Positions 1 through 64,000 of a stretch of DNA of 64,000 nucleotides are shown here, piece by piece. The notes beneath the pieces were generated by a model. That model worked only from the letters and a program-made list of their open reading frames with translations, ran no database searches and was not told where the DNA came from. The translations under genes were made by a program, and so were the position numbers. The stretch is from a virus: the UHGV virus genome UHGV-0087418; one strand, given 5' to 3'. How positions within the stretch are numbered: position 1 is the first letter of the stretch; the number at the start of each line of letters is the position of its first letter.

Positions 1-730
1 CACGAGTACGTGGCATTTTAACTACTTTACCAGGACTGTTATCAAAAGTATTTGAATGGCAGTCAAAGTAATTACTGCGAACTACTTTCCAAGCATAGAA
101 GTAGCCGTCTTCCGTAATTTCAATATCGTTTGCTACCAAGAAATCAAAGAGTCGAGATACCGCCTTTTGGCTCGGGTTTTCTAACAGATTTTCCAAGAAC
201 GGAAAATAAAATTCAAAGTTTTCGCCTTTTTCCATCGAATCGAGAATACGATCAACTAAACCAGATCGCAATTCAATATTTTGATAGAACAAGCTTCCAC
301 CTTCAATTCGAACATCACCGGAAATATATTTTTCAACAGCGCGACGAACGTTAATTTTTTGTGCCGCTTCTTCCAATTTATCTGCAACAAGCAGATTAAG
401 AATTTCCTGGAAGTTTGAATGAGTATTAGGAGTTGCGTTATAAGTTACACCATCAACAGTAATTGAAATGAATTTTTTAGATGCATTCCAAATAATGTCA
501 GATTTAGCAACTGGAGCAATAGCTGTATCGCTATTAACTTTAACAGTAATGTCACCGCTAATAGTAACTTTGGAGCGCTCAGCTTCTTCAGCATTTTTCA
601 AAACACGACGGATTGTGTCAACCGATACACCTTGCCAATCAGCCAATTCCTGTTGGGTGTAATTACCACTTGAATACAGTTTGACAATTTCAGCTTGTTC
701 GTTTTTGGTCAGGCATTTAATATTGTACAT
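1..730 (-). CDS. rIIB: rIIB protein, 5' portion (ORF runs off the window start)
   Basis: Minus-strand ORF with ATG at 728-730 (MYNIKCLTKNEQAEIVKLYSSGNYTQQELADWQ...), open to position 1; recognised as T-even rIIB and lies directly upstream of rIIA. Confidence 0.85.
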   Translation of the reverse strand, partial: MYNIKCLTKNEQAEIVKLYSSGNYTQQELADWQGVSVDTIRRVLKNAEEAERSKVTISGDITVKVNSDTAIAPVAKSDIIWNASKKFISITVDGVTYNATPNTHSNFQEILNLLVADKLEEAAQKINVRRAVEKYISGDVRIEGGSLFYQNIELRSGLVDRILDSMEKGENFEFYFPFLENLLENPSQKAVSRLFDFLVANDIEITEDGYFYAWKVVRSNYFDCHSNTFDNSPGKVVKMPRTR

Positions 731-741
731 AATTTTCCTTA

Positions 742-2919
742 TTAGGCCGCAAGGGCCTTCATAGTTTTAGCGATTTGGGAAACTTCATCATCACTTAAAG
801 AGTTGCGATAACCGATGAAGTCGGAAACAATACGGAATTTCTTGGTAAACTCAGCAACCATTTTATCACTGTTTTTTGAAGCATTATTTGATAATACATC
901 AAAAAGATTAGTTACTGTCCAGATGTCATGACCGATGGTATCTTTTCCACCGTTGAAATATACACCCTGTAATGAACTAACCATATTAGCGAGTCGTGTA
1001 TATTCTTCAGAAACTTCATCTACACTGAAGTACTTCATCATAAAATCTAACTCAGGATACTTGATAATTTTATCAATATATCGTTTAGCTGAACTTGAAT
1101 AACCTACATACTTATCATAATCTACATCATCAAAAGCATCTACATATAAATCACGCAGAGTTTCAAAAATACATTGGCACTGACCAAGTTCTTTTACCTT
1201 TTTCTGCAAAAGCGGACGAATAACATAAAATTCATTAATGCCAATAAGATTAGCCATACGAGTCAAAATACTCGTAGATGGATGACAAAGCGATGTAGTA
1301 CCATCCATAGAGAAAATATCAGAACGATGCATATATGCTACATAGCCAGTAATTTCATCTGCTTCTGATGTGAGTGTAAACAGTTCCTCTTTTTCCCAGC
1401 GTCCGTCTTTAATTTCAAACTTAAACGCAGTAGCAGCTTTAGGACGAGGAGCTTTACTTTTTACTGCCTTTGGAATATAACTTTTAACTAAAGCTTCAAT
1501 TTCTGACAAATAATGAATGTTAACTTCATCACTTTCAAACATTGCCATAATATCAGGGAGTAAATCAATCTGCGATTCTACTTCCGGATTAATAAACAGA
1601 AGACGCTCATTATGATGAATATTTAAGGTGTTATTAAATTCACTATCATCTAACGCATGCGCTAATCCACGGACAATATTAACACGATTTTTAATATTAT
1701 CAATAACAATATTAATTTTTGTTGTATTAATACCAAATAGACGATAACTTGATGCAACGGCTGAAGTTTCATGACTTTGCTTAATGCGTTTCAGTCGAGG
1801 GTCAAGATTTACTTCATACACAACTCCTGCATTGCATAACTTACTGTCAGGTTCAAACATGCTTTGCATCTTCTTATATGAAAGATTTTTAGTCGTAAAT
1901 TTGACTGAATTACTAATCATATAATCTCGAGCAGAATATCCCATCTTCATCAATTCACGGTATGTATGACGAGGAGATGTAGATTCTTTAAATCGTTTTA
2001 CATCTTCATTGAATGCCTTCTCACTAAGCTCTTTAACACGCTCAATAATATTTTTACGAGTACGATCATCCAGTGAAAGAGCCTCACGCGATGGAGCAAT
2101 ATCAAGTGAACCCATTGGAAACTTAATGTAATTCACTTCATTGCGGATGCTTAACCAGTTACGGTCTCTAATAACACCATCGATAGGATAAACAATACCA
2201 CCATAGATAGCATACAATCCACCACGATCTGGCCAGTATCTTTCTGGATTTACGCCGTAATAGTCATCAAAATCCGGAAAATAATCAATTTCGCGGTCAA
2301 GACCATTAATGATAGCCAAATCTTTGAATGGTCGCATGATATAAGAAACTTCATAAGCAAAGTTTCTAAAGTCTTTTTCTTCAACTGGAACTACGATTTC
2401 AATACCAGTTTTATCATCTGGACCCATTTCTTTTACAAACGTAGGTTTAATCTGCGGACCGTCACCATCCATGTAAGCTACATAACCACGAATTTCACCT
2501 TTATGGTACGAAGTAATACTAAACGTATCAGTATAGCTAAACGGAGATTTAGAACCTAAACCAAATCCACCAATGAAATCGTTAGATTCGGCTTTAGATG
2601 AACTAAAGTATGAATTATACAACCCAGGAGAATTATCATCACCCTGAATATCAAAATCGCTCATACCCGGACCAAAATCTCGACAAACAAATCGCGGATC
2701 TAATCGTCCTGGAACTTGAATGATAAATTTTTCAGGATTTCCATTGAGAGCATGGGCATCAATCATGTTGGTAATCAATTCACGGACTACTGCGCGAATC
2801 TTGTTTGTATACAAATCAGATGACAGAATTTTGAATACTTTAGGAGATGCTGTGATGCTAAATGCTTTTGATTTAGAACCATTACCAAGAATTGTTTCTT
2901 TTTCAGTGGTGATAATCAT
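742..2919 (-). CDS. rIIA: rIIA protein
   Basis: 725-aa ORF, the length of T4 rIIA; N-terminal GHKL/HATPase-like motif [14 protein letters not shown]; rIIB-rIIA synteny. Confidence 0.9.
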
Positions 2920-2929
2920 AATTTCCTCA

Positions 2930-3133
2930 TTAATTCATATTGCGTTTAATAACTTCAGCAACTTCTAGTAGTTCATCTTTAGTTGCGGTGTCGGATTGAA
3001 TTTTATCTCTAATATCCTTAAAGCGGTTTTTAAACTCTTCAGCTTCTCCCATATCGAAAAAGCGTTGAATGATTCTATATTCTCGATGAACTGCTTTATC
3101 AAAAAGTTCTAAATTTACTCTATATGATTTCAT
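2930..3133 (-). CDS. hypothetical protein (rIIA.1-like position)
   Basis: 67-aa ORF between the topoisomerase gene and rIIA; early promoter immediately upstream. Confidence 0.45.
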
Positions 3134-3158
3134 TTCAATATCCTCATTTGCCCAATTA

Positions 3159-3188
3159 ATTATACCACATCCTTGTGGTAAAGTAAAC
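3159..3188 (-). promoter_or_regulatory. T4-type early promoter (GTTTAC -35, GTATAAT -10 read on minus strand)
   Basis: Plus-strand 'gtaaac' at 3183-3188 and 'attata' at 3159-3164, about 18 nt apart; upstream of rIIA.1/rIIA. Confidence 0.5.
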
Positions 3189-5008
3189 TACTGGCTCATC
3201 CATTCTTTACGAAGGTCAGCATTATCTCCCATGAGCATTTCAAAAAGCTCTTTCCAGTTCTCAGGAAGTTTAACAACATCATATACTGGGTTTTGAATCA
3301 TCTCACGATATTCAGATTTTTCCAAAGAGCCAAGTCCCTTAATATAACGGATGCTATGTTTAGGTAGAGCATCTTTGGCACTCTCATATTCAGCGACTGT
3401 ATAAAACCATTCTTGTTTTTTACCGACCTGAGCGATGATTACAGGAGTTTTGACGAAACGAATTCTTCCTTGTTCAAACAGTTCTGGCCAATTACTAAAA
3501 AATCCGAGCAGAGAAGGATAAATGCTTCCTAGACCATCATGGTCGGCATCGGTCATAATTGCAATATTATGATAATTCAAGTTTTCGGCTTTTTCACCAA
3601 GAACTAATCCAGTGATTGCGCAAATATCAAATAGTTCTTTGTTTTTAAGCATATCAGCATATGACATACCCCAGCTGTTAAGAACTTTACCGCGTAATGG
3701 ATAACCACCATGAAGTTCTTTATCACGAACATCAATAAGATATCCGATAGCCGAATCACCCTCAGTCAAGAAAAGAGTAGTGTCAGCATCTTTACCACAA
3801 AGATTCGCTTTAATATGTTTATGAACCTTAGCTTTAGAAGCCTTTTTAGCTGCTTTAGTTTCTGCTGCCTTTTCTGCCGCCAATTTACGAGCCAAGGCAG
3901 CTTCAATAATTGGCATTAAAATTGCTTCATTATTTAAAATAGCGCGTGAAATCTTTTTAGCATCAAGCTGAATATGACTACGAATTTCACCAAATGGAGA
4001 AGTCAAACGCTCTTTAGTTTGAGAATCAAATCGCATGTTTTTCATATCACGAACAAACATAACGATAGTCAAACATTCTTTAACACGTGCTTTAGTTACA
4101 TCAATTTTGAACTTGCGTTTGATTTGTGGAATAAGGTCTTCACAAATATCATCCATAACGCAGTCAATGTGATGGCCACCATTCTTAGTATGAATGTTAT
4201 TGACGTATGTTAATTGACGAAAACCATCCGGTGAACGACCAACCGCAATAGAACAATTTTCTTGTTCTTGAACAATAGCATGCTCATCATATTGGCGTGC
4301 ATATTTCTTAAAATTGCCCTGAACCTTTTTACCATTAAAGGTAAATTGAATATCAGGATAAACTACTGCAAGTGTCTGGAGACGATCCAGTGTAATGTCA
4401 AGATAAACTTGAGATAGCTCATTAGTTTCAAATGACATAAAATCAGGAATGAAAGTAACACGTGTTCCTTTCCATTTTCCAGGAATATCTTCCCATGATT
4501 TATTTTCCATGCCATTTGAACAACGAACTACAATATTATTTTGACCGTCGCCAGTTTCACCGACAAACATCACAGAAAAAATGTTAGTTAAACTAGAACC
4601 AACACCGTTCATACCGCCAGTGACGCGTTCTTTGTCATCACCAAAGTTACCACCTGCTTTTGGAATAGTCCAGGCAGCAACAGGACCAGGAATTTCTTCA
4701 CCAGTAGGTGTTTTAACCATCGCTTGTGGAATACCACGACCGTTATCTTCAACTGTTACTTGATTGTTTTTAATAGTAACATTAATTTTATTTGCGAATT
4801 TAAACTTAGTACGAATACCTTCATCTACCGAGTTATCGATAATTTCATCAATAAGCTTAACAAGACCAGGTACATACTGAACACTTTCCCATTTACCAAA
4901 CAGAAAGCGCTCATGCATTTCATTAGCGGAAGAGCCAATGTACATGCCGCTACGCTTTTTGATATGTTCAATATCGCTCAGAATTTTAATTTCATTCTTA
5001 ATCATCAC
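3188..5008 (-). CDS. 39: DNA topoisomerase II large subunit, fused 39+60 type (GyrB-like ATPase)
   Basis: 606-aa ORF with GHKL ATPase and TOPRIM-like motifs; length matches the fused form found in T-even phages other than T4; no separate gene 60 or bypass segment seen. Confidence 0.9.
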   Translation of the reverse strand: MMIKNEIKILSDIEHIKKRSGMYIGSSANEMHERFLFGKWESVQYVPGLVKLIDEIIDNSVDEGIRTKFKFANKINVTIKNNQVTVEDNGRGIPQAMVKTPTGEEIPGPVAAWTIPKAGGNFGDDKERVTGGMNGVGSSLTNIFSVMFVGETGDGQNNIVVRCSNGMENKSWEDIPGKWKGTRVTFIPDFMSFETNELSQVYLDITLDRLQTLAVVYPDIQFTFNGKKVQGNFKKYARQYDEHAIVQEQENCSIAVGRSPDGFRQLTYVNNIHTKNGGHHIDCVMDDICEDLIPQIKRKFKIDVTKARVKECLTIVMFVRDMKNMRFDSQTKERLTSPFGEIRSHIQLDAKKISRAILNNEAILMPIIEAALARKLAAEKAAETKAAKKASKAKVHKHIKANLCGKDADTTLFLTEGDSAIGYLIDVRDKELHGGYPLRGKVLNSWGMSYADMLKNKELFDICAITGLVLGEKAENLNYHNIAIMTDADHDGLGSIYPSLLGFFSNWPELFEQGRIRFVKTPVIIAQVGKKQEWFYTVAEYESAKDALPKHSIRYIKGLGSLEKSEYREMIQNPVYDVVKLPENWKELFEMLMGDNADLRKEWMSQ

Positions 5009-5059
5009 TTATCCTCGTTTGGTTTCGGGAATATTATACTCCGGTAATCATAAAGCTAA

Positions 5060-5073
5060 AGGCCCGAAGGCCT
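5060..5073 (-). terminator. Stem-loop with CGAA/UUCG tetraloop, probable intrinsic terminator
   Basis: aggcc-cgaa-ggcct hairpin flanked by T/A runs, just downstream of the lipoprotein gene. Confidence 0.45.
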
Positions 5074-5074
5074 T

Positions 5075-5344
5075 TTATTTAAAACGGATAGTCGAATCCT
5101 TGAAGAATAGACCAGAACACACGGTTCCTTCTACTTTCTGCCCAGTAGGTCCAATAGCACGAAATCCAGTATGTTGGAAATCATTTTCAGAGCAACCGAA
5201 CCAGTTGTATCCAGTGATTTCAATATTAGTAAAACCACTTGAAGACAAAACTTTGGTTGCATTATCAGCATCAGTACATCCTGCTAAAGACACTGCTAAT
5301 ACTAATGCTGCGATAGAACGATTAATATATTTCATAGTTTTCAC
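5075..5344 (-). CDS. putative lipoprotein
   Basis: 89 aa; N-terminal signal peptide with lipobox LAGC. Confidence 0.5.
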   Translation of the reverse strand: MKTMKYINRSIAALVLAVSLAGCTDADNATKVLSSSGFTNIEITGYNWFGCSENDFQHTGFRAIGPTGQKVEGTVCSGLFFKDSTIRFK

Positions 5345-5712
5345 TTAAATTTAATGGCTTGAAGGAGACTAATAATTCTCAAGCGACTTCTTTCATCTTT
5401 AACTGTAAAAGAAAGAGGGTCACCAGATTTCATAGTGATAGTACATTCAAAATCAAAACCTTCGGGAACTTCTTCGAATAGGTGAAATTCGTAGTCATAA
5501 ATTAGAACATTACTCTGAAAACTGTGAAGAATTTTTCCGTCATTTCCAGATGCTGTACTAATCATTGTAACATTATTACCTTTCATATCTTCAACGATAA
5601 ATTCGCTTGTAGATATTACGGCATTAATAGAACCATTCCTATAAATAGCAGAAAATAGATATTTCTTTTCTTCACCTTCGCGAATGCGATATTTCTTACC
5701 AATTTTAAACAT
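5341..5712 (-). CDS. hypothetical protein
   Basis: 123-aa ORF, ATGA overlap with downstream gene. Confidence 0.45.
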   Translation of the reverse strand: MFKIGKKYRIREGEEKKYLFSAIYRNGSINAVISTSEFIVEDMKGNNVTMISTASGNDGKILHSFQSNVLIYDYEFHLFEEVPEGFDFECTITMKSGDPLSFTVKDERSRLRIISLLQAIKFK

Positions 5713-5714
5713 AA

Positions 5715-5891
5715 TTACCCTTTAAGTAAGTCGTAAAAACCACCATTCACATGCTTAGGAGCGGAAACTAACCGAATAGCAACCCGATGACAATCAGGAC
5801 ATACATCAGTATCCCTTTCAGAAATTTTCTTGATTTTTTCGTATTCTTTTTCGCAGTCTTTGGATTGACATTTATAATCATAAAGCGGCAT
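5715..5891 (-). CDS. small zinc-ribbon protein (about 58 aa)
   Basis: Hand-translated MPLYDYKCQSKDCEKEYEKIKKISERDTDVCPDCHRV...; two CxxC pairs; below the 60-aa cutoff of the ORF track. Confidence 0.35.
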   Translation of the reverse strand: MPLYDYKCQSKDCEKEYEKIKKISERDTDVCPDCHRVAIRLVSAPKHVNGGFYDLLKG

Positions 5892-5893
5892 AA

Positions 5894-6307
5894 TTATTCC
5901 TTAAAGTGAGCTTTCAACATCTGATACAAAGACCATGCCTGTACATTATTTTCAATAGTAATGTTCATAACCGGGAATTCAGATGGATCAGTTATTGTTG
6001 CAGATTCTTCCTGTTCTTCAGCTGCCTGGTATGGATTTTCAACTTCATTAAAGAATTCAGCTTCATTCGATGAAAGCCAAATAAAATCTTCATCCAAAAT
6101 ATCTTTACCAGAAGATAGTACTAAATTTCCAGCAAATGACATAATTTTAATAGGACGCCCAAGAGCATCCACATCTAAAATTTTAAAAGGATGCATACCT
6201 AAACGGCGTGCATAGATTCCGTTATCAGTATGGTCTTTAATAAAATTTTCTTGAGCTTGTTTATTTTTAAATTGATACCATTTATTAACTTCAAATTTAA
6301 TAGCCAT
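5894..6307 (-). CDS. hypothetical protein
   Basis: 137-aa ORF in the minus-strand gene array. Confidence 0.45.
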
Positions 6308-6522
6308 TAATAAATTTCCTTCCAGTAAGTTGTACCGTCTTCAGTGATTTCACGAAATACACCGTAAATTGGTTGTTTATCCCCAACCTTTTCATACACA
6401 TAAACCGAAGTCAAGTGAGTAAACTTAGCAGTGTGTTCCTTTTGAACTACTACCAAATCTGGATCGAATAACACATCTTCAAATTCGTCATTAGTGCAGT
6501 TCTGAACAATTTTACGTTTCAT
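6307..6522 (-). CDS. hypothetical protein
   Basis: 71-aa ORF, start/stop overlap with neighbour. Confidence 0.4.
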
Positions 6523-6625
6523 TACAATTTCCTCGTTAATTGAACATTGGAGCGATGCGTTTCAGAAGAGTAGCAGCACCTTTGGCAAATTTTCCATTTT
6601 ATTCTCCAAGTTATTTTCTGTATCA

Positions 6626-6662
6626 GTAGTTGATATTGATATAGTACCATAATCAACTACTG
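6626..6662 (-). promoter_or_regulatory. Perfect 11-bp inverted repeat (cagtagttgat / atcaactactg) enclosing a -10-like element; promoter-plus-stem-loop cassette
   Basis: Inverted repeat read directly; the loop contains tatagtacc, which is related to the repeated promoter cassettes at 25562-25596 and 53960-53994. Confidence 0.4.
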
Positions 6663-6693
6663 ATGTATATAGTTTTATGAAAAAATTTAAACT

Positions 6694-7191
6694 TTATGCA
6701 TAGCGAGCTTTGCTATAGTGTTTAATCCAACTTTCAGGAATGACTTTGTATGTTCCTAAAAATACCGCATTGTACAACTTAACGCCATCTTCTACCCATT
6801 GATCGGTAATGTATGCACACATAGCGCGAGTACGATGTTTTTGAACAACCCCTTCTTCGTCTTCGGTAAATTCAAATTCATAAGGAGCGACGAACTTAAT
6901 AGCTTGACCGAGTTTCCACTTAAAGTCTACACCTACATGCGAAGTATCAATCGTTTCAATTCCTTTAGCAGGAACAGCTTTCAAAAACGCAGACTCAAGA
7001 AATTTCGCACGAACATAGCCAAACTGGGGTTTAGACTTTCCATCTTTAGGAATGATACGCACTTTTACTTCAGAATCTTCATCTTTAACACCGTGTTTAA
7101 GCTGAATGCTTACAATTTCAACCAATTTTCCTGCTGCTTTAGAACGGGATTTATCAGATACACGAGCAATTTCACCAATATTAATAATCAT
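6694..7191 (-). CDS. hypothetical protein, paralogue of the next gene (MotB-like position)
   Basis: 165 aa; shares the C-terminal motif C.Y[IV]TDQW[IV]EDGV.L.N.V with ORF 7268-7807. Confidence 0.45.
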   Translation of the reverse strand: MIINIGEIARVSDKSRSKAAGKLVEIVSIQLKHGVKDEDSEVKVRIIPKDGKSKPQFGYVRAKFLESAFLKAVPAKGIETIDTSHVGVDFKWKLGQAIKFVAPYEFEFTEDEEGVVQKHRTRAMCAYITDQWVEDGVKLYNAVFLGTYKVIPESWIKHYSKARYA

Positions 7192-7267
7192 AGTTATCTC
7201 TCACTTGTTAAAAAGATTTTATACTCCACAGGACCATTATACTCTGGTCCCAAGAGTTTGTAAACTA

Positions 7268-7807
7268 TTAATTCAAAATAGCTACCACTGCACTACGAGG
7301 TACTACGCTAAAATCACCTGCATGAACAACGTTCAGGAGTTCAACGCCATCTTCAATCCACTGGTCTGTTACCCAACCACAGACCGAAATAAATGGAGTC
7401 TTGATAGCTACTGCACGAGTCAAAAGGTCAGTAGGATCAACTTCTTTGAAGAGGATAATCTCTGCTTCAAAGACTATAGTTTTAATTACTTCATCATTAT
7501 CTAAGCGTTGTGCTCGAATCACGTAAGCTTTATTCTTATCATACCAATTACTTTTTGAAAAACTTTTAACCACAAACTCGCCTTCACCAAAAACACTAGT
7601 CAATGCTTTATAACCCAAATCTAGTTCAGTAGTTTTAATTTCAGTTTCAACCAGTTTGTAGATTTTGCCGATTTCAATAGCGGTAGTCATAGTAGGTTCC
7701 TTAATTTCCAGTGGTTTAACAGGGCATACATAAGTGCTTACAACATCAAAATCAATCAATTTGGCTGCCGGATTTGGTGTGTATTCAGGATTATAATTAA
7801 ATTTCAT
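7268..7807 (-). CDS. hypothetical protein, paralogue of the previous gene
   Basis: 179 aa; C-terminal CGWVTDQWIEDGVELLNVVHAG similar to ORF 6694-7191. Confidence 0.45.
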   Translation of the reverse strand: MKFNYNPEYTPNPAAKLIDFDVVSTYVCPVKPLEIKEPTMTTAIEIGKIYKLVETEIKTTELDLGYKALTSVFGEGEFVVKSFSKSNWYDKNKAYVIRAQRLDNDEVIKTIVFEAEIILFKEVDPTDLLTRAVAIKTPFISVCGWVTDQWIEDGVELLNVVHAGDFSVVPRSAVVAILN

Positions 7808-7809
7808 AA

Positions 7810-8310
7810 TTATCTCATTTCAATAAAATCTATAAGTTCAGCATGGGATTTACGGAACATTACTTGATGTCCGCCAATGATAACTTGGTCATCTGGCACT
7901 TCGTATACAGCAAGATAAAATCCTTTAGAAGATAATTCTTCACGCTCTTCTCGTGTGAACCATCTCATCATATCATATTCACTAGCGAAAGCAAAATGAT
8001 AAAGAGCTATAAACCATCCTGGAATATGATATTCTACTCCAACATAATCTTTCTTGAACTTAGTATTAATTACTATATTAGCGTTTTTAACTAATAGTTT
8101 ATCTTCATGTGGTACAGGAATTCTTTTATTATCATCGCTATGATGCATAAAATTAGGTCTACTATAACCTACACGTAATAGCCACTCTTCGCTCCATGAA
8201 TCTATTATACTCCTGTACGGCGTTATTTGAACACAAAGATTTCGACGTATTGTTATAGCATCTTCATAATCAAGAATACTAAACGATGATTCAACACGAT
8301 AAATTTTCAT
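7810..8310 (-). CDS. hypothetical protein
   Basis: ORF-track start at 8349 lies upstream of the promoter -10; likely start is the ATG at 8308-8310 (MKIYRV...) with a GAGGA ribosome-binding site. Confidence 0.45.
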   Translation of the reverse strand: MKIYRVESSFSILDYEDAITIRRNLCVQITPYRSIIDSWSEEWLLRVGYSRPNFMHHSDDNKRIPVPHEDKLLVKNANIVINTKFKKDYVGVEYHIPGWFIALYHFAFASEYDMMRWFTREEREELSSKGFYLAVYEVPDDQVIIGGHQVMFRKSHAELIDFIEMR

Positions 8311-8336
8311 TTTATTATCCTCAGTAGCTATGGTGT

Positions 8337-8367
8337 TATAATACCACAACTAACCGAGGAAGTAAAC
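8337..8367 (-). promoter_or_regulatory. T4-type early promoter
   Basis: Plus 'gtaaac' at 8362-8367 and 'ataata' at 8337-8342 (GTTTAC-N17-TATTAT on minus strand). Confidence 0.45.
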
Positions 8368-8373
8368 AACTTT

Positions 8374-9057
8374 TTATCGTTTTGTTGGAAGAGACAGAGG
8401 ATCGCACTCTTCCTCTGACGGAGCATCTTCAAGACCCATAGCATATCGCAAAGCATACTTCATCATCAGGATGTCTTTCGCACAATCATGAATAGAATCA
8501 TGCGCAACGAATCCGTCTAAAGTTCCCTTTGGAAGAGGACATGTGGTCATATCACGAACAAGCAGAAGTGCTTCAATTCTGGTACGAATATCACGCTGAT
8601 TCCAGAATTTACATGGTTCTAACTTAAATGTATCAAGCTCATTCTCAGAAACGCCGTTAAAACGTTGAATATCGCGAATGAGATCAACTAAAATTGGAAA
8701 ATCAAACGACATTCCACGGCACCAGCCTTGAGATTTCCAAGGATCGATGTTATGTGCATTGATATAATCATTAAATTTTACAATACCATCGATGGTGCTT
8801 ACATCTTCATCTGATGGTGCAATATTTTTTCGAGCTTCAGGAGACTGATTTTTCCACCATTCGATAGTGCTTTTAGTAAAAAGACGATGTCCTTTTTGAC
8901 TTTTTAAATCAAATTTGATTTTAATGCCGCGCGAAACTAATTCATCAAATGTTTCAACTACTTCTGGGTTAGGATCAAAGGCAATAACAGCTAAGTCAAT
9001 AACAGCTGCTTTTTCACCGCTTCCCATTGTTTCAAAATCTATAATAAAATCAAACAT
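8374..9057 (-). CDS. dexA: exonuclease A (DnaQ-like 3'-5' exonuclease)
   Basis: 227 aa from the internal start MFDFIIDFETMG (DEDD exonuclease motif I); position before dda. Confidence 0.8.
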   Translation of the reverse strand: MFDFIIDFETMGSGEKAAVIDLAVIAFDPNPEVVETFDELVSRGIKIKFDLKSQKGHRLFTKSTIEWWKNQSPEARKNIAPSDEDVSTIDGIVKFNDYINAHNIDPWKSQGWCRGMSFDFPILVDLIRDIQRFNGVSENELDTFKLEPCKFWNQRDIRTRIEALLLVRDMTTCPLPKGTLDGFVAHDSIHDCAKDILMMKYALRYAMGLEDAPSEEECDPLSLPTKR

Positions 9058-9310
9058 TAATAATCGCCTTATAAAGATGGCTAATTTCACCTAAAATATA
9101 ATCACTGATTGTGACAGTTTTCACTCTACCGCAAAAGAATTCTAACGCAGTCAAATCTCGTTCAATTTCTTCCAATTGAAGCATTAACTTACTAGACTCA
9201 ATTTTTACAGTTTCATAATTTTTACTATAAGATATTTCATAAATTTCGCTTACTTTATCTTGAAGAAGATAAAACTGATCTTTAGTTATTTCCACGAATA
9301 GCTTCCTCAA
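9050..9310 (-). CDS. hypothetical protein
   Basis: 86-aa ORF between dexA and dda; start may be internal. Confidence 0.4.
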   Translation of the reverse strand: MRKLFVEITKDQFYLLQDKVSEIYEISYSKNYETVKIESSKLMLQLEEIERDLTALEFFCGRVKTVTISDYILGEISHLYKAIINV

Positions 9311-9542
9311 ATTTAATCAGCAGCTTACAGACACTTTCATCTAGCGTAATTACCGTGTCTGTATTACTATGATATGATTGTTTTTCAATTCGTTTAACTG
9401 CTAGTATAGTATCACTTATAAGATTAAGCTTATAAAGGAGCTCAGCTCCTGTTATCATAACACTGAGGTTATCTTGCTTATCAGTATGCTTCTTTATACC
9501 ATCTATTAGACGATTTAAATATTTTGAATTGATGTTAATCAT
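9282..9542 (-). CDS. hypothetical protein
   Basis: 86-aa ORF between dexA and dda. Confidence 0.4.
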   Translation of the reverse strand: MININSKYLNRLIDGIKKHTDKQDNLSVMITGAELLYKLNLISDTILAVKRIEKQSYHSNTDTVITLDESVCKLLIKFEEAIRGNN

Positions 9543-9548
9543 ATATCC

Positions 9549-10868
9549 TCACACATAAAACACATCATAACGACCACGAGTGACACCAACATAAAGAAGC
9601 TGCTGAGCCAATTCAGCGTCTGCATAATGAATACAAGGCGTATAGATGAAAGCACGGTCTACAGACATGCCCTGAGCTTTGTGAAATGTTGATGCAGGAA
9701 GTGCTTTCACTTTACTAAACTGTGATTTAGCATCCCAAAAATCACTCCACGGAGCTTTTCCACCTTTATTCCAATTTTTATAAGTTTCTGCCGTTTTACC
9801 TAAAAATAAGTTAAACTTATACAGCTCTTCATCAGATGAAATTATTTTAATCTTTTCACGATAATATTCATCGTCGCCGTAAGTTTCTACTGTTAAATCC
9901 CAATGACGAATTAGATATTCTCCAGAAACACCACGAGCTTTAACAAATGTTGATGTATACTCTGCTTCTATAATACGAACTAATTGTCCGTTATTAAAAA
10001 TAATTTCTGACACAGGCTTTCCATCAATTTTATATGTTTTAATTAATGGTTCCTGCATTACAATAATTTCACCAACGATAAAATCTTTATCAGTTTCAAA
10101 AATCTTTTTGCGAATAATGCTATTTAACTTATCAACAGATTTATTCGTAAATGCCATTACGCGATTTTCAAACAAATCATCTAGTGATTTTACGATTGAA
10201 AAATAATTTACCATAAAATCGCGTAAAGCGGTATCACCAGTAAATCCACGTACTCCATGCCCGTCAACAACTTTATCATAAATCCACTTACCGTTGCGAA
10301 CATCAGTAGCTACATCAATAATAGGAGCATTACTGCGTTTAACTTCAGTGAGTTCACACTGATAAAAATCTTTATGTGTAAAGAATGGGCTGATATAAGC
10401 AGTGTTTTCTCCTGGGTCAACAGGTCTAATTTGCTTATTATCGCCTATTCCAATTATAGTACACCATGGCGGGATAGTTGAAAGTAGAATTTTGAATAGC
10501 TTTCTATCATACATTGACACTTCGTCGCAGATTAATACTCTACATTTAGCTAAATCTGGTACTTCTTTTTGTTCAAAAAGAACGTTTTCTTCATATGTTA
10601 CCGGGTTGATTTTGAGAATACTGTGAATAGTACTCGCTTCTTTCCCTGACAGTTTTGAAAGAATCTTTTTAGCTGCATGAGTAGGAGCTGCTAAAATAAT
10701 ACCAGTTTCGCCTGTAGATATTAAGGCTTCAATGATGAACTTAGTAAGAGTAGTCTTACCAGTACCAGCAGGTCCATTAATAGTTACATGATGTTTCTTT
10801 TCTTTAATAGCCCTCATAACGATGTTAAAGGCATTTTTCTGGCCTTCTGTCAAATCATCAAATGTCAT
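9549..10868 (-). CDS. dda: Dda DNA helicase (SF1B)
   Basis: 439 aa; Walker A GPAGTGKT and helicase motifs; length matches T4 Dda. Confidence 0.9.
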   Translation of the reverse strand: MTFDDLTEGQKNAFNIVMRAIKEKKHHVTINGPAGTGKTTLTKFIIEALISTGETGIILAAPTHAAKKILSKLSGKEASTIHSILKINPVTYEENVLFEQKEVPDLAKCRVLICDEVSMYDRKLFKILLSTIPPWCTIIGIGDNKQIRPVDPGENTAYISPFFTHKDFYQCELTEVKRSNAPIIDVATDVRNGKWIYDKVVDGHGVRGFTGDTALRDFMVNYFSIVKSLDDLFENRVMAFTNKSVDKLNSIIRKKIFETDKDFIVGEIIVMQEPLIKTYKIDGKPVSEIIFNNGQLVRIIEAEYTSTFVKARGVSGEYLIRHWDLTVETYGDDEYYREKIKIISSDEELYKFNLFLGKTAETYKNWNKGGKAPWSDFWDAKSQFSKVKALPASTFHKAQGMSVDRAFIYTPCIHYADAELAQQLLYVGVTRGRYDVFYV

Positions 10869-11176
10869 CGTAAATTCCCTGCAATTGGTATACTAACAAT
10901 ACGCCCAGTATCTAAAATTCGCCGATATAATCTTTGTGTGTCTACATCAGGCTTAACATGTTTAACTTCTATTTTATTAAACCAAAACTTGCGTGGAGTC
11001 TCAACTAATCTCGGAATTCCCATACCTAAAGCTAGTCGATACTGCTCTTTAAGAGTGGTAAATACTTTATCAGCAATCTCCCTTTCAAAAAATACAGCAG
11101 GGCGATGTTCATCAAGCGGAACTGGCGCCGTAAATCCATCTTTATCTCTATAAACTATCGCATATACATAAAACAT
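10865..11176 (-). CDS. hypothetical protein
   Basis: 103-aa ORF overlapping the dda start. Confidence 0.45.
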   Translation of the reverse strand: MFYVYAIVYRDKDGFTAPVPLDEHRPAVFFEREIADKVFTTLKEQYRLALGMGIPRLVETPRKFWFNKIEVKHVKPDVDTQRLYRRILDTGRIVSIPIAGNLR

Positions 11177-11177
11177 A

Positions 11178-11924
11178 TTATCCTCGGATAAGTTTAAAAA
11201 TTGAACAATTTAGCGGGTATCCTCTTTTCAGTTTAAGTTTATCAATAAAAGACAAGTTTTGATACCGCTCTACACCTTGAATAATTTTATCACACATATC
11301 ATATTGCATTTCTGCTTCTGACAACTTTTTCACAGTTTTCCAATCCGAGCCTTTAAGAAGAACGTTCAATTTAACAACTTCAGCGCCTTCTGCTATACGA
11401 GAACCATCAATACGAGCTTTGAGTGCTACAATCGTTAGCTTAATGTCAGAGGTCTGTTTTGATTTAGAAAGCTGAGAAATGTGCTCAATTCGGTTTTCAC
11501 GTTTTTTCTGTATAGCTTTAATTTGATTATAAGTCTTTTTGATTTTAGCCCATTTCTTTTCATCTAAATTTAGTTTATAAACTTTTTTCGCAGATGAACG
11601 ACCAATTCGCAAAGCAAATAAATCACGCTTTTCAATCAACTCTTCTAAAGTATAATCAGAACGAAATGTATTGTACTTTTTCTTTACTGCAATAACATTC
11701 CCTTTAATGTATCCAACGTTATTATCAAAACGTTCTAATGATAATTTCTCTCCTTCAATACGATTATCAAAAGGTTCTCCTGAGTAAGCGCAAACTTTCT
11801 GATCTAAAATGTTCTTAATGTAATTGAAGTCTAAGTTAAAATCTTTAGAACGTCTTTTGGCAGATGCCTGAGTGTGCTCAAGACGACGTTTAATTTTACG
11901 AATTTGATTATTAGACAGTTTCAT
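11178..11924 (-). CDS. hypothetical basic protein (Srd-like position)
   Basis: 248 aa, lysine-rich; located between dda and modA as srd is in T4; the name is not verified. Confidence 0.4.
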   Translation of the reverse strand: MKLSNNQIRKIKRRLEHTQASAKRRSKDFNLDFNYIKNILDQKVCAYSGEPFDNRIEGEKLSLERFDNNVGYIKGNVIAVKKKYNTFRSDYTLEELIEKRDLFALRIGRSSAKKVYKLNLDEKKWAKIKKTYNQIKAIQKKRENRIEHISQLSKSKQTSDIKLTIVALKARIDGSRIAEGAEVVKLNVLLKGSDWKTVKKLSEAEMQYDMCDKIIQGVERYQNLSFIDKLKLKRGYPLNCSIFKLIRG

Positions 11925-11950
11925 ATTTTTCTCACGGACGGTTAACTACT

Positions 11951-11983
11951 TATACTATAACATTTTTACTTCAACTTGTAAAC
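11951..11983 (-). promoter_or_regulatory. T4-type early promoter
   Basis: Plus 'gtaaac' at 11978-11983 with a TATAGT-like -10 around 11951-11958 on the minus strand. Confidence 0.4.
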
Positions 11984-11996
11984 AACTTTATGAAAA

Positions 11997-12021
11997 TGCT
12001 TTAAAACTTTCATGGTATAAT
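11997..12021 (+). promoter_or_regulatory. MotA-box middle-promoter-like element on the plus strand (TGCTTTA-N12-TATAAT)
   Basis: tgcttta at 11997-12003 and tataat at 12016-12021; points antisense into modA. Confidence 0.3.
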
Positions 12022-12038
12022 GAATCTAAGTCCTTCCA

Positions 12039-12641
12039 TTATAGATTAAATCCTTCAAAATCAAGAGTATAGATAGTGTATGTTGAATACTTTTTATACT
12101 CGTATCTATCCGCAATTCTAAATACACTTCCAGCTGGTATCATTACTTCTTGTTCATCTGAAACTAATTCCATATTACGATAACGATGGCTATCCGGAAA
12201 TTTAAAACTCGGGCTATATTCTTTACAACGTAAAGCTTTTATAGCATACTCCTGGAAATTAAACACCATAGGAGCTTTGAATTCAAAAATAACTTGCGTG
12301 TTGTATTCTAATCCAGAAGCAAAATGTAGAGCTATATTTTTATCATATGAAGCTGATACTACTTTATCAAATGTAATAATATCAATTCCTTGATTTAACA
12401 CCTGTTTAGTCTCAACTGGAACACCTCTCCAAAGAGGTTTATCGTTTGGAACCAAACGAGATTTGATTATTTCATTTAACCAAGAATGATCGTCTGGCTT
12501 ATTAGTAATACAATGAATTAAAAGTTCAATTTCGGATAAATTAAATCCTTCAGAAAGTAATTCTTCACGAATAGAAGCACGCACAGATGCATCCATTGAT
12601 TTGATTTTAAAATCTTTTAATTGCATTGCTGAATATTTCAT
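12039..12641 (-). CDS. modA: ADP-ribosyltransferase ModA
   Basis: 200 aa; R-S-ExE ART signature (WRG ... SAS ... EQEVM); position next to modB. Confidence 0.7.
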   Translation of the reverse strand: MKYSAMQLKDFKIKSMDASVRASIREELLSEGFNLSEIELLIHCITNKPDDHSWLNEIIKSRLVPNDKPLWRGVPVETKQVLNQGIDIITFDKVVSASYDKNIALHFASGLEYNTQVIFEFKAPMVFNFQEYAIKALRCKEYSPSFKFPDSHRYRNMELVSDEQEVMIPAGSVFRIADRYEYKKYSTYTIYTLDFEGFNL

Positions 12642-13273
12642 TCAACTACCTCAATATCATACACTTTAAATGTTCCAAATGAATCGTGTAATTTTTCTTT
12701 TGAAATAGAAGTTATTTTATACTTTCCAATTGGAATCATCCATTCTTGTTCACGTACAATCATCATTAAGTTATCAGTACGTTCTGAATCTAATCCATCA
12801 GTATCTTCATATGTATACTTAAACTCAGTATTAGGAGAAGAAAGTATAATATCGCTGATATGATCAGAATAATTAAAAGCTTTATCAGTTTTTAAGCGAA
12901 ATATTATTTCAGTGGAATATTCAACATAAGAAAAACCACATGCTGTGTGCAAACTAGTAGTAAATGAATCTACTCTGTTCGTTGAAAACACTTCTCCAAC
13001 TTGTAAATCTTTAATGAGTTCTTTTGTCGATTTTGATATACCACGATATAGCTGATAAGGCGATTTAGTTAAATGCTTTTTAACGATTTTATTCAACTGC
13101 CGATGAAGAGCTTCATTCTTTTTGGCTTCCATACACTGCCAAAGAACTGACTGTTCAAAGTCAGTAAATTTTTCACAGACCATTTTGTACATATCATATT
13201 GAAAATCAACACTTTCAGCTTTTATAGATAACTGTTCAACATCTGCGAGATTAATAATCATGATAGCCTCCAT
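12638..13273 (-). CDS. modB: ADP-ribosyltransferase ModB
   Basis: 211 aa; paralogue of ModA with YRG ... ST ... EQEWM. Confidence 0.7.
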   Translation of the reverse strand: MEAIMIINLADVEQLSIKAESVDFQYDMYKMVCEKFTDFEQSVLWQCMEAKKNEALHRQLNKIVKKHLTKSPYQLYRGISKSTKELIKDLQVGEVFSTNRVDSFTTSLHTACGFSYVEYSTEIIFRLKTDKAFNYSDHISDIILSSPNTEFKYTYEDTDGLDSERTDNLMMIVREQEWMIPIGKYKITSISKEKLHDSFGTFKVYDIEVVE

Positions 13274-13287
13274 ATACTTCAGAAGCT

Positions 13288-13317
13288 ATCATATCATTGT
13301 TAGGAAGGAAAGTAAAC
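13288..13317 (-). promoter_or_regulatory. T4-type early promoter
   Basis: Plus 'gtaaac' at 13312-13317 and a TATGAT-like -10 near 13288-13293. Confidence 0.4.
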
Positions 13318-13328
13318 AACTTTTTGAA

Positions 13329-13511
13329 TTATTTTGCCCAGGGAGCCCAAGGCGGAGGGTCAAGATGGTATGAAGCTAGTTCTTCTAGAAGAGCATCTGG
13401 GGCTTCAATTCCATAATTCTGTAATACTATACGGTACTCTTTCTTATAATCACTAGAATCATTCTGGATATTCGTAGAATGATTATCTTCTAACATCTCA
13501 AATAAATCCAT
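13329..13511 (-). CDS. hypothetical protein
   Basis: 60-aa ORF. Confidence 0.35.
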   Translation of the reverse strand: MDLFEMLEDNHSTNIQNDSSDYKKEYRIVLQNYGIEAPDALLEELASYHLDPPPWAPWAK

Positions 13512-13519
13512 ATTAATTC

Positions 13520-13990
13520 CTAGCGATAAAAACCAAAATAACGATTAGCTTCAATAATCTTTCTTTCTTCTTCGGACATTCTCCAGCGTAGTCCAACATC
13601 AAAATGAGCCCAGACCATCTTAACAAATGCATTTATATCTTTAATATCTTCAATAATGAATGATTTACTTTTAGAAGGTTGACTCGCTAATTTAACTTTA
13701 TCGTCTTCAAACAGGTCAAAAAGACCATATTCATGAGCTCTTTTATAGCCTTTAATAGTTAAAGCTTCAGAAGAAGAAAACGGTGAATCAGTATTCTGTA
13801 AAATATCTTCAGTATGCTTTATAATTAGAATAACATTTTCTGGATATTTTCTTTCTTTTATATCTTTAATTAAAAGATCCGGATTTTCTGCTAAAGGAAT
13901 AATTAATGAGCATTTTTTATCAAGTGCATTTACTGATTTACATTCTTTAGACATAAATTCTATTGAATAATGTTTTGCTACTTCAATCAT
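13520..13990 (-). CDS. hypothetical protein
   Basis: 156-aa ORF. Confidence 0.4.
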
Positions 13991-14143
13991 GTGATTTCCT
14001 TTTGCCTACTAATGGACCGTCAGGAATTTTGTTTTCCTGGATATATTTCTCATTTTCTTCCATCATTTTACTGCCAATTTTAAGAAGCAAATCCATTGCT
14101 TCATTTGCTTTAGCTTTAGCCTCTTCTAATGTCATATCTCTGT

Positions 14144-14347
14144 TCATGATTTATCCCCATAGATATCTCTCATCAATTTAAGCGCTGAGCGTTCTAATTT
14201 CTTTTCTTTCTCAGCACTAATCATTGATTTCATCCATTCTTCTGATTCGTTCTGCATTTCTTTATTTACCTGTTCAACCCAACCATCGTCAATGTACATT
14301 GAGTTTGGTCTATTGAACCATTCAAGCATCTTCTTCAGAACTTTCAC
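14144..14347 (-). CDS. hypothetical protein
   Basis: 67-aa ORF. Confidence 0.35.
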
Positions 14348-14819
14348 TTGTTTTACCTAAAACAATAGTAGGAGCATCGTCAAATTCATGAATTTTTAGC
14401 AATTTTGGATTTAAATTATTCCATACATAATAAATGAAGTATGATAAAGCATCTTCACTCGCAATTATAAATTTATTTCCTTTATCTATTTTCCAGTCAT
14501 ATACTGAATCATATGAATATAATGGCAATGGTTTATTGTTATAATATGATTCAGCAACATCAATATAGTTAGATTTAGTAAATGCTTGAATTGACATAAA
14601 TGGAGAATTTCGTACAGTTTCAATAATTCCGATCTTTTTAAGTTTTATTTCAACATCTTCTGGAACTGGCATTGAAATAAAATCTTCTACTAGATACATG
14701 TTATTATCATATCTTTTATCAATTATTACTGCTACTGTAATTGGAATATCTTTAGCAAACGCCATGCTATCACTGCTAATATACATTTCAAACAAAATTG
14801 CTTCCATAATTTTCCTCAA
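14322..14819 (-). CDS. hypothetical protein
   Basis: 165-aa ORF. Confidence 0.4.
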
Positions 14820-15154
14820 TCACAAGATGTAGATGAACAACTAGAATCACAAGAACTTCCACATGAATCGCCCGTCCACACATGAACAGGAACATTAGTA
14901 TCATATGAATCAGAACTAGACTGTGTATTCTGCGTATTAGATGATGTAGGTGTTGACCAACGCCAAGGATTTTTATAATATTCCTGGGCTTCTTCATAAG
15001 TCATAGTAACTGCTTCTACTGTTCCATCTCCCATATAAACATATTCAACTACAGTTAAAGGAAGGTAGTCATTTGAAATAGGAACTACACCTTCTCCGGG
15101 AGTCGTAGAGAAAAAATCCGTAAAGAAACTTTTAAACCAATTAAAGATAAACAT
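14816..15154 (-). CDS. hypothetical protein with Cys/Ser-rich C-terminal repeat
   Basis: 112 aa; hydrophobic N-terminus; C-terminal ...[17 protein letters not shown]. Confidence 0.4.
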
Positions 15155-15366
15155 TACAAAAAGCCTCTTTGAAATTCGACTCTTTGAAATCCACCCCAGT
15201 CAGTGTATCGCATTTCAGCATTGAACTCGACTGAACCATCTGCATGCATCATGAATGAATGCGTGACGATATCACAATCCCAGCTTTTCATACCCCATTT
15301 ATCAGAGATAGCTTTATCAAGAACCTTCTGGAGGTCTTCATTTGGTTTAATCCAACGATTTAACAT
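15154..15366 (-). CDS. hypothetical protein
   Basis: 70-aa ORF. Confidence 0.4.
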   Translation of the reverse strand: MLNRWIKPNEDLQKVLDKAISDKWGMKSWDCDIVTHSFMMHADGSVEFNAEMRYTDWGGFQRVEFQRGFL

Positions 15367-15392
15367 AGTGCTCTCCTCTATAAGATAATTCT

Positions 15393-15422
15393 ATTATACC
15401 ATACTTGTTTTGGAAAGTAAAC
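15393..15422 (-). promoter_or_regulatory. T4-type early promoter
   Basis: Plus 'gtaaac' at 15417-15422 and 'attata' at 15393-15398, directly downstream of the soc terminator. Confidence 0.45.
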
Positions 15423-15438
15423 CGGTAAAATGAAAAAA

Positions 15439-15456
15439 GGACTCCCGAAGGAGTCC
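15439..15456 (-). terminator. Intrinsic terminator with UUCG tetraloop
   Basis: ggactcc-cgaa-ggagtcc hairpin followed by a T6 run on the minus strand, after soc. Confidence 0.7.
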
Positions 15457-15464
15457 TTGAATTA

Positions 15465-15710
15465 TTAACCACCAGTTACTTTCCACAAATCTTCGTTTGC
15501 AGTAATCCATGCATCACGTTGATTTTCTTCGTATACAGTAGTATATGCTGCTTTTTCTGAAGGGAATGTCTGGTAATGAGCGCCAGAAATTTTGTGAACG
15601 TCAGAATAAAGAGGGAAAGCTACAGAAATTTCCTTTCCTTCAATTTTCTTATTTCCATCTAATTTCTGCTCAAATGTTTTAATATTAACATAACCGCGAG
15701 TACTAGCCAT
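15465..15710 (-). CDS. soc: small outer capsid protein Soc
   Basis: 81 aa, MASTRGYVNIKTFEQKLDGNKKIEGKEISVAFPLY...; preceded by a TATAAATA late promoter. Confidence 0.85.
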   Translation of the reverse strand: MASTRGYVNIKTFEQKLDGNKKIEGKEISVAFPLYSDVHKISGAHYQTFPSEKAAYTTVYEENQRDAWITANEDLWKVTGG

Positions 15711-15740
15711 GTAATTCTCCTTTTATTTAAATTACATGAC

Positions 15741-15748
15741 TATTTATA
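15741..15748 (-). promoter_or_regulatory. T4 late promoter TATAAATA (gp55-dependent)
   Basis: Plus 'tatttata' at 15741-15748, about 30 nt upstream of the soc start. Confidence 0.6.
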
Positions 15749-15782
15749 ATAAATTCTCACAGCTTTTAAGCCGTCGTTTATA

Positions 15783-16301
15783 TTAATAACCTCGGTCTTG
15801 ACGAGCGAAGTTTTCAGCATTTTTCAGATAATAAAGTTTAAAGATTTCTTCAGCCGTAAGACCGAGACCTTGGAACATGTTCAGAACGAAATGAAGAATA
15901 TCAATCATTTCGAATTTAATTTCCAACTGGTCTTGTGGAGACAAATCAGTAATCAGAGTTTCACGTCGTTCACCATGTTGAGCTTTCCAAGGCTTCCATA
16001 CAGCAGATGCATCTTTTTCACCATTGCTCATACCACCAAGAGAAGTCAATAGTTCGCGGAATTCATCATCAATATAATCTTTCTGATTACGCAGCCAATC
16101 AACAACTTCACCCGCAGTAGCCAAATCATCAGGATGACGGTTATATTCAGGTTTATCTTTAGCTAAACGAACCTGCAGAGATTTCTGCATATCAAGCATA
16201 ACTTGCAGAGGGTCTTTTTCATCACCGAGAATATCCCAGTATTCATTTTGAGCTTTATCAGCGCCTTCAATCAGTTGTGAACATTCATTAAAGTATGCCA
16301 T
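15783..16301 (-). CDS. 56: dCTP pyrophosphatase (dCTPase/dUTPase)
   Basis: Starts at internal ATG 16299-16301 (MAYFNECSQLIEG...), about 172 aa; the ORF-track N-terminal extension is discarded; AAAGGA ribosome-binding site. Confidence 0.8.
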   Translation of the reverse strand: MAYFNECSQLIEGADKAQNEYWDILGDEKDPLQVMLDMQKSLQVRLAKDKPEYNRHPDDLATAGEVVDWLRNQKDYIDDEFRELLTSLGGMSNGEKDASAVWKPWKAQHGERRETLITDLSPQDQLEIKFEMIDILHFVLNMFQGLGLTAEEIFKLYYLKNAENFARQDRGY

Positions 16302-16335
16302 TATTTTTCCTTTCAATTCATGGGTTAGTAGATTA

Positions 16336-16359
16336 ATTATACAATAAATATATAAAGCA
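16336..16359 (-). promoter_or_regulatory. MotA-dependent middle-promoter-like element (TGCTTTA-N11-TATAAT)
   Basis: Plus 'taaagca' at 16353-16359 and 'attata' at 16336-16341; upstream of gene 56. Confidence 0.45.
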
Positions 16360-16568
16360 ATAAGGAGGATATATGGTACAAAAATTAATGGCACTTGTTA
16401 ATGCCATAAAAGGTAATAAAAACGTATAGCTTTTACTATTTCTGCTATGGTAGGAATTTTACTCTGGAATTTTGTTTTATCACCAATTGCTATTGCTCAT
16501 GGTGTTAATATTCCAGTAATTACTCTTGATACATTCGTAGATTTAGCATTTGCTTTAGTTGAGTTAAT

Positions 16569-17597
16569 TTAAATCTTAGCGTATTTAGATAGCCGCATTT
16601 TAGCCATCAACCCTTGGGCAATATTATTTTTCATATATTCCATAATTTGTTTAGGGGTTGCACCTTCCTTTCTAATCATATCATTAACATCTTTTGATTT
16701 CCAGGGAGATTTATCCCAAAACATAACCCTTTCTCCTGCATCAACTAATTTAGTCATTCGTTTAATAGTGTCAGGGTGACGAGGTTCATTATCTAAAACC
16801 CACACACGTCTATCTTTAAATGGAACAATTTCTAGGTCTAATTGACCGCCCGTAATAGCTATACCATTTTCAATAAAAAGTGAATCTATAGGTCCTTCTA
16901 GAACATATACATCACCATCTTTAACCCGTTCGACTCCATAAATTTTTGTTGCCTCAGGATAAGCTTTGATAGTGATATATTTTTGAGGAGCATCTTTCTT
17001 TAATGCACGTCCTTGAAAAGACTCGGCTTTTCCGTTAGCATTATAAATTGGAATAACAAGACGAGGCTCAGGTATTTCCTTTTTATATGTTCCTGGTGCT
17101 ATACTATTAACTAATTTAGGCCATTCAGTTGTAAACCAAAGATATTTCCATTTATCCTTTGGAATACAACGAGCTTTTACATATTTTATAATTGGATGGT
17201 CTTCCGCCAGTTTATCTAATCTAATGCATGACGGAAGAGATTTAATTATTTTCTTCTCAGGTTGTTTAGGAAGTTCTTTAGGTTTTTCTACTGGACGACT
17301 TTTACCTTTTTCCTTTCTTATTTCAAAGATATACTCACGATATAAATCAGGTTCAAACTCCTTTAAATATATTCCGATTGGTGCATGATAGTTACAGTTA
17401 TAACAATGAATATTTCCTTCATTATTATCGCCATAATACCATCCACGGGCTTTATTTTGGTCGGTTTTTGAATCTCCACAAACAGGACATCTAAACCGTA
17501 ATTTAAAAGTTGAACTATTATTTACTTGTGCGAATTTAGGTAAATGAGCCAATGCACGGTATGCAAACTCATTATCAATCCAAGGTATTGATGACAT
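16569..17597 (-). CDS. 61: DNA primase
   Basis: 342 aa; N-terminal zinc-binding CPVCGDS...CYNC and TOPRIM-like region. Confidence 0.9.
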   Translation of the reverse strand: MSSIPWIDNEFAYRALAHLPKFAQVNNSSTFKLRFRCPVCGDSKTDQNKARGWYYGDNNEGNIHCYNCNYHAPIGIYLKEFEPDLYREYIFEIRKEKGKSRPVEKPKELPKQPEKKIIKSLPSCIRLDKLAEDHPIIKYVKARCIPKDKWKYLWFTTEWPKLVNSIAPGTYKKEIPEPRLVIPIYNANGKAESFQGRALKKDAPQKYITIKAYPEATKIYGVERVKDGDVYVLEGPIDSLFIENGIAITGGQLDLEIVPFKDRRVWVLDNEPRHPDTIKRMTKLVDAGERVMFWDKSPWKSKDVNDMIRKEGATPKQIMEYMKNNIAQGLMAKMRLSKYAKI

Positions 17598-17599
17598 TT

Positions 17600-17764
17600 T
17601 TACTCTTCTTTTTCTTTAGATTCCTCTTTTTTCTTTTTAGGAATCTGTTCAGGACCTTTATTTACTACAGCACCTGACGTTGTTCCAGTGGAGATATTTT
17701 CAGGATTACCACCTGAATCTCCAGCTACCATATCTTCTTTAATAAATTCTTTATATGTTTTCAT
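17600..17764 (-). CDS. small hypothetical protein (about 54 aa)
   Basis: Hand-translated MKTYKEFIKEDMVAGDSGG...; TAATG-type coupling with neighbours; below the ORF-track cutoff. Confidence 0.35.
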   Translation of the reverse strand: MKTYKEFIKEDMVAGDSGGNPENISTGTTSGAVVNKGPEQIPKKKKEESKEKEE

Positions 17765-17765
17765 A

Positions 17766-18392
17766 TTAACCTCTATTCATAAAAGCATTAAAAATTTGGT
17801 CATCAATAGAAACATCTACTTTAGACTGTTTTTCTGATGGTAATTCATATCCACATATTACAATTTTGTGATCAATATCAAAATACACAGAAGCAATATG
17901 ATTAATGATGTTTTCAGTAAAGTCTAAATCAACATCAATATCTTTTTGACCACAGCCTAAAGGATAAATAATGCGAGTAATTCGATTATCTTTAACAAAG
18001 ATTCCACCGACATACTCTGTGCTGCGTTCAAAGTCTACGCGCCGACGAAATGAAAAATATTCAGGCTCTTTATGAGCTCGGCTCATAGGACACAACGAGT
18101 AACTAGAATAAGAGATGTCAAATCCTACGCCTTCGATATGAGCCAAAGTGTCATGATTAAACCAATTATAATCGTACGCCAAATCCATTAGATTATAATA
18201 TGTAAAAGGCACCGGATTAACATCATTAGTCACAAGCATATAATTAGCAACTGCTATAATTTCATTGTTTTTAACGAATACAAACCGTGATTGATGTGAA
18301 TGACCCGGACCCGCGTTTTCACGATTAATGATATAACACTGGGCACCTTTATATTTGTATGTATCTTTGCACTTGTGCATTTGATAGAGCAT
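17766..18392 (-). CDS. hypothetical protein
   Basis: 208-aa ORF between 61 and sp. Confidence 0.45.
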   Translation of the reverse strand: MLYQMHKCKDTYKYKGAQCYIINRENAGPGHSHQSRFVFVKNNEIIAVANYMLVTNDVNPVPFTYYNLMDLAYDYNWFNHDTLAHIEGVGFDISYSSYSLCPMSRAHKEPEYFSFRRRVDFERSTEYVGGIFVKDNRITRIIYPLGCGQKDIDVDLDFTENIINHIASVYFDIDHKIVICGYELPSEKQSKVDVSIDDQIFNAFMNRG

Positions 18393-18685
18393 TATTCACC
18401 TACCACTTCAGCGATGATATTTTTATTATTAAAGTTTTTATCGCAATACAGAACATAATTATACTGCATTACACCACCAGATTTAAGTTGTTTTTGCACT
18501 TCAGCTTTCATTTCAGGACGATCACGTTCAACGATATTCATAATATCCGCTTCAATTTGAATTTCAACTTCAGTCTGATCTGCAGTCATAGACCATTCGC
18601 ACAAATCTTTGTCATAACCCGCCATAGCAGGCTGAGCAGCGCAAGAAGATAAAGCAAAAATTGCAGCAAAGATAAATTTTTTCAT
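18392..18685 (-). CDS. sp: Spackle periplasmic protein (superinfection exclusion, lysozyme inhibitor)
   Basis: 97 aa; signal peptide MKKFIFAAIFALSSCAAQPAMA; size and position match T4 sp. Confidence 0.75.
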   Translation of the reverse strand: MKKFIFAAIFALSSCAAQPAMAGYDKDLCEWSMTADQTEVEIQIEADIMNIVERDRPEMKAEVQKQLKSGGVMQYNYVLYCDKNFNNKNIIAEVVGE

Positions 18686-18745
18686 GATAATCTCCTCAGT
18701 AGTTTATATTTATATAGTATCTCAATTTCCAATAAAAGTAAACAG

Positions 18746-19045
18746 TTATTTTAAAACTTCTGCATAATCGCATGTTACAAACTGTTTCTCTAACTTGGCG
18801 ATTTTATGAAAGTATCTTTTGCATTGACGAATCTGTCGCTTTGTAGGGCGCACAGCAAACTTAATAAATTCCACTCGACCAAATGGAGGGCTTTCTTCTG
18901 CCGGAATATCTAATACCAATTCCCACGTATCTGCAATAAGTGCTTTGAATTGAGTATTTTTCCTGACGTTATACGGTGTAGGTTTAAATAAAACGATATG
19001 CATATTATCCTCGGCAATCCACTTCACATACCTTCTTGTCATCAA
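18746..19045 (-). CDS. hypothetical protein
   Basis: 99-aa ORF. Confidence 0.4.
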   Translation of the reverse strand: MMTRRYVKWIAEDNMHIVLFKPTPYNVRKNTQFKALIADTWELVLDIPAEESPPFGRVEFIKFAVRPTKRQIRQCKRYFHKIAKLEKQFVTCDYAEVLK

Positions 19046-19187
19046 TGAAAGCTTTAACTAGTGCTTTATTAACTTCAGCATATTGAGTAGTAGCCCATTG
19101 AACGTCATCTTTCATCATTGTGATTTCTTTAGTAAACATGCTTTCATTCTTAAACCACCCCATAAAAACTACCTTTACCAATTCCAT
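19005..19187 (-). CDS. dmd: Dmd-like antitoxin (inhibitor of RnlA/LsoA)
   Basis: 60 aa, MELVKVVFMGWFKNESMF...; size and position immediately upstream of gene 41 match T4 dmd. Confidence 0.55.
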   Translation of the reverse strand: MELVKVVFMGWFKNESMFTKEITMMKDDVQWATTQYAEVNKALVKAFIDDKKVCEVDCRG

Positions 19188-19245
19188 AACAATCTCCTCA
19201 TTTAACCAACAAGACTACTATACCATAGTCTTGTCGGCTTGTAAA

Positions 19246-20673
19246 CTAAAATTTTAATTCATTTGCCAAAGCATCTAACTGAGCTCGAGCGGATTCGTTT
19301 CTTTGATAGCGATTCTGTTCAGCCTGAATCTGCTGTGAACCTGCTACTTCGTTCACTTCAGTTGGAGTAGAATCTTGCTCAATTTCTACCCATTTTTGAT
19401 TTCCTTTTTGAACACCCATCAAAAACTTATTCCATTTATTCTTATCACCATATCGTGATTTGATTTGCTTAATGAGTTGTTGTTCAGCAGCTGCTAGCTC
19501 CTCGGTTTCAATGACCGCAAGCATAAAATCTGCTGTTGCTGGAAGACCGGCAGATTCTGCAATATCGCTCATGTTAACATCAGAAGAATCCCAAGCTTGC
19601 TTACCAACCTGTGCTGCAGTCCAAAGAACAGTTTCGGTTTCAACAGCAAGAGCACGCAATTCCTCTGCGATAGCTTTAACAGTTGTGTAACTATTTTCTG
19701 AGTAAACTCTGATGCGGCAAGATTTACAAATACCCAGATAGTCAACAATAATGATTGTTGGAACAAAATTCTTCTTGAGCTTCAATTCATTCAAGAGAGA
19801 CCTGAATGTATTAGCGTCTGCTCCACCAGTAGGATACTGTTTAACGATTAAACGGCCGAGAGTAGATTTCTCACGCCATTTTTCCATTTTTCCTTTATAC
19901 TCAGCGTAAGAAATATGCCCATCATCAATGTCATCAAGAGAAACATCAAGCATATTAGCGTCAATACGCTTAGCACAGACTTCTTCTGCCATTTCCATGG
20001 AAATGTAAAGAACATTATGTCCGAGCTGCAAATAATCTGCTGCCAATGAACACAGACCTAATGACTTACCGACGTTAACACCAGCCATTAAAACGTTCAG
20101 TGTTCCAGTTTCAGCTCCGCCTTTAGTAATTTTATTTAGAATTTTGAGTTTAAATGGAACCTTACGAGCTTTATTCATATAAGATAGCCAACGTGCTTCG
20201 TAGTCATCCATCCAATCATGACCAACGTAACTATCAAATGAAATTGATAATGCTTGGCGCATGATGTCAGGAATAGCACCTACATCTGGCATTTTCTTAT
20301 TTCGTTTTTCTGGAGGAAGCTCAGCATTAGTTTGAATTTCAATTATTTTAGACGTAGCATTAAACATCGCCCTTTGCTGAACATATTTTTCTGTTTCTTT
20401 TACTAACCAGCTGTGGTCTTCTGGAGAATCGGCTAGTTTCGAAATAAGTGTTTTTACACCAGAATATTCTGTTTCAGTAAATGAACTATTTTCTAATGCA
20501 ACATTTAACGCATTAATAGATGGAACGCTATGGTACTCATTAACATGAGATTTAATTAATTTGAATGTATTTTTAGCTGGACCACTTTCAAAATATTCTG
20601 AATCCATATATGGCCAAACTTTTGAAAAATAAGCTTGATCAAATATGAGATGAGAAAGAATAATTTCTACCAC
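19246..20673 (-). CDS. 41: replicative DNA helicase (DnaB-like)
   Basis: 475 aa; Walker A GVNVGKS; RecA-fold helicase motifs. Confidence 0.9.
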   Translation of the reverse strand: MVEIILSHLIFDQAYFSKVWPYMDSEYFESGPAKNTFKLIKSHVNEYHSVPSINALNVALENSSFTETEYSGVKTLISKLADSPEDHSWLVKETEKYVQQRAMFNATSKIIEIQTNAELPPEKRNKKMPDVGAIPDIMRQALSISFDSYVGHDWMDDYEARWLSYMNKARKVPFKLKILNKITKGGAETGTLNVLMAGVNVGKSLGLCSLAADYLQLGHNVLYISMEMAEEVCAKRIDANMLDVSLDDIDDGHISYAEYKGKMEKWREKSTLGRLIVKQYPTGGADANTFRSLLNELKLKKNFVPTIIIVDYLGICKSCRIRVYSENSYTTVKAIAEELRALAVETETVLWTAAQVGKQAWDSSDVNMSDIAESAGLPATADFMLAVIETEELAAAEQQLIKQIKSRYGDKNKWNKFLMGVQKGNQKWVEIEQDSTPTEVNEVAGSQQIQAEQNRYQRNESARAQLDALANELKF

Positions 20674-20682
20674 ACTTACTCC

Positions 20683-21045
20683 TTAAAAGAATTTAAATTT
20701 TTTCTTTGACCTTTTATTAAATGCATCTTGTAGTTGCATTGTAATACATTTTTCTACATGAGGAGCTAACTCAGCTTTTCTTTCTTGGTCAAGAACAGCA
20801 AAGTCCATTACAACTTTTCCATCAACCCAATCTAATTTTGTCACATACACAATGTGTGTAGAACCATCTTCTAGTTTAATGACAATCTCCTGGATAACAT
20901 TTTCCATGGCAGATTTAATTATCTTAAGAGATTCATTAAAAAGACGTTCTTTTCTTTCTTCTTCCCCCTCCGAAGAGGGGGATTCATCGATAATTTCTAG
21001 ATCTAAATCTAAATCATCTTTATTCATTAAATTCTTCCATATCAC
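20683..21045 (-). CDS. hypothetical acidic protein (gene 40 position)
   Basis: 120 aa, between 41 and uvsX. Confidence 0.45.
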   Translation of the reverse strand: MIWKNLMNKDDLDLDLEIIDESPSSEGEEERKERLFNESLKIIKSAMENVIQEIVIKLEDGSTHIVYVTKLDWVDGKVVMDFAVLDQERKAELAPHVEKCITMQLQDAFNKRSKKKFKFF

Positions 21046-22201
21046 TTAACTGATCTAGGTCAGTTTCTAAATCAGCTGCTGATTTACTTTTACTTTCTGG
21101 AGATTTAAATTTTTCAACCTTTGAGTTAATCAATTCATCAACTTCAGCTTCAACAATTTCATTACTATCAATAGCACCTAACTGATAAGCGCGTTTAATA
21201 GCATCTCGGAATGGTTGATGCTTAAATAAAGGACCCCAGAATGTAGTGCAATTGGTATCTTTTGCACGCCAAGATTTTTCTTCGCGAATCATCTCGCCAG
21301 TTTCTTCGTCAAGAAATTCACGAGCATACCAGCCATTTTTAGGTTTTACCACAAATCCTAATTCAAGAGCCATATCTAACAATCCAGAATAAGGATCGAT
21401 ACCACCGTCAAATTTAACATCAATAAAGAATTTACTTTTTTCTTTAACGGTACGAGATTTTTCTACATTTAGAACAAATTGATACCCCTGAAGATCAGAA
21501 CCATCTTTAATCTGGCGCTTACCGATAATGAATACAGTATCAGCCGAATACATTACGCCTGTACCACCTGTCATCACGGTTTTACTGAACATTTCAATTG
21601 TTTCAATTGTATGGTTAACCGCAACGCATGGAATGTTTTTAATACTAAAATAAGGAGTAACAATACGGAATAATGACTTCAGTGATTTAGCACGAGTCAT
21701 ATCTGCCACAGATTTTTCATTCAAGGCATCTTCCGTTTCTTTCTTAGAAGCCATATTACCGATTGAGTCGATGAATACAATAACTTTTTCACCACGCTCA
21801 ATAGCTTCAAGCTGATTCACCATATCAATTTTCAGCTGTTCAACTGACTGGATTGGTGTGTGAATTACTCGTTCCGGGTCAACTCCCATGGATCGCAAAT
21901 AAGCTGGAGTAATACCAAATTCGCTATCATAGAATAGACATACCGCGTCAGGATATTTGTTCAAATACGCCGCAACCATAGTCAAAGACATATTTGATTT
22001 AAAGTGTTTAGAAGGACCTGCAAAAATGGTTAAACCAGACTGCATACCACCATCAATCGCACCAGAAATAGCGATATTAAGCATTGGGATTTTTGTACGG
22101 ATTACATCCTTTTCATTAAAGAATTTAGATGTAGTCAGTTCAGCAGTCATTTTAGAAGTGGAAGCTTTAATCAAACGGGATTTTAAATCTGCAATAGACA
22201 T
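21020..22201 (-). CDS. uvsX: UvsX recombinase (RecA homologue)
   Basis: 393 aa; Walker A GPSKHFKS; very similar to, but not identical with, the T4 UvsX I recall. Confidence 0.9.
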   Translation of the reverse strand: MSIADLKSRLIKASTSKMTAELTTSKFFNEKDVIRTKIPMLNIAISGAIDGGMQSGLTIFAGPSKHFKSNMSLTMVAAYLNKYPDAVCLFYDSEFGITPAYLRSMGVDPERVIHTPIQSVEQLKIDMVNQLEAIERGEKVIVFIDSIGNMASKKETEDALNEKSVADMTRAKSLKSLFRIVTPYFSIKNIPCVAVNHTIETIEMFSKTVMTGGTGVMYSADTVFIIGKRQIKDGSDLQGYQFVLNVEKSRTVKEKSKFFIDVKFDGGIDPYSGLLDMALELGFVVKPKNGWYAREFLDEETGEMIREEKSWRAKDTNCTTFWGPLFKHQPFRDAIKRAYQLGAIDSNEIVEAEVDELINSKVEKFKSPESKSKSAADLETDLDQLSDMEEFNE

Positions 22202-22280
22202 TCATTTTTTCCATAGGCATCATTATATTTTCCTCACTGGTTAAAGATAGAGTAATTATAACACAAAATAAATTTAGGCA

Positions 22281-23123
22281 TTAATCAACTGCTATTGGAT
22301 GAATAGCATTAAACTTATGAAATGCTTCTGATTTTTCTTTGCGCGAAACACACATGCGAAGAACCTTTAATGGCTCGTCTTCTTCACCCAACGATTTTCT
22401 CTTTTCAATATTCGATGTTTTCCAACGAGCTTGCTCTGGAAACTCTCTATTGATTTGCTCAAGAGCTCTATTATGTTTTGAATTACTACGAATTGAACTG
22501 CACCCGCCCGGAGCCTGTGCTTTTCCAGATACAACCAGATATTTGAACAAGGCCAAATGCGGATAACCTTGATTAATTAAATTGAGAAATGCATACATAT
22601 CTTCGCATAAATCAATTTTTCCATACCCAATTTGTTCTGTCGTAAGTTTTCCGAGGTCATACCATGTATTCGTGAATCCATATGAATTTTCACGATAATT
22701 ACCCCAAGATGAAGTAATTTTAAAAATTGGTAGGCGAGCATGACCATGATAATACCCACAATCCATGGCATCTTCAACGTATTGAATCAATTCATAGAAC
22801 TGTTCACGGGTTAATTGATTGACTTTATCTACACAACGACGGTCATCTCTTTTTCGCATTGAACTCATACGAATAGTAGTATCGTCGTCAATCATCCAGA
22901 TTCGTTGACCTGCATACATATCAGTAATTGCTTTACGAGTACCGGCAATTCCGTTTACATCATCAGGAATAGTTATAATTTTAGCTCTAGACCCATAGGC
23001 ATCATAATAAGCTTTTTCTTCATGTTCACGCACTACAATATGGGGTTCATAATCAGTCGGAAACATATCAAGGGCAGAAACTGCCCCGACACGCTGATAA
23101 CTTGGAATTACGAATTGAATCAT
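22281..23123 (-). CDS. putative glycosyltransferase (DxD type), possibly a DNA glucosyltransferase
   Basis: 280 aa; VIPSYQR ... DDD motif; occupies the uvsX-42 interval where T-even phages carry HMC-DNA glucosyltransferases. Confidence 0.4.
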   Translation of the reverse strand: MIQFVIPSYQRVGAVSALDMFPTDYEPHIVVREHEEKAYYDAYGSRAKIITIPDDVNGIAGTRKAITDMYAGQRIWMIDDDTTIRMSSMRKRDDRRCVDKVNQLTREQFYELIQYVEDAMDCGYYHGHARLPIFKITSSWGNYRENSYGFTNTWYDLGKLTTEQIGYGKIDLCEDMYAFLNLINQGYPHLALFKYLVVSGKAQAPGGCSSIRSNSKHNRALEQINREFPEQARWKTSNIEKRKSLGEEDEPLKVLRMCVSRKEKSEAFHKFNAIHPIAVD

Positions 23124-23761
23124 TTAAGTGCCTTACATTTGTCAAAATGGTATCTTGTCATATTTGGCCCACGTCCTTTTAGTCCGCAATGCGGACATAT
23201 TTTTTCTATCAAATTATGAGGTTTTCCTTTACGATTTTTAGACATCGTTTCTTTAATTATTTTAGCTTTTTCTGCGCCAAAAATTTCTTCATAAGTTTTA
23301 CCAGAATTTTCCTTTGCTCGATTTATAATTCCATATGCCTGCTCATTTTTACCATACATTGGATTACCTTCGCCTTTCATTCTTTTAGAATGATCAGGAC
23401 GCTTGATTCCACGAAAGGCATTTCCGCACTTATATCTTTCTTCTGGAGATAGTTTTTTACCGTACATTCCATTTAATTTGCCTGGAAAACTTCCTCCCCA
23501 TGCTTCATTCTTTAAATTATATGAATCCGGACAATTAGCAGCATCTAAACAAGTTAAAATAATTTCTTCAACCTGTCTAAACATTGGTCCTTCATATAAT
23601 ATTTCTTTATTAAAGGATTTTATTCCATATTTCTTTTTAGCATGTTGCCAAACTACACCCGAACCATCATAATTTGGGTTGTGACCATCATGACTTCCTA
23701 TATACCACTTTTTAGTTTTAGGATGTTTATACTTATAAACATGTGGCACATTTACTTCCAT
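23120..23761 (-). CDS. GIY-YIG-like (seg-type) homing endonuclease
   Basis: 213 aa; N-terminal VYKY...KWYIGS (GIY-YIG variant), NUMOD-like GK...YGK repeats, C-terminal CPHCG...YHFDKC zinc module. Confidence 0.5.
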   Translation of the reverse strand: MEVNVPHVYKYKHPKTKKWYIGSHDGHNPNYDGSGVVWQHAKKKYGIKSFNKEILYEGPMFRQVEEIILTCLDAANCPDSYNLKNEAWGGSFPGKLNGMYGKKLSPEERYKCGNAFRGIKRPDHSKRMKGEGNPMYGKNEQAYGIINRAKENSGKTYEEIFGAEKAKIIKETMSKNRKGKPHNLIEKICPHCGLKGRGPNMTRYHFDKCKALK

Positions 23762-24492
23762 TTTCCAGTATAATCCTTTTTAGCAATATGAGTTTCACCA
23801 GTGTTCCACCAATGGTCAACTAAATAAAACTGATTTTCGTACACATGAAGACTTCCAACGTTCCATATAATAGAACCTGCTTTATATTGCCGCGATGGGT
23901 CGCCTGCATTCAAATCAGATACTAATTTATCTAGTACGTATTTTTGCCATGCATAATCATTACGATAGCCTGCCCAGCAGTCATTGCTTCTCATATTAAC
24001 AACTGCATTGACTTTCTTGTCACGAATCAGATACTGTACGGTATTCGTACACATGAAATCTGACATACCATCTTTATTGTAGTCAAACTGCATAGATGGA
24101 CGAGTATAAATCATGATACCACGTCGAGAATCAGGATTTTGACCAAGTTCAGCTAAACACATATCATACTGGGCATAGTTATCTTCTGACCAGATGGCCC
24201 AACCATAATTCGAGTTAATTTCGCCTTTAGAAGATGCTACCTGCTGCCAAATCTTCGGTGTTTCACCCGGAATATCTTTAACAAACAAACTTTTAGATTT
24301 ATACCATTCAAGTTCACGTTGAATGTATTCATCATTAAGAGCGCCAAAAATAAACGGTTCATCTGCTACAAATGATGCACCAATAATTTCAATAGTTTTA
24401 ACACCAGTTTTATCAACTACGAAATCTTTTTCCTTTAATGCAAGCCCCAAATGAAGACGGATTTCTTCAACTGTCATAGAGTCACTAATCAT
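23752..24492 (-). CDS. 42: dCMP hydroxymethylase (thymidylate-synthase fold)
   Basis: 246 aa, same length as T4 gp42; ThyA-like motifs. Confidence 0.9.
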   Translation of the reverse strand: MISDSMTVEEIRLHLGLALKEKDFVVDKTGVKTIEIIGASFVADEPFIFGALNDEYIQRELEWYKSKSLFVKDIPGETPKIWQQVASSKGEINSNYGWAIWSEDNYAQYDMCLAELGQNPDSRRGIMIYTRPSMQFDYNKDGMSDFMCTNTVQYLIRDKKVNAVVNMRSNDCWAGYRNDYAWQKYVLDKLVSDLNAGDPSRQYKAGSIIWNVGSLHVYENQFYLVDHWWNTGETHIAKKDYTGKWK

Positions 24493-24499
24493 TTAAACC

Positions 24500-24649
24500 T
24501 CAATTGATACATTCATATTTAACTTGTAACAGTAATAAACCCCAACCTATAATAAGTGTCGGAATCATACAAGGAACCGTTACGCTATAGTATATACTTA
24601 TTATAATCATCAAGATTAAAAGCAATACTGCTAAAATTTTGCTTTTCAT
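24500..24649 (-). CDS. small hydrophobic membrane peptide (49 aa)
   Basis: Hand-translated MKSKILAVLLLILMIIISIYYSVTVPCMIPTLIIGWGLLLLQVKYECIN; ATGA overlap with the imm stop. Confidence 0.35.
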   Translation of the reverse strand: MKSKILAVLLLILMIIISIYYSVTVPCMIPTLIIGWGLLLLQVKYECIN

Positions 24650-24897
24650 TCCTTCTCTCTGATGATAATTACTTGGTTTTGCTGTGCAGATTTTTTAGTT
24701 TCACCCGCAATTGACCAAATAAATGTAATAAACCAACCAATAATTGACCAATTAAACAGTAAAGATGTGAAAAAGATTCCTACTGTCGATTTTGACCCAC
24801 GCATCAAGGCGATGAACCACGGAAGCATGTATATAATAATAGCCAACACGCCTGAAACTAAAACCATAAAAATTGAACCTGCTACTAAAGTTTCCAT
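24646..24897 (-). CDS. imm: immunity protein Imm (superinfection exclusion, inner membrane)
   Basis: 83 aa with two transmembrane segments; position between 42 and 43. Confidence 0.7.
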   Translation of the reverse strand: METLVAGSIFMVLVSGVLAIIIYMLPWFIALMRGSKSTVGIFFTSLLFNWSIIGWFITFIWSIAGETKKSAQQNQVIIIREKE

Positions 24898-24904
24898 CTT
24901 TTCC

Positions 24905-25285
24905 TCACTTAGTCAAATTTTTTACGCATGAATTATAAGAATTCACTACATACTCCATCGGAGCATTTTTACCAGTACGCCATTGATAATTATTAGCCCA
25001 ATTAGCCCAAAGTTCGGCGCAGTAGTTTTCAATTTTTTCTTCGCGTGTAATTACATCCGAATTACGATATGCTTGAGCAGATTCATCTGGACGAATAGCT
25101 TCGTCAAAATTCGCCTGCATTTGTTCTACTGTCTGTTTTGGAGCTTCTTTATAACACTTAACATTAGGATTATAAAATTTGCTTGAACAATTTACAATTT
25201 TTCCTACATCAGACTGATTTACTACCGGTCCTTGAGCTACACAGCCAGTAAGACCTAATGCAATAACCAAAATAGCAATTTTCAT
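24905..25285 (-). CDS. putative lipoprotein (imm.1-like)
   Basis: 126 aa; signal peptide with lipobox LTGC. Confidence 0.5.
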   Translation of the reverse strand: MKIAILVIALGLTGCVAQGPVVNQSDVGKIVNCSSKFYNPNVKCYKEAPKQTVEQMQANFDEAIRPDESAQAYRNSDVITREEKIENYCAELWANWANNYQWRTGKNAPMEYVVNSYNSCVKNLTK

Positions 25286-25295
25286 AATAATTTCC

Positions 25296-25553
25296 TCAAA
25301 TACAAGTAGTAATTACTCCAGTAGTGCTTACACAGGTATTACCTAATTGAACACCAAGCGTTCCATTAGTATTCATATGAAGATTATCATCAATTTTTGT
25401 TGATACTTTACCATTCATGTGAATAACAGTATTAGATTCAATCACATTCTGAGTGTCATTTTCAATATCAATAAATGGAACAGCTGCTAATGCAACTAGA
25501 ACAACTGCTAATGCAACTAAACACGCTGCTAAACAACCATAAACAATTTTCAT
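25296..25553 (-). CDS. small membrane protein
   Basis: True start ATG 25551-25553 (MKIVYGCLAACLVALAVVLVALAAV...), 85 aa; the ORF-track extension translates the promoter/leader. Confidence 0.45.
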   Translation of the reverse strand: MKIVYGCLAACLVALAVVLVALAAVPFIDIENDTQNVIESNTVIHMNGKVSTKIDDNLHMNTNGTLGVQLGNTCVSTTGVITTCI

Positions 25554-25561
25554 TTTATTCT

Positions 25562-25617
25562 CCAAATCCGTATCAGTTGATAGTTGTATAGTACCACGGA
25601 AGAACAGGGATGTAAAT
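25562..25617 (-). promoter_or_regulatory. Early-promoter/leader cassette, copy A (repeated at 53960-54014)
   Basis: 35-nt string ccaaatccgtatcagttgatagttgtatagtacca identical to 53960-53994; -10-like atagta and -35-like gtaaat. Confidence 0.5.
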
Positions 25618-25705
25618 AGTTTTGTGAAAAAATTTTTAATGAATTTACAGGACCTAGAATCATCTATTTTTCTTAAGTATAGATTTATATTACTTGTATG
25701 AAAAA

Positions 25706-25721
25706 GGGACCCGGAGGTCCC
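25706..25721 (-). terminator. Intrinsic terminator hairpin
   Basis: gggacc-cgga-ggtccc followed by T5 on the minus strand, after gene 43. Confidence 0.6.
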
Positions 25722-25734
25722 TAGATTTATTCTA

Positions 25735-28431
25735 TCAGCCAAACAGGAAGTCTAACGAAGCTTTTTCTTCATAGTCCATACCTGCCGATTCACACATGCC
25801 CGCAAGCGGTTTAACAAACGATTTTTGGAACAAAGTTGAGTAGTCAATCCAAGACAGTACGTCAGAACGAATTTCTTTTGGAAGTTCTGTGCCTGATGGC
25901 CAAGCAATACACTTGTCACCAAATGGATTTCCTTCACGTAATGGAAGAACCATTACCTTATTTCCATCCAAAATTGGAGCTACACCTAAACCGCTAACAG
26001 CTCGACGATAAGTTAGCACACCACGAATATGGAACGGACATTTAAATCCTGGCCAACCTTTATCATCATATTTCGCTATATCGTTCGCAGTTTTTACTTC
26101 AGCAATAACTTTATAGTCAAGTTGACGATATTCTTTCTCAAAGTTCTTGTAGTATTCTTGGACAGACTCTTCGCCTTCTTGAAGAATACGACGAATACTT
26201 TCTTCGAGAGCTTCTTGTACTGCTTTTGGTGTTGAACTCTGCTGAGTTTCCATACCCATGATTTTTAAATGCGGTTCGGCAAATCGCTTATCTTCCATAT
26301 CATAAACGTTCAGAGCATAACGTTTTTTCGCTTTCCAAAATCCACCGACACCCTTTGAACCAAGTGGAGGGCAAGAAATAGCTTCACGGTCCATATGCAT
26401 CAGATGCTCGCGGTTATTCATATAGTCACATAACTCACGATATGCAACATCAATCATAGGTTCCATCTTTTTCTTACCGAACTGATTCATGAATTCAACT
26501 AAATCATTTTGTTCTTTAAAGCGGTCAAGACCTACTTTTTCAATAACTTTATCTACACAAACATATACCGAATCAGTATCACCTGCTGCGATGAAATCTT
26601 CACCATTAGTTCCACACACTTTATTTAGATATTCATTAATTTTGCGAGCAATCCACTGAATACCGACTTGACCGAAAATTGTGATAGCAGTAGCATTTCG
26701 CAAATCATAGTAACGGAAATGAATATTACCAAGAGCACCATAAAGACTGTTAATAAGAATTTTACGGTTCAGCTGATTTGTGTTAGCAAGTGTAGCAGCT
26801 TTTTCACATTCTTCAATCAGACTGTTAAGAACAGATTCGGTGTAATTCGATAATTCGTTTAAGAAATCATCACTGAACTTAACATATCGTTCAACTTCTG
26901 GTTTAGTTGAGCAAGACCCTGCACCTTTCATAATAATCTTTTTAATAGATTCGGCATTCATTTCTTCCGCGAACATTTTCTTTTTCCAATCTTTACGCTG
27001 GAAAAATACTTTAGCGATTTCCTTTGGAATGATACCTTCTTGGTGCTTATCATACATCCATCCATTCGGAGAGCAAGAATATTCATCACTTGGCTTAGGA
27101 GCTGTTCCTGCGATATATTCATGAATTGGATGAACTTTAAACTGCCCGCGAATAGTCTCAGGACTAATGTTAACCTGACGAATAATGCTAGGATACAGAG
27201 ACGTCAAGTCAAAACTCATAATGTATCGACGAGCAATCGGTTTAGGTTCAAACACAAATGCACCTGGAAAACTCTGTTTAACGTGCGAACCTTGTTGAGG
27301 AATAACCTTATGTTCACCTTTCAGTGAGTTAAAAATAATAGCGTCCCAAGTTTTAATAGGACTCATTACACCAGAAAAAGGCATTTTAGCGTAATAAGAC
27401 ATACTTAAAACTAGATCGATAAACCCACGAATTTTATCAATTGCTTGAACTGATTCTACGTCAATGATGTTATAACTAATGTATCGTTGATGATTAGTCT
27501 CACGAAGTTTATTAATAGGACCATCGTACGGCAATTTACCTTTTTTGGTTTCATGTTGAGCAACTGATTCCAACGAGAACGATGGCAAATTAGTAAATGC
27601 GAACTTCTTGTATAAATCTAAATAATCAAGAATAGATACGCCATCAATAGAATAAATTTCTTTGCTACCGTACATATTTTGAATTAGTTTAGATTTTACT
27701 CGACCGATTGGAGAGAAGCGTTTCATACTACGTTCACCGAGAACCATTTTAACGCGATTCATGATATACGGAACGTCAAATCCCTCAATATTCCAACCAG
27801 TAAAAATAGCAGGTCGTTTCTGTTCCCAGAGATTGATATATTCCATGAGCATATCACGCTCATTATCGAATGGCATATAAATTACTCGGTCAAGAATTTC
27901 TTGAGGAACTTCATCACCACCTTCACAGTCAAGCTTAGCAGCTAACTTTGCATCCCATTTTGATACTGAACCGTACATTGAATTCAACAAATCAAAGACG
28001 TAAAAACGGTCGTCAATTGAATCGTAATGAGTGATAGCATCAATTTCATATTCTGCTTTCATTGGGTCAGGAAATTTATCACCAGTAACCTCAATGTCGC
28101 AGTTAGCTACACGAACAAATTTTCGGTCATAAACAATTTCTGAACCATATGTATCACTGATATAAGCGAGTTTAAAATCGTTCATACCGAGAGCTTCGAG
28201 ACCGATGTCTTCCATTCGCTTCATCCAGTCTCGTGCATCTTTCATTGATGGAAATTTTTGAGGAGCGCAATTTTTACCATAAATGTCTTTGTATTTTGAC
28301 TCTTCCTTACAATGCCTAAACATAGTCGGAAGATATTCTACTTCACGAGTACGTTCCTTTCCGTTTTCATCAATATAACGTTCAACAATATTATTTCCGA
28401 CTGTTTCGATAGAGATATAAAATTCTTTCAT
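25735..28431 (-). CDS. 43: DNA polymerase (family B)
   Basis: 898 aa, same length as T4 gp43; exonuclease and polymerase motifs (DTDS, YGALG). Confidence 0.95.
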   Translation of the reverse strand: MKEFYISIETVGNNIVERYIDENGKERTREVEYLPTMFRHCKEESKYKDIYGKNCAPQKFPSMKDARDWMKRMEDIGLEALGMNDFKLAYISDTYGSEIVYDRKFVRVANCDIEVTGDKFPDPMKAEYEIDAITHYDSIDDRFYVFDLLNSMYGSVSKWDAKLAAKLDCEGGDEVPQEILDRVIYMPFDNERDMLMEYINLWEQKRPAIFTGWNIEGFDVPYIMNRVKMVLGERSMKRFSPIGRVKSKLIQNMYGSKEIYSIDGVSILDYLDLYKKFAFTNLPSFSLESVAQHETKKGKLPYDGPINKLRETNHQRYISYNIIDVESVQAIDKIRGFIDLVLSMSYYAKMPFSGVMSPIKTWDAIIFNSLKGEHKVIPQQGSHVKQSFPGAFVFEPKPIARRYIMSFDLTSLYPSIIRQVNISPETIRGQFKVHPIHEYIAGTAPKPSDEYSCSPNGWMYDKHQEGIIPKEIAKVFFQRKDWKKKMFAEEMNAESIKKIIMKGAGSCSTKPEVERYVKFSDDFLNELSNYTESVLNSLIEECEKAATLANTNQLNRKILINSLYGALGNIHFRYYDLRNATAITIFGQVGIQWIARKINEYLNKVCGTNGEDFIAAGDTDSVYVCVDKVIEKVGLDRFKEQNDLVEFMNQFGKKKMEPMIDVAYRELCDYMNNREHLMHMDREAISCPPLGSKGVGGFWKAKKRYALNVYDMEDKRFAEPHLKIMGMETQQSSTPKAVQEALEESIRRILQEGEESVQEYYKNFEKEYRQLDYKVIAEVKTANDIAKYDDKGWPGFKCPFHIRGVLTYRRAVSGLGVAPILDGNKVMVLPLREGNPFGDKCIAWPSGTELPKEIRSDVLSWIDYSTLFQKSFVKPLAGMCESAGMDYEEKASLDFLFG

Positions 28432-28491
28432 AGATATTCCTTAGTTTATAGCCCGAGTTATTAGGCTCTTGATATATTATACTCCAAATAA

Positions 28492-28505
28492 GGGGCCGAA
28501 GCCCC
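28492..28505 (-). terminator. Stem-loop with UUCG tetraloop
   Basis: ggggc-cgaa-gcccc hairpin just downstream of regA. Confidence 0.5.
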
Positions 28506-28509
28506 TTGC

Positions 28510-28878
28510 TTAATTACCAATCGTATATTTTGGAACGAGTTTCCATTCATGTTTTTGTTTAAAAGAAATAACTCGGAAGTTATTAGTTAAATCTTTCATA
28601 AAAGTTCTTTGACCAGGAACGATTTCAATCAGTCCCCAATCTTCTAACAGCCACGCAATCGAATCACGACGAACTTCATCTTCTTCTGTCATTTCAACCT
28701 GACGGCCATCCATACGAAGCATTTCTTTAAAATGAACGATATAGTATAGTCCTTTTTTCTGAAGAATATGACAGGACTGATACAGAACTTTATCTTTATT
28801 ATTAGCAATTCCCATACGAGTCAAGGTTTCTTTTACTTTCAGAAAATCTTCAGGTTTTTTAAGAGTAATTTCAATCAT
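28510..28878 (-). CDS. regA: RegA translational repressor
   Basis: 122 aa, MIEITLKKPEDFLKVKETLTRMGIANN...; position after 62. Confidence 0.85.
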   Translation of the reverse strand: MIEITLKKPEDFLKVKETLTRMGIANNKDKVLYQSCHILQKKGLYYIVHFKEMLRMDGRQVEMTEEDEVRRDSIAWLLEDWGLIEIVPGQRTFMKDLTNNFRVISFKQKHEWKLVPKYTIGN

Positions 28879-28879
28879 T

Positions 28880-29443
28880 TTACCATTCCAATGCTAGTTT
28901 TTTGAGTTGTTTCTGTTCTTTTACATTCTTAGTCACTTCTTTTAAAAAATCATCCGTGACTAAACCTTTTAGTTCTTTTAATACTAAAGGAAGTTTTCCA
29001 TTTTTAGCAAGAATTGATTTATAGTTAATTGCATCATTTGTATTAACTTGATACCGCTTAGCAAGTAACTTAATAATCAATACTTCAGTAGAATCTTCGA
29101 CCAGTTTTGCCCATTTACCATATCTTTTACCCCGAGGAACAGCAGCCATCAGATAATTAAAATGGGCTTCATCGCTTAAACCTGATCCAATTAAATTCAT
29201 AGCATATACAGCTGGCATGCATTCAGGAAATTGTGATAATGCATTCTCAACCATGTATTTTGAATAATCTTTTTGAGCAATAGAGCATTTAGTTTTATTA
29301 TTAATAGCTCCAATTATTTCAAAAAATTCATTTTCAGCTTTTTCCTTAAAAGAATCAGCAGCAGATTGGACAGCTGTCCAATCTTTTGAATACCAAGCAA
29401 CTTGATGCTCGTTTAATTGAATATCATCTTCAAATAAGCTCAT
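28880..29443 (-). CDS. 62: clamp loader small subunit
   Basis: 187 aa; 62-44-45 synteny. Confidence 0.8.
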
Positions 29444-29444
29444 A

Positions 29445-30404
29445 TCACTTCCACTGCATTTCGCATGCTAATTGAATGAAAAGATATGCTAAATGTAATT
29501 CCGTATTAGCCGCAATTCCATGATACTGATTATTTTCGCCGACAATTTCATACATACGAATAATACTTTGCGGAGTTACGCGTGTATAAATTTCTTCGGC
29601 AAGTTTACCTACGAACCACGAATAATCAGCTGCATATTTTGGCGCTAAAGCTCTGAGCTGTTTAACATCTTTATTTTTGAGAGATTCAAGAACATCATCA
29701 ATAGCACCACGATCGTTAGTAACCAGTGATAAAATACCAGCATCCAAAACACCTTTAGATGAATAACTATCGAGCTCGCCAATAGTTTTACGAAAATCAG
29801 GAAAATTCTTTTTAACCAAAGCTGCTACAACTTTCATATCAGCTATAGCAATTCCTTCATGCTTACAGATTTCAGTCAATCGACGAATCATCTGCTTCAT
29901 CATTTCAATTTTATCTTCATCAGTCGGTTGACCGAATGTAATAACTCGGCAGCGTGACTGAAGCGGTTTAATAATACCATCAATATTGTTAGCAGTAATA
30001 ATAATACTACAGTTTGAACTATAAGCTTCCATAAAGGAACGAAGATGTCGCTGAGACTCTGCTAACCCTGAACGGTCAAATTCATCAATAACGATTACTT
30101 TTTGACGACCATCAAATGAAGCTGCGCTAGCAAAATTAGTCAAAGGACCGCGAACGAAATCAATTTTACAATCTGACCCATTCACAAACATCATATCAGC
30201 ATTTACATCATGACACAATGCTTTTGCTACAGTTGTTTTACCTGTTCCTGGAGAAGGAGAATGAAGAATAATATGTGGAATCTTACCTTTACTTGTAATA
30301 GATTTAAAGGTTTCTTTATCAAAGGCGGGAAGAATACATTCATCGATAGTAGATGGACGATATTTCTGTTCAAGAATGTGTTCTTTTTCATTTACAGTAA
30401 TCAT
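29445..30404 (-). CDS. 44: clamp loader large subunit (AAA+)
   Basis: About 319 aa from internal start MITVNEKEH; Walker [11 protein letters not shown]. Confidence 0.85.
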
Positions 30405-30436
30405 AATTTCCTCATTCAAGTTTTAGTGTAAATTTA

Positions 30437-30450
30437 AGGGCCGAAGCCCT
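30437..30450 (-). terminator. Stem-loop with UUCG tetraloop
   Basis: agggccgaagccct; identical 14-mer also at 36462 and 40101. Confidence 0.45.
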
Positions 30451-30453
30451 TTA

Positions 30454-31140
30454 TTAAAAATCGTGGGTAGAATCAGCTTCAAGAGCTACTACATAATTCG
30501 CGTGTTCACCTTCAAATTTAGCAGCACCTTGTTTACCTTTTGCCCAGAGCAGAAGTTTATAATTTCCTGGTTGCATTTTCATATTTGCCATATTGATAAT
30601 GAAATTAAATGTATTTTCACCATCATAATCACCAAGAGTCAAAGAATATTTAACGCGGGTCAAAGCAGAATCTTCCACTTTATTAAAACCGTTAATTACG
30701 ATTTTACCTTCTTTTACTGTGATAGCAATTGTATCAATCTGCAGACCACGAGATACACGCAACAGCTGTTGAAGGTCTTCAGCTTTAATTTCAGTAACAA
30801 CAGATGCTACCGGGAATGGAATTGGTTTATTAGGAGCAACTACTGTACTCGGATCGGCTGCTGGCCAAAAAATTGTTGAACGAGCATCAGCAATTTTAAT
30901 ATTTCCATCTTCTGACTGGGAAATTTCTGCATCGTCATTAACTAGGGACAGAATACCGAGAAAACCGTTCAAATCGTAAATTGCTACATCAAAATCAATA
31001 GTGTCAGAAATATTTGCTTCCGCATAAGTTGTACCATTAACTGCGCGAGTCATAATAAATTGACCAGATTTAAGCATAATACCAGAGTTAATAGTAGCGA
31101 AATTTTTAAGCAGAGCAGTAGTATCTTTAGACAGTTTCAT
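30454..31140 (-). CDS. 45: sliding clamp
   Basis: 228 aa, same length as T4 gp45. Confidence 0.85.
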   Translation of the reverse strand: MKLSKDTTALLKNFATINSGIMLKSGQFIMTRAVNGTTYAEANISDTIDFDVAIYDLNGFLGILSLVNDDAEISQSEDGNIKIADARSTIFWPAADPSTVVAPNKPIPFPVASVVTEIKAEDLQQLLRVSRGLQIDTIAITVKEGKIVINGFNKVEDSALTRVKYSLTLGDYDGENTFNFIINMANMKMQPGNYKLLLWAKGKQGAAKFEGEHANYVVALEADSTHDF

Positions 31141-31195
31141 GTAATTTCCTTCAATTCAAGTGAGATTTAATTTTATAACTAATTTAATAAAGCAA

Positions 31196-31585
31196 TTAAC
31201 GATTAAAATCGGCAGCAATTGTTTCCGCAACAATTTGAGCAGCGACAATTAGACGTTCATCTGCATTACCACAATAATCGTCTTCAAGGCGTTCACCACA
31301 TGAAGTCATAATAAATTTAGCACCAGCATTTAAAGATTCTGTAGTATGTTTGCGCATTAGTTCAATCCATTTATTACTTACTTCACGATCGATAGCTTCA
31401 TAATACGCATGACGAGCAGGTGCAGATTTAATTTTATTCTGAATAACTTCCATCGCGTTATCAGAAAGAGACAAAACCCATGCTCGACGAATTTTATTTT
31501 GATTTTGTGGATTTGATTCAGAACGCACGTGTTTTGGCTGAATATCTTTTACATCAACAGTATAATTCACAGTAATTTTAGTCAT
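31196..31585 (-). CDS. rpbA: RNA polymerase-binding protein RpbA
   Basis: 129 aa; position downstream of 45. Confidence 0.6.
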
Positions 31586-31594
31586 AATACACCT

Positions 31595-31786
31595 TTAGTC
31601 ATAATAATCAGTAACAGTCCAAGCTTCATTTCTGTTGGACATTATTTTCGTATATTCTGCTTTAAATGCATTCTTAAGCATAGATTCAGTAACTATATGC
31701 TCTTCATTAGAAAAATTATTTCTCAGAATATATCGTTTTATTTCAGGAATAGTTAATAGATGCTGTCCAGTTGAATATTCTGCCAC
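31595..31786 (-). CDS. hypothetical protein (45.2-like)
   Basis: 63-aa ORF; apparent GTG start. Confidence 0.35.
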   Translation of the reverse strand: MAEYSTGQHLLTIPEIKRYILRNNFSNEEHIVTESMLKNAFKAEYTKIMSNRNEAWTVTDYYD

Positions 31787-31796
31787 AGTTCCTCCG

Positions 31797-31804
31797 TATA
31801 AATA
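31797..31804 (+). promoter_or_regulatory. T4 late promoter TATAAATA on the plus strand
   Basis: tataaata at 31797-31804, about 33 nt upstream of the HNH endonuclease ATG, with an AAAGGA ribosome-binding site. Confidence 0.55.
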
Positions 31805-31837
31805 TGTTTATCACTCGCTGTATCAAAAGGATATGTT

Positions 31838-32554
31838 ATGAATTATAAACTAATTTATGAAAAGTTAATCTCTAATGCTAAATCTCGAAAACTTGATTGC
31901 TATACTGAATCTCATCACATTATACCACGCTGTTTAAATGGTAGCGATGATGCTTCAAACTTAGTAGATTTAACACCAGAAGAGCACTATGTAGCTCATC
32001 AACTTTTAGTAAAAATTTATCCTTCTGAACCAAAATTAGTCTATGCTGCTAACATGATGACAGTTTCTACGAAATACGCTAAACGTAACAATAAAACTTT
32101 CGGCTGGATTCGTCGTAAACTCTGGGAAATAGAAAAGAATAAAGAGTTCTCCCAAGAGACACGAAAGAAAATGTCCGATGCAGTAGCTAATAAAGCAAGA
32201 CTAACTTGTCCACATTGCGGTAAGTCTGGATTAAGCGGGAATATGAATCGATGGCATTTTGATAACTGCCCAAATCATCCCAATCCTAAAGTTAGACCGC
32301 CAATGTCTAAAGAACACAGAAATAATATCTCAAACGGGCTTAAAGCAATCGTTCTTGAAGAAACATCCTGCGAATTCTGCGGAATGATAGGCAAGAAATG
32401 CGTTATCGCAGCGCATAGAAATTTCTGCAAGAAAAATCCAAATGGACGCAAGAAAACTGAAAAGACTGGTACTTGCGTCCATTGTGGTAAAGTTACCACT
32501 TTCGGAAATTTATCAAGATGGCATAATGATAACTGTAAATATAAACCTAGCTAA
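31838..32554 (+). CDS. HNH homing endonuclease (mob-type, free-standing)
   Basis: 238 aa on the opposite strand to its neighbours; HNH core ESHHIIPRCLNGSDDASNLVDLTPEEHYVAH; three CxxCG...W/RH.DNC zinc-finger-like repeats. Confidence 0.7.
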   Translation: MNYKLIYEKLISNAKSRKLDCYTESHHIIPRCLNGSDDASNLVDLTPEEHYVAHQLLVKIYPSEPKLVYAANMMTVSTKYAKRNNKTFGWIRRKLWEIEKNKEFSQETRKKMSDAVANKARLTCPHCGKSGLSGNMNRWHFDNCPNHPNPKVRPPMSKEHRNNISNGLKAIVLEETSCEFCGMIGKKCVIAAHRNFCKKNPNGRKKTEKTGTCVHCGKVTTFGNLSRWHNDNCKYKPS

Positions 32555-34235
32555 TCTTAGCTAAACTAAATCTACCAACTTTTTCCATTTGAATGTGCTG
32601 ACCATATTCCTGTGGGTCATGGTCTTTATGCGAAATTATGAAGAAGTTGGTATCCTTCAAACCATCTAAAATTTTAGCCACATTTTTAATACCTTCAGCA
32701 TCAAATGCACCGTCATACACTTCATCAAGAAATAAACAACTTATTTTAACACCTGAAACTTTTTCAGCAATATCACGCCAAGTAAATAAAAGAGCAATAT
32801 CAATTCGTGCTTTTTCGCCTTGACTGAATGAAGCATAACTAAAATCTTCGCGACCGCGGGATTTAATTGTCTCATTAAATTCTTCATCTAATGTAAACAC
32901 ATAATCCGCTTCCATTATTTTAAGATAATGGTTAATCTGCTTATTAAATAATGGAATGTACTTTTTAATAATAGCACCTTTAATACCAGAATCTTTGAGC
33001 ATATCAGTCAAAATTCCTCTGTGGTATTTTTCCATTACTAAATTAGTTTTTGTCTTAACAATTTTATCAAGTTCTTCTTGAAGCAGTGCTATTTCATCAG
33101 CATGGTCAATAAACTCAGATGATGCTTTTTCTATAGCTGCTTTAACTTTTTTAGCTTTATCTACCGTCGTGATTAGAGATTGCTTTTTATTGCGAATATC
33201 ATTCGCCAACGTCTGCTGGGTTTTAATATTATCTCGGTATTCATCAACAAGAACTTTTAAATTATCACGATGTGTTGAAAGCTGTTCAAACGAATGTGTG
33301 CATTCAGAAACTTTATCTTTAATTTTAGAAACAACTTTATCACCGGAACTTAATTGTGACAAACAGGTTGGACATAATCCACCTTCGTGATACATATTAA
33401 TGACTTTATTATACGAGTCAATTTTTGATTTAATTAAAAATGCTTCTTGACCGATTTTATTAAATGCATCAGTCGGGTCTTCATCCAAAACAATATTAAC
33501 TAATCTTTCATTAGCTTCTTCTATTTCCGATTTTAACGTTCTAGCTTCTTTTGCCAAATCATCATACATATTCTGTAGACGAGTAAGGTTATCACCAGTT
33601 AATTTTTTCTGGCGTTCAACGTTATCATTATATATTTTAATTTGCTGGATAATACTATCTTTTTTAACATCAAGCACTTGGTTTTGTGAATTTAATTCAC
33701 GTATTAGTGCTTTATTAAGCTTATCCATTTCAGCTAATGTTCCTACCTCGAGCAGGTCTTCGACGAGTTTTCTTCTTGCAGGAGTGGATAGGCCCATAAA
33801 AGGGGTATATCCAGCCGTGCCGAGTACGACGATCTGTTTGAAACTGGCATATGACATTCCGATAAGCTGTTCAAATTCTGCTTGGAAATCTTTACTGCTG
33901 GCAGATTCATTAAGACGTGTACCGTTAACGGTGATTTCGAAAACATTCGGTTTTTGTCCTCTTTTGATATAGTACTTTTTCTCATCATATTCCATCCACA
34001 GTTCAACTAAAAGTTCTTTCTTATTTGTGCTGTTTATTAATTGACCTTTCTTTACATCACGAAATGGCTTGCCAAAAAGCCCAAATGTGATGGCTTCTAA
34101 CATAGTAGACTTACCACCGCCATTTCGTCCAGTAATAAGAGTTTTTTGAACCTTATCTAGTTGAATGTCAATAGGATTTCCACCTACTGACATTATATTT
34201 TGATACCTAACTCGGTTTAGTTTAAAATTCTTCAC
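32547..34235 (-). CDS. 46: recombination endonuclease subunit (Rad50/SbcC-like ATPase)
   Basis: 562 aa; Walker A GRNGGGKST, coiled-coil middle region, C-terminal signature/Walker B. Confidence 0.85.
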   Translation of the reverse strand: MKNFKLNRVRYQNIMSVGGNPIDIQLDKVQKTLITGRNGGGKSTMLEAITFGLFGKPFRDVKKGQLINSTNKKELLVELWMEYDEKKYYIKRGQKPNVFEITVNGTRLNESASSKDFQAEFEQLIGMSYASFKQIVVLGTAGYTPFMGLSTPARRKLVEDLLEVGTLAEMDKLNKALIRELNSQNQVLDVKKDSIIQQIKIYNDNVERQKKLTGDNLTRLQNMYDDLAKEARTLKSEIEEANERLVNIVLDEDPTDAFNKIGQEAFLIKSKIDSYNKVINMYHEGGLCPTCLSQLSSGDKVVSKIKDKVSECTHSFEQLSTHRDNLKVLVDEYRDNIKTQQTLANDIRNKKQSLITTVDKAKKVKAAIEKASSEFIDHADEIALLQEELDKIVKTKTNLVMEKYHRGILTDMLKDSGIKGAIIKKYIPLFNKQINHYLKIMEADYVFTLDEEFNETIKSRGREDFSYASFSQGEKARIDIALLFTWRDIAEKVSGVKISCLFLDEVYDGAFDAEGIKNVAKILDGLKDTNFFIISHKDHDPQEYGQHIQMEKVGRFSLAKIS

Positions 34236-34456
34236 AAAAGATTCCTTTTAATGTATCTTTTAGACCATTCTATCATATCATCATAATCTAAAAAGTATTC
34301 ATCAAATTCAGCCATGCAAACAACACCTTGCGCTGCTTTTGATGTGATATAAATTATTCCAACATATCTAGAATCTTCTTCGGTGTAATCAATATTTGCT
34401 ATGAATTCATCGTTAATGTCAAATGTCGAAAACTTCACAGTATGCATCCTTAATAC
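34232..34456 (-). CDS. hypothetical protein
   Basis: Small ORF after gene 46; probable start at internal ATG 34454-34456. Confidence 0.35.
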   Translation of the reverse strand, partial: VLRMHTVKFSTFDINDEFIANIDYTEEDSRYVGIIYITSKAAQGVVCMAEFDEYFLDYDDMIEWSKRYIKRNLL

Positions 34457-34682
34457 AAGATACAGCCATATCTTGTAATGATTTAGGTGTGTCATTATCT
34501 AAAATGTTGAAGTTAAAAGATACAGCCCAATCAGTGCAGACCGTAACCTTTTTAATACAATTATCTTCAACCTCTAGCGGTTCAAACCAATATTCAATAA
34601 TTTCTTTATGCCCAATATCATCTTTTACTTCGCATTCAAAATGCTGACTCATCATAACATTTTTAAATTCATCAAAAGTCAT
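34419..34682 (-). CDS. hypothetical protein
   Basis: 87-aa ORF downstream of gene 47. Confidence 0.35.
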   Translation of the reverse strand: MTFDEFKNVMMSQHFECEVKDDIGHKEIIEYWFEPLEVEDNCIKKVTVCTDWAVSFNFNILDNDTPKSLQDMAVSCIKDAYCEVFDI

Positions 34683-35698
34683 TGTGTTGCCTCTACATAT
34701 AGCTGATTTGCATATTGAATAAGTGCTTCGCGGTCAGAATCAGTGATGTCTGGAATTGCATTAATGTATTCTTCCATTAACGTCTGAAGTGATTGAACTT
34801 CAACTTCTTCACTATCATCTGACTCGACAGAGTTATCAATCTTTGACACAACTCGTAATGAATGCACAACTTTTTCTAGTTCAGATTCGAACTTCGTTAG
34901 ATTTTTGTCTACTTCAGTTACTATAACACGCACTGATAGATTTGTAAAATCTTTATAGTCAATTTTTCCCTTAAATGGATATTGAATTCGACGATGCCAG
35001 GTAGTGTTGTTTGGAATAAATTCCATTCGTTCTGTTTCTGTATCAAACATCCAGAACCCGCGAGGGTCATTCTCGTCACCCGCAGTTAGTGTCCATGGTG
35101 TCCCAATATATCTGACGTTAGCAGCCTCAGAGATAGTATGGAAGTGACCAGACCACACTTCTTTATAAGTCTTAAGGAAATCAGGTTCAAGACCGTGAGA
35201 TTTCATTCCTTTATAAAAATAAAATCCATTCAGCTCCCAGTGACCAACACAAAAAGAAGCAGATGAAGTTTTGATGTGTTCAAGAATTTCACCAGTATTT
35301 TCTTCACACATCCAAGGAATTAAATCAATCAAACATCCGTCAAAATCTACTGTAGTAGGCTTATCATATACTTTAACATTAGGATATTTAGCCAAAAGCT
35401 CAGTAGAAGCATTTGGATGCATTACATTTTTGTAGTGGAGATCGTGATTTCCTACAATAGTATGTAATGTGATTCCAGCGTCATCAAGCATTTGAACTAT
35501 TTCACGGGCAAACTCCATTGTTTTATGCGTGATCGCTTTTCGCACATCAAAAATATCACCATATTGAATCCATACCGTAATTCCATTTTTCTTAGAATAT
35601 TCTATCGCTTGCTTAATTCCATCAATTTGAATACCGCGAATCCACTCATCATCAGCTTTAACGCCTAAATGCCAATCACCCAAGTTTAGTATTTTCAT
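34679..35698 (-). CDS. 47: recombination endonuclease subunit (Mre11/SbcD-like phosphoesterase)
   Basis: 339 aa; calcineurin-like phosphoesterase motifs (GDWH, GNHD). Confidence 0.85.
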   Translation of the reverse strand: MKILNLGDWHLGVKADDEWIRGIQIDGIKQAIEYSKKNGITVWIQYGDIFDVRKAITHKTMEFAREIVQMLDDAGITLHTIVGNHDLHYKNVMHPNASTELLAKYPNVKVYDKPTTVDFDGCLIDLIPWMCEENTGEILEHIKTSSASFCVGHWELNGFYFYKGMKSHGLEPDFLKTYKEVWSGHFHTISEAANVRYIGTPWTLTAGDENDPRGFWMFDTETERMEFIPNNTTWHRRIQYPFKGKIDYKDFTNLSVRVIVTEVDKNLTKFESELEKVVHSLRVVSKIDNSVESDDSEEVEVQSLQTLMEEYINAIPDITDSDREALIQYANQLYVEATQ

Positions 35699-36299
35699 GA
35701 TGTCTTTTCCATCCTAATTTAGCTGCTTTTGAAACCAGTTCTTTAATTTTTCCTTTTGTCCATTCAGGACCAGGAGGTTCATGACATAACATTTGCTTAA
35801 CTCCGTTATTATACCATTTTTTACCTTTATTATGTGATGAAGCTTTAAATTTATTTGACCTTCCTTTTACATAACCTTCTGGAATATAAGGTAAAAAGGC
35901 AGATTTTCCTGTTAATGGATCATGTGAATGTATATTTCCTTTACAATTATGAGAACCATATAATGGATGATTTTGTCCTTTATTATCTCTTCCAAATGAA
36001 CCTTTTGGAGCAGCATATGACATATTAAAGAATAATGGATTTTTAACTGCATCATGCAATCGTTGATAATATAACTCGCATTTAATAGCTTCTTCACGCG
36101 TATCAAATTCAGCTAAAATGCATGAATCAAATAAGTGAGGATTATCTGAAAGCTCTTTATTATAAATTTTCTTATACTTTTTAGATAAAACTGAACCATG
36201 ATATCCAGCTAAATGCCTATCTAAAGACGTAGATCCAATATAAAAAGGAGGAAGTTTATCTCCATTATATATTGTTAAATAAGTTATATATTTTTTCAT
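35676..36299 (-). CDS. GIY-YIG-like (seg-type) homing endonuclease
   Basis: 207 aa; YLTIY...FYIGST (GIY-YIG variant) plus NUMOD-like GKKWYNNG; overlaps the gene 47 start. Confidence 0.5.
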   Translation of the reverse strand: MKKYITYLTIYNGDKLPPFYIGSTSLDRHLAGYHGSVLSKKYKKIYNKELSDNPHLFDSCILAEFDTREEAIKCELYYQRLHDAVKNPLFFNMSYAAPKGSFGRDNKGQNHPLYGSHNCKGNIHSHDPLTGKSAFLPYIPEGYVKGRSNKFKASSHNKGKKWYNNGVKQMLCHEPPGPEWTKGKIKELVSKAAKLGWKRHHENTKLG

Positions 36300-36461
36300 A
36301 TATCAAGAACCGTCATTGAAATGCAAAATAAAATTATTGAAATAAATCCATCTGGAGTGCTAAAAAACCCAATCCAACATGCTCTAGTGAATAGATAAAA
36401 TGCGAGAAAAAGTATCACATATCCAAGAAATATCATTATATCAAACTCCGTATAAAGCTAA

Positions 36462-36475
36462 AGGGCCGAAGCCCT
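36462..36475 (-). terminator. Stem-loop with UUCG tetraloop
   Basis: agggccgaagccct downstream of alpha-gt. Confidence 0.45.
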
Positions 36476-37678
36476 TTATTTTGTAATAATGTCAAACTGT
36501 TCTTTAAAGCAGAAGCTTGAATCTTGATGCTGATACAAAAATTCATAAGCTTTTTCGCGTTCACGGTCATAAAGAGCTCGGTCAGATGACAGTTCTTTAA
36601 TACGTTCAAATGTTGATTCCATGTCATTTTCATCAAACCAAACGATACCGCTATCATGCGAAATTAACGGAGTATTATCAACACGGAATTTTAAATTTTC
36701 GCCAGTAGATTTCCAAAATACTGGAATTGTTCCACATGCACCAAGCTCGAGATGAGTATATTCTAAAGAACGTTGTAGATATTTTTTGTCCAACTTACTC
36801 AGTTGATAACCAAATCCGGATTTACTCATGCGTTCAAGCATTTCGCTATTTACATAACGGTCGAGAATTTGCGTTGGCAAATTAGGAGCAATTTTAATTT
36901 GGTCTACTTGATGAAGACGATAATACTCGTATGGAATTCCTTTTTCTTTAATAGGAATGAACGCTGGAGAACGTTCCAGACCTTCCATAATAGTACTTAG
37001 TCCAGCAGGTTTAAGATGTTTTTCGTGAAAATCAAACATCTGATAAAAACCTTTCCATGTAGTCGTACGACCAATCCAACGGTTGACATTCATATTAATT
37101 TCAGAAACATCTTTCCAGTAGGTTGATCGAACCTTCGCAATATCCATAGGAGGCTGAAAGTTGTATACAGTCGGTGCTTCTTCAATATCATCAAACAGAG
37201 AAACTGTTTCTGGATACCATTCTTTCATCAGAACTTTATTAAAATCACCATTATCAGAATGACTAAAAATAACATCAGCTCGACGAACAGTTTCTTCTAA
37301 TCCCAAATTTCGGCGCAAAGAAAGAGAAGAATGGTCATGTTGATAAACTACAACACGAACCGAAGGTTTAATGTTATCAATAATTTTTTTATAGTTATTA
37401 ATAGTGTCTTCTTCGACTGAAGTAGCAGGAACTGAATTGATAATTAGAATATCACAATCATTTACCAGCTTAAGTGTTTTATCGTATTCTTTTGCCAATA
37501 AAACCGGAATTGAAAATGATTTATAATCATGCGCGCAATTACGAGTAAATGATTTATCTTTAGCATAAACCAAAGTTACTTCATGACCATTTTTAATAAA
37601 CCAATCACGCTGCTCGAGAGAAAATTTAGTTACGCCGCAACCTTCAAGACCTCGAGCCATAAAAATGCATACTTTCAT
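36476..37678 (-). CDS. a-gt: DNA alpha-glucosyltransferase
   Basis: 400 aa, same length as T4 alpha-gt; position between 47 and 55. Confidence 0.75.
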   Translation of the reverse strand: MKVCIFMARGLEGCGVTKFSLEQRDWFIKNGHEVTLVYAKDKSFTRNCAHDYKSFSIPVLLAKEYDKTLKLVNDCDILIINSVPATSVEEDTINNYKKIIDNIKPSVRVVVYQHDHSSLSLRRNLGLEETVRRADVIFSHSDNGDFNKVLMKEWYPETVSLFDDIEEAPTVYNFQPPMDIAKVRSTYWKDVSEINMNVNRWIGRTTTWKGFYQMFDFHEKHLKPAGLSTIMEGLERSPAFIPIKEKGIPYEYYRLHQVDQIKIAPNLPTQILDRYVNSEMLERMSKSGFGYQLSKLDKKYLQRSLEYTHLELGACGTIPVFWKSTGENLKFRVDNTPLISHDSGIVWFDENDMESTFERIKELSSDRALYDREREKAYEFLYQHQDSSFCFKEQFDIITK

Positions 37679-37702
37679 TTAATATCCTCATTGTTTTGGT
37701 TT

Positions 37703-37726
37703 ATTTTACCAAAAATTTATAAAGCA
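37703..37726 (-). promoter_or_regulatory. MotA-box middle-promoter-like element (TGCTTTA-N11-TAAAAT)
   Basis: Plus 'taaagca' at 37720-37726 and 'atttta' at 37703-37708, upstream of alpha-gt. Confidence 0.4.
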
Positions 37727-37731
37727 ATATA

Positions 37732-37745
37732 GGAGCCGAAGCTCC
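37732..37745 (-). terminator. Stem-loop with UUCG tetraloop
   Basis: ggagc-cgaa-gctcc. Confidence 0.4.
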
Positions 37746-37918
37746 TATCCGCATAATACACCATACAGAGGCTCATTAGAGCTTCTAAATTTTATACGCT
37801 TATATGTTATAGTTCCTTCTGCTTTAGCTTTATCATGAGACTCTTTAAAGCGTCTCATCATTTCTGCTTTAGAGGAACGAATTTTATTATAATCTATTTC
37901 AGAAGTCTGGGTGTTCAT
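37745..37918 (-). CDS. small hypothetical protein (about 57 aa)
   Basis: Hand-translated MNTQTSEIDYNKIRSSKAEMMRRFKESHDKAKAEG...; not in the ORF track. Confidence 0.3.
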   Translation of the reverse strand: MNTQTSEIDYNKIRSSKAEMMRRFKESHDKAKAEGTITYKRIKFRSSNEPLYGVLCG

Positions 37919-37921
37919 CTT

Positions 37922-38128
37922 TCACAGTTGCCACCATTTTTTGACTTGATAGGAATCAACCCACACTTTCATATTAGGGTCTGCTCTTACAATAGGAGGA
38001 TTAACTTCTTTAATTGAACTATCATGGTATTCTTTTTCAGAAATTTTCACACAAAGATGACCATTCAAAGATTCAGTAAATCCTGCATTAATTTTAAGAC
38101 GCTTGAATTTTACGTTTGTAAGCATCAA
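37922..38128 (-). CDS. hypothetical protein
   Basis: 68-aa ORF. Confidence 0.35.
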   Translation of the reverse strand: MMLTNVKFKRLKINAGFTESLNGHLCVKISEKEYHDSSIKEVNPPIVRADPNMKVWVDSYQVKKWWQL

Positions 38129-38411
38129 TCATATCCTCAATCTGCGATCTAGTAGTCTTCCAAAGAATACTAATGAGTTCATCGTTATATGGCTGTTTTA
38201 GAATATCCCGACTTTTCTTGATAGCATATTCGTATTGAGCAAAATTATTGTTTTCAGCTGCAATCTGAGCGTGCTTATAAAGACGGTTCAGTTCACGTTT
38301 GTTTTTAGACAATAACTTATTTGCTTTTCTTTCTGCTTCAAGACGGTTCTTTTCTTCAATAGAAGAAATAAGCTTTTCCACTTCATCATTAATTTCGGGT
38401 TTATCAGTCAT
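38094..38411 (-). CDS. hypothetical protein
   Basis: 105-aa ORF. Confidence 0.4.
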   Translation of the reverse strand: MTDKPEINDEVEKLISSIEEKNRLEAERKANKLLSKNKRELNRLYKHAQIAAENNNFAQYEYAIKKSRDILKQPYNDELISILWKTTRSQIEDMIDAYKRKIQAS

Positions 38412-38412
38412 A

Positions 38413-38631
38413 TTATTTCTCTAATATAAAATAAAAATCATCATCTGTTAAATGATACCGATAGTTTAATTCTACACCATTAGATTTAAAAGCGGTATCA
38501 TACGGATTTTCTGGATCAATATCAATGTCAAGAGCTAAAACTTCCCTGAGATACATTTTAAGTAAATAGGGAATAGCTTCAACTTCAGGTATTTCTTCCA
38601 AGAATCCGGAGAGGTTAATCGTTAGCCTCAT
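38413..38631 (-). CDS. hypothetical protein
   Basis: 72-aa ORF. Confidence 0.4.
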
Positions 38632-39178
38632 ATAAAAAATCCAAACTAGGAGAATCGTCTACAACACTTTTCTTTTCAGCCCCCGGTGTTCTATAGGTTG
38701 ATTCTTCGTAATGCGTCATTTTATCGTAGATGTCTTGAATAAAAGTTTCATCTACTAACGCAACCATATCGTCGTCACGACTGTCATAGACATTGTGAAC
38801 GAAGTAACTGTATTTCTTTGCAACTTCCTTACGTTCTTTTTTAATACGTTGGACGAATGCATTAAAACAAGCTTGAGTTATATATGCATGTGGGTTTTTA
38901 TATTTCGTTTCATCAAAATTATGAAGCCCCTTAATAGAAGCTTCTATACCATCTGCAATCATTTCTTGTTTCCAAGATTGGGTGTATCCTGAAAAGTTGA
39001 AACGTTTAGATAAGCCTTCTGCAATAAGCATAATGGCTAATCCGATAGTATCATTCTGACGAACTACTTTATTTGGGTCTTTATTATTTGCTAATTCTGT
39101 TTTCCAATCAATAATAGCTTGTAAAAGCTCTTTATTGTTTACGTAATTATATTTAGGCTTAGTTTCTGACATTTTCAC
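38615..39178 (-). CDS. 55: late-transcription sigma factor
   Basis: 187 aa; matches T4 gp55 in length and position. Confidence 0.85.
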
Positions 39179-39250
39179 CTCTTAGCTCAATTCATAGATC
39201 TATTATATCATAATATTTGAAGATCTATCTTAAAGCATAGAGGATATCAG

Positions 39251-39520
39251 TTATCTAAGTAAGCAGTATGCTTGGAACACTTTCTCCATCATCTTTTTAA
39301 ATTCATGAATATCTATATAATGACTAGTTAAATCAGCATGATATAAAAAGTCTAAAAACTTTTCATGCGTGCTAGCATATTCACTTTCATTTAATTCAGA
39401 AACATGACTTTCCCAATATCCAACACCAGTCTTATTTGGGAAAAATGAAATTTTCATGTATTGGTCAACATAGAAAATACCAAAATTTTCAATAGCCATA
39501 GAAATATTAATAAATTTCAT
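39251..39520 (-). CDS. hypothetical protein
   Basis: 89-aa ORF. Confidence 0.4.
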   Translation of the reverse strand: MKFINISMAIENFGIFYVDQYMKISFFPNKTGVGYWESHVSELNESEYASTHEKFLDFLYHADLTSHYIDIHEFKKMMEKVFQAYCLLR

Positions 39521-39738
39521 ACATTCATCAACTTAGCCGCTTCAAGAGCTGCATCTAGTGAATCAAACTGGTCAACATATTCAATCAATTCGCCATAATT
39601 AGCGTATAACCACCATTGACTAAATTCATACTCAAGGATGAATCCATTTCCTTCAATTTGAGTTAAACCAATGCCATTTGTATTTACTTCATATCCGGCA
39701 AGACGCAAATCGTTAATAAGAGCTTCGTTCATATTCAT
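39517..39738 (-). CDS. hypothetical protein
   Basis: 73-aa ORF. Confidence 0.4.
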   Translation of the reverse strand: MNMNEALINDLRLAGYEVNTNGIGLTQIEGNGFILEYEFSQWWLYANYGELIEYVDQFDSLDAALEAAKLMNV

Positions 39739-40061
39739 ACCTTAGCAATTTTCAGGTCAGCAAATTTTTTCTTGCGTTGATTTTTCATACGACGAATAGT
39801 TTTATCGGAAATTTCATGCTTTTGATAAGCTTTAGATTCTACGCCAAAAGCTTTAACATCAAATTCTGACAAGATATATTGAACCAACAATTCGCGGACA
39901 GTATTGCGTCCAATCTTCTGATCGTTCTGTTTCATCGTCTGATGAAGCTCTTTTTCCCATTTATCCAAAATTTGAGGAGTTACAATATCGCCTTTTTCTA
40001 GCAAAGAAACTACTTTATCATATGCGTAAGAATTGATGGCGTTTTTAATTTGAATAGTCAT
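39735..40061 (-). CDS. hypothetical protein
   Basis: 108-aa ORF, basic C-terminus. Confidence 0.4.
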   Translation of the reverse strand: MTIQIKNAINSYAYDKVVSLLEKGDIVTPQILDKWEKELHQTMKQNDQKIGRNTVRELLVQYILSEFDVKAFGVESKAYQKHEISDKTIRRMKNQRKKKFADLKIAKV

Positions 40062-40100
40062 ACATTATCCTCAATTGCGTTAAAATTTTATTATCCAAAA

Positions 40101-40114
40101 AGGGCCGAAGCCCT
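40101..40114 (-). terminator. Stem-loop with UUCG tetraloop
   Basis: agggccgaagccct followed by a T-rich tract on the minus strand. Confidence 0.5.
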
Positions 40115-40314
40115 TAGCTAAACCGTTTGGCACCCTTCCAGCCTTCGTACATCATTGCAACTGACAATGACAAAGCTCCTTCACATGCTGCATACTTATT
40201 ATTCCAGAACCAATTTAGAAAAACTTCATCCTCAATACCATTGTGTTTCATGTTCTGGAAAAATTTGGCACGTTCTTCAGCAATTCGTTGTGATAATTTA
40301 GATTCAGGATTCAT
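40114..40314 (-). CDS. hypothetical protein
   Basis: 66-aa ORF. Confidence 0.35.
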   Translation of the reverse strand: MNPESKLSQRIAEERAKFFQNMKHNGIEDEVFLNWFWNNKYAACEGALSLSVAMMYEGWKGAKRFS

Positions 40315-40530
40315 TTAAATTTTCCAGTTACCATTTTCATCAATAAATTTAATCCAGTCATTTACTGACCACTTGGTCGTATCGCCCTTTGGAGCAACAT
40401 TTAAAATGTATAATCCTTGTTTAAAAAGCATGCGTTTGATATTCATATTTTCCTCAGCTGTAACGATAGCACTCGTTTGATTTACGCTTAGCAACTCGTT
40501 GAGAAGTATTATAATCAAAATCATCGTCAA
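40315..40530 (-). CDS. hypothetical protein
   Basis: 71-aa ORF. Confidence 0.35.
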   Translation of the reverse strand: MTMILIIILLNELLSVNQTSAIVTAEENMNIKRMLFKQGLYILNVAPKGDTTKWSVNDWIKFIDENGNWKI

Positions 40531-40792
40531 TGTAAACTGATTTTTTCAACTTTCTTACTTCACCACGTAATTGGCGATTTAGCTCATCTTTAACTTCTGA
40601 ATCGATGCCTTTCATTCTACGCCATTTATCAGAGCGAAAAATGTTTTCAACCATATCTTTATGACTTACACCATCAGGAGCTTTACGCTTTCCGAAATAG
40701 TCATAATCACGTACTTTTAAATCTTTACGACGATACGTTTTACCCATGGAGTTTAATTTCCTTAGCAACTGAACTAAATACAGCACGATCAC
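40454..40792 (-). CDS. hypothetical basic protein
   Basis: 112-aa ORF; start is probably the internal MGKTYRRKDLKV... Confidence 0.35.
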   Translation of the reverse strand: MIVLYLVQLLRKLNSMGKTYRRKDLKVRDYDYFGKRKAPDGVSHKDMVENIFRSDKWRRMKGIDSEVKDELNRQLRGEVRKLKKSVYIDDDFDYNTSQRVAKRKSNECYRYS

Positions 40793-41074
40793 AAATCAAG
40801 CGTTTATTCCATTTAAGTAAAGTATAGTGAACCTCAAAATCATCTACTGCTGTAACAATAACGATATGTCCGTTAACACGATAATACTGATCTCTTTTAA
40901 TCTCTTTATCAACCATATCAAATCCTCAAAGGCAATTCATATGTTAATAATACCACAGTTTGAACTTGTTGTAAACAACTTTGTGAAAATTATTTTAGGG
41001 AATGATAAGAAGGGAACGATAGCTTAGAATGGTAATATACAGAATGTGAGAAAGAAAGGCCCAGAGGGCCCGTC

Positions 41075-41398
41075 TTAGTCTTCTATGATATCTCTATCAT
41101 ATCCAAGTGAAATGAGAGTTTCTTTGAAGTGTTTAATGTTCTTTTGTCTAGAATCATTAATGAAAATGACTGGATAACGAATGTTAAGAGATGTGAATCC
41201 AGCGCGTTTAGCAAGAGATACAATCAGTGGACGATCATACTCAATCTTACCATTATTTGTAAGAACTTTATAGAAAGTAAAAGGAGCATTGAGCTCCTTT
41301 AGAAGTTTTGTAACTGATTGACATCCAGGACAACGACCTACTTCATCTGGAATTCCATAGACTTCAATCTTATTCTTTAAGTTCGAGTTTTGTTCCAC
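41075..41398 (-). CDS. nrdH: glutaredoxin-like protein (NrdH-like)
   Basis: CPGC redox motif in KIEVYGIPDEVGRCPGCQSV; start uncertain (possible GTG at 41396-41398), since the ORF-track N-terminus overlaps another frame. Confidence 0.5.
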   Translation of the reverse strand: MEQNSNLKNKIEVYGIPDEVGRCPGCQSVTKLLKELNAPFTFYKVLTNNGKIEYDRPLIVSLAKRAGFTSLNIRYPVIFINDSRQKNIKHFKETLISLGYDRDIIED

Positions 41399-41681
41399 GA
41401 GAAATAATTCCTTGATAAGTCCAGTATGGCGGGTTAACAGAATCCTCACCAGAATTTTCTTCAGGAAAATAAACCTGGATAACAAATCCAGATGCATCAA
41501 AGGTAAAATAAACCGTAGGTAATTCACCTAACAATTCAGCACGATTATTAATTTCTTCGAGTTCTCGTTCTCGTCCAGCCCAAAAACTAGGATTTAGACT
41601 ACATTCATAGAAATAATAGTCATTACCGAACATATCAAAACCCTTCCAACTCTCTACCACATACCGCTCAAAACTAATCAT
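41370..41681 (-). CDS. hypothetical protein
   Basis: 103-aa ORF. Confidence 0.4.
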   Translation of the reverse strand: MISFERYVVESWKGFDMFGNDYYFYECSLNPSFWAGRERELEEINNRAELLGELPTVYFTFDASGFVIQVYFPEENSGEDSVNPPYWTYQGIISRGTKLELKE

Positions 41682-41683
41682 AA

Positions 41684-41899
41684 TTAATCCTTTTTATCAA
41701 GAACAGCATTCAGCTTATTAGTAATTTTATCCAGACGCTCATTGAACTCGCTAGAAGATAGACCTTTTTCTGGAGAAATCAAACTAATCACGAAAAATAT
41801 AACAATAAAAGGAATAAGGAAAATAGCTCCAACTGCCATAAACAAAAAGAATGTTACAGTTGTAAGAAAATCAGCTAAACCTTTACGAAATTTATACAT
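41684..41899 (-). CDS. small membrane protein
   Basis: 71 aa with one hydrophobic segment. Confidence 0.4.
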   Translation of the reverse strand: MYKFRKGLADFLTTVTFFLFMAVGAIFLIPFIVIFFVISLISPEKGLSSSEFNERLDKITNKLNAVLDKKD

Positions 41900-42014
41900 A
41901 TTTTACCCTTAATTGATTAACCAAGCATTGATAAGCACTAAACTATATTGCGAATAAAATTCTGGGCCAAAATGAAAAATCATATCATTTATAGTGTCCA
42001 TAATATAATTCAAT

Positions 42015-42485
42015 TTAATCATGTTTCCACACCCCATCGGTATTTGACCAAAGTCGCTGATTATCTGATCCTCGCCACAACTTTTTGGTCGGAAGATTTT
42101 TCTCATACTTCCCATCAATAATAACATCAACATATTTAAGCATTTCTAGTTGTTTAATATCTTCAAACTTATATCCTGTCCACAACCAAATGCTTTTATT
42201 TGGATAAAGATTTTTTACTGTTTGAACAATGCAATGAATAACATCTCGGTTATCAGGATAGAGAGGGTCTCCTCCAGTTATAGTTAATCCTTCTATATAA
42301 TCATTATTCAAACATTCAATTAATTGTTCCAGCGTTTCACCAGTGAATGGAATACCATTTCTAGCGTTCCATGTTGATTTATTATAACACCCTTCGCATT
42401 TATGCAAACAACCTGTAACGAAAAGAACGACCCTGCATCCAGGGCCATTCACAAAATCACAAGGATAAAATCTATCATAATTCAT
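42015..42485 (-). CDS. nrdG: anaerobic ribonucleotide reductase activating protein (radical SAM)
   Basis: 156 aa; CxxxCxxC-type cluster motif GCLHKCEGC; adjacent to nrdD. Confidence 0.85.
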   Translation of the reverse strand: MNYDRFYPCDFVNGPGCRVVLFVTGCLHKCEGCYNKSTWNARNGIPFTGETLEQLIECLNNDYIEGLTITGGDPLYPDNRDVIHCIVQTVKNLYPNKSIWLWTGYKFEDIKQLEMLKYVDVIIDGKYEKNLPTKKLWRGSDNQRLWSNTDGVWKHD

Positions 42486-44299
42486 TGGTGTTTAACCCTA
42501 TGCATGATTTCTTTATTTTTTCCAAGATTAAATCCGCGTTCATTCGGATTTCCCAAATAGCCACAAGTTCTTCTTATTGTGTTCATCTTTTTAGGATCAG
42601 TTTCTCCACAAATAGAACAAACAAACCCGTTTTCAGTAGGAGTCATTTCATGGGTACTTCCGCATGTAAAACATTTATCTACTGGCATATTAACACCAAA
42701 ATAATCTAAATGTTGTGCAGCATAATCCCATACAGCCTCAAGACCTTTTAGGTTATTTTTCATATCAGGAAGTTCAACATAAGAAATGTGACCACCTGTC
42801 GCAATGAAATGATATGGGGCTTCGCGAGAAATCTTTTCAAACGGAGTAATATTTTCTTCTACTGAAACATGGAAACTATTAGTGTACCAGCCTTTATCAG
42901 TAACATCCTTTACACTTCCATATTTCTCAGTATCAAGTTTACAGAAGCGATAGCACAGGTTTTCAGCAGGAGTAGAATACAAGCTAAAAGCAAAACCGGT
43001 TCTTTCAGTCCACTGCTTAAGACGAGCATTCATTTTAGTTAAAATTTCCTGTCCAATATCACGACCGGCAAGAATATTCAATTCGTGAATACCAATGTAT
43101 CCTAGGGACACTGAACTTCTACCGTTTTTAAATAACTCAATTATGTCGTCATCAGGTTTAAGACGAACCCCGAATGCACCTTCTTGGTAAAGAATAGGAG
43201 CAACAGTCGCTTTAACTCCTTTTAAGGAACTAATTCTACACATCAAAGCTTCAAAACACAAATCCATTCGTTCATTGAACAATTCGGCAAATTTCTGTTC
43301 ATTGAACTGTGTTCCAATATAAGAATCTAATGCAATACGAGGAAGATTCAGTGTTACAACACCAAGATTATTACGTCCATCAAGAATTTCATTACCAGTC
43401 GAATCTTTCCATACGCTCAAGAAACTACGACATCCCATTGGAGAAACAGGAATAGATGAACCAGTGATAGCTTTATTGTTCTTAGCTGAAATAATATCAG
43501 GATACATTCTTTTGCTTGCACACTCTAAAGCAAGCTGCTTAATATCATAGTTCGGATCGTCTTTATAAAGATTAACGCCTTCTTCAACGAACATAACAAG
43601 CTTAGGGAAAATAGGAGTTATCCCATCGCGACCAAGACCTTTAATACGATTTTTCAGAATTGCTTTCTGAATCATTCGTTCAGTCCAGTCAGTTCCCGTA
43701 CCAAACGTAATTGTTACAAAAGGTGTTTGTCCGTTTGAACTAAAGAGAGTATTTACTTCATATTCATAAGCTTGGAATGCATCGTATACGTCTTTTTCTG
43801 TTTTAGATTGGGCATAATTCAATGCATCAGCGATTTGCCATTTTTCTGCATCCTCAATATGTTTTGCATAGGTGCGTTTAACATAAGGAGAAAGTACTTT
43901 ATCTACATTCGCAAAAGTCGTTCCGCCATATTGATGAGAAGCAACCTGTGCAGTAATTTGTGCCATAATTGCAGTAGCAACGCCGATTGATTTAGGAGTT
44001 TCAATCTGCGCATTACCGAGCTTAAATCCATTCTCAAGCATTCCTTTTAAATCTACTAAACAGCAATTAGTAAATGGAAGAGCAGGGGAATAATCAATAT
44101 CGTGGAAATGGATAATTCCGCTTTCATGCGCTTTCATAATAAAAGACGGGACCATATTTTTGGCAATGTGTTTAGACACAATACCAGCCATAAGGTCCCG
44201 TTGAGTTGGAAAAACACGAGAATCTTTATTAGCATTCTCGTTTAAAAGGTCTTTATTAGTTTTATGAATCAATCCTTCAATTTCTTTTTCAATCGTCAT
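42482..44299 (-). CDS. nrdD: anaerobic ribonucleoside-triphosphate reductase (class III, glycyl radical)
   Basis: 605 aa uninterrupted; C-terminal glycyl-radical motif RRTCGYLG and Zn-ribbon CxxC...CxxC; no intron or I-TevII-like ORF. Confidence 0.9.
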   Translation of the reverse strand: MTIEKEIEGLIHKTNKDLLNENANKDSRVFPTQRDLMAGIVSKHIAKNMVPSFIMKAHESGIIHFHDIDYSPALPFTNCCLVDLKGMLENGFKLGNAQIETPKSIGVATAIMAQITAQVASHQYGGTTFANVDKVLSPYVKRTYAKHIEDAEKWQIADALNYAQSKTEKDVYDAFQAYEYEVNTLFSSNGQTPFVTITFGTGTDWTERMIQKAILKNRIKGLGRDGITPIFPKLVMFVEEGVNLYKDDPNYDIKQLALECASKRMYPDIISAKNNKAITGSSIPVSPMGCRSFLSVWKDSTGNEILDGRNNLGVVTLNLPRIALDSYIGTQFNEQKFAELFNERMDLCFEALMCRISSLKGVKATVAPILYQEGAFGVRLKPDDDIIELFKNGRSSVSLGYIGIHELNILAGRDIGQEILTKMNARLKQWTERTGFAFSLYSTPAENLCYRFCKLDTEKYGSVKDVTDKGWYTNSFHVSVEENITPFEKISREAPYHFIATGGHISYVELPDMKNNLKGLEAVWDYAAQHLDYFGVNMPVDKCFTCGSTHEMTPTENGFVCSICGETDPKKMNTIRRTCGYLGNPNERGFNLGKNKEIMHRVKHQ

Positions 44300-44769
44300 T
44301 TTAAACTCTTTCTAAGCTGCTTCTTAAATGAAGCTATTAATTGTGTTTTAGTGTCAGATTCATTATATTCAAATCCTCTTTGAAGCATCTCAGCCATCAT
44401 TTCCTCTTTTCCTAAACGAGAAAATTCCTTTGATTTATCTCCAACGAAGTTAGGGTGAATATTATTTTGGGTGTAATCGGATTTTAAATAAGTAAGTAAA
44501 TTTTCTAACCATTCAAGATAATCAACGCCTTGCCCCTTTAAGCCAGAACGATTAAATTTGTGTTTCATTTGACCTTCCGCTGCATTGCAGAGATTACAGA
44601 GCAATCCACGTACCTTTCCTGCTTTTGGTCCATTTAATTCATGGTCATGGTCAAGGTGATTAGCTTGAACATCAGGATTTAGTTCTCGTTGGCAAATTAA
44701 GCATTTACCGTTTTGTGCGTTATAAAATTTCTGTTTTTCTTCTTTGTATAATTTGCCAGTCAATAACAT
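44296..44769 (-). CDS. 49: endonuclease VII (Holliday-junction resolvase)
   Basis: 157 aa; zinc-binding CLICQ...HLDHDHELNG motif; same length as T4 gp49. Confidence 0.85.
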   Translation of the reverse strand: MLLTGKLYKEEKQKFYNAQNGKCLICQRELNPDVQANHLDHDHELNGPKAGKVRGLLCNLCNAAEGQMKHKFNRSGLKGQGVDYLEWLENLLTYLKSDYTQNNIHPNFVGDKSKEFSRLGKEEMMAEMLQRGFEYNESDTKTQLIASFKKQLRKSLK

Positions 44770-44811
44770 AATAAAACCCTTACCTTGAATAGATAAGGGT
44801 ATTTATTATTT

Positions 44812-44988
44812 TCAAGTATTGTAAAACATTCGATGCAATCGCTTATATTGTCGAATCATCTTTTTAGTAGGACGAGAATAAGTTCCTACACAAGTGGTCA
44901 TATTAGGGTCAGTAGGACTTCCTTTAATAAAAAGTTTCCAGACTTTACCACCATTTAGCTTTTCAGTATAAATCAATTCAGTTTTCAT
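44812..44988 (-). CDS. small hypothetical protein (about 58 aa)
   Basis: Hand-translated MKTELIYTEKLNGGKVWKLFIKGSPTDPNM...; TAATG overlap with the upstream gene. Confidence 0.3.
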   Translation of the reverse strand: MKTELIYTEKLNGGKVWKLFIKGSPTDPNMTTCVGTYSRPTKKMIRQYKRLHRMFYNT

Positions 44989-45452
44989 TAGAATGGCCTA
45001 TCAGAAAAAGAAATTTGAGTTTCAAGCCATTCAATATATTCTGCCGCAGCTTGCATCAAATTTCCTTCATAACCATCGTTATTTTCTTGTGCAGCTAATT
45101 TAGCTAATGCGTATGAAATACGTTCACCTTGAAAAGCGGCTTCAGGCTTCCGAATAACTTGACTAGTTCGTTCTACAACTTCTTCAATTTCGCCATTTTC
45201 CGCTGATTCAGTATTCCACAAGCACCAGTATGTAATTGGCTTATCGTAGATGTTAATAATCTTTCCATCAGAAAGTTCAATTTCAATAATTCCAGTATCA
45301 GGTTCTATGTCATCTTCACATTCTTTTACAAGTTCACGAACTTTAAAGACAGTACCTGCACTAAGTTCCGGCCAGTAATTACACAGCCCTTTATCAGCAC
45401 GATTAATTCTAAACCACTTATCTACTGCAATCATATCCCATCTCCATATCAA
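44988..45452 (-). CDS. hypothetical protein (pin-like position)
   Basis: 154-aa ORF between 49 and nrdC. Confidence 0.4.
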   Translation of the reverse strand: MIWRWDMIAVDKWFRINRADKGLCNYWPELSAGTVFKVRELVKECEDDIEPDTGIIEIELSDGKIINIYDKPITYWCLWNTESAENGEIEEVVERTSQVIRKPEAAFQGERISYALAKLAAQENNDGYEGNLMQAAAEYIEWLETQISFSDRPF

Positions 45453-45557
45453 TTAAGTCGTTTATCGTTGGTTCATTATATACTGTTTCTTCATCAGTGT
45501 AAACCGGTTCTTCCGGCTCTGGCTCCACAGTTTCCCATCTAGCCGCCCACCAAGGTT

Positions 45558-45878
45558 TTATAGCGTAATCCATTCTCGTACTGTCTGAGTTACTACACGT
45601 TCACGGGGCTCGACTAGTTCAACAGTCGGAACTGCATAATACCAGTCAGAATGGTAAGAACCTGAGCGAGTTTCATTTACAGACACATGAACGTTATGTT
45701 TTGGACTAAAATAAATGCACTGTCGATATTGGCATTTGCCGTCTTGTACCCAATCTTCTATTTCGATAGGTTTAAGATAATCTGAAAAATCGAAATCATA
45801 ATTTTCTGAAAATGCATCATGGTCTTCAATGATTTCACTCAGAACTGCATCAACATCTAATTTATTTTCAATATTCAT
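45558..45878 (-). CDS. hypothetical protein
   Basis: 106-aa ORF. Confidence 0.4.
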   Translation of the reverse strand: MNIENKLDVDAVLSEIIEDHDAFSENYDFDFSDYLKPIEIEDWVQDGKCQYRQCIYFSPKHNVHVSVNETRSGSYHSDWYYAVPTVELVEPRERVVTQTVREWITL

Positions 45879-45888
45879 TTTTCACCAA

Positions 45889-46098
45889 TTAATTTCGCAA
45901 TTTATTAAGTTCTTCATAATCAATCCAGGATTCTAGTCCTGATGGCAAATCAGATTCAATTTCCCAAAGAAGTTCTTCAATTTTCTGAAGACGATCTAAT
46001 TCTTCAGCAGGAATAGTAACCATTGACGGAGTTCTTGATACGCTAATATCGTAAATCATATTTACCCCAGTTTGACCATACAATCGCCATATTTCCAT
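45889..46098 (-). CDS. hypothetical protein
   Basis: 69-aa ORF. Confidence 0.35.
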   Translation of the reverse strand: MEIWRLYGQTGVNMIYDISVSRTPSMVTIPAEELDRLQKIEELLWEIESDLPSGLESWIDYEELNKLRN

Positions 46099-46277
46099 TT
46101 AGAAATAGACTTTTCACCATTAGAATAATAAACTTCAAGTTTAGCACGGTTATTTTTAATTTGAATAACCTTGGCTGTCATCAAAGTTCCATACCCATAG
46201 TAAACTGCAACTTCATCACCTACATATACCGCGCTTCCGCGGTAGTCATGGATATAATCAGTTCCTTCGAGCATCAT
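46062..46277 (-). CDS. hypothetical protein
   Basis: 71-aa ORF. Confidence 0.35.
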   Translation of the reverse strand: MMLEGTDYIHDYRGSAVYVGDEVAVYYGYGTLMTAKVIQIKNNRAKLEVYYSNGEKSISKWKYGDCMVKLG

Positions 46278-46537
46278 TTAAAGTATTCCCGCAATTGGTC
46301 AAATCCGCCAATATGACTTCCATCAGGAGCAAATACTTGTGGCATCGTCAAACCAATTTGAGTATCACGACCTAGTTTCGTCAGAAGTTCAGCGATTTTC
46401 TCATCATCAAAAACACCTTTTTCCGGCATAATGTTGATAAATTCAAACGGCTGTTTCTTCACAGTCAAAAGACGTTTTGCATTATCACAATACACGCATT
46501 TATGGATACTGCTATCATAACCATATACTTTAAACAT
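46274..46537 (-). CDS. nrdC: glutaredoxin/thioredoxin (electron donor for ribonucleotide reductase)
   Basis: 87 aa, MFKVYGYDS.IHKCVYCDNAKRLL... with CVYC active site; essentially the T4 NrdC sequence as I recall it. Confidence 0.85.
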   Translation of the reverse strand: MFKVYGYDSSIHKCVYCDNAKRLLTVKKQPFEFINIMPEKGVFDDEKIAELLTKLGRDTQIGLTMPQVFAPDGSHIGGFDQLREYFK

Positions 46538-46538
46538 A

Positions 46539-46796
46539 TTATTCCTTAATTCCTAGTACTTGTTTAAAAGTCTCGTCGTAATCAAGACTTTGGCCAGTTT
46601 GTTCTTTATGTTTGTATATAATATCACTTACTTCTGATAGCATATTTTTATATGAACGGGTTAAAGCAGATTTAAGCACGCTGTATCTATCAGGAAATTT
46701 ACCGTGTTCATTATAATACGCTATTGCTAATTCACGGACTGCCTTTTCAGCAGTCTCCATATATTCTTTACGCTTTGTCATTTTCTTCTCGGTCAA
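46539..46796 (-). CDS. hypothetical protein
   Basis: 85-aa ORF. Confidence 0.4.
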
Positions 46797-47085
46797 ATCG
46801 GTGTTTACAATGACGACATTTATAACGAAGATTACTAGTCTGCCAATGAACTAATTGTACCTGTTCAGTACCGCATTCAGGACAATTAGGAACGTTTTTA
46901 GAAGCCCTTTCGCGGCGTTCAACCATAGCCATAATGGCATCCCATGCTGGAGGTTTAAAATCTAAATCGTCACAACCATGAATCTTTCCACGCATTTCCA
47001 GATCGTCTTCTTCACCAGCCATAATAATTTTAATTAGACTGGAATTACTTGAAGCTGCAATATCTTCTAATAGACGCTTTTTCAT
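46768..47085 (-). CDS. hypothetical zinc-ribbon protein
   Basis: 105 aa; CPECG...CRHC near the C-terminus. Confidence 0.4.
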
Positions 47086-48008
47086 TTCAGCACCTCAATA
47101 GCATCACGTAAACCATCTGCTTTGGCGGTTAAAGCCTTAAGAACTTTAGTATGCTCTTCAATCTGTTTTTCAACTTCAATCAAACGAGCACTGAGATATT
47201 CACGTTCTTCTTTCATAGTATCATTCCCATGATTGTGCTTTGGTGTAGGTTTAAATTCGCTGGGGTCCTTTAACTTAATAACAAATTTAGTTTCAAACAG
47301 TGAAAGACCATAATTCGTATTATCATCAAAGGATTTAACTACATCCATATTAGATAATAACTCACGCAAATTATAAGCCAAAGAACTAATAGTTTCATTG
47401 TGTTTATTAGCTTCGTGCGGTTTCATATACGGAAGATTTTTATATATCTCGTGCGGAGCACAAATGATAATTGATAATTCAAATTGTCCATTCTGGGATG
47501 ATGGAGTGAATTTAGCAGTAACCCAGTCTTTTACATTCACATTAATAGTACGATTATCACCATGACAAAACAGTCTACGAGAATGCTTAAAAAGCATATT
47601 AACGTTCTCATTAAATTCACCTGAAAACTCACTAGCGAATTTTTCTTTACTATTTTTAGAAAACCATTCTTCTAAATAAGTTCTTTTCACGTCATTAATA
47701 ATATTAAATGTAACAACATTAGCATTTGATACATTAGTCTCAATGTAGCTTGGATACATAAATTTTTTAACATTATTAACAGCTATTACAGAAGATAGTA
47801 ATCGGGAACGTTTGAACCACTCTAGCAAAGAACCAAGAGAATGTGAATATGCATTTTGTGTATCTTTACAAATATGGTTTTCCCATCCAATATAGTCTAA
47901 AAAATCACGAAGAATATTATTGATTACTGCTCTGTGTCCGATCTGATAATTACGGTGTTTAGTAATAAGGCTGTCAAAATAATCAATATAATGTTTACGA
48001 GTTTTCAT
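47082..48008 (-). CDS. hypothetical protein, member 1 of a four-gene tandem paralogue array, coiled-coil C-terminus
   Basis: 308 aa; shares the R(R/I)xxxxFxxFxKQL-type mid-region motif and a C-terminal heptad tail with the next three ORFs. Confidence 0.5.
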   Translation of the reverse strand: MKTRKHYIDYFDSLITKHRNYQIGHRAVINNILRDFLDYIGWENHICKDTQNAYSHSLGSLLEWFKRSRLLSSVIAVNNVKKFMYPSYIETNVSNANVVTFNIINDVKRTYLEEWFSKNSKEKFASEFSGEFNENVNMLFKHSRRLFCHGDNRTINVNVKDWVTAKFTPSSQNGQFELSIIICAPHEIYKNLPYMKPHEANKHNETISSLAYNLRELLSNMDVVKSFDDNTNYGLSLFETKFVIKLKDPSEFKPTPKHNHGNDTMKEEREYLSARLIEVEKQIEEHTKVLKALTAKADGLRDAIEVLK

Positions 48009-48060
48009 GTTCTTCTCACTTGGTTAATGATTTATACTCCGAGCCATCCTTGGCTTTAAA

Positions 48061-49092
48061 TTACTTAATTAACTGTAAAGCTTGTTCAAGACGATCCAGG
48101 CGATTAACAGATTCTTCCCAAATCCTTTTAGCCTGCTCATAATCTTTCTGCGCTTTATTAGAAATTTCTAGAACTTCTTTATAAGCTTTTTCTAGTGCAA
48201 TAACTTCTGGACGAATTTCTACCGGTTCAGGTGAATCGTCAAGACATTCCATTAGTTCCTCAAGGGTAGTTTCTTCTTTAGGAGTATTCACAATTTCATC
48301 ACATTTTTGTTGGTAAATTTCTTTATCAGTCGGTGAGTACGCACACTTTACTTCACGGAGACTAACTACAATTTTATATCCTTCCCAACCGCATATATTC
48401 TTAAAAGGATAAGTATGAATATTTTCTACTGTTTCCATACAAAGTAATGCGGTCTCTAACTGACGAGTTATATCGCTAGCAATTGAGAAAAATTTATTAA
48501 TGTTCTTTTGATTAGCTTCTGGTGTAAAAAATTCATAATTCACAAAAATAGCTGCTTTATTTTTATCAAGCTCATATTCTTTTATGATAATCATATCAGA
48601 AGCCCAAGGATGGATTTGACGATAATCACCATAGCATAATTTAGAAGCTGATTTTAGAAGTTGCTTCTTGAAAAGTCTGAAATTACTAATCCAACGACGA
48701 GTAAAAATATTCTCAGGGTCTTCTTTATTATTAAGATGATAAGAATTAACATCACCGAACCAATTATATCCTACTACATCTTTAGTTCGTTTAATTTCTT
48801 TCCCAAATTTACTAAGAATATCTCTGTTGACTAAGTATGAAAGAAGACGAGAACCTTTAAAGGTTTCCTTAATATCATCTTTATATTCGCAACTAGAAAT
48901 TTTATGAACTTCATGAATAAATTTGTCGGAAGAAACAATACTTGCATCAGTATTGTTGAGCCACTGATTGATAATAGAAAGAACACTATTCTGACTAGAC
49001 ATAGATTTAACTTTATCATCAATAACGCTATTGAATGATTTGATATATTCGTTACGAGTCATATTAATCTCCTCAGTAGAAAGTAAGAACAT
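48061..49092 (-). CDS. hypothetical protein, paralogue array member 2
   Basis: 343 aa; C-terminal coiled coil ...KRIWEESVNRLDRLEQALQLIK. Confidence 0.5.
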   Translation of the reverse strand: MFLLSTEEINMTRNEYIKSFNSVIDDKVKSMSSQNSVLSIINQWLNNTDASIVSSDKFIHEVHKISSCEYKDDIKETFKGSRLLSYLVNRDILSKFGKEIKRTKDVVGYNWFGDVNSYHLNNKEDPENIFTRRWISNFRLFKKQLLKSASKLCYGDYRQIHPWASDMIIIKEYELDKNKAAIFVNYEFFTPEANQKNINKFFSIASDITRQLETALLCMETVENIHTYPFKNICGWEGYKIVVSLREVKCAYSPTDKEIYQQKCDEIVNTPKEETTLEELMECLDDSPEPVEIRPEVIALEKAYKEVLEISNKAQKDYEQAKRIWEESVNRLDRLEQALQLIK

Positions 49093-49119
49093 TATACCAC
49101 ATCCTTGTGGCGAAGTAAA

Positions 49120-50142
49120 CTAGTTTAGTGCATTTAGTGCATTGTTCAGTTTAGAACGTTGCTTCGTAAGATTTTTGACTTTTTCTTGAGCTTTTTCTAG
49201 CATCTTTTCAGCTTCTAACACTTCATTAGTTGCTTTAACGAGTTCATCATCTACTGCCTTGATAGACTTCTCAATCGCATCCGCATGCCATTTTTCAACA
49301 GGTTTAAGACTCGGATTTTCAACAGGAAGAAAATTCACTTTATTGAATTTCCATGCATCTTTATTACTTGAACTATACATCCAAAATTTAGGATCGTTTG
49401 ATGAGTAATTGGATAAATTTAAGTTATCTTGCACTTCCTGCTTTTTCTCTTGTGGGACTTCGTCCTTTCTCAAAAAATCGTATTTAAATGAAACGATCAT
49501 ATCAAGTTCATACGTTGTTGTATGTTCCCAATTTCGCTCAAAATGAGGTAAAATCTTAGACTGAACAGCGGCAACAACATCCATATACTTAAATGCTTCT
49601 GTCAACTGTGATTTAAGGCATTCGCAAATTGAAAGAGAATTTTTTGTATTAGGTTTAAAGCTAATTCGCGCAGTTCTGTTATTTTCTTTTAATGGTCTTA
49701 CTTCCATCTGAAGAGTATAACCATCAAATTTCAGATTCTTTAAGTTAATATCAGAACCTTTTAATCGACTCGCAATTGATAAAATTTGTTTTAATTGTTT
49801 ACGGAATAGAGCAATAAATCTCCATTCAATACGATAATGATTTGGATTGAAAAATCCAGATGATAAATCGACCTTACTTTGACCAACGCCTTGAACAAAT
49901 AGAGGATTTTTATAATCAATAGTTTTACAGAAATCGGTGAGCTGCTCACGAGCAGTCATTTGTGTAATATATCCTGCTTGGTTAAAATTGCGCACCCATT
50001 CACTGCTGTTCAGATGTTTAAAGGCATGAATGGAACAATTAACTTTACCAAGGTCTAAATTATTTTCACACAAAAACGTCATAGCATCACGAGTATAGCT
50101 GGCATTACGAACCATATCTTCAATTTGAGAACGAGTTTTCAT
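49120..50142 (-). CDS. hypothetical protein, paralogue array member 3
   Basis: 340 aa; C-terminal coiled coil ...EAEKMLEKAQEKVKNLTKQRSKLNNALNALN. Confidence 0.5.
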   Translation of the reverse strand: MKTRSQIEDMVRNASYTRDAMTFLCENNLDLGKVNCSIHAFKHLNSSEWVRNFNQAGYITQMTAREQLTDFCKTIDYKNPLFVQGVGQSKVDLSSGFFNPNHYRIEWRFIALFRKQLKQILSIASRLKGSDINLKNLKFDGYTLQMEVRPLKENNRTARISFKPNTKNSLSICECLKSQLTEAFKYMDVVAAVQSKILPHFERNWEHTTTYELDMIVSFKYDFLRKDEVPQEKKQEVQDNLNLSNYSSNDPKFWMYSSSNKDAWKFNKVNFLPVENPSLKPVEKWHADAIEKSIKAVDDELVKATNEVLEAEKMLEKAQEKVKNLTKQRSKLNNALNALN

Positions 50143-50150
50143 GGTGTTCC

Positions 50151-51062
50151 TTAAGATTTAAGTAAATCGACAATTTTAATTAACTTTTCACGCTCAGATT
50201 TAGCTTTACTACTCAGTCCAGATAGTCTGAAAATTTCATCATCATATTGTTGAATAGAAATATTCAGCTCTTCAATTTGCTTATTAAAATAATCAATTTG
50301 TTCAGAATGTTTTTCGTTACTACGAACTGGTACAGGTTTCGTAGGCAATGTAGTTGAACTGGATTCATCCGGGCGGTAAATTAAAATACAACTTGAACCA
50401 ATAGGGCATTTTGCACCAGATGAATATTCTAATGTTCCAGATTCTTTTAAAACTTCAAAAGCTAAACAGAGATGATGCCCCATATTAATATAATCTGTAG
50501 AGCGAGCTCTGATGTAATAATCATCGCCACGAATACTAAATTTAAAGCATTTAAGGTCTTCTGTATTATTGGTCTTAAAAATCATTTGTTTATCTAGACC
50601 TTTAGCTAATCGAGCGCCCAATGCTAATAATCGTCGTTGATTTTCCCACAAATCCGCAATCATTTGATCGAATGATAATTTCGGCATTAGTCGACCGTAA
50701 AGGTCATATCCTTTATTATAATTACGAAGGATTTCATTCGCGTTAATACGAGACAATGCTCCAATTTTATTAAGAGCTTTCATAATGCGATTAGATAAAC
50801 TCATTCCAGATCCGTTTGTTCGCTGCAAATGTTTTTCTAATCCAAATCCAATATCAACTTTAAACTTATCTAAAATTTCTGCATGAACATCTCTGTCAAT
50901 AACATTCAAATCCAAAGTTGAGTTAAATCTATGAAAAAATTTATCTGGCTCTGCACTGCGAAATACAGTCCATTCATTCATCATTTTTTTATTAACTAAA
51001 GATTTAATTACTGCATTGACATTATTAATTACTACTGACATATTTTCCTCACTCAATTTCAA
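50151..51062 (-). CDS. hypothetical protein, paralogue array member 4
   Basis: 303 aa; C-terminal coiled coil ...IFRLSGLSSKAKSEREKLIKIVDLLKS. Confidence 0.5.
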   Translation of the reverse strand: MKLSEENMSVVINNVNAVIKSLVNKKMMNEWTVFRSAEPDKFFHRFNSTLDLNVIDRDVHAEILDKFKVDIGFGLEKHLQRTNGSGMSLSNRIMKALNKIGALSRINANEILRNYNKGYDLYGRLMPKLSFDQMIADLWENQRRLLALGARLAKGLDKQMIFKTNNTEDLKCFKFSIRGDDYYIRARSTDYINMGHHLCLAFEVLKESGTLEYSSGAKCPIGSSCILIYRPDESSSTTLPTKPVPVRSNEKHSEQIDYFNKQIEELNISIQQYDDEIFRLSGLSSKAKSEREKLIKIVDLLKS

Positions 51063-51456
51063 TTTTACTAAATATACAGAATAAGATGGAACAGACTATA
51101 TAAGCACCACACACAGATTGAACTAATACCATTCCAAAGAACCAAACAATATTATCAAACAATGTCTGTTTTACGTCGAAAGGACGTAAACTTACAGTAA
51201 TATTATCACCTTTTTCTATTGAAGAATACATCTCTGGGGAAATATATTCACTAAATCTATAACCGTCTTTTAGTTCATATACGGCAATAAACGATAAACT
51301 AGACCCTTTTCCTTGTGTTCCTGTAATGGTATTAACTACAGTAACATCATAATCTTTATAATGCATATAATCATTAATTGCGTAATAACCATATGCAATT
51401 ACTACACATAAACAACATATCAATAAATTCAATCTTTTAATTATCAACTGTTTCAT
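51049..51456 (-). CDS. membrane protein (two transmembrane segments)
   Basis: 135 aa; hydrophobic N- and C-terminal segments. Confidence 0.45.
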   Translation of the reverse strand: MKQLIIKRLNLLICCLCVVIAYGYYAINDYMHYKDYDVTVVNTITGTQGKGSSLSFIAVYELKDGYRFSEYISPEMYSSIEKGDNITVSLRPFDVKQTLFDNIVWFFGMVLVQSVCGAYIVCSILFCIFSKIEIE

Positions 51457-51511
51457 AATAATCTCAATTAAAAGGGCTTAGAACCATTATACCATCCTTG
51501 GTATAAAGCGG

Positions 51512-52039
51512 TTATGCGAGTACCGTCTTTAACCGTTCTTCAAACTTCCGAAGAGTATTTTGGCGTTCAGCTCTTTGCTTTTTGTAAGTTTCAATACGCT
51601 CTGAAATGAGAGTGTATCGTTCATTTACTGATTCTTTCATAAAATCAGGAATTTCACGAGAAGCTTTAATCTCGTCAAATTTATCAATAACAGCTTGCTC
51701 TTCAGCAATTAAGTTATCATACATTAAAATATCTTTCTTGATGAACTCAATATCTTCTTGAGTTACACGAGATAATTTAGATGCTTTATCCTTTTTGTAC
51801 TGTTTGTTAGTATCACGAGACCAGTGTAATGTACGATTTTTATTCGTATTTTTGTAAATTTCTACAATACCGATCTCATCAATAATAACAATCCAATTCC
51901 AACGTGATTTGTAAATTTGTCCTCCATCAACAGTGATTTCACCTCCGATTGAGATGTCATTAAAGAACTTGCTTTGTGCTTCAGATTTAAATTTACCATC
52001 GTTATAATTTACTAAGTTGAAAATATCTTTAGCGTTCAT
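51512..52039 (-). CDS. hypothetical protein
   Basis: 175-aa ORF, charged C-terminal half. Confidence 0.4.
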   Translation of the reverse strand: MNAKDIFNLVNYNDGKFKSEAQSKFFNDISIGGEITVDGGQIYKSRWNWIVIIDEIGIVEIYKNTNKNRTLHWSRDTNKQYKKDKASKLSRVTQEDIEFIKKDILMYDNLIAEEQAVIDKFDEIKASREIPDFMKESVNERYTLISERIETYKKQRAERQNTLRKFEERLKTVLA

Positions 52040-52099
52040 TTTCTGTTCCTCCGTAGTTGATAGGGTAATAATACCACAGAGGAACAGTCTTGTAAACCA

Positions 52100-52414
52100 C
52101 TAAAAGAAACTTCTTTCACAATTTTTTCCACTGAACCATGCACTTACCGCTTTCTTGGTCTCAGGAGCAGTGTTATCCATAAACCATTCAAAGGCAGCCT
52201 TTTTATGATTCTGGAGGGCTTCTCGGGCTTTAATCTGCTCACGGTCTATTAACACTAACATATGAGCCTTTCTTGTCACCATGGGCTTCTTATGATTTTT
52301 TGAATACTCCCAGTCATTTGTCCATCGCATTGTTGTTGCGAACTGAAATACTGCTTCTTTAATTTTAGTTTCGTAAATTTCACGAGCCTTTGAGTATAAC
52401 ATCACTACCTCCAT
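52100..52414 (-). CDS. hypothetical protein
   Basis: 104-aa ORF. Confidence 0.4.
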   Translation of the reverse strand: MEVVMLYSKAREIYETKIKEAVFQFATTMRWTNDWEYSKNHKKPMVTRKAHMLVLIDREQIKAREALQNHKKAAFEWFMDNTAPETKKAVSAWFSGKNCERSFF

Positions 52415-52503
52415 TCACCAGTTTAATTCTAGTCATCTTTTTAATGGCAGTCCATATAATCTATTTCTGAACTGCCTTTTTGTCATAGAAGTCCTCTTAT
52501 GAA

Positions 52504-53490
52504 TTATTTCAGAAGAGTAACCTCAGCGATTTCTTCCCAACCGTTTTTGTCGGTCATAATAAAGTCAGCAAGATAAAGAGCAGTACGCAGTGAAACATTG
52601 CGTAAACGGTTAACATTAACTTTCATCCATGATAATGCTTTATAAGTTTCTTCATCAGAAAGACCACGCTTTTGCATCATGTCAGTTGAAAGAATAACAT
52701 CTTCAACCCTGACCATAATTTCTTCATTAGTATGAACACCCAAATCCAAATAAACTGAGCGGGACACTAATGCTTGTAAATGTGGAGCAAGTTTAGTACC
52801 ACGGTCTAATTCGCGGTCAATGTCAACGTTTGTGATAAAAACAATCGTTCCTTTAAATTCAAACTCACGCTCAATGCCTTTTTCTTCTAAGTAAGAAGAC
52901 GCAGTGCTCCAGCAGACTTTACGGGTCTCTCCAGTGTCCAGAGCGGCTTTTAGAAGATTAAGAATATCCATATCAGAGAAAACATCCACATCATCAATCA
53001 AAAGGACAGAATTCTCTTCACGATTATTCCAAAGCTGCTCATAAAGACCAATACCAGAGATTTTACCATTAATGCTTTTATATTCAATGTATCCAATATC
53101 ATTTGCTTTATTCAAAGCTTTATCTAAAGAATACGTTTTACCAATACCTGCTGCACCAGAGATAATCAATGAACGAATATTTCCATTAATAATACCATTC
53201 GTCATCATTCCCATAACATTAAATCTTTTATTAATGCGGGTTTTCATATCTTCATACGATTCTTTAACTTCTTCAACTTTTACACCATCATATGAAATAT
53301 CTGATTTGTAAACCCAAACACCGCGACGTTTACCGTCAATTTCAACAAAAACTTTACCATCTCCTTGTGCATCTACCGGAGCATTATCTGGGAACCATTC
53401 GCCTAAGAGCTCAAAAGTTCCAGAGATTTCTTTACCGAAGTAGATACCCTTATTGATAGTTACAGTTTTCATTTTATTCTCCAATTTCAC
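52504..53490 (-). CDS. P-loop NTPase (AAA-like ATPase)
   Basis: 328 aa; Walker A ISGAAGIGKT, Walker B VLLIDDVD, sensor-like FITN; N-terminal domain of about 100 aa with unknown fold. Confidence 0.55.
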   Translation of the reverse strand: MKLENKMKTVTINKGIYFGKEISGTFELLGEWFPDNAPVDAQGDGKVFVEIDGKRRGVWVYKSDISYDGVKVEEVKESYEDMKTRINKRFNVMGMMTNGIINGNIRSLIISGAAGIGKTYSLDKALNKANDIGYIEYKSINGKISGIGLYEQLWNNREENSVLLIDDVDVFSDMDILNLLKAALDTGETRKVCWSTASSYLEEKGIEREFEFKGTIVFITNVDIDRELDRGTKLAPHLQALVSRSVYLDLGVHTNEEIMVRVEDVILSTDMMQKRGLSDEETYKALSWMKVNVNRLRNVSLRTALYLADFIMTDKNGWEEIAEVTLLK

Positions 53491-53541
53491 ATTTGTTTTG
53501 ATAGGGTAATAGTATCACACTACTACCCTACTGTAAACAAT

Positions 53542-53805
53542 TTATTTTAGTGTTTGCCAAATTTTTACTGCTTCGCGACGAGATACTTCTACAGCTCCAA
53601 GTTCTACGGCTTTTTGACGTCGGCGAGCATGTAAGTCATAATGTTTAATGCGTTTATCTTGAAACCAAGAACGTTTCATTCCTATTGCTTCTGCCATTTT
53701 ATGAAGCTCTTCAATATCTCCATCAGTGAACATATGACAATTTTTAGTTGGATGGCCGCGAAGTTTCCATCCATGATTCATTAAAACATCTACGTAAACT
53801 GTCAT
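53542..53805 (-). CDS. hypothetical protein (resembles the DUF4031 family from memory)
   Basis: 87 aa, MTVYVDVLMNHGWKLRGHPTKNCHMFTDGDIEELHKMAEAIGMKRSWFQ...; family assignment is recall only. Confidence 0.4.
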   Translation of the reverse strand: MTVYVDVLMNHGWKLRGHPTKNCHMFTDGDIEELHKMAEAIGMKRSWFQDKRIKHYDLHARRRQKAVELGAVEVSRREAVKIWQTLK

Positions 53806-53951
53806 TGATTCTGCTCCAAATATGTTTCTATAATTTTCTGAGCGAGATAAACTGCGTTATCTTCAGTTGCATCTTCTAAGAAATTTTCAAAATAAACTGA
53901 AATTTCTTCTGTGTCAATCAACTTTTTTACTTCAATTAACGTAGTTTTCAT
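53802..53951 (-). CDS. small hypothetical protein (49 aa)
   Basis: True start ATG 53949-53951 (MKTTLIEVKKLIDTEEISVYFENF...); the ORF-track extension translates the promoter/leader cassette. Confidence 0.4.
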   Translation of the reverse strand: MKTTLIEVKKLIDTEEISVYFENFLEDATEDNAVYLAQKIIETYLEQNQ

Positions 53952-53959
53952 TTTATTCC

Positions 53960-54014
53960 CCAAATCCGTATCAGTTGATAGTTGTATAGTACCATAAAGC
54001 TTTATGCTTGTAAA
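53960..54014 (-). promoter_or_regulatory. Early-promoter/leader cassette, copy B (GTTTAC-N17-TACTAT plus conserved leader)
   Basis: Plus 'gtaaac' at 54009-54014 and 'atagta' at 53986-53991; 35-nt leader identical to 25562-25596. Confidence 0.5.
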
Positions 54015-54037
54015 CCGTTTTGTGAAAAAATTTTGAA

Positions 54038-54057
54038 ATAAAAAAAAGGGAGCCCGA
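54038..54057 (-). terminator. Strong intrinsic terminator (UUCG tetraloop, U8 tail)
   Basis: gggagcc-cgaa-ggctccc followed by T8 on the minus strand; ends the nucleotidyltransferase operon. Confidence 0.7.
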
Positions 54058-54067
54058 AGGCTCCCTA

Positions 54068-55081
54068 TCATTTATAATAACTTCGATGGTTTTCAAGATA
54101 AACCCTCTCAAGGAAGTCATCCCAGAAACCCATGTCTACTTTTTGCTGCATACCGTTCTTAGAAGCTTCAATGGAAGCTGCTTCTACTTGATCGACTACA
54201 TCTTCCAAAAACTCTTGAACAGTTTTAAATGGATGTTTACCCAACTTCACGTCGAGAATAAATGGAGCATCTTGAAGTGGATAGACTAAGTCACCAGTTT
54301 TGTAAATTTCCAATAGTTGGAGTCCACCACGGCAAGCATGACTCAGAGCTTTCCAGTCAATGCCCTCATTAGCTTCGGCCTTACGAGCGCGTTCGCCGTA
54401 TTCAGCATCAAGTTTATTCAAAGATTGCTTAAGCTCGATAAGAGAAAGCGTTGTTTGATATTTACGACCCAACACGGTGTAGAACGTTTGTGGTCCTGTT
54501 TTCTCATGATTATGGAATACCCATTCACAGAATTCGTTCTCTGGAAGACGATGCTTAATATCTTCAACTTTAGTTCGACGCTGCTTAATGGAACCGTCTT
54601 CTTGGTAATCAACCCATTGCTCAGGGATTTGATTAACTACTTTCAATACATCACGTAATGCGGCCAAACGAGAACCCTTGACACCATATTTAGAAGCTTG
54701 CTTGCGAACATATCCTAAATAGGATTTCATGTTAGTCGTATAAAAACGAGAACGATTGTCTTGAATAAACTTCCATACATCAGGCAAATCAGATTTAACT
54801 ACCAGTTCAGGTGGAGTATGGAGCATATCCAATGCTACAGTTTCACCATCTGCTGCTAATTTAAAGAAATACTTAAGACTGTATAGTTCATGGTCAATAT
54901 CATCTTTAGTGTTTTTAAATGATGTGTTGTTAGTGTTTTTACTCATATGCTCTTTAACATTTCCGATAAGAATATCGCGAGCAGGAGGAACAAAGATTTC
55001 TTTAAAATCTACATCAGATTCTGGAGTAGAAGTTCCATAAAGATGACTACCAAAATAGCTTTTCATTACTGTTTTCATCAT
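54068..55081 (-). CDS. putative nucleotidyltransferase (Pol-beta superfamily minimal NTase motif)
   Basis: 337 aa; N-terminal GSHLYGTSTPESDVDF (GS...[DE]h[DE] signature) and downstream acidic DIDHE; remainder alpha-helical and unassigned. Confidence 0.5.
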   Translation of the reverse strand: MMKTVMKSYFGSHLYGTSTPESDVDFKEIFVPPARDILIGNVKEHMSKNTNNTSFKNTKDDIDHELYSLKYFFKLAADGETVALDMLHTPPELVVKSDLPDVWKFIQDNRSRFYTTNMKSYLGYVRKQASKYGVKGSRLAALRDVLKVVNQIPEQWVDYQEDGSIKQRRTKVEDIKHRLPENEFCEWVFHNHEKTGPQTFYTVLGRKYQTTLSLIELKQSLNKLDAEYGERARKAEANEGIDWKALSHACRGGLQLLEIYKTGDLVYPLQDAPFILDVKLGKHPFKTVQEFLEDVVDQVEAASIEASKNGMQQKVDMGFWDDFLERVYLENHRSYYK

Positions 55082-55539
55082 TCAGCCTTATATTCAATAA
55101 CAGGACACACTTTAGCTTTACGCGCTTTTAAAAATTCGACGATAATAGATTTCTTGGGTTGAATAGGAGGTAAACCTTTATACGCCCTATCAATATTTTC
55201 TACATGTAAAGCATAATCCTTTTTCCATTTATAATCTTTATATTTTTCATGTAGTTGTGCAGGAATAACAAATGAACCAATAATAAGTAAAACAAGCAAA
55301 ATGGCAAGTATAAATGCTGATGGAATAAGAGTCCATAAACTACCAAAAATAAGCCATTTCTGTATGATTTCTGCACAGATAATAGTTAGACCTGCGAGTA
55401 TAGTACATCCGAAAAAAGAAACGAAAAATGTAGGGATAACAATAGACCAAAAATATGCACAAAGTGTCTTAGGTCGTTTCCATTCGTCGTTAAACATTTT
55501 GAATAATTTATAATGCCAAGAGTTTTCATTAATAATCAT
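55078..55539 (-). CDS. membrane protein (3-4 transmembrane segments)
   Basis: 153 aa; ATGA overlap with the nucleotidyltransferase gene. Confidence 0.45.
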   Translation of the reverse strand: MIINENSWHYKLFKMFNDEWKRPKTLCAYFWSIVIPTFFVSFFGCTILAGLTIICAEIIQKWLIFGSLWTLIPSAFILAILLVLLIIGSFVIPAQLHEKYKDYKWKKDYALHVENIDRAYKGLPPIQPKKSIIVEFLKARKAKVCPVIEYKAE

Positions 55540-55541
55540 AA

Positions 55542-56063
55542 TTATCCTTTCATTGAAGGTGTAACAGTTGTTAAATACTTAATCATAGCTTCAGCTTCTA
55601 ATTTTGATAATGAAATTTCTCCATTGTTTTGACGAATAGAAATAAAATCCGGATGACGGTCACCACCAGCTTTTAAAACACACATATAAGTATCAGTTTC
55701 ATCTTCAATATTTGAAATGATTGAAGCAGTTCCACATGAATGTGGTTTTTGATAAATCAATACAGCTTTTCTTCCACCGTTTGACTGTTCATAAACTTTT
55801 AATACATCAAACAAATCACTTCTTTTATCAATAGCTAAGATGTTGTTTTCATCTTCAATGTTAAATCCTTCGGATACTTCATAAAGTGTCACCCATAAAT
55901 CGCCAATATCAATAACAGCGTTCACTTTTCCATGACTTTCAAGAGCATGACAAATTTTCTTGATTTCATCATAACTCATTTTAATAATATCATCTCCTTG
56001 AATAAGAAAGATGTCATTTTTAAATTCAACACGAATTAAACCGCTTTCACTTGAAATAAACAT
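55542..56063 (-). CDS. hypothetical protein, paralogue of the next gene
   Basis: 173 aa; C-terminal LSKLEAEAMIKYLTTVTPSM resembles FTKDEAIALKTYLDSVIPTM of ORF 56070-56636. Confidence 0.45.
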   Translation of the reverse strand: MFISSESGLIRVEFKNDIFLIQGDDIIKMSYDEIKKICHALESHGKVNAVIDIGDLWVTLYEVSEGFNIEDENNILAIDKRSDLFDVLKVYEQSNGGRKAVLIYQKPHSCGTASIISNIEDETDTYMCVLKAGGDRHPDFISIRQNNGEISLSKLEAEAMIKYLTTVTPSMKG

Positions 56064-56069
56064 ATTTCC

Positions 56070-56636
56070 TCACTTTGAAATCATAGTTGGAATGACAGAA
56101 TCAAGATAAGTCTTTAGCGCAATAGCTTCGTCTTTGGTAAATGTGACAATATGTGATCGAAAATCATCAATTTGACGAATAGTTAAGACATCTCCATCTT
56201 CATAACATTTTGATAAATTTAAAACAGTTTCATCATTTTGATCGCACTGATCGCAAGCGTTAGTAATAATAGCATTGCAATTTTTGAGCCATTTTAAACT
56301 ATGTTTTCTTTCATTAGAATAATAAAAATATTTAATCTTATCTATAAAACTATCCCAATGGATAACTGATAAACACATTGACTCACTTTTAATATTAAAT
56401 CCTGGGCATGAAGAATAAAAATGAATTTTGTGCTCATCATTGATGCTTACTATTTTATCGGTATAAGGATATTCAATTTGGGTTAAATGAATGATTTCAC
56501 TAGGCGTAAAATATAGCATATCGTCTTCTTGTGTCAAACGATACATATTATTTACTTTTTCTATAGCTAATTCACCAAAAAGCAGACTAACTTCTAATAC
56601 TAATCGTTTCATATTGATTCTCTTCGACTCACTCAC
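56070..56636 (-). CDS. hypothetical protein, paralogue of the previous gene
   Basis: 188 aa; shared C-terminal motif; CDQCDQ cysteine pair. Confidence 0.45.
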   Translation of the reverse strand: MSESKRINMKRLVLEVSLLFGELAIEKVNNMYRLTQEDDMLYFTPSEIIHLTQIEYPYTDKIVSINDEHKIHFYSSCPGFNIKSESMCLSVIHWDSFIDKIKYFYYSNERKHSLKWLKNCNAIITNACDQCDQNDETVLNLSKCYEDGDVLTIRQIDDFRSHIVTFTKDEAIALKTYLDSVIPTMISK

Positions 56637-56966
56637 AATTACATACTCCTTTGAATAATATCAATAATGTTGTTCACCAGATTATAAGTAAACATTGGAT
56701 AATTATATTGAATCATCACATACGCAACAAACAAAACTTTCATTCTCTTCTCCTTGGCAGTTAACAAGATTACTATATCATAACCTTGCCAACTTGTAAA
56801 CCATTAAATGACGTTTTCAATAAAATTCTGAAGCTTTGTGTGAGCATCAACCATGATTTTCATTTCTTCCTTTGCGAAAGCTGTACCTCTTTCCCTAGCA
56901 GAATACTCATAGTCAGAAACTGCATTAGCATATTCTTCAATTAGCTTCATTAAAAACATCTGCTTT

Positions 56967-57161
56967 TCAGTTTTCATTATTCCACCTAATCATTTCAAGA
57001 TATTGAACTAACTTAGCTTTGGATTTATCCAAATCCTTTTTAGCTGCTTCTATACCATCGTATGAGTATCCTTCACAATGCTCAACTGCTAATTGGTATG
57101 AATCTATTTCAATATCACGTGCTAATTTAATGATTTTTTCAAACTGTTCACTTGTCAGCAT
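56967..57161 (-). CDS. hypothetical protein
   Basis: 64-aa ORF. Confidence 0.35.
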   Translation of the reverse strand: MLTSEQFEKIIKLARDIEIDSYQLAVEHCEGYSYDGIEAAKKDLDKSKAKLVQYLEMIRWNNEN

Positions 57162-57163
57162 AC

Positions 57164-57403
57164 TTAAACTCTCGTATTATGATCGATAATTTCATCAAGA
57201 AACATATCTAAAGCTTCTACAGCATTATCAACTTTAGCTTCAAATTTTTCAATACCTTTATTTGCAATGCCTGCCGAAAACCAAGCAAAGTCACTAAGTT
57301 CCTCATCTGCTTTGCGAATTAAAGCTACCAATTCTTTAATTTTATCTGCTTGTTCAATTCTAGTCATTATTCCACCACATATGAAAGAGAGAATATTGCA
57401 CAC
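57164..57403 (-). CDS. hypothetical protein
   Basis: 79-aa ORF. Confidence 0.35.
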
Positions 57404-57600
57404 GCCATATGAGTTGCAGCTTCATCACACATATCATAACGTTTCTTAAGAAGTTCTACAAGTTCTTCACTAGTAACTTCATCCATGTCGACGAAAAAAT
57501 CACCATTAATGATGACGTAGATATTTCCTTCTTGATTGAGTGCTTCAATTTTCATGATGTTCTCCTCTTTATCCGATGGTTGTATAGTATCACAGCTCAA
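57367..57600 (-). CDS. hypothetical protein
   Basis: 77-aa ORF. Confidence 0.35.
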
Positions 57601-57629
57601 ATTGAAAGTAAACTGGTAAAATGAAAAAA

Positions 57630-57645
57630 GTCTCCCGAAGGAGAC
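57630..57645 (-). terminator. Intrinsic terminator with UUCG tetraloop
   Basis: gtctcc-cgaa-ggagac followed by T6 on the minus strand; the flanking ggtaaaatgaaaaaag plus GTTTAC -35 repeats the arrangement at 15417-15456. Confidence 0.6.
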
Positions 57646-57650
57646 TAATG

Positions 57651-58037
57651 TTATTCGAGGGAAAGAAGATATTTGCTCTGGTAAAACATCCCAGTAATAT
57701 CATCTATCGTGCTTTGAATGGCTGGAGGCATTTCTTTATAAATGCTGTTAGATTGGTCTAGTATGCGATCAATCATTTTAATTGTGTCGGTAGGAAGTTT
57801 ACTGGCATCTGGAATTGAAGGCGTGTATTTTCTACCAGAATACCCTAAATATTGCTCACCAAATTTATCAATCAAATCTGGCAATTCAGAGAAAATAAAA
57901 TCGTATGCTTTGTGTCTAGCATAACTTTTAGTTTCAAAATGCGCAGAATGAAAATAAGCTTGTGCAGCCATTAATAAACCTAAGTATTCATCTGCCTTTG
58001 AAGGTTTTCCACTTTGTGAAAAGTCGCTGAATTTCAT
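57651..58037 (-). CDS. hypothetical protein (rI.-1-like position)
   Basis: 128-aa ORF immediately upstream of rI. Confidence 0.4.
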
Positions 58038-58327
58038 TCAGTCTCCAATTTAATGTTCATAATTCTAGCGTATGATTGTGCCATCTCCGCGCCTCGTTCT
58101 ATACATTCAAAATCGGAAGAGCACGGGTCATTTTTATAGGTCGTTCGCATAAAACTATAGAACTGTTCAGATGATTCTACGCTTTTATTTTCAAAAAGCA
58201 TATAAACGTGTCTAATACCAGATTCCATAAATTTATCAAAATGAGGATCGACATTCGCTTCAATTGGTGGAGATAAAGCAAACGCTAATCCTAGCATGGC
58301 AAATAGTGCCGTTGCTTTTAAGGCCAT
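58034..58327 (-). CDS. rI: lysis-inhibition regulator RI (antiholin)
   Basis: 97 aa, MALKATALFAMLGLAFALSPPIEANVDPHFDKFMESG...; signal-anchor plus periplasmic domain. Confidence 0.8.
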   Translation of the reverse strand: MALKATALFAMLGLAFALSPPIEANVDPHFDKFMESGIRHVYMLFENKSVESSEQFYSFMRTTYKNDPCSSDFECIERGAEMAQSYARIMNIKLETE

Positions 58328-58339
58328 AAAGGCCTCCTA

Positions 58340-58552
58340 TCATTTTTGTCCTGTATTTACTTTATGCCGATGCACGGCCTTAACTTTATCAAGGTATTTT
58401 TCAAAATTTCGCAATCTAGTATAGTCTGCCGGAGATTGGTTGAGTGATACTTCTCGACGCAAAGCTGAAATGATATTTCCAGCTTCCCTACGAATTTCAT
58501 CTAATTGAAGAACAGTAAGATTGCGAAGTTGCTTTTCAGTTAATTGTAGCAT
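58340..58552 (-). CDS. hypothetical protein
   Basis: 70-aa ORF between rI and tk. Confidence 0.4.
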
Positions 58553-58594
58553 ATATACCCCTTTAGTTAGATAAACCTATTTATAACTTTTGCA

Positions 58595-59176
58595 CTAACC
58601 GAGCTTTTTAGTTAATTCATTCCAATGTTTTCTACACAAAGAAACATAAATTTCATCACCAATACAGATTTGATTACCTTCTTTAACTGGTGTTCCATCT
58701 TCCATTAATCGAGCTGTCATAATAGCCTTTTTACCACAATGACAAACTGCCTTTAGTTCAATAAGTTTATCTGCAATCGCCAAAAGTTCTTTAGAACCTT
58801 CAAATAATTTTCCAGCGAAATCAGTCCTTAGCCCATAAGCCATAACAGGAACATTATATGTATCAACAATTCGGCTTAATTGATGCACCTGTTCAGTTTT
58901 TAAAAACTGGGCTTCATCTACAAATACACAATGAATATCTTTTTGTGCTTCAGCCCATTTATAGAACTCAAAAATATCCATATCATCCGTAATAATATTC
59001 GCTTCCTGCTTAATTCCAATGCGAGAAACGACTTCACAGACAGAATCACGAGTATCAATAGCAGGCTTAAGAACTAATACACCCATTCCGCGTTCTTTAT
59101 AATTATGCGCAGCAGTTAAAAGAGAAGCAGATTTTCCAGCATTCATTGCTGCGTAAGTAAAAATTAAACTCGCCAT
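58595..59176 (-). CDS. tk: thymidine kinase
   Basis: 193 aa; P-loop AMNAGKS; C-terminal Zn-ribbon CHCG...C. Confidence 0.85.
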   Translation of the reverse strand: MASLIFTYAAMNAGKSASLLTAAHNYKERGMGVLVLKPAIDTRDSVCEVVSRIGIKQEANIITDDMDIFEFYKWAEAQKDIHCVFVDEAQFLKTEQVHQLSRIVDTYNVPVMAYGLRTDFAGKLFEGSKELLAIADKLIELKAVCHCGKKAIMTARLMEDGTPVKEGNQICIGDEIYVSLCRKHWNELTKKLG

Positions 59177-59185
59177 ATCACCTTC

Positions 59186-59371
59186 TTAAAGCGTATTCAC
59201 ATAAGCTATTAATTCGTTTTCTTTCTTATCAAACCGATCAGCAAATTCTTCTTGCTGATCGGGAGATAGCGGGCCGTATTCATCATAAAAGGTGTTTGCT
59301 TCTGTATGCTCATCTAGAAGTTCATGGATAAGCTCAAACAATTTATCTTTTTGTTCTTTACTCAGACTCAT
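59186..59371 (-). CDS. hypothetical protein
   Basis: 61-aa acidic ORF. Confidence 0.35.
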   Translation of the reverse strand: MSLSKEQKDKLFELIHELLDEHTEANTFYDEYGPLSPDQQEEFADRFDKKENELIAYVNTL

Positions 59372-59537
59372 ATATTAATTTCCAGGAGTTTTAAAATAAT
59401 TCGCTTTTGCTTAAATATTTCCATAGTTAAATGACCAGTATCTTTTTGACCGATTCCAATGGCAAAACCTTTATTGACAGCGAGTTCAATTAAATTATCA
59501 AGCTCACGTAACACTTCATATTGTAACTCAAAACTAT

Positions 59538-59765
59538 TCATTTCGGTTTACCTTCTTTAACGAAATCGGGATAAGGATAAAATCCTGAATAAAATCCTTC
59601 ACCTTTATGATTGATGCATCCTTTATTAGAACAATAGCACCAATAATCGAAATCACAAGTCATTTCATCATTACATAAAGCAAAAACAACTGGCCATTCA
59701 CACTTTTCGCAGTGGGCATTTTTAAGAATACTTGTTTGGCTCATAACCATGTAACCTTTAAACAA
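59538..59765 (-). CDS. hypothetical Cys-rich protein
   Basis: 75 aa; multiple Cys/His residues. Confidence 0.35.
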   Translation of the reverse strand: MFKGYMVMSQTSILKNAHCEKCEWPVVFALCNDEMTCDFDYWCYCSNKGCINHKGEGFYSGFYPYPDFVKEGKPK

Positions 59766-59953
59766 TATTCTTCTACGTGTTGTTTACGACCTTTCTTATC
59801 AATAAAGGTATATTCAACGAATGTTCCAATATAGTCTTTATCTACACCATGTGGACTATTAATTGGGCATTTAGTACGGCAAATGCGTTCCCATTGACGA
59901 ATAATTTCCACTTTGTTTTTAGGATCAAACGGATGCGGGTAATGTACTTTCAT
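59741..59953 (-). CDS. hypothetical protein
   Basis: 70-aa ORF. Confidence 0.35.
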   Translation of the reverse strand: MKVHYPHPFDPKNKVEIIRQWERICRTKCPINSPHGVDKDYIGTFVEYTFIDKKGRKQHVEEYCLKVTWL

Positions 59954-60404
59954 AATCCACCACTATTAAATCAATATCAGGAGTAAACATGTCGATTAAT
60001 TTAGAAACCTTATCCCAATCGCCGCCAGCAATACCGCAACCTATACGTGGAATGTAAATTACTGGTTTAAACAAAAGGGTTTCTGCCTGTAGATTTAATT
60101 CTATCATGCAGTTTACTAAAGCACCATAATCAAGATTAGGACCCGGTTCGTATTGTGTATACAGGTTATAGCATATACCAAATCCCGTAGGGCTATGTTT
60201 AAAAACAATAGACATATCGCCTAATTTATCACGAGAACCGTACTCGGTAGTGGTTTTATCTATTTCTAAAATTTTGGGATAGGCTCTTGCTAATTGACCC
60301 GCTACGCCAGAGCCCATTGTGTGGAAGCAATTGCACCCGTGCGCAATAATATTACCTTGAAGAAATAGGGCGACAATATCGCCCTTGATATATTTTACAA
60401 TCAT
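59925..60404 (-). CDS. macro-domain protein (ADP-ribose binding/processing)
   Basis: 159 aa; KGDI...NIIAHGCNCFHTMGSGVAGQ and IPRIGCGIAGGDW match macro-domain signature regions. Confidence 0.6.
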   Translation of the reverse strand: MIVKYIKGDIVALFLQGNIIAHGCNCFHTMGSGVAGQLARAYPKILEIDKTTTEYGSRDKLGDMSIVFKHSPTGFGICYNLYTQYEPGPNLDYGALVNCMIELNLQAETLLFKPVIYIPRIGCGIAGGDWDKVSKLIDMFTPDIDLIVVDYESTLPASV

Positions 60405-60748
60405 CTAGTACTCAATCCTCGATTATAAGAATCTACTAAACGGTCAACCATTGAATGACAAGCGGCTTTATCTTTCTCCTCCGCAACTGAACATTCTAAA
60501 GTATTCCACTTTTTAGCATATCGTTTTAACAATGTATCATTTTTGTATCTGCTTGATTTATCTCTTTCTCCGTCTTTATATGCATATATTAATTTCTGCG
60601 CAAATTCAGCTTGGCATGCTTTATTTTTCCCACAATAATCCGCGGCAGTACGGTTTACATACTCTCTAATTTCAGTATATGATGTATCTGCTAACGCAGA
60701 AGCAGAAAATGAAATTAATCCTATACATAAAACCAAAATTTTAGTCAT
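60401..60748 (-). CDS. secreted/periplasmic hypothetical protein
   Basis: 115 aa; signal peptide MTKILVLCIGLISFSASALA; four Cys in the mature part. Confidence 0.45.
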   Translation of the reverse strand: MTKILVLCIGLISFSASALADTSYTEIREYVNRTAADYCGKNKACQAEFAQKLIYAYKDGERDKSSRYKNDTLLKRYAKKWNTLECSVAEEKDKAACHSMVDRLVDSYNRGLSTR

Positions 60749-61286
60749 TTACTATTTCCAAAAGTTTATTATTTTTAAGGTAATTAGCCTTTTCTAGGAC
60801 TTCAGAAGCATATTTAGAACCTGCTTTAACATTCCATCCCGAATTATAAGAGGATATCGCCTTTCTTATATCGCCCTTATGTATATTTAACCAATAAGAA
60901 AGTTCAATGTACGCCCAGGAAGCTGAATTGGACCGTTTATTCAACATTCTTTTTATTTCAGCATCGGTCATATTATAACCAAGTTCCTTAACTCTTGCTC
61001 GCATAGTAGGCAAATAATTTTGGAACATTCCATAGGCATGATGCTTTGGTTTAGATTTTAAATTAACTCCGGCAGAGCTTTCTTGCCATAAAATAGCAGC
61101 CATTATATGACCTAATCCGCTCTTGTGGATATTTTTGTGTGTTTTATATTTTCCATCCTTAGAAAATTGTTCCCCGAATTGATACGCGTAACGCATGTTA
61201 TCGAGTTGGACATTACTGAAAGTATGCTCGGAGCTATGCGCCATCATTGAAATGGCCAATAGACCAGCGAGTAGTGCTTTTCTCAT
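60741..61286 (-). CDS. periplasmic lytic transglycosylase-like protein (SLT domain)
   Basis: 181 aa; signal peptide; SLT motifs WQESS, GMFQ, SYNSGW. Confidence 0.55.
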   Translation of the reverse strand: MRKALLAGLLAISMMAHSSEHTFSNVQLDNMRYAYQFGEQFSKDGKYKTHKNIHKSGLGHIMAAILWQESSAGVNLKSKPKHHAYGMFQNYLPTMRARVKELGYNMTDAEIKRMLNKRSNSASWAYIELSYWLNIHKGDIRKAISSYNSGWNVKAGSKYASEVLEKANYLKNNKLLEIVND

Positions 61287-61293
61287 GCTTACC

Positions 61294-61755
61294 TCATTGA
61301 GTTTTAATTACTGCTTTAGAAGCCTTTCCTGGTAAACGACGACTGTTGATAATTGCCATCCTGCATTGAAGCGACGGGTCTTTGAACTTCGCATTAGGTT
61401 TACAAACTGTAAATCCAAGCCAAAGATTTCCATCTGTGATTTCTAAACGTCCAGGACGGTATTCAACCCCATCAATAAAATCCTCATCAATGTCAGGACG
61501 CGGAGGCATACTCAGGAATTCATTAACTTCTAAAACATGGTCTTTTATTTTGTGGAATAATTCAAAAACATATGTCTCATCAATCTCCCGTTGAATTGCA
61601 CGATCAAGAAGATGCTGAGAATATTTTAGATGAAACGATGAGACCCCTGCTGCTTTTGATGCCTCACGAATCTCATTGTTAATTTGACGAAACTCCGACT
61701 CAAAGTGACGACGAAGCTTATTTCGACGGATAAAAACTTCTGTGTTGATAGTCAT
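61294..61755 (-). CDS. regB: RegB endoribonuclease
   Basis: 153 aa; size and position after tk and the vs-region genes match T4 RegB. Confidence 0.6.
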   Translation of the reverse strand: MTINTEVFIRRNKLRRHFESEFRQINNEIREASKAAGVSSFHLKYSQHLLDRAIQREIDETYVFELFHKIKDHVLEVNEFLSMPPRPDIDEDFIDGVEYRPGRLEITDGNLWLGFTVCKPNAKFKDPSLQCRMAIINSRRLPGKASKAVIKTQ

Positions 61756-61814
61756 GTTATTCTCCTCTTAACTGATAGAAAAATTATACCACAGTCAAGA
61801 GGAAAAGTAAACAG

Positions 61815-62135
61815 TTATTCTTTAAATCTAATCAATTTATTCATAGACTTTGAAACTTCTGCACGGACCTCATGTAGGTTTTTAAGCTGTTCAAGACGTT
61901 GCTCATAGTAAGCAATTTCATCTTCTTCGAGGCAGTCCTGTGAATCTTCTTTAAGATAACGCGCATAGTCCTGGAAAGCGTTACGAATTACTTCCTGGAA
62001 ATCATCAAGACTTTGAATTTTCTTAGGAGCAACAGATACACGACGAGGGGCAGTATAATACTCATAACCAAACCCTGCGCTTAATTGAGCCATTAATATT
62101 TTTCCTCTGGTTGGAATACCGCGCGACAAGCCCAC
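61815..62135 (-). CDS. hypothetical protein
   Basis: 106-aa ORF. Confidence 0.4.
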
Positions 62136-62395
62136 ATACTAGCTTCTTTGAGTTTCGTTTTAGCAATAGTTAGCTGATCAAGGCTTTCAGCATAATTCTT
62201 TGCGAATTCGTAGTCTTCGCAATTATCTAGTGCTTCCCAGAATTCATCGTATAAAGCGTCAAAGATAAGTCCTAAACGAACTTCAGCGTCTTTAATAGCA
62301 TTCACTTTATCGATTTTCTCTTCAGTGTGCGGCTTATAACCTTTAATATCTTCAATCATATTTGACTTCCTCACCCGTTCCCAAATCATATTCAA
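62093..62395 (-). CDS. hypothetical protein
   Basis: 100-aa ORF; start may be internal. Confidence 0.4.
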
Positions 62396-62573
62396 CTAAA
62401 CGAATAGGTTCATGAATGCCATATCCTTGAACAGAAATTTCTGTCGTAGGATAAATTCCATTAATATCACCCATGTTCCACGCTTCATTAAATTGCTGTT
62501 CGCCTGAATTACTAAACCATTCTGCAAAAGCATTTAACACATCTTCAGAACCTTCAATAATTATCTTTGCCAT
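62352..62573 (-). CDS. hypothetical protein (last phage-type gene before the junction)
   Basis: 73 aa; AT-rich phage codon usage; its ATG (62571-62573) overlaps the grcA stop codon in a TAATG arrangement. Confidence 0.45.
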   Translation of the reverse strand: MAKIIIEGSEDVLNAFAEWFSNSGEQQFNEAWNMGDINGIYPTTEISVQGYGIHEPIRLVEYDLGTGEEVKYD

Positions 62574-62956
62574 TACAAGCTCTCAGTAAAGGTACGAGCG
62601 ATAACGTCGCGCTGCTGTTCCGGAGTCAGAGAGTTAAAGCGAACTGCATAACCGGATACACGGATGGTCAGCTGCGGATATTTTTCCGGATGCTTAACTG
62701 CATCTTCCAGAGTTTCACGACGCAGAACGTTAACGTTCAGGTGCTGACCACCTTCAACGCGAACTTCTGGTTTCACTTCTACTGGAACTTCACGGTACTC
62801 AATGTCACCCAGTTTGCTTACTGCAACCACTTCGTCTTCTGCATAACCTGCTTTTGCAACGATGCAACGTGCTTCGCCTTTTTCGCTGTCCAGCAGCCAG
62901 AAAGAGTTCAGCAGATCGTCGTTAGCGGCTTTAGTAATCTGGATACCTGTAATCAT
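62573..62956 (-). CDS. grcA: autonomous glycyl radical cofactor GrcA (YfiD), host-type
   Basis: 127 aa from [16 protein letters not shown]... to ...[29 protein letters not shown] (glycyl-radical motif RVSGY); GC-rich E. coli codon usage unlike the flanking phage DNA; the ORF-track N-terminal extension MPGRHH is discarded. Confidence 0.9.
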
Positions 62957-63063
62957 GTGATGCCTCCCCGGCAAAATTATTTGATTTGTTCAGCCTGTCG
63001 CGGCCAATTGGTAAAACCATTGTTGCTTGAGTGTATATATACTCCTCAAACACCCTTGAATCT

Positions 63064-63077
63064 TTGATTTAAATCAA
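63064..63077 (-). promoter_or_regulatory. FNR-type binding site (TTGAT-N4-ATCAA) in the grcA promoter region
   Basis: Perfect palindrome ttgatttaaatcaa at 63064-63077 upstream of grcA; grcA is known to be FNR-activated. Confidence 0.55.
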
Positions 63078-63260
63078 TAAAAACCACACATCAAGTGTGG
63101 TCGCAAATGGATTTTATTGTTTTACATCAACTTATGCGGGTGTGAAATTTTACCAATTTACATTTTTTTGCACTCGTTTAAGTCTAAAAAATGAGCATGA
63201 TTTTGTTCTGTAGAAAGAAGCAGTTAAGCTAGGCGGATTGAAGATTCGCAGGAGAGCGAG

Positions 63261-63950
63261 ATGGCTAACGAATTAACCTGGCATGACGTGCTGGCTGAAG
63301 AGAAGCAACAACCTTATTTTCTTAATACCCTTCAGACCGTCGCCAGCGAGCGGCAGTCCGGCGTCACTATCTATCCACCACAAAAAGATGTCTTTAACGC
63401 GTTCCGCTTTACCGAGTTGGGTGACGTTAAAGTGGTGATTCTCGGCCAGGATCCTTATCACGGACCGGGACAGGCGCATGGTCTGGCATTTTCCGTTCGT
63501 CCCGGCATTGCCATTCCTCCGTCATTATTGAATATGTATAAAGAGCTGGAAAATACTATTCCGGGCTTCACCCGCCCTAATCATGGTTATCTTGAAAGCT
63601 GGGCGCGTCAGGGCGTTCTGCTACTCAATACTGTGTTGACGGTACGCGCAGGTCAGGCGCATTCCCACGCCAGCCTCGGCTGGGAAACCTTCACCGATAA
63701 AGTGATCAGCCTGATTAACCAGCATCGCGAAGGCGTGGTGTTTTTGTTGTGGGGATCGCATGCGCAAAAGAAAGGGGCGATTATAGATAAGCAACGCCAT
63801 CATGTACTGAAAGCACCGCATCCGTCGCCGCTTTCGGCTCATCGTGGATTCTTTGGCTGCAACCATTTTGTGCTGGCAAATCAGTGGCTGGAACAACATG
63901 GCGAGACGCCGATTGACTGGATGCCAGTATTACCGGCAGAGAGTGAGTAA
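63261..63950 (+). CDS. ung: uracil-DNA glycosylase
   Basis: 229 aa, [25 protein letters not shown]... with the UDG active-site motif [14 protein letters not shown]; E. coli-type sequence and composition; divergent from grcA as in E. coli K-12. Confidence 0.95.
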
Positions 63951-64000
63951 ATTTGCGGGAAAATGCCGGATGGCAGAGTTGCCACCCGGCTGATTTATCA

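What the first reader, a model, noticed from the sequence alone, without database searches (positions are those of the whole stretch)
59925..60404. Macro-domain protein in the tk-to-regB interval
Clear macro-domain signatures (GDI...HGCNC...GSGVAGQ; IPRIGCGIAGGDW) occur in a 159-aa protein. T-even phages encode ADP-ribosyltransferases (ModA and ModB are present in this window), and macro domains bind or hydrolyse ADP-ribose adducts. The protein could reverse or process phage-made ADP-ribosylation, or counteract host ADP-ribosylating defences such as DarT-like toxins.
Basis: partly seen in the sequence, partly recalled or inferred. Interest (0 to 1): 0.45.

Follow-up and report, generated by a model that had tools for sequence, protein, structure and literature searches.

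The report
T4 tk.4 macrodomain, anti-DarT2 factor
This is the well-known tk.4 gene of a T4-like phage, a small ADP-ribose-processing (macrodomain) enzyme whose T4 counterpart was recently shown to let the phage escape the bacterial DarTG2 defence, so the finding is real but already described.

Summary
The 159-aa ORF at 59925-60404 (-) is real, and every quoted motif is present. The window is a Tequatrovirus (T4-like phage). The ORF is gene tk.4, lying between vs and tk.3.

It is a stand-alone macrodomain: Pfam PF01661 scores above its cut-off, and the AlphaFold2 model has pLDDT 94.5. It belongs to the TARG1/Poa1p/SCO6735/DarG class, not the MacroD/YmdB class.

Two 2025-26 preprints cover this protein family.
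- T4 Tk.4 (58% identical, same position) is "AdfM". Its deletion makes T4 sensitive to DarTG2.
- A 39%-identical relative, Adpp of Vibrio phage Gary, is an ADP-ribose-1''-phosphate phosphatase that works with the NARP1 NAD+ rebuilding pathway.

The window protein has an invariant Gln84 where DarG and TARG1 have their catalytic Lys. SCO6735, a proven thymidine-ADP-ribose DNA hydrolase, has Gln at the same position. The window protein shares all family-invariant residues with Adpp. I found no NARP1 genes in the window.

Best reading: an AdfM orthologue that removes DarT2-made ADP-ribose from phage DNA. This biochemistry is untested for this protein or for T4 Tk.4. Reversal of the phage's own Arg-linked ADP-ribosylation is unlikely.

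One further point: tk.4 is a sharply bounded divergent allele (57% aa identity to T4) between 91-99% identical neighbours.

Novelty: already known.

The parts
59925..60404 (-). tk.4 coding sequence: 159-aa stand-alone macrodomain protein, the AdfM orthologue
   Evidence: ORF. Pfam Macro above its gathering score. PHROG 335. Annotated as tk.4 in LR746311 and NC_000866 at the same position. 58% identity to T4 Tk.4 over the full length, E 1e-70. AF2 pLDDT 94.5.
60327..60341 (-). H22-G-C-N25-C motif at the floor of the distal-ribose pocket. H22 corresponds to Poa1p H23, Adpp H24 and SCO6735 H24. N25 corresponds to DarG N22, PhiKZ AdfM N23 and SCO6735 N27.
   Evidence: Translation. H22, G23, N25 and C26 are invariant in 85 homologues. 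Equivalences come from profile and MAFFT alignments. Mutant data come from the literature: Adpp H24A, PhiKZ N23A, SCO6735 H24/N27.
60294..60314 (-). G31-S-G33-V-A35-G-Q: loop 1, the GxG phosphate-binding loop of the macro fold
   Evidence: Translation. G33 and A35 are invariant and M30 nearly so. Position 32 is Ser here, where SCO6735 and DarG have Lys.
60153..60167 (-). N80-L-Y82-T83-Q84: invariant Gln84 at the position of the catalytic Lys of TARG1 (K84) and DarG (K80), equivalent to SCO6735 Gln85
   Evidence: N80, Y82 and Q84 are invariant in 85 homologues. The profile alignment to TARG1 places Q on K84. hmmalign and MAFFT place it on the DarG 'FPTK' Lys and on the SCO6735/BT1257 Gln. SCO6735 Q85A is inactive (PMC9411070).
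60015..60053 (-). I118-PRIGCGIAGGDW-130: loop 2, the diphosphate-binding loop. A126 sits where TARG1 has the catalytic Asp125.
   Evidence: Translation. P119, G122, G124 and W130 are invariant; A126, G127 and G128 are at least 90% conserved. Alignment to TARG1. The T4 allele differs here (IGAGIGKGNW).
60401..60404 (-). ATGA overlap of the vs stop codon and the tk.4 start codon, implying co-transcription and probable translational coupling with vs
   Evidence: Sequence AGTACTAGATGATTGTAA on the minus strand. The ORF coordinates of vs (60401-60748) and tk.4 overlap.
59925..59953 (-). 29-nt overlap of the tk.4 3' end with the start of tk.3. The last 9 codons (YESTLPASV) are read from tk.3 sequence in another frame, because 13 nt present in T4 are missing here.
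   Evidence: DNA alignment with T4, junction sequence, and low model confidence in the tail (pLDDT below 50 for residues 157-159).
59931..60366 (-). Divergent allelic cassette: the body of tk.4 is only 37-70% nt identical to T4 in 30-nt windows, whereas the flanking genes are mostly 93-100% identical
   Evidence: Pairwise DNA alignment and sliding identity. Amino-acid identity to T4: tk 99.0, tk.3 91.4, tk.4 56.6, vs 99.1, vs.1 99.4, regB 99.3%.

Best explanation
The ORF is gene tk.4 of a T4-like (Tequatrovirus) phage. It encodes a single-domain macrodomain enzyme of the TARG1/Poa1p/SCO6735/DarG ('ALC1-like') class. It is the positional orthologue of T4 Tk.4, recently named AdfM (anti-DarT factor, macrodomain).

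Proposed mechanism:
- The gene lies in a run of same-strand, overlapping genes (regB to tk) in what is the early region of the T4 map, so it is presumably made early in infection.
- The host DarT2 toxin of a DarTG2 system ADP-ribosylates thymidines in TNTC motifs of single-stranded phage DNA and blocks replication.
- Tk.4 binds the ADP-ribose through its two glycine-rich loops and hydrolyses the bond at C1'' of the distal ribose. This releases ADP-ribose and restores thymidine.
- It acts as an orphan antitoxin without the DarT-binding domain of DarG.
- The catalytic centre is the Gln type (H22, N25, Q84) seen in SCO6735. It is not the Lys type of DarG and TARG1.

Shown here: the gene, the fold, the class, the residue equivalences and the synteny with T4.
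Shown by others for the T4 allele only: the requirement for DarTG2 resistance.
Inferred: that this 58%-identical allele does the same, and that it works by hydrolysing ADP-ribosylated DNA.
For: Identity and synteny:
- The region is 99% identical to many Tequatrovirus genomes.
- The ORF is annotated tk.4 between tk.3 and vs.
- It is 58% identical to T4 Tk.4 over the full length, E 1e-70.

Fold and class:
- Pfam Macro above cut-off; AF2 pLDDT 94.5.
- Foldseek top hits are TARG1, BT1257, Poa1p, TaqDarG, SCO6735 and MtbDarG, with TM 0.69-0.75.
- Profile against PDB: BT1257 2e-19, TARG1 3e-16, SCO6735 7e-16, Poa1p 4e-15, MtbDarG 4e-12.

Active site:
- H22, N25, N80, Y82, Q84, G122, G124 and W130 are invariant in 85 homologues.
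- Q84 aligns with SCO6735 Gln85.
- SCO6735 cleaves thymidine-linked ADP-ribose on ssDNA and rescues DarT toxicity. Its Q85A mutant is dead (PMC9411070).

Genetics on the orthologue:
- T4 tk.4 was the only hit on a DarTG2 host, and its deletion sensitised T4 (bioRxiv 10.1101/2025.11.20.689424).
- T2 and T4 lacking adfN (and T4 also lacking adfA) remain DarTG2-resistant, which predicted a further factor (PMC11825919). T2 carries the identical T4 allele.

Precedent and context:
- A phage macrodomain does remove DarT2-made ADP-ribose from DNA (PhiKZ gp104; PMC13309987).
- Tk.4 protein is detected in T2-infected cells.
- About 2790 phage records carry a family member, but only about 15% of 859 NARP1 operons have a macro neighbour. 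So most members act outside NARP1.
Against: - No biochemical assay exists for any T-even Tk.4. The preprint only infers hydrolysis.
- The allele in this window is 57-58% identical to the tested one and differs in the diphosphate loop (GCGIAGGDW versus GAGIGKGNW).
- The closest biochemically characterised relative is not a DNA hydrolase. It is Adpp of Vibrio phage Gary, an ADP-ribose-1''-phosphate phosphatase, at 39% identity and E 1e-26. The window protein matches it at nearly all family-invariant or nearly invariant positions examined.
- In a rough NJ tree, NARP1-associated macro proteins branch within or next to the Tk.4 family, while SCO6735 and DarG lie outside it.
- The Lys of SCO6735 that positions DNA (K34) is Ser32 here.
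- The protein is acidic (pI 5.0) whereas SCO6735, TaqDarG and TARG1 are basic. PhiKZ AdfM, which is active on DNA, is also acidic (pI 5.05).
- The PADLOC DarG model scores the window protein (27.5 bits) lower than Adpp (44.6 bits).
Confidence: 0.6

Rival explanations
1. Its physiological substrate is the small molecule ADP-ribose-1''-phosphate. Like Adpp and yeast Poa1p, it would dephosphorylate ADPR-1''P. That compound is made, for example, by RES-domain (aRES-type) NAD+ phosphorolysis or by 2'-phosphotransferase RNA repair. Under this reading the DarTG2 phenotype of T4 is secondary or specific to the T4 allele.
For: - 39% identity and E 1e-26 to Vibrio phage Gary Adpp, which converts ADPR-1P to ADPR in vitro and whose H24A mutant loses function.
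- Identical residues at nearly all family-invariant or nearly invariant positions examined, including H22, C24, N25, C26, F27, D49, N80, Y82, Q84, Y85, A126-D129 and W130.
- NARP1-associated macro proteins interleave with Tk.4 homologues in the tree.
- PHROG 335 and GenBank records label the family 'phosphatase', 'A1pp phosphatase motif' or 'Poa1p-like'.
- Poa1p is among the best PDB matches.
Against: - Adpp is only useful together with Adps and Namat (NARP1). tblastn finds no Adps, Namat or Nampt in this 64-kb window.
- A spread listing of 1528 Adps-containing phage records showed Felixouna-, Pakpuna-, ViI-like, ICP1-like and other phages, but no ~168-kb Tequatrovirus.
- The T4 RNA repair pathway (Pnkp plus Rnl1) leaves no 2'-phosphate, so no ADPR-1''P is expected from it (established knowledge).
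- T4 tk.4 has a direct DarTG2 phenotype.
- The two activities are not mutually exclusive, since both replace a leaving group at C1''.
Confidence: 0.2
2. It protects against DarT2 without catalysis, either by binding and inhibiting DarT2 directly or by binding ADP-ribosylated DNA.
For: Catalytically dead SCO6735 Q85A, DarG K80A and TARG1 K84A all inhibit DarT in vitro by interaction, and SCO6735 does so most strongly (PMC9411070). No catalytic mutant of T4 Tk.4 has been reported.
Against: The active-site residues are invariant across 85 homologues at 38-80% identity, which argues for retained catalysis. The protein lacks the C-terminal DarT-binding domain of DarG: it matches only positions 3-144 of the 329-position model. 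Stoichiometric inhibition would have to match toxin variants, yet family members occur in phages of many hosts.
Confidence: 0.1
3. It erases or trims ADP-ribosylation or RNAylation made by the phage's own Alt, ModA and ModB enzymes.
For: ModA/ModB homologues are present in the same window. Macrodomains in general are ADP-ribose erasers (PMC9503650).
Against: Alt, ModA and ModB modify arginine. By established knowledge, Arg-ADP-ribose N-glycosidic bonds are removed by ARH1-type hydrolases, and macrodomains of the TARG1/MacroD classes act on ester-linked, 1''-phosphate or thymidine-linked substrates. In T4 the only reported tk.4 hit was on the DarTG2 host. tk.4 is about 47 kb from modA/modB and is not co-organised with them.
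Confidence: 0.05
4. It degrades ADP-ribose-derived immune signals, such as Thoeris gcADPR or His-ADPR, or other ADP-ribose conjugates on RNA.
For: Macro domains bind such signals in Thoeris type II effectors. Aravind and colleagues proposed that viral Macro and NADAR domains may target soluble ADPr derivatives (PMC9503650).
Against: I found no experimental link for this family. T4 is robustly restricted by the mRNA ADP-ribosyltransferase system CmdTAC despite carrying tk.4 (PMC11618068), so it does not effectively reverse that RNA modification.
Confidence: 0.05

Closest known systems
T4 Tk.4 = AdfM (NP_049723; bioRxiv 10.1101/2025.11.20.689424)
   Same: Same genome position (between vs and tk.3), same strand, same start-codon overlap with vs. 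Alignable over the full length at 58% identity, E 1e-70. Same invariant H22, N25, N80, Y82 and Q84.
   Different: 42% of residues differ while neighbouring genes are 91-99% identical. The diphosphate loop is GCGIAGGDW here and GAGIGKGNW in T4. The window protein has a 4-residue longer tail that overlaps tk.3. Only the T4 allele, which is identical in T2, has been tested, and only genetically.
Adpp, the NARP1-associated ADP-ribose-1''-phosphate phosphatase of Vibrio phage Gary (KNV71_gp137; bioRxiv 10.64898/2026.01.28.702374)
   Same: Same protein family: 39% identity, E 1e-26, with matching residues at nearly all invariant or nearly invariant positions examined, including the His that is mutated in the inactive H24A variant. 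Also a stand-alone protein of about 158 aa.
   Different: Adpp sits between Adps and Namat and works with them to rebuild NAD+. No such genes are in this window, nor apparently in Tequatroviruses. Position 83 is Gly in Adpp and Thr here. Position 32 is Arg in Adpp and Ser here.
SCO6735 (Streptomyces coelicolor) and BT1257: Gln-type ALC1-like macrodomains (PDB 5E3B, 2FG1)
   Same: Best PDB sequence matches. Gln at the catalytic position, and His and Asn in the HxCN motif. SCO6735 hydrolyses thymidine-linked ADP-ribose on ssDNA and counters DarT.
   Different: Only 25% identity. SCO6735 is basic (pI 9.5) with DNA-positioning K34 and K89, whereas the window protein is acidic (pI 5.0) with Ser32. 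SCO6735 is a cellular, DNA-damage-regulated gene.
DarG antitoxin of DarTG2 (PDB 5M31, 5M3I) and PhiKZ gp104 'AdfM' (PMC13309987)
   Same: Same fold class (TM 0.73-0.75). Same conserved Asn (N25, equivalent to DarG N22 and PhiKZ N23). Same biological target in the working model.
   Different: The catalytic Lys (FPTK) is replaced by Gln (YTQ). There is no C-terminal DarT-binding domain and no adjacent darT. The NCBIfam DarG model scores 27.7 bits against a cut-off of 250. PADLOC DarG scores 27.5 bits here against 132.9 for PhiKZ gp104. BLASTP of the window protein against PhiKZ gp104 is barely significant (E 0.001). The two proteins called 'AdfM' belong to different macrodomain clades.
Human TARG1 (OARD1/C6orf130; PDB 4J5R)
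   Same: Top Foldseek hit (E 1.6e-9, TM 0.72-0.75). TARG1 also cleaves thymidine-linked ADP-ribose (PMC12879935).
   Different: The TARG1 catalytic dyad K84/D125 is Q84/A126 here. Identity is about 20%.

Membership tests
Macro domain (Pfam PF01661) | Score above the curated gathering threshold over nearly the whole model | tested here: met
   32 bits against a cut-off of 22, E 1.3e-7, profile positions 2-117 of 118.
Macro domain (Pfam PF01661) | Three-layer alpha/beta/alpha macro fold with two Gly-rich ADP-ribose-binding loops | tested here: met
   AF2 pLDDT 94.5 and pTM 0.89. 159 PDB matches at E<=0.001; all 50 listed are macrodomains or macrodomain-scaffold designs. The GSG and GCGIAGG loops are present.
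T4 Tk.4 / AdfM orthologous group | Conserved position between vs and tk.3 in a Tevenvirinae genome | tested here: met
   Annotation of LR746311 and NC_000866, and DNA alignment with near-identical flanks.
T4 Tk.4 / AdfM orthologous group | Full-length sequence similarity to T4 Tk.4 | tested here: met
   58% identity over 155 aa without gaps, E 1e-70. The two are sister groups in the NJ tree.
T4 Tk.4 / AdfM orthologous group | Required for plating on DarTG2-expressing hosts | not testable with these tools
   Shown only for the T4 allele, by transposon screen and clean deletion.
DarG (DarTG2 antitoxin) | Catalytic lysine in the FPTK motif (TaqDarG K80) | tested here: not met
   Gln84 occupies this position and is invariant in 85 homologues.
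DarG (DarTG2 antitoxin) | C-terminal DarT-binding domain and a score above the family cut-off | tested here: not met
   The protein is 159 aa and matches only positions 3-144 of the 329-position PADLOC model (27.5 bits). NCBIfam NF048014 scores 27.7 bits against a cut-off of 250.
DarG (DarTG2 antitoxin) | Encoded next to a darT toxin gene | tested here: not met
   The neighbours are vs and tk.3.
TARG1-type hydrolase | Lys84/Asp125 catalytic dyad | tested here: not met
   The profile alignment places Q84 on K84 and A126 on D125.
SCO6735/BT1257 Gln-type ALC1-like macrodomain | Gln at the catalytic position, plus the His and Asn of the HxCN motif | tested here: met
   H22/H24, N25/N27 and Q84/Q85 align. 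Their functional importance in SCO6735 comes from PMC9411070.
SCO6735/BT1257 Gln-type ALC1-like macrodomain | Basic DNA-positioning residues (K34, K89) and an electropositive cleft | tested here: not met
   Position 32 is Ser. The overall pI is 5.0 against 9.5 for SCO6735. The cleft electrostatics of the model were not computed.
Adpp (NARP1-AP ADPR-1''-phosphate phosphatase) | Poa1p-like macrodomain with the catalytic His (Adpp H24) | tested here: met
   39% identity, E 1e-26. H22 aligns with H24, and nearly all invariant or nearly invariant positions examined are shared.
Adpp (NARP1-AP ADPR-1''-phosphate phosphatase) | Encoded within two genes of Adps and Namat (the NARP1 operon) | tested here: not met
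   tblastn of Gary and SPbetaL1 Adps, Gary Namat and KVP40 Nampt against the window gave nothing better than E 0.37. The neighbours are vs and tk.3.
   YmdB structures rank about 30th by Foldseek, at E 2.6e-6 and TM about 0.64. NCBIfam NF001661 scores 15.7 bits against a cut-off of 291.

The most novel reading that the evidence does not exclude
T4-type AdfM and NARP1-type Adpp may be one enzyme family with one active site that cleaves any leaving group at C1'' of ADP-ribose, whether thymine N3 on DNA or 1''-phosphate on the free nucleotide. If so, a single small phage protein type would counter two unrelated defences: DarTG2 DNA ADP-ribosylation and RES-type NAD+ phosphorolysis. The sharply bounded, 57%-identical tk.4 alleles circulating among otherwise near-identical T-even genomes would then reflect arms-race-driven differences in specificity, or escape from a host factor that recognises Tk.4.
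Probability: 0.25. Interest if true: 0.5.

Novelty: already known. Interest (0 to 1): 0.2.

Why it matters
On its own this is a routine re-identification. The gene is tk.4 of T4-like phages. GenBank has annotated it as an A1pp/macro 'phosphatase' for years, and a 2025 preprint assigned it an anti-DarTG2 role.

Three modest points remain.
- The allele in this window is the most common one in sequenced T-even phages: about 313 records at 90% identity or more, against 224 for the T4/T2 allele. It has not been tested.
- The enzymatic activity behind DarTG2 resistance is unproven for any T-even Tk.4. The closest characterised enzyme is a phosphatase, not a DNA glycohydrolase.
- The name AdfM is now attached to two distantly related macrodomain clades with different catalytic residues (Lys versus Gln). 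Annotators should keep them apart.

Tried and rejected
- I considered filing it as a DarG homologue and rejected this. The catalytic Lys, the C-terminal domain and a darT neighbour are all absent, and the family-model scores are far below cut-off.
- I looked for NARP1 partners (Adps, Namat, Nampt) in the window to test the Adpp reading and found none. A phage-wide Adps search showed no Tequatrovirus in a spread listing of 40 of 1528 records. That is suggestive but not exhaustive.
- I tried to separate Adpp from Tk.4 by signature residues. All invariant positions are shared, and the variable positions 32 and 83 show no clean pattern. Sequence alone therefore cannot assign the substrate.
- Net charge and pI as a proxy for DNA binding were uninformative, because DNA-active PhiKZ AdfM is as acidic as Tk.4.
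I repeated it without that row.
- I read the CmdTAC and Thoeris papers for a possible link, but they did not bear on this protein.
- The NJ tree is a rough distance tree without support values. I use it only to show that the Adpp and Tk.4 sequences interleave.
Full report
**Observation.** Translation confirms every quoted motif:
- GDI at residues 8-10
- HGCNC at 22-26
- GSGVAGQ at 31-37
- IPRIGCGIAGGDW at 118-130

It is a real gene and not a chance ORF. Pfam Macro (PF01661) scores 32 bits against a gathering score of 22, over 116 of 118 model positions. PHROG 335 matches at E 1e-71. tblastn finds relatives in 2790 phage records. An AlphaFold2 model built on 85 homologues has mean pLDDT 94.5 and pTM 0.89. 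Only the last three residues fall below 50.

**What and where it is.** The 2.8 kb around the ORF is 99% identical to many Tequatrovirus genomes that infect Escherichia, Shigella and Yersinia. In annotated records the ORF is gene tk.4, in the order tk, small ORFs, tk.3, tk.4, vs, vs.1, regB, all on one strand. The tk.4 start codon overlaps the vs stop codon (ATGA). Its 3' end overlaps the start of tk.3 by 29 nt. So it sits in a tightly packed, co-transcribed block. The strongest promoter-like site on this strand in the scanned region lies upstream of regB at 61811-61783.

**Which kind of macrodomain.** Sequence searches against the PDB give, in order:
- the Bacteroides protein BT1257
- yeast Poa1p (ADP-ribose-1''-phosphate phosphatase)
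- Streptomyces SCO6735
- M. tuberculosis DarG
- human TARG1

A profile of 85 homologues sharpens this: BT1257 2e-19, TARG1 3e-16, SCO6735 7e-16, Poa1p 4e-15, MtbDarG 4e-12, TaqDarG 2e-10. Foldseek with the model gives the same set at TM 0.69-0.75. YmdB appears only around rank 30. The protein therefore belongs to the TARG1/Poa1p/SCO6735/DarG ('ALC1-like') class. NCBIfam confirms this: the YmdB-type model scores 15.7 bits against a cut-off of 291.

**Active site.** In 85 homologues at 38-80% identity, the invariant residues are H22, G23, N25, C26, G33, A35, D49, N80, Y82, Q84, P119, G122, G124 and W130. Profile and MAFFT alignments give these equivalences:
- Q84 falls on the catalytic Lys of TARG1 (K84) and DarG (K80, motif FPTK).
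- A126 falls on TARG1 Asp125.

So the catalytic residues of TARG1 and DarG are not conserved. The same position is Gln in BT1257 and in SCO6735 (Gln85). For SCO6735 it has been shown that the enzyme cleaves thymidine-linked ADP-ribose from ssDNA, that it rescues DarT toxicity, and that Q85A or Q85E abolishes activity. H24, N27, K34 and K89 were also probed (PMC9411070). The window protein has the equivalents H22, N25 and Q84, but Ser32 in place of K34. The invariant Gln is thus a feature of an active subclass and not a sign of decay.

**What is already published on this family.**

(i) T4 tk.4.
- In a transposon-sequencing screen of T4 on an E. coli host expressing DarTG2, tk.4 was the single significant hit.
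- A clean deletion sensitised T4.
- The authors named the gene adfM. From structural similarity to DarG, they inferred that it removes ADP-ribose from DNA (bioRxiv 10.1101/2025.11.20.689424).
- Earlier work had shown that T2 and T4 stay DarTG2-resistant without AdfN (T4 also without AdfA) and predicted a further factor (PMC11825919).
- T4 Tk.4 is 155 aa and 58% identical to the window protein over its full length, without gaps. T2 carries the identical T4 allele. Tk.4 protein is detected in T2-infected cells.

(ii) PhiKZ gp104.
- An unrelated group gave the same name, AdfM, to PhiKZ gp104.
- That protein removes DarT2-made ADP-ribose from a TNTC oligonucleotide in vitro, and an N23A mutant is impaired (PMC13309987).
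- It is a true DarG-type macrodomain: E 9e-25 to MtbDarG, with FPTK present, and 132.9 bits on the PADLOC DarG model.
- It is barely alignable with Tk.4 (BLASTP E 0.001).

(iii) Adpp.
- A third preprint shows that macro proteins encoded inside phage NARP1 operons are Poa1p-like ADP-ribose-1''-phosphate phosphatases.
- They let NARP1 rebuild NAD+ after cleavage by RES-domain defence proteins.
- Purified Adpp from Vibrio phage Gary converts ADPR-1P to ADPR, and an H24A mutant was constructed; mutations in Adpp abolish the anti-defence effect (bioRxiv 10.64898/2026.01.28.702374).

**How the window protein relates to Adpp.** Using the sequences in that preprint's supplement, the window protein is 39% identical to Gary Adpp (E 1e-26). 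By comparison it is 25% identical to SCO6735. It matches Adpp at nearly every family-invariant or nearly invariant position examined. In a rough neighbour-joining tree, the NARP1-associated macro proteins branch next to the Tk.4 homologues, and in one case inside them. SCO6735/BT1257, TARG1 and DarG lie progressively further out. The PADLOC DarG model scores Adpp (44.6 bits) higher than T4 Tk.4 (36.0) or the window protein (27.5). Similarity to DarG therefore cannot tell the two proposed activities apart. In short, 'T4 AdfM' and 'Adpp' are members of one family. That family has one genetic assignment (anti-DarTG2) and one biochemical assignment (1''-phosphatase).

**Weighing the two.** Adpp is only useful together with Adps and Namat.
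- tblastn with Gary and SPbetaL1 Adps, Gary Namat and KVP40 Nampt finds nothing in the window (best E 0.37).
- A spread sample of the 1528 phage records with an Adps-like gene shows Felixouna-, Pakpuna-, ViI-like, ICP1-like and other phages, but no Tequatrovirus.
- The T4 RNA repair pathway does not generate ADPR-1''P (established knowledge).
- Family members occur in about 2790 phage records, yet only about 15% of 859 NARP1 operons have an adjacent macro gene. Most members must therefore act outside NARP1.

Together with the direct T4 phenotype, this favours the anti-DarT2 role for the T-even proteins. Both reactions replace a leaving group at C1'' of the distal ribose, so a dual-substrate enzyme is chemically plausible. 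That last point is my inference. I put about 0.6 on 'AdfM orthologue acting by hydrolysis of thymidine-linked ADP-ribose'. I put about 0.2 on the phosphatase activity being the main physiological role. The rest goes to non-catalytic DarT2 inhibition (dead SCO6735, DarG and TARG1 mutants still inhibit DarT in vitro), reversal of phage-made modifications, and signal degradation.

Reversal of Alt/ModA/ModB modification is unlikely. Those enzymes make Arg-linked ADP-ribose, which macrodomains of this class are not known to cleave (established knowledge). The only reported tk.4 hit in T4 was on the DarTG2 host. The genes are not co-organised.

**An allelic cassette.** Against T4, the neighbouring proteins are 99.0% (Tk), 91.4% (Tk.3), 99.1% (Vs), 99.4% (Vs.1) and 99.3% (RegB) identical. 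Tk.4 is 56.6% identical. In the DNA alignment, identity is 97-100% through vs and the first ~38 nt of tk.4. It drops to 37-70% across the body of tk.4 and returns to 93-100% in tk.3.

The window allele lacks 13 nt that T4 has just before the tk.3 start. As a result its last nine codons are read from tk.3 sequence in another frame, and that tail is modelled with low confidence.

Allele counts in the phage collection are:
- the window-type allele at 90% identity or more: 313 records
- the T4/T2-type at 90% or more: 224 records
- a third group, 80-90% identical to T4: 159 records

The window allele keeps the family-consensus diphosphate loop (GCGIAGGDW). The T4 allele is the unusual one (GAGIGKGNW). 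This pattern indicates recombinational exchange of tk.4 alleles among T-even phages. Whether it reflects selection by different DarT2 variants is open.

**Novelty and verdict.** The gene, its domain and a defence-related function are already in the literature and in GenBank annotation: 'phosphatase; contains A1pp phosphatase motif', 'Poa1p-like', 'macro domain protein'. What remains open is the enzymology, the meaning of the allelic diversity, and the relation between the AdfM and Adpp assignments. I rate it as already known, with low interest (0.2). A 0.25-probability reading, one enzyme family countering two defences, would be of moderate interest.

Noticed in passing
window 59931-60366 (tk.4 body) versus flanks 59741-59924 and 60405-61755: tk.4 is a sharply bounded divergent allele. 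It is 56.6% aa identical to T4, while Tk, Tk.3, Vs, Vs.1 and RegB are 91-99% identical. At least three allele groups circulate in T-even phages: 313, 224 and 159 records.
   Followed up: partly
window 59925-59953: Relative to T4, 13 nt are missing just before the tk.3 start. The tk.4 reading frame therefore runs 29 nt into tk.3 in another frame. This adds a poorly modelled tail, YESTLPASV.
   Followed up: yes
window 60367-60385 (-): An 8-bp GC-rich hairpin (AGGGCGAUAUUGUCGCCCU, about -13 kcal/mol, z -2.2) followed by a U-rich stretch lies inside codons 7-13 of tk.4. It is conserved in T4 and sits exactly at the 5' edge of the divergent cassette. It could be an attenuator, an RNA-processing site or a recombination landmark, or it could be coincidence.
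   Followed up: partly
window 17769-18392 (-): A homologue of T4 gp61.2 (AdfA, another anti-DarT factor family) is present, 96% identical to T4. The window therefore carries two members of the T-even anti-DarT repertoire. adfN (gene 30.3) lies outside the window.
   Followed up: partly
   Followed up: yes
window 59186-59765 (-): Between tk and tk.3 the window carries small ORFs (61, 57 and 75 aa; PHROGs 653, 3452 and 2306, function unknown) that differ from T4 tk.1/tk.2. Only 59195-59372 matches T4, at 68% nt identity, and 59373-59739 has no T4 match. This is another mosaic spot next to tk.4.
   Followed up: no
literature: PhiKZ gp104 versus T4 Tk.4: The name AdfM has been given independently to two distantly related macrodomain clades. 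One is a Lys-type DarG-like protein of chimalliviruses. The other is the Gln-type Poa1p/Adpp-like Tk.4 of T4. The T4-type family also contains the NARP1-associated phosphatase Adpp.
   Followed up: yes
window 53484-53943 and 55082-56045: These stretches have no blastn match to the corresponding T4 segment (the nrdC.11-mobD region). This suggests presence/absence differences of mobile or accessory genes relative to T4.
   Followed up: no

Follow-up and report, generated by a model that had tools for sequence, protein, structure and literature searches.

Two spare-part proteins that repair pyruvate formate-lyase (PFL) after its cleavage by oxygen have been validated, namely YfiD/GrcA and the T4 protein Y06I (PMC8683613). 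For YfiD and T4 Y06I, it has been reported that the glycyl radical is installed by the PFL activase and that cleaved PFL is rescued (PMC8683613), and the role as an autonomous glycyl-radical 'spare part' is credited to Wagner et al. 2001, as cited in the same paper. The T4 gene, vs.6, has also been noted as a conserved Gly_radical open reading frame (ORF) of T4-like phages (PMC1524935).

The locus described here, in which T4-like phage DNA runs into Escherichia coli DNA within grcA, has to be compared to vs.6 itself and to two ways in which a complete phage unit can become joined to a chromosomal sequence. One is Campbell-type single-crossover integration, for which the plasmid-phage cointegrates of T4 insertion/substitution genetics provide a comparison, and the other is the formation of repeat-induced chimeric contigs in de Bruijn graph assemblies. 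The DNA analysed is a stretch of 64,000 nucleotides from virus genome UHGV-0087418, which is referred to below as the window.

The vs.6 gene of T4-like phages

T4-like phages carry their own GrcA homologue, vs.6 (SwissProt Y06I), between regB and denV, the interval in which the original prediction had placed a T4 GrcA/YfiD homologue. The 5' half of vs.6 is AT-rich (GC 0.34) and phage-specific, and the last ~185 nt are nearly base-identical to E. coli grcA. In T4, this 3' part differs from E. coli grcA at 5 positions out of 186 nt and contains an exact run of 138 nt, and in other Tequatroviruses the exact runs measure 52-175 nt. An E. coli-like 3' half that ends in TAATG is found in T4, in phage 107 and in 18 other T4-like loci, and the T4 genes vs.5 (63381-63557) and vs.6 (63557-63919) have the same 1-nt overlap as is found in the window.

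When the last 183 coding nucleotides are compared with E. coli grcA, T4 is identical at 97.3% of the positions, phage 107 at 97.8% and a Mosigvirus at 95.1%; the bacterial grcA genes of Citrobacter and Salmonella reach 92.9% and 84.7%, respectively. The phage sequences are nearer to E. coli grcA than these two bacterial genes are, they have a host-like GC content, and phages and E. coli strains have some of their variable sites in common, which suggests a recent or repeated exchange from Escherichia to phage at this locus. A limited search of the literature found no description of such an exchange at vs.6. A more general rule, namely that the 3' half of vs.6 tracks the host genus, was rejected, since it applies only to the E. 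coli-infecting Tequatrovirus and Mosigvirus phages, which are 95-98% identical to E. coli grcA DNA, whereas for T4-like phages that infect Klebsiella, Enterobacter or Cronobacter the identity to any sampled grcA is only 79-90%, with protein C-termini that are almost the same. The similarity of the vs.6 3' half in the E. coli phages offers a modest lead towards recent or ongoing host-to-phage exchange in a metabolic spare-part gene.

GrcA-like genes as such are present in 1,589 of the 50,697 phage records, including those of T5-like phages (about 52% protein identity), giant Yersinia and Klebsiella phages, and Aeromonas and Vibrio phages. Their annotations are diverse and comprise pyruvate formate-lyase, 2-ketobutyrate formate-lyase, acetyltransferase and ribonucleotide reductase subunit.

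Gene content of the window and position of the switch

Positions 1-62572 of the window represent a T4-like (Tequatrovirus) genome with the usual gene order, starting near rIIA, and this phage part is 95-98% identical to many phages. Toward the junction, the genes are tk, vs, regB, vs.3, vs.4 and a 73-aa vs.5 homologue, and up to the junction this order is the same as in T4 (regB-vs.3-vs.4-vs.5-vs.6). The features around the junction are listed below.

61294..61755, minus strand: regB (T4-like endoribonuclease), a 153-aa ORF; PF10715 REGB_T4 in an identical ENA contig
62093..62359, minus strand: vs.4 homologue, 88 aa; PF24729 and a gene call in a 100%-identical ENA contig, same position as T4 vs.4
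62352..62573, minus strand: vs.5 homologue, 73 aa, the last purely phage gene; an ORF whose ATG (62571-62573) overlaps the TAA of the next gene as TAATG
62573-62956, minus strand: hybrid grcA ORF, 127 aa; TAA at 62573-62575, product equal to E. coli GrcA
62573..62582, minus strand: last codons and stop of the hybrid grcA with phage-type bases, GAG AGC TTG TAA versus GAA AGC CTG TAA in E. coli
62583..62743, minus strand: exact repeat core of 161 nt in which phage vs.6 and host grcA are the same; the phage/host switch is placed somewhere inside
62744..62956, minus strand: E. coli-type part of grcA (5' two thirds of the gene); host allele CAG at 62744, host-specific from there on
62957..63260, no strand: spacer between E. 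coli grcA and ung; 99% identity to chromosomes of E. coli that have this gene order
63261..63950, plus strand: E. coli ung (uracil-DNA glycosylase), a 229-aa ORF; NF003589 at 382 bits, PF03167, annotated as ung in the E. coli matches

On many T4-like genomes, exactly the same 73-aa vs.5 protein is encoded directly downstream of a 120-aa phage vs.6, and on the other side of the junction ung is divergent from grcA and situated 304 nt upstream of it, as in E. coli. The vs.4 homologue, two genes away from the junction, belongs to PF24729 (Acb2/Tad1 hairpin), a family of phage anti-defence sponges, and is a usual gene of T4-like phages. No Rfam match was obtained in the window, and a scan for promoters and terminators around the junction gave hits at chance level only.

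The translation of the window ORF is identical to GrcA of E. coli 88-3493 (annotated as WP_000627807), so that the claim that it encodes the host protein was right. The ORF (62576-62956, minus strand) scores 234 bits with TIGR04365 over residues 2-127, against a cut-off of 170, and 68.8 bits with PF01228, and genuine phage Vs.6 reaches 153 bits with TIGR04365, just under the GrcA equivalog cut-off of 170. By every test run, i.e. model score, identity and the grcA-ung context, the window gene classifies as a member of the GrcA family, and because its 5' half is that of the host, it is not phage vs.6. Its last 61 codons are the same as those of phage Vs.6, of which the 61 C-terminal residues are 100% identical to GrcA. 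The features of a vs.6-type gene that are present are the E. coli-like 3' half and the TAATG overlap with vs.5, and those that are absent are the AT-rich 5' half (MKAYQILEG...) and the upstream vs.7, with an E. coli 5' half and ung in their place.

At about 62570-62600, the GC content climbs from about 0.35-0.40 to 0.47-0.50, with about 0.36 before and about 0.49 after the stop codon, in agreement with the change from AT-rich to GC-rich DNA described in the original prediction. The same prediction described the change from phage to host as nucleotide-precise at 62573. The coordinates given for the gene overlap, with the phage ATG at 62571-62573 and the TAA at 62573-62575 forming TAATG, are correct, but the precise switch at this point did not hold, since phage references match the window through 62757 (about 98%) and phage alleles are present at 62578 and 62582. 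E. coli matches positions 62569-64000 at 99%, and because both sets of references cover 62573-62757, this segment belongs equally to phage and host. Not one of the 5,426 complete E. coli genomes has the two phage alleles of 62578 and 62582, the best of them matching at 99.5% with two mismatches, the window has the host allele at 62744, and over the intervening 161 nt (62583-62743) the two parents do not differ. Based on these diagnostic bases, we place the true phage-to-host switch inside the gene, within 62583-62743. The join indeed falls at a point of phage/host homology, as had been proposed, and this homology is stronger than was stated, being an exact repeat of 161 nt.

It had also been proposed that an identical junction in reference T-even genomes would turn the host-like segment into ordinary phage content. 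For position 62573 this is what was found, as these genomes have the TAATG and the GC-rich 3' half as well. As T4-like phages possess this TAATG and a vs.6 with a 3' half that is GC-rich and resembles E. coli, the change in composition at the stop codon is a normal part of T-even genomes. It is a genuine and separate feature, which reflects the host-derived 3' half of vs.6.

The source contig, its reciprocal junction and a second fusion

The exact vs.5 protein was found in eight phage genomes of normal structure and in two contigs in which phage DNA passes into E. coli DNA in the same way. The tail of the window is 100.000% identical over 11,649 nt, junction included, to contig NODE_1_length_353259_cov_22.95 of ENA assembly ERZ724095 (353,259 bp, hereafter NODE_1), the name of which has the SPAdes format. 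After the junction, the host side of NODE_1 continues with grcA-ung-yfiF-trxC-tapT-patZ-pssA-yfiM-kgtP for about 10.5 kb until the contig ends, past kgtP, at what is presumably the position adjoining the rrnG operon on the K-12 map, a typical break point for short reads. A homology search with the phage Vs.6 protein identified a 120-aa variant whose longest contig is again NODE_1, and here a second junction is located: the phage genes e-ipII-denV-vs.7-vs.6 (5' half) are directly followed by E. coli eamB-yfiE-srmB-trmN6-nadB-rpoE-rseABC-lepA. The complete layout is E. coli (about 174 kb), vs.6-5'::repeat, one whole phage genome, repeat::grcA-5' and E. coli (about 10.5 kb). From one stop codon to the other, the distance is 168,352 bp, the size of one T4-like genome.

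The 161-nt core occurs once at each junction of NODE_1. In the left copy, the 5' edge carries the phage allele and the 3' edge host alleles, and in the window copy this is reversed. When the two copies were swapped at the core, a grcA gene was obtained with 0 mismatches in 384 nt to that of E. coli 88-3493, as well as a vs.6 gene with 0 mismatches in 363 nt to that of Yersinia phage fPS-90. K-mers shared between the reconstructed parents (k = 21 to 161, within 20-kb flanks) were found solely in the core, and at k = 162 there were none.

The same phage is represented by a stand-alone JGI contig of 168,407 nt (3300045988 Ga0495776_001673), which is 100% identical over 12,919 nt (window 1-12919). 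Its length corresponds to the 168,352-bp phage unit of NODE_1 plus a terminal overlap of 55 nt and fits a free circular genome. The window phage is also 100% identical over 12.9 kb to Logan contig ERR866564_1177, and the run ERR866564 may be the one from which ERZ724095 was assembled.

Searches of genome collections gave a consistent picture. T4-like DNA from the window (58000-62560 and 1-50000) had no match in the 5,426 complete E. coli genomes, and no T4-like phage was found resident in any of these independent finished genomes. When the rest of the phage DNA of the window was compared to the same genomes by megablast, nothing was found beyond one 54-nt match in one genome, so that no repeat in the window other than that of grcA is common to all 5,426 complete E. 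coli genomes. The 54-nt match concerns window positions of about 53997-54050, with 94% identity to an unannotated region of a single strain, E. coli BE104. Conversely, none of the 50,697 phage records contained grcA-5'/ung DNA or a match to the grcA-ung intergenic region. Exact-pattern scans of IMG/VR, the GTDB genomes and the JGI metagenomes for the chimeric junction gave 0 matches. A scan of the JGI metagenomes for the intact phage vs.6-vs.5 arrangement also gave 0 matches, although the same pattern does match phage fPS-90, and in IMG/VR, which was scanned for allele combinations, only 5 contigs carry the conserved 65-mer. We found no papers that name ERZ724095 or ERZ27239000.

The latter ENA assembly contains a second, independent phage-E. 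coli join at grcA, on the MEGAHIT contig k119_54599 (183,435 bp; junction at 9618-10001 of the examined locus). Its parents differ from those of the window, with 95.5% identity for the T4-like phage and 97.4% for E. coli, and its grcA is at best 97.9% identical to that of any E. coli. In this gene, the alleles are those of the host up to position 225 and those of the phage between position 240 and the stop codon; the switch sits at the outermost 5' end of the homology, and beyond it all variable sites are of the phage type. Sixty-four GenBank phages (AR1, RB3, RB5 and others) have an allele combination that would give an exact block of 38 nt with such a host at this position. As these phages could supply the block, the structure of k119_54599 fits a merge at small k, followed by bubble popping to the dominant (phage) allele.

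Other long contigs carry vs.6 genes with a phage 5' half: an RB68-type Vs.6 is present on a contig of 489,447 bp and another T4-type variant on a contig of 196,677 bp. These lengths exceed that of a T4-like genome, which makes it probable that public assemblies contain further phage-host fusions. A 215-kb contig was set aside, as its neighbourhood at vs.6 is that of a normal phage. The GenBank record of Shigella phage KNP5 (KX452698.1, 193,624 bp) is about 25 kb longer than a typical Tequatrovirus genome and has a normal vs.6 neighbourhood; the excess may be redundancy or foreign sequence.

A probable assembly chimera and competing explanations

We consider the join to be a repeat-induced assembly chimera, and not an integrated phage or captured host DNA, with a probability of roughly 0.88. 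The observations that carry this reading are an exact repeat that is longer than k and contains the switch, the layout with two junctions, the recovery of both parental sequences without mismatch when the copies are swapped back, and the absence of the structure from finished and curated genomes. The sample would have held an E. coli strain together with a free T4-like phage. Default assembler k-mers are not known to exceed 127, and the 161-nt repeat is longer than this and about the size of a short read. At such values of k, the exact stretch would make the circular phage and the chromosome touch at one shared edge in the assembly graph, with two paths leading in and two leading out. The sole walk that uses every edge once would then run from the chromosome through the repeat, around the whole phage circle, through the repeat again and back into the chromosome, which is the layout of NODE_1, and the window would be the right-hand exit of this walk. 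The assembler would in that case have taken the chromosome-phage path without read support. What counts against such a course of events is that SPAdes normally uses read pairs to avoid joins of this kind, which would mean that either the insert information was weak or some supporting molecules did exist. Of the three readings that the original prediction had left side by side, the assembly chimera formed through grcA is the one we favour, and the replacement of phage grcA by host grcA and the capture of host DNA by a phage did not survive. It is most likely that the phage-to-host junction flagged in the window has no biological basis.

The existence of supporting molecules is the central element of the best of the competing explanations, in which, during infection, a T4-like phage and the E. 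coli chromosome truly recombined in the 161-nt vs.6/grcA core, and a Campbell-type cointegrate or linear hybrids were present in sufficient numbers to steer the assembly. The two reciprocal junctions of NODE_1, which enclose one phage unit between direct repeats, are precisely those of a single crossover, and a true single reciprocal crossover of the Campbell type in the core would yield exactly the same sequence and the same allele pattern. T4 recombination is efficient on short homologies, and the shared stretch is long enough for it. Moreover, the 3' half of vs.6 looks as if it has been repeatedly exchanged with E. coli grcA over evolutionary time, so that recombination at this site does appear to occur in nature, and the join recurs in a second assembly. 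However, this recurrence fits a systematic artefact and recurrent real recombination alike, and the switch in the second contig lies at the edge of the homology and not in the longest identical block. In addition, recombination products are expected to be rare relative to the parental molecules, T4 degrades host DNA and its own DNA carries modified cytosine, and the structure is present in 0 of 5,426 finished E. coli genomes and in 0 of 50,697 phage records. An artefact of the assembly graph predicts the same sequence without the need for any rare molecule, and we therefore regard real recombinants as improbable. If such molecules were nevertheless real, which we consider equally improbable, vs.6/grcA would be a natural and recurrent hotspot for phage-host recombination in a strictly virulent phage, and the same process, i.e. 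gene conversion from host to phage, would keep the 3' half of vs.6 97-98% identical to E. coli grcA.

Supporting molecules could also have been generated in vitro, by PCR template switching within the shared 161-185 nt during library amplification. With such chimeric library molecules, it would be understandable that the path was accepted in spite of the use of read pairs, and no part of the window other than the shared stretch has universal homology between phage and host. A join via a repeat that is longer than k does not require them, however, and this explanation is very improbable.

Finally, the window alone, in which phage genes continue into an intact host grcA with a phage-type gene junction, would suggest a viable phage with vs.6 replaced by host grcA or with captured host DNA, or a stable T4-like prophage, but this is the least probable explanation of all. 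NODE_1 also carries the 5' half of the phage vs.6, at a distance of 168,352 bp and joined to the host eamB flank, which contradicts a replacement. The host DNA of about 10.5 kb and about 174 kb does not return to phage DNA and brings the total to 353 kb, more than a T4 headful, which contradicts captured host DNA. Moreover, grcA-5'/ung is absent from all 50,697 phage records, and this T4-like DNA from all 5,426 complete E. coli genomes. T-even phages have a strictly virulent life cycle in which the host DNA is degraded, and their heads take up about 170 kb, so that neither a stable prophage nor a 353-kb virion is credible. They are not known to have integrase, repressor or lysogeny functions, and their early genes are lethal to the host.

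For the assembly chimera, which remains our preferred reading, the practical consequence is one of quality control. Short-read assemblies of samples with both E. coli and a T4-like phage are prone to fusion at grcA/vs.6, and in virome and prophage surveys the resulting contigs can mimic integrated T4 prophages, captured host DNA or host-range links. At least two public ENA assemblies contain such a fusion.

When compared with T4 vs.6 (Y06I) and E. coli GrcA, the window ORF encodes exactly GrcA and has the stop/start overlap with vs.5 that is the T4 arrangement, but the N-terminal two thirds and everything upstream are host, whereas the 5' half of a genuine vs.6 is AT-rich and starts with MKAYQILEG. 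The likeness to Campbell-type integration lies in the layout of NODE_1, with one phage unit flanked by direct homology repeats in the form of reciprocal hybrid copies; the difference is that T-even phages do not lysogenise and that none of the 5,426 finished E. coli genomes has such a structure. With repeat-induced de Bruijn chimeric contigs, the locus shares an exact edge with the junction inside it, a circular replicon that is unrolled once between two copies of the repeat, parents that are restored exactly by a swap, and a structure that is absent from finished genomes. It differs from them in that the repeat is not a mobile element or an rRNA operon but a host-derived half-gene that is native to a virulent phage.

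Follow-up and report, generated by a model that had tools for sequence, protein, structure and literature searches.

Y06I of phage T4, the product of vs.6, was described as an autonomous glycyl radical cofactor which, like E. coli YfiD (GrcA), repairs oxygen-cleaved pyruvate formate-lyase (Wagner et al. 2001, as quoted in an excerpt of PMC8683613). The T4 protein has 120 aa with a phage N-terminal half (MKAYQILEG...), and its gene locates between vs.7 and vs.5. On the E. coli chromosome, the gene grcA (yfiD) is followed downstream by eamB and is arranged divergently to ung, beyond which the synteny continues with yfiF, trxC, tapT, patZ and pssA. Two FNR sites, at −40.5 and −93.5, were reported for the yfiD promoter (Green et al. 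1998; Marshall et al. 2001; both as quoted in an excerpt of PMC10208419).

Two described kinds of join between replicons come closest to the one analysed here. In Campbell-type integration, as in plasmid or Hfr-type co-integrates, duplicated homology flanks one replicon unit and markers are exchanged reciprocally. In the repeat-induced chimeric contigs of short-read assemblies, the join falls within an exact repeat, the reciprocal junction is found one replicon length off, the parents are known separately and the join recurs in other assemblies. The contig that holds our locus has the topology of the former and all of these features of the latter, the join here being known from contigs alone.

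The DNA analysed here is a 64,000-nt stretch of a viral genome record (the window), whose left part is phage DNA and whose right end is the grcA-ung locus. A preliminary description of this stretch had proposed that the right side is true chromosome, or at least 1.4 kb of freshly captured host DNA, with the host grcA promoter and ung retained intact next to the phage. We compared both parts with phage and E. coli genomes, traced the contig from which the window was taken, and weighed the ways in which such a join could have been made.

The phage and host parts of the window

The left part of the window (positions 1 to 62582) is Tequatrovirus (T4-type) phage DNA, which is collinear with hundreds of T4-type phage records at 95–99% identity. 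With the gene names taken from T4 (NC_000866), the gene order is rIIA, DNA polymerase, nrdD, alpha-glucosyltransferase, tk, vs, regB and vs.5, and the final phage-diagnostic bases are found at 62578 and 62582. The GC content is 0.30–0.39 in the phage part (to about 62 kb) versus 0.42–0.48 in the final 2 kb. The final purely phage gene in the list of open reading frames (ORFs) is vs.5 (62352 to 62573, minus strand, 73 aa). Its exact protein exists on many T4-like contigs, where vs.5 always lies directly downstream of vs.6. In the window, the ATG of vs.5 overlaps the stop codon of a grcA-type ORF (TAATG). Two other known T4 genes near the junction carry recognizable domains. The product of vs.4 (62093 to 62359, minus strand) has the Acb2/Tad1 hairpin domain PF24729 of an anti-CBASS/Thoeris sponge family, and that of tk.4 (59925 to 60404, minus strand) has a Macro domain.

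The window consists only of E. coli chromosomal DNA from 62744 to 64000, with a best identity of 99.3% over 62760–64000. All 5,426 closed E. coli genomes contain this segment. It comprises the 5' part of grcA and the promoter of that gene, in which there are two FNR sites, then the whole of ung and, at the end, the yfiF stop codon. The translation of the grcA-type ORF (62573 to 62956, minus strand, 127 aa) equals E. coli GrcA (WP_000627807.1). It starts with the E. coli-type MITGIQITK, it is preceded by the E. coli promoter and not by vs.7, and its product on the source contig carries the glycyl-radical domain PF01228. The uracil-DNA glycosylase gene ung (63261 to 63950, plus strand) encodes 229 aa that are exactly a very common E. 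coli Ung protein, which 11,848 index blocks contain. The last three bases, 63998 to 64000 (minus strand), are the yfiF stop codon, and this gene runs on past the window on the source contig.

The divergent arrangement of grcA and ung was found in 5,426 of 5,426 closed E. coli genomes, and no difference was observed between the window and E. coli strain 88-3493 from 62583 to 63307. The host promoter and ung are intact beside the phage DNA, and the preliminary description was right that a complete ung stands here in its E. coli arrangement. The ung DNA allele is less common than its protein: no closed E. coli genome matches it better than 99.3%. Compared with strain 88-3493 over 63308–63528, 8 of the 10 differences cluster in 63482–63528, which looks like a small recombination patch.

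The grcA-ung intergenic region is 304 bp long. The promoter-proximal FNR site of grcA, TTGATTTAAATCAA (63064 to 63077), is a perfect TTGAT-N4-ATCAA palindrome, just as had been described, and is the same as the E. coli sequence. An upstream site, TTGTTTTACATCAA (63117 to 63130), was assigned by motif scan and literature and has the form TTGTT-N4-ATCAA with one mismatch. Both sites lie upstream of grcA with their centres 53 bp apart. Compared by spacing, they agree with the sites at −40.5 and −93.5 quoted above for the yfiD promoter. The motif itself does not mark this place. With at most one mismatch allowed, 11 matches were observed in the AT-rich window versus 9.3 expected, which is not above chance, and another perfect match was found at 37946, inside phage DNA. 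The site at 63064–63077 is authentic because of its homology to E. coli, not because of motif statistics. A hairpin like that of a terminator, with a stem of 8 bp and then a T run (63082 to 63102, minus strand), lies between the two FNR sites and is native E. coli sequence. No family was matched in an Rfam scan of 62000–64000, and the promoter and terminator scans gave nothing above chance.

The shared stretch and the reciprocal junction

The two parts of the window do not meet at a point. The match to phage DNA extends to 62757 and the match to E. coli begins at 62569, so the two overlap. By comparing both copies on the source contig, we found a 161-bp stretch (62583 to 62743) in which the 3' part of host grcA and the 3' part of phage vs.6 are identical. 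The grcA-type ORF is a hybrid at the DNA level: its last 10 nt, which include the stop codon context, are of phage type, 161 nt common to phage and host adjoin them, and the remainder is of E. coli type. The sequence is E. coli-type from 62744 rightward, and the 161 bases between the diagnostic sites belong to neither parent in particular. As judged from these diagnostic sites, the switch from phage to host is a crossover inside shared sequence and not a blunt join at 62573, where the preliminary description had put the boundary. It is the segment 62583–62743 that holds the crossover.

The ORF can be compared with both of its relatives. It shares with T4 vs.6 the 3' end of about 170–185 nt and the position directly upstream of vs.5, but it encodes 127 aa with an E. 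coli N-terminal half. With the E. coli locus, the window and its source contig share the gene order, the orientation, the GrcA and Ung proteins and the synteny beyond ung. However, phage DNA replaces the last 10 nt of grcA, the terminator and eamB, so that vs.5 and further phage DNA stand where E. coli has eamB.

The source contig was reached by looking up the exact vs.5 protein. The look-up gave two ENA contigs on which E. coli grcA, ung, yfiF, trxC, tapT, patZ, pssA, yfiM and kgtP precede vs.5. The window is part of ENA ERZ724095 NODE_1_length_353259_cov_22.95 (NODE_1 below), with 100% identity over the 11,649 nt compared, and a window position w corresponds to the record position w + 280,142. 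The contig name gives a coverage value of 22.95 for NODE_1 as a whole. Past the window, NODE_1 continues with 9.1 kb of collinear host DNA (yfiF, trxC, tapT, patZ, pssA, yfiM, kgtP) to the contig end. The identity of this right flank to E. coli chromosomes is 98.6–99.8%. Extending the contig beyond 64000, as had been suggested, thus brought yfiF, trxC and further E. coli synteny, and phage sequence did not resume after ung. These results bear out two earlier proposals, that the right side is true chromosome and that the host segment extends past the end of the window.

The same contig contains a reciprocal junction. There, the phage genes e, ipII, denV, vs.8, vs.7 and a phage-type vs.6 run directly into the E. 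coli grcA terminator, followed by the host genes eamB, yfiE, srmB, trmN6, nadB, rpoE, rseABC and lepA. The true phage-type vs.6 of the window's phage therefore sits at this reciprocal junction, 168 kb off. Its diagnostic bases mirror those of the window, with phage type on the 5' side of the repeat and E. coli type at the stop codon. The two stop codons are found at the record positions 174,363 and 342,715, and the distance between them, 168,352 bp, is one phage genome; related T4-type phage records have 164.8–170.3 kb. The layout of NODE_1 is E. coli lepA to eamB, the shared stretch, the 5' part of vs.6, vs.7, the whole phage, vs.5, the shared stretch again, the 5' part of grcA, and ung to kgtP. 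At 353 kb, the contig is about twice as long as any related T4-like phage genome or a T4 headful.

The join was absent from the reference collections searched. A pattern for the exact junction, consisting of the phage stop-codon context, 168 nt and a 22-mer specific to E. coli, gave zero matches in IMG/VR, in the JGI metagenomes and in the species genomes of GTDB. The 4.6 kb of phage DNA adjoining the junction is present in 0 of the 5,426 closed E. coli genomes, and the grcA-5'/ung DNA gave zero matches among 50,697 phage records.

A second contig, ERZ27239000 k119_54599 (183,435 bp), has the same kind of join in an independent assembly made with MEGAHIT. Its phage strain (95.5% identity) and its E. 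coli strain (97.5%) are both different from those of NODE_1. The switch falls in a segment (locus positions 9800–10001) where the exact identity would be about 80 bp if the phage allele is like that of its closest relatives, and is at most about 106 bp.

Several other records with an unusual context were met during the searches. Other exact vs.6/vs.7 variants lie on contigs of 489,447, 352,897, 215,140, 196,677 and 192,801 bp, which exceed any T4-like genome and are probably more phage-host or phage-phage chimeras. When more chimeras were sought by exact look-up of two further proteins, only normal phage contexts or a rearranged phage record were found. The deposited T4-like phage records OM632671.1 (193,190 bp) and Shigella phage KNP5 (KX452698.1/NC_055713.1, 193,624 bp) exceed their relatives in length by about 25 kb. 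The vs.6 gene of OM632671.1 is cut down to 91 aa, and a 685-aa ORF and a topoisomerase gene stand before it at the usual place of vs.7, which suggests rearrangement or misassembly. NCBI assemblies with the labels E. coli, Shigella sonnei and Salmonella enterica (e.g. GCA_032868875.1, GCA_039690175.1) also include complete T4-like genomes as contigs, and a 410-bp fragment labelled Enterococcus faecalis was found among these T4-like sequences. The proteins of T4-like contigs in bacterial assemblies bear WP_ accessions. Such contigs in isolate assemblies look like phage contamination or carriage in sequencing.

DNA exchange between vs.6 and grcA

The vs.6 gene of Tequatrovirus is a mosaic. Over its last 180 nt, 168–178 positions (93–99%) agree with E. 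coli grcA, and the identity of its 5' part is only about 50%. For the 3' segment of Mosigvirus vs.6, the identity to E. coli grcA is 95–96%. In the T4-like phages that infect Klebsiella, Citrobacter and Enterobacter, the 60 C-terminal residues encoded are the same, but the nucleotide identity to E. coli grcA is only 82–84%. Protein constraint therefore accounts for about 83% identity, and the rest points to a recent transfer from E. coli or gene conversion by its DNA. Two polymorphic sites within the shared stretch show the same three haplotypes in the E. coli and the phage alleles. Taken at the level of nucleotide identity, these comparisons point to recent or recurrent DNA exchange, by transfer or gene conversion, between E. 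coli and its T4-type phages at vs.6/grcA.

We also compared the vs.6 3' ends of the Klebsiella, Citrobacter and Enterobacter phages with grcA of their own host genus. No host-specific near-identity was observed among 80 species representatives, a set without K. pneumoniae. The near-identity seems to be particular to E. coli phages, to Tequatrovirus and less so to Mosigvirus. A literature search for a link between grcA and T4-like phages found no specific report. The exchange at vs.6/grcA makes occasional real recombinants plausible, but it does not make it likely that such recombinants would dominate a sample.

Origin of the join and its meaning

Our comparisons establish what both parts are, that host and phage share an exact repeat, that a reciprocal junction lies one phage genome away, that host synteny goes on past the window, and that the closed genomes and phage records searched lack the join. 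We infer that the adjacency of phage and host was most probably made by the assembler and is not a real phage-host hybrid. The contig name NODE_1 is of SPAdes style, and the exact repeat of 161 bp is longer than the maximum k of SPAdes. SPAdes works with k up to 127, and the default of metaSPAdes is 55. In a de Bruijn graph with k below 161, a circularly permuted phage genome would be a cycle that touches the chromosome path at a shared node. An assembler would resolve such a cycle on a path by walking in, going once round and walking out again, and the SPAdes path extender does resolve simple cycles by traversing them. The phage would thus be threaded into the chromosome contig because its cycle shares a repeat longer than k with the chromosome path. 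Many isolate assemblies of E. coli and Shigella include complete T4-like contigs, which means that both genomes are often sequenced together, and the join is expected to recur wherever this happens. An argument against an assembler artefact is that read pairs whose inserts exceed 161 bp should, in principle, let an assembler keep the two genomes apart.

The MEGAHIT contig fits this explanation less simply. Its exact stretch of about 80–106 bp is shorter than the final k of 119, so that plain repeat collapse fails to explain it, and in this respect one of the two cases here differs from known repeat-induced chimeric contigs. An extra assumption would be needed, namely bubble popping or carry-over from a smaller k across a segment of about 185 bp with 93–95% identity.

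The alternative that most needs weighing is a real co-integrate, in which one T4-like genome unit was brought into the E. coli chromosome by homologous recombination between vs.6 and grcA, of the Campbell type or by double crossover. Such molecules could be recombination intermediates in infected cells or a carried state. The structure is the exact product that a reciprocal crossover in the 161-bp identity would give, the contrast between 93–99% and 82–84% nucleotide identity over the 3' segment shows past exchange at this very place, and the same join appears in another sample and with another assembler, where the switch is shorter than k. The same layout, however, is also what a graph assembler gives by default when it meets this topology. 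Phages of the T4 type are strictly virulent, and they degrade the DNA of their host. A cell with a whole T4 genome is expected to die, co-integrate molecules should be rare relative to the parental ones and not dominate an assembly, and none of the 5,426 closed E. coli genomes contains the phage DNA. Known Campbell-type co-integrates differ from our case, where the inserted replicon is a virulent, host-destroying phage with linear, circularly permuted DNA, with 0 stable examples in closed genomes. We therefore consider a real co-integrate unlikely. That the contig records real molecules, in which the 161-bp identity with vs.6 let a whole T4-type genome recombine into the E. coli chromosome at grcA, appears slightly less probable again. 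If it were true, virulent T-even phages would form chromosome co-integrates often enough to be assembled, and grcA/vs.6 would be a natural hot spot of ongoing phage-host DNA exchange. The hot spot is suggested independently by the nucleotide identity of 93–99% versus 82–84%.

Two readings that keep the join real without homologous recombination of whole genomes fare worse. The window alone, with 1.4 kb of host DNA beside 62.5 kb of phage DNA, would fit a phage genome that has captured the grcA promoter and ung, in the manner of a moron or of a transducing-type insertion with phage DNA on either side, and the 3' part of vs.6 is indeed host-derived. But the host DNA measures 10.5 kb up to the right contig end and at least 10 kb past the other junction (eamB to lepA), none of the 50,697 phage records holds the grcA-5'/ung DNA, and a contig of 353 kb is far above the T4 headful. 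Captured host DNA is thus a very improbable source of the join, and a phage carrying 1.4 kb of freshly captured host DNA, the other option of the preliminary description, is ruled out, since host DNA reaches too far at both ends of the contig. A temperate prophage integrated by an integrase at grcA would agree with the chromosome flanking the phage on both sides. The phage, however, is 95–99% identical and collinear to virulent T4-type phages, the junctions consist of 161 bp of gene homology instead of att sites, and no closed genome has the insert. On these three grounds we rejected an integrase-type prophage, whose probability we put lowest of all, close to nothing.

With an assembly artefact as the preferred explanation, the host part is a textbook grcA-ung locus and the phage part an ordinary T4-type genome, and their adjacency in the window carries little biological weight. 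The 161-bp vs.6/grcA identity matters as a recurrent trap by which T4-like genomes are threaded whole into contigs of E. coli, with two confirmed cases here and several more suspected among contigs of 190–490 kb that bear phage genes. In viral catalogues, chimeric contigs of this kind can be mistaken for prophages, for cases of transduction or for auxiliary host genes. In conclusion, it is the host-identical 3' segment of vs.6 that is a real signal: it is the trace of recent recombination between T4-type phages and their host, and it merits a small population-genetic study.
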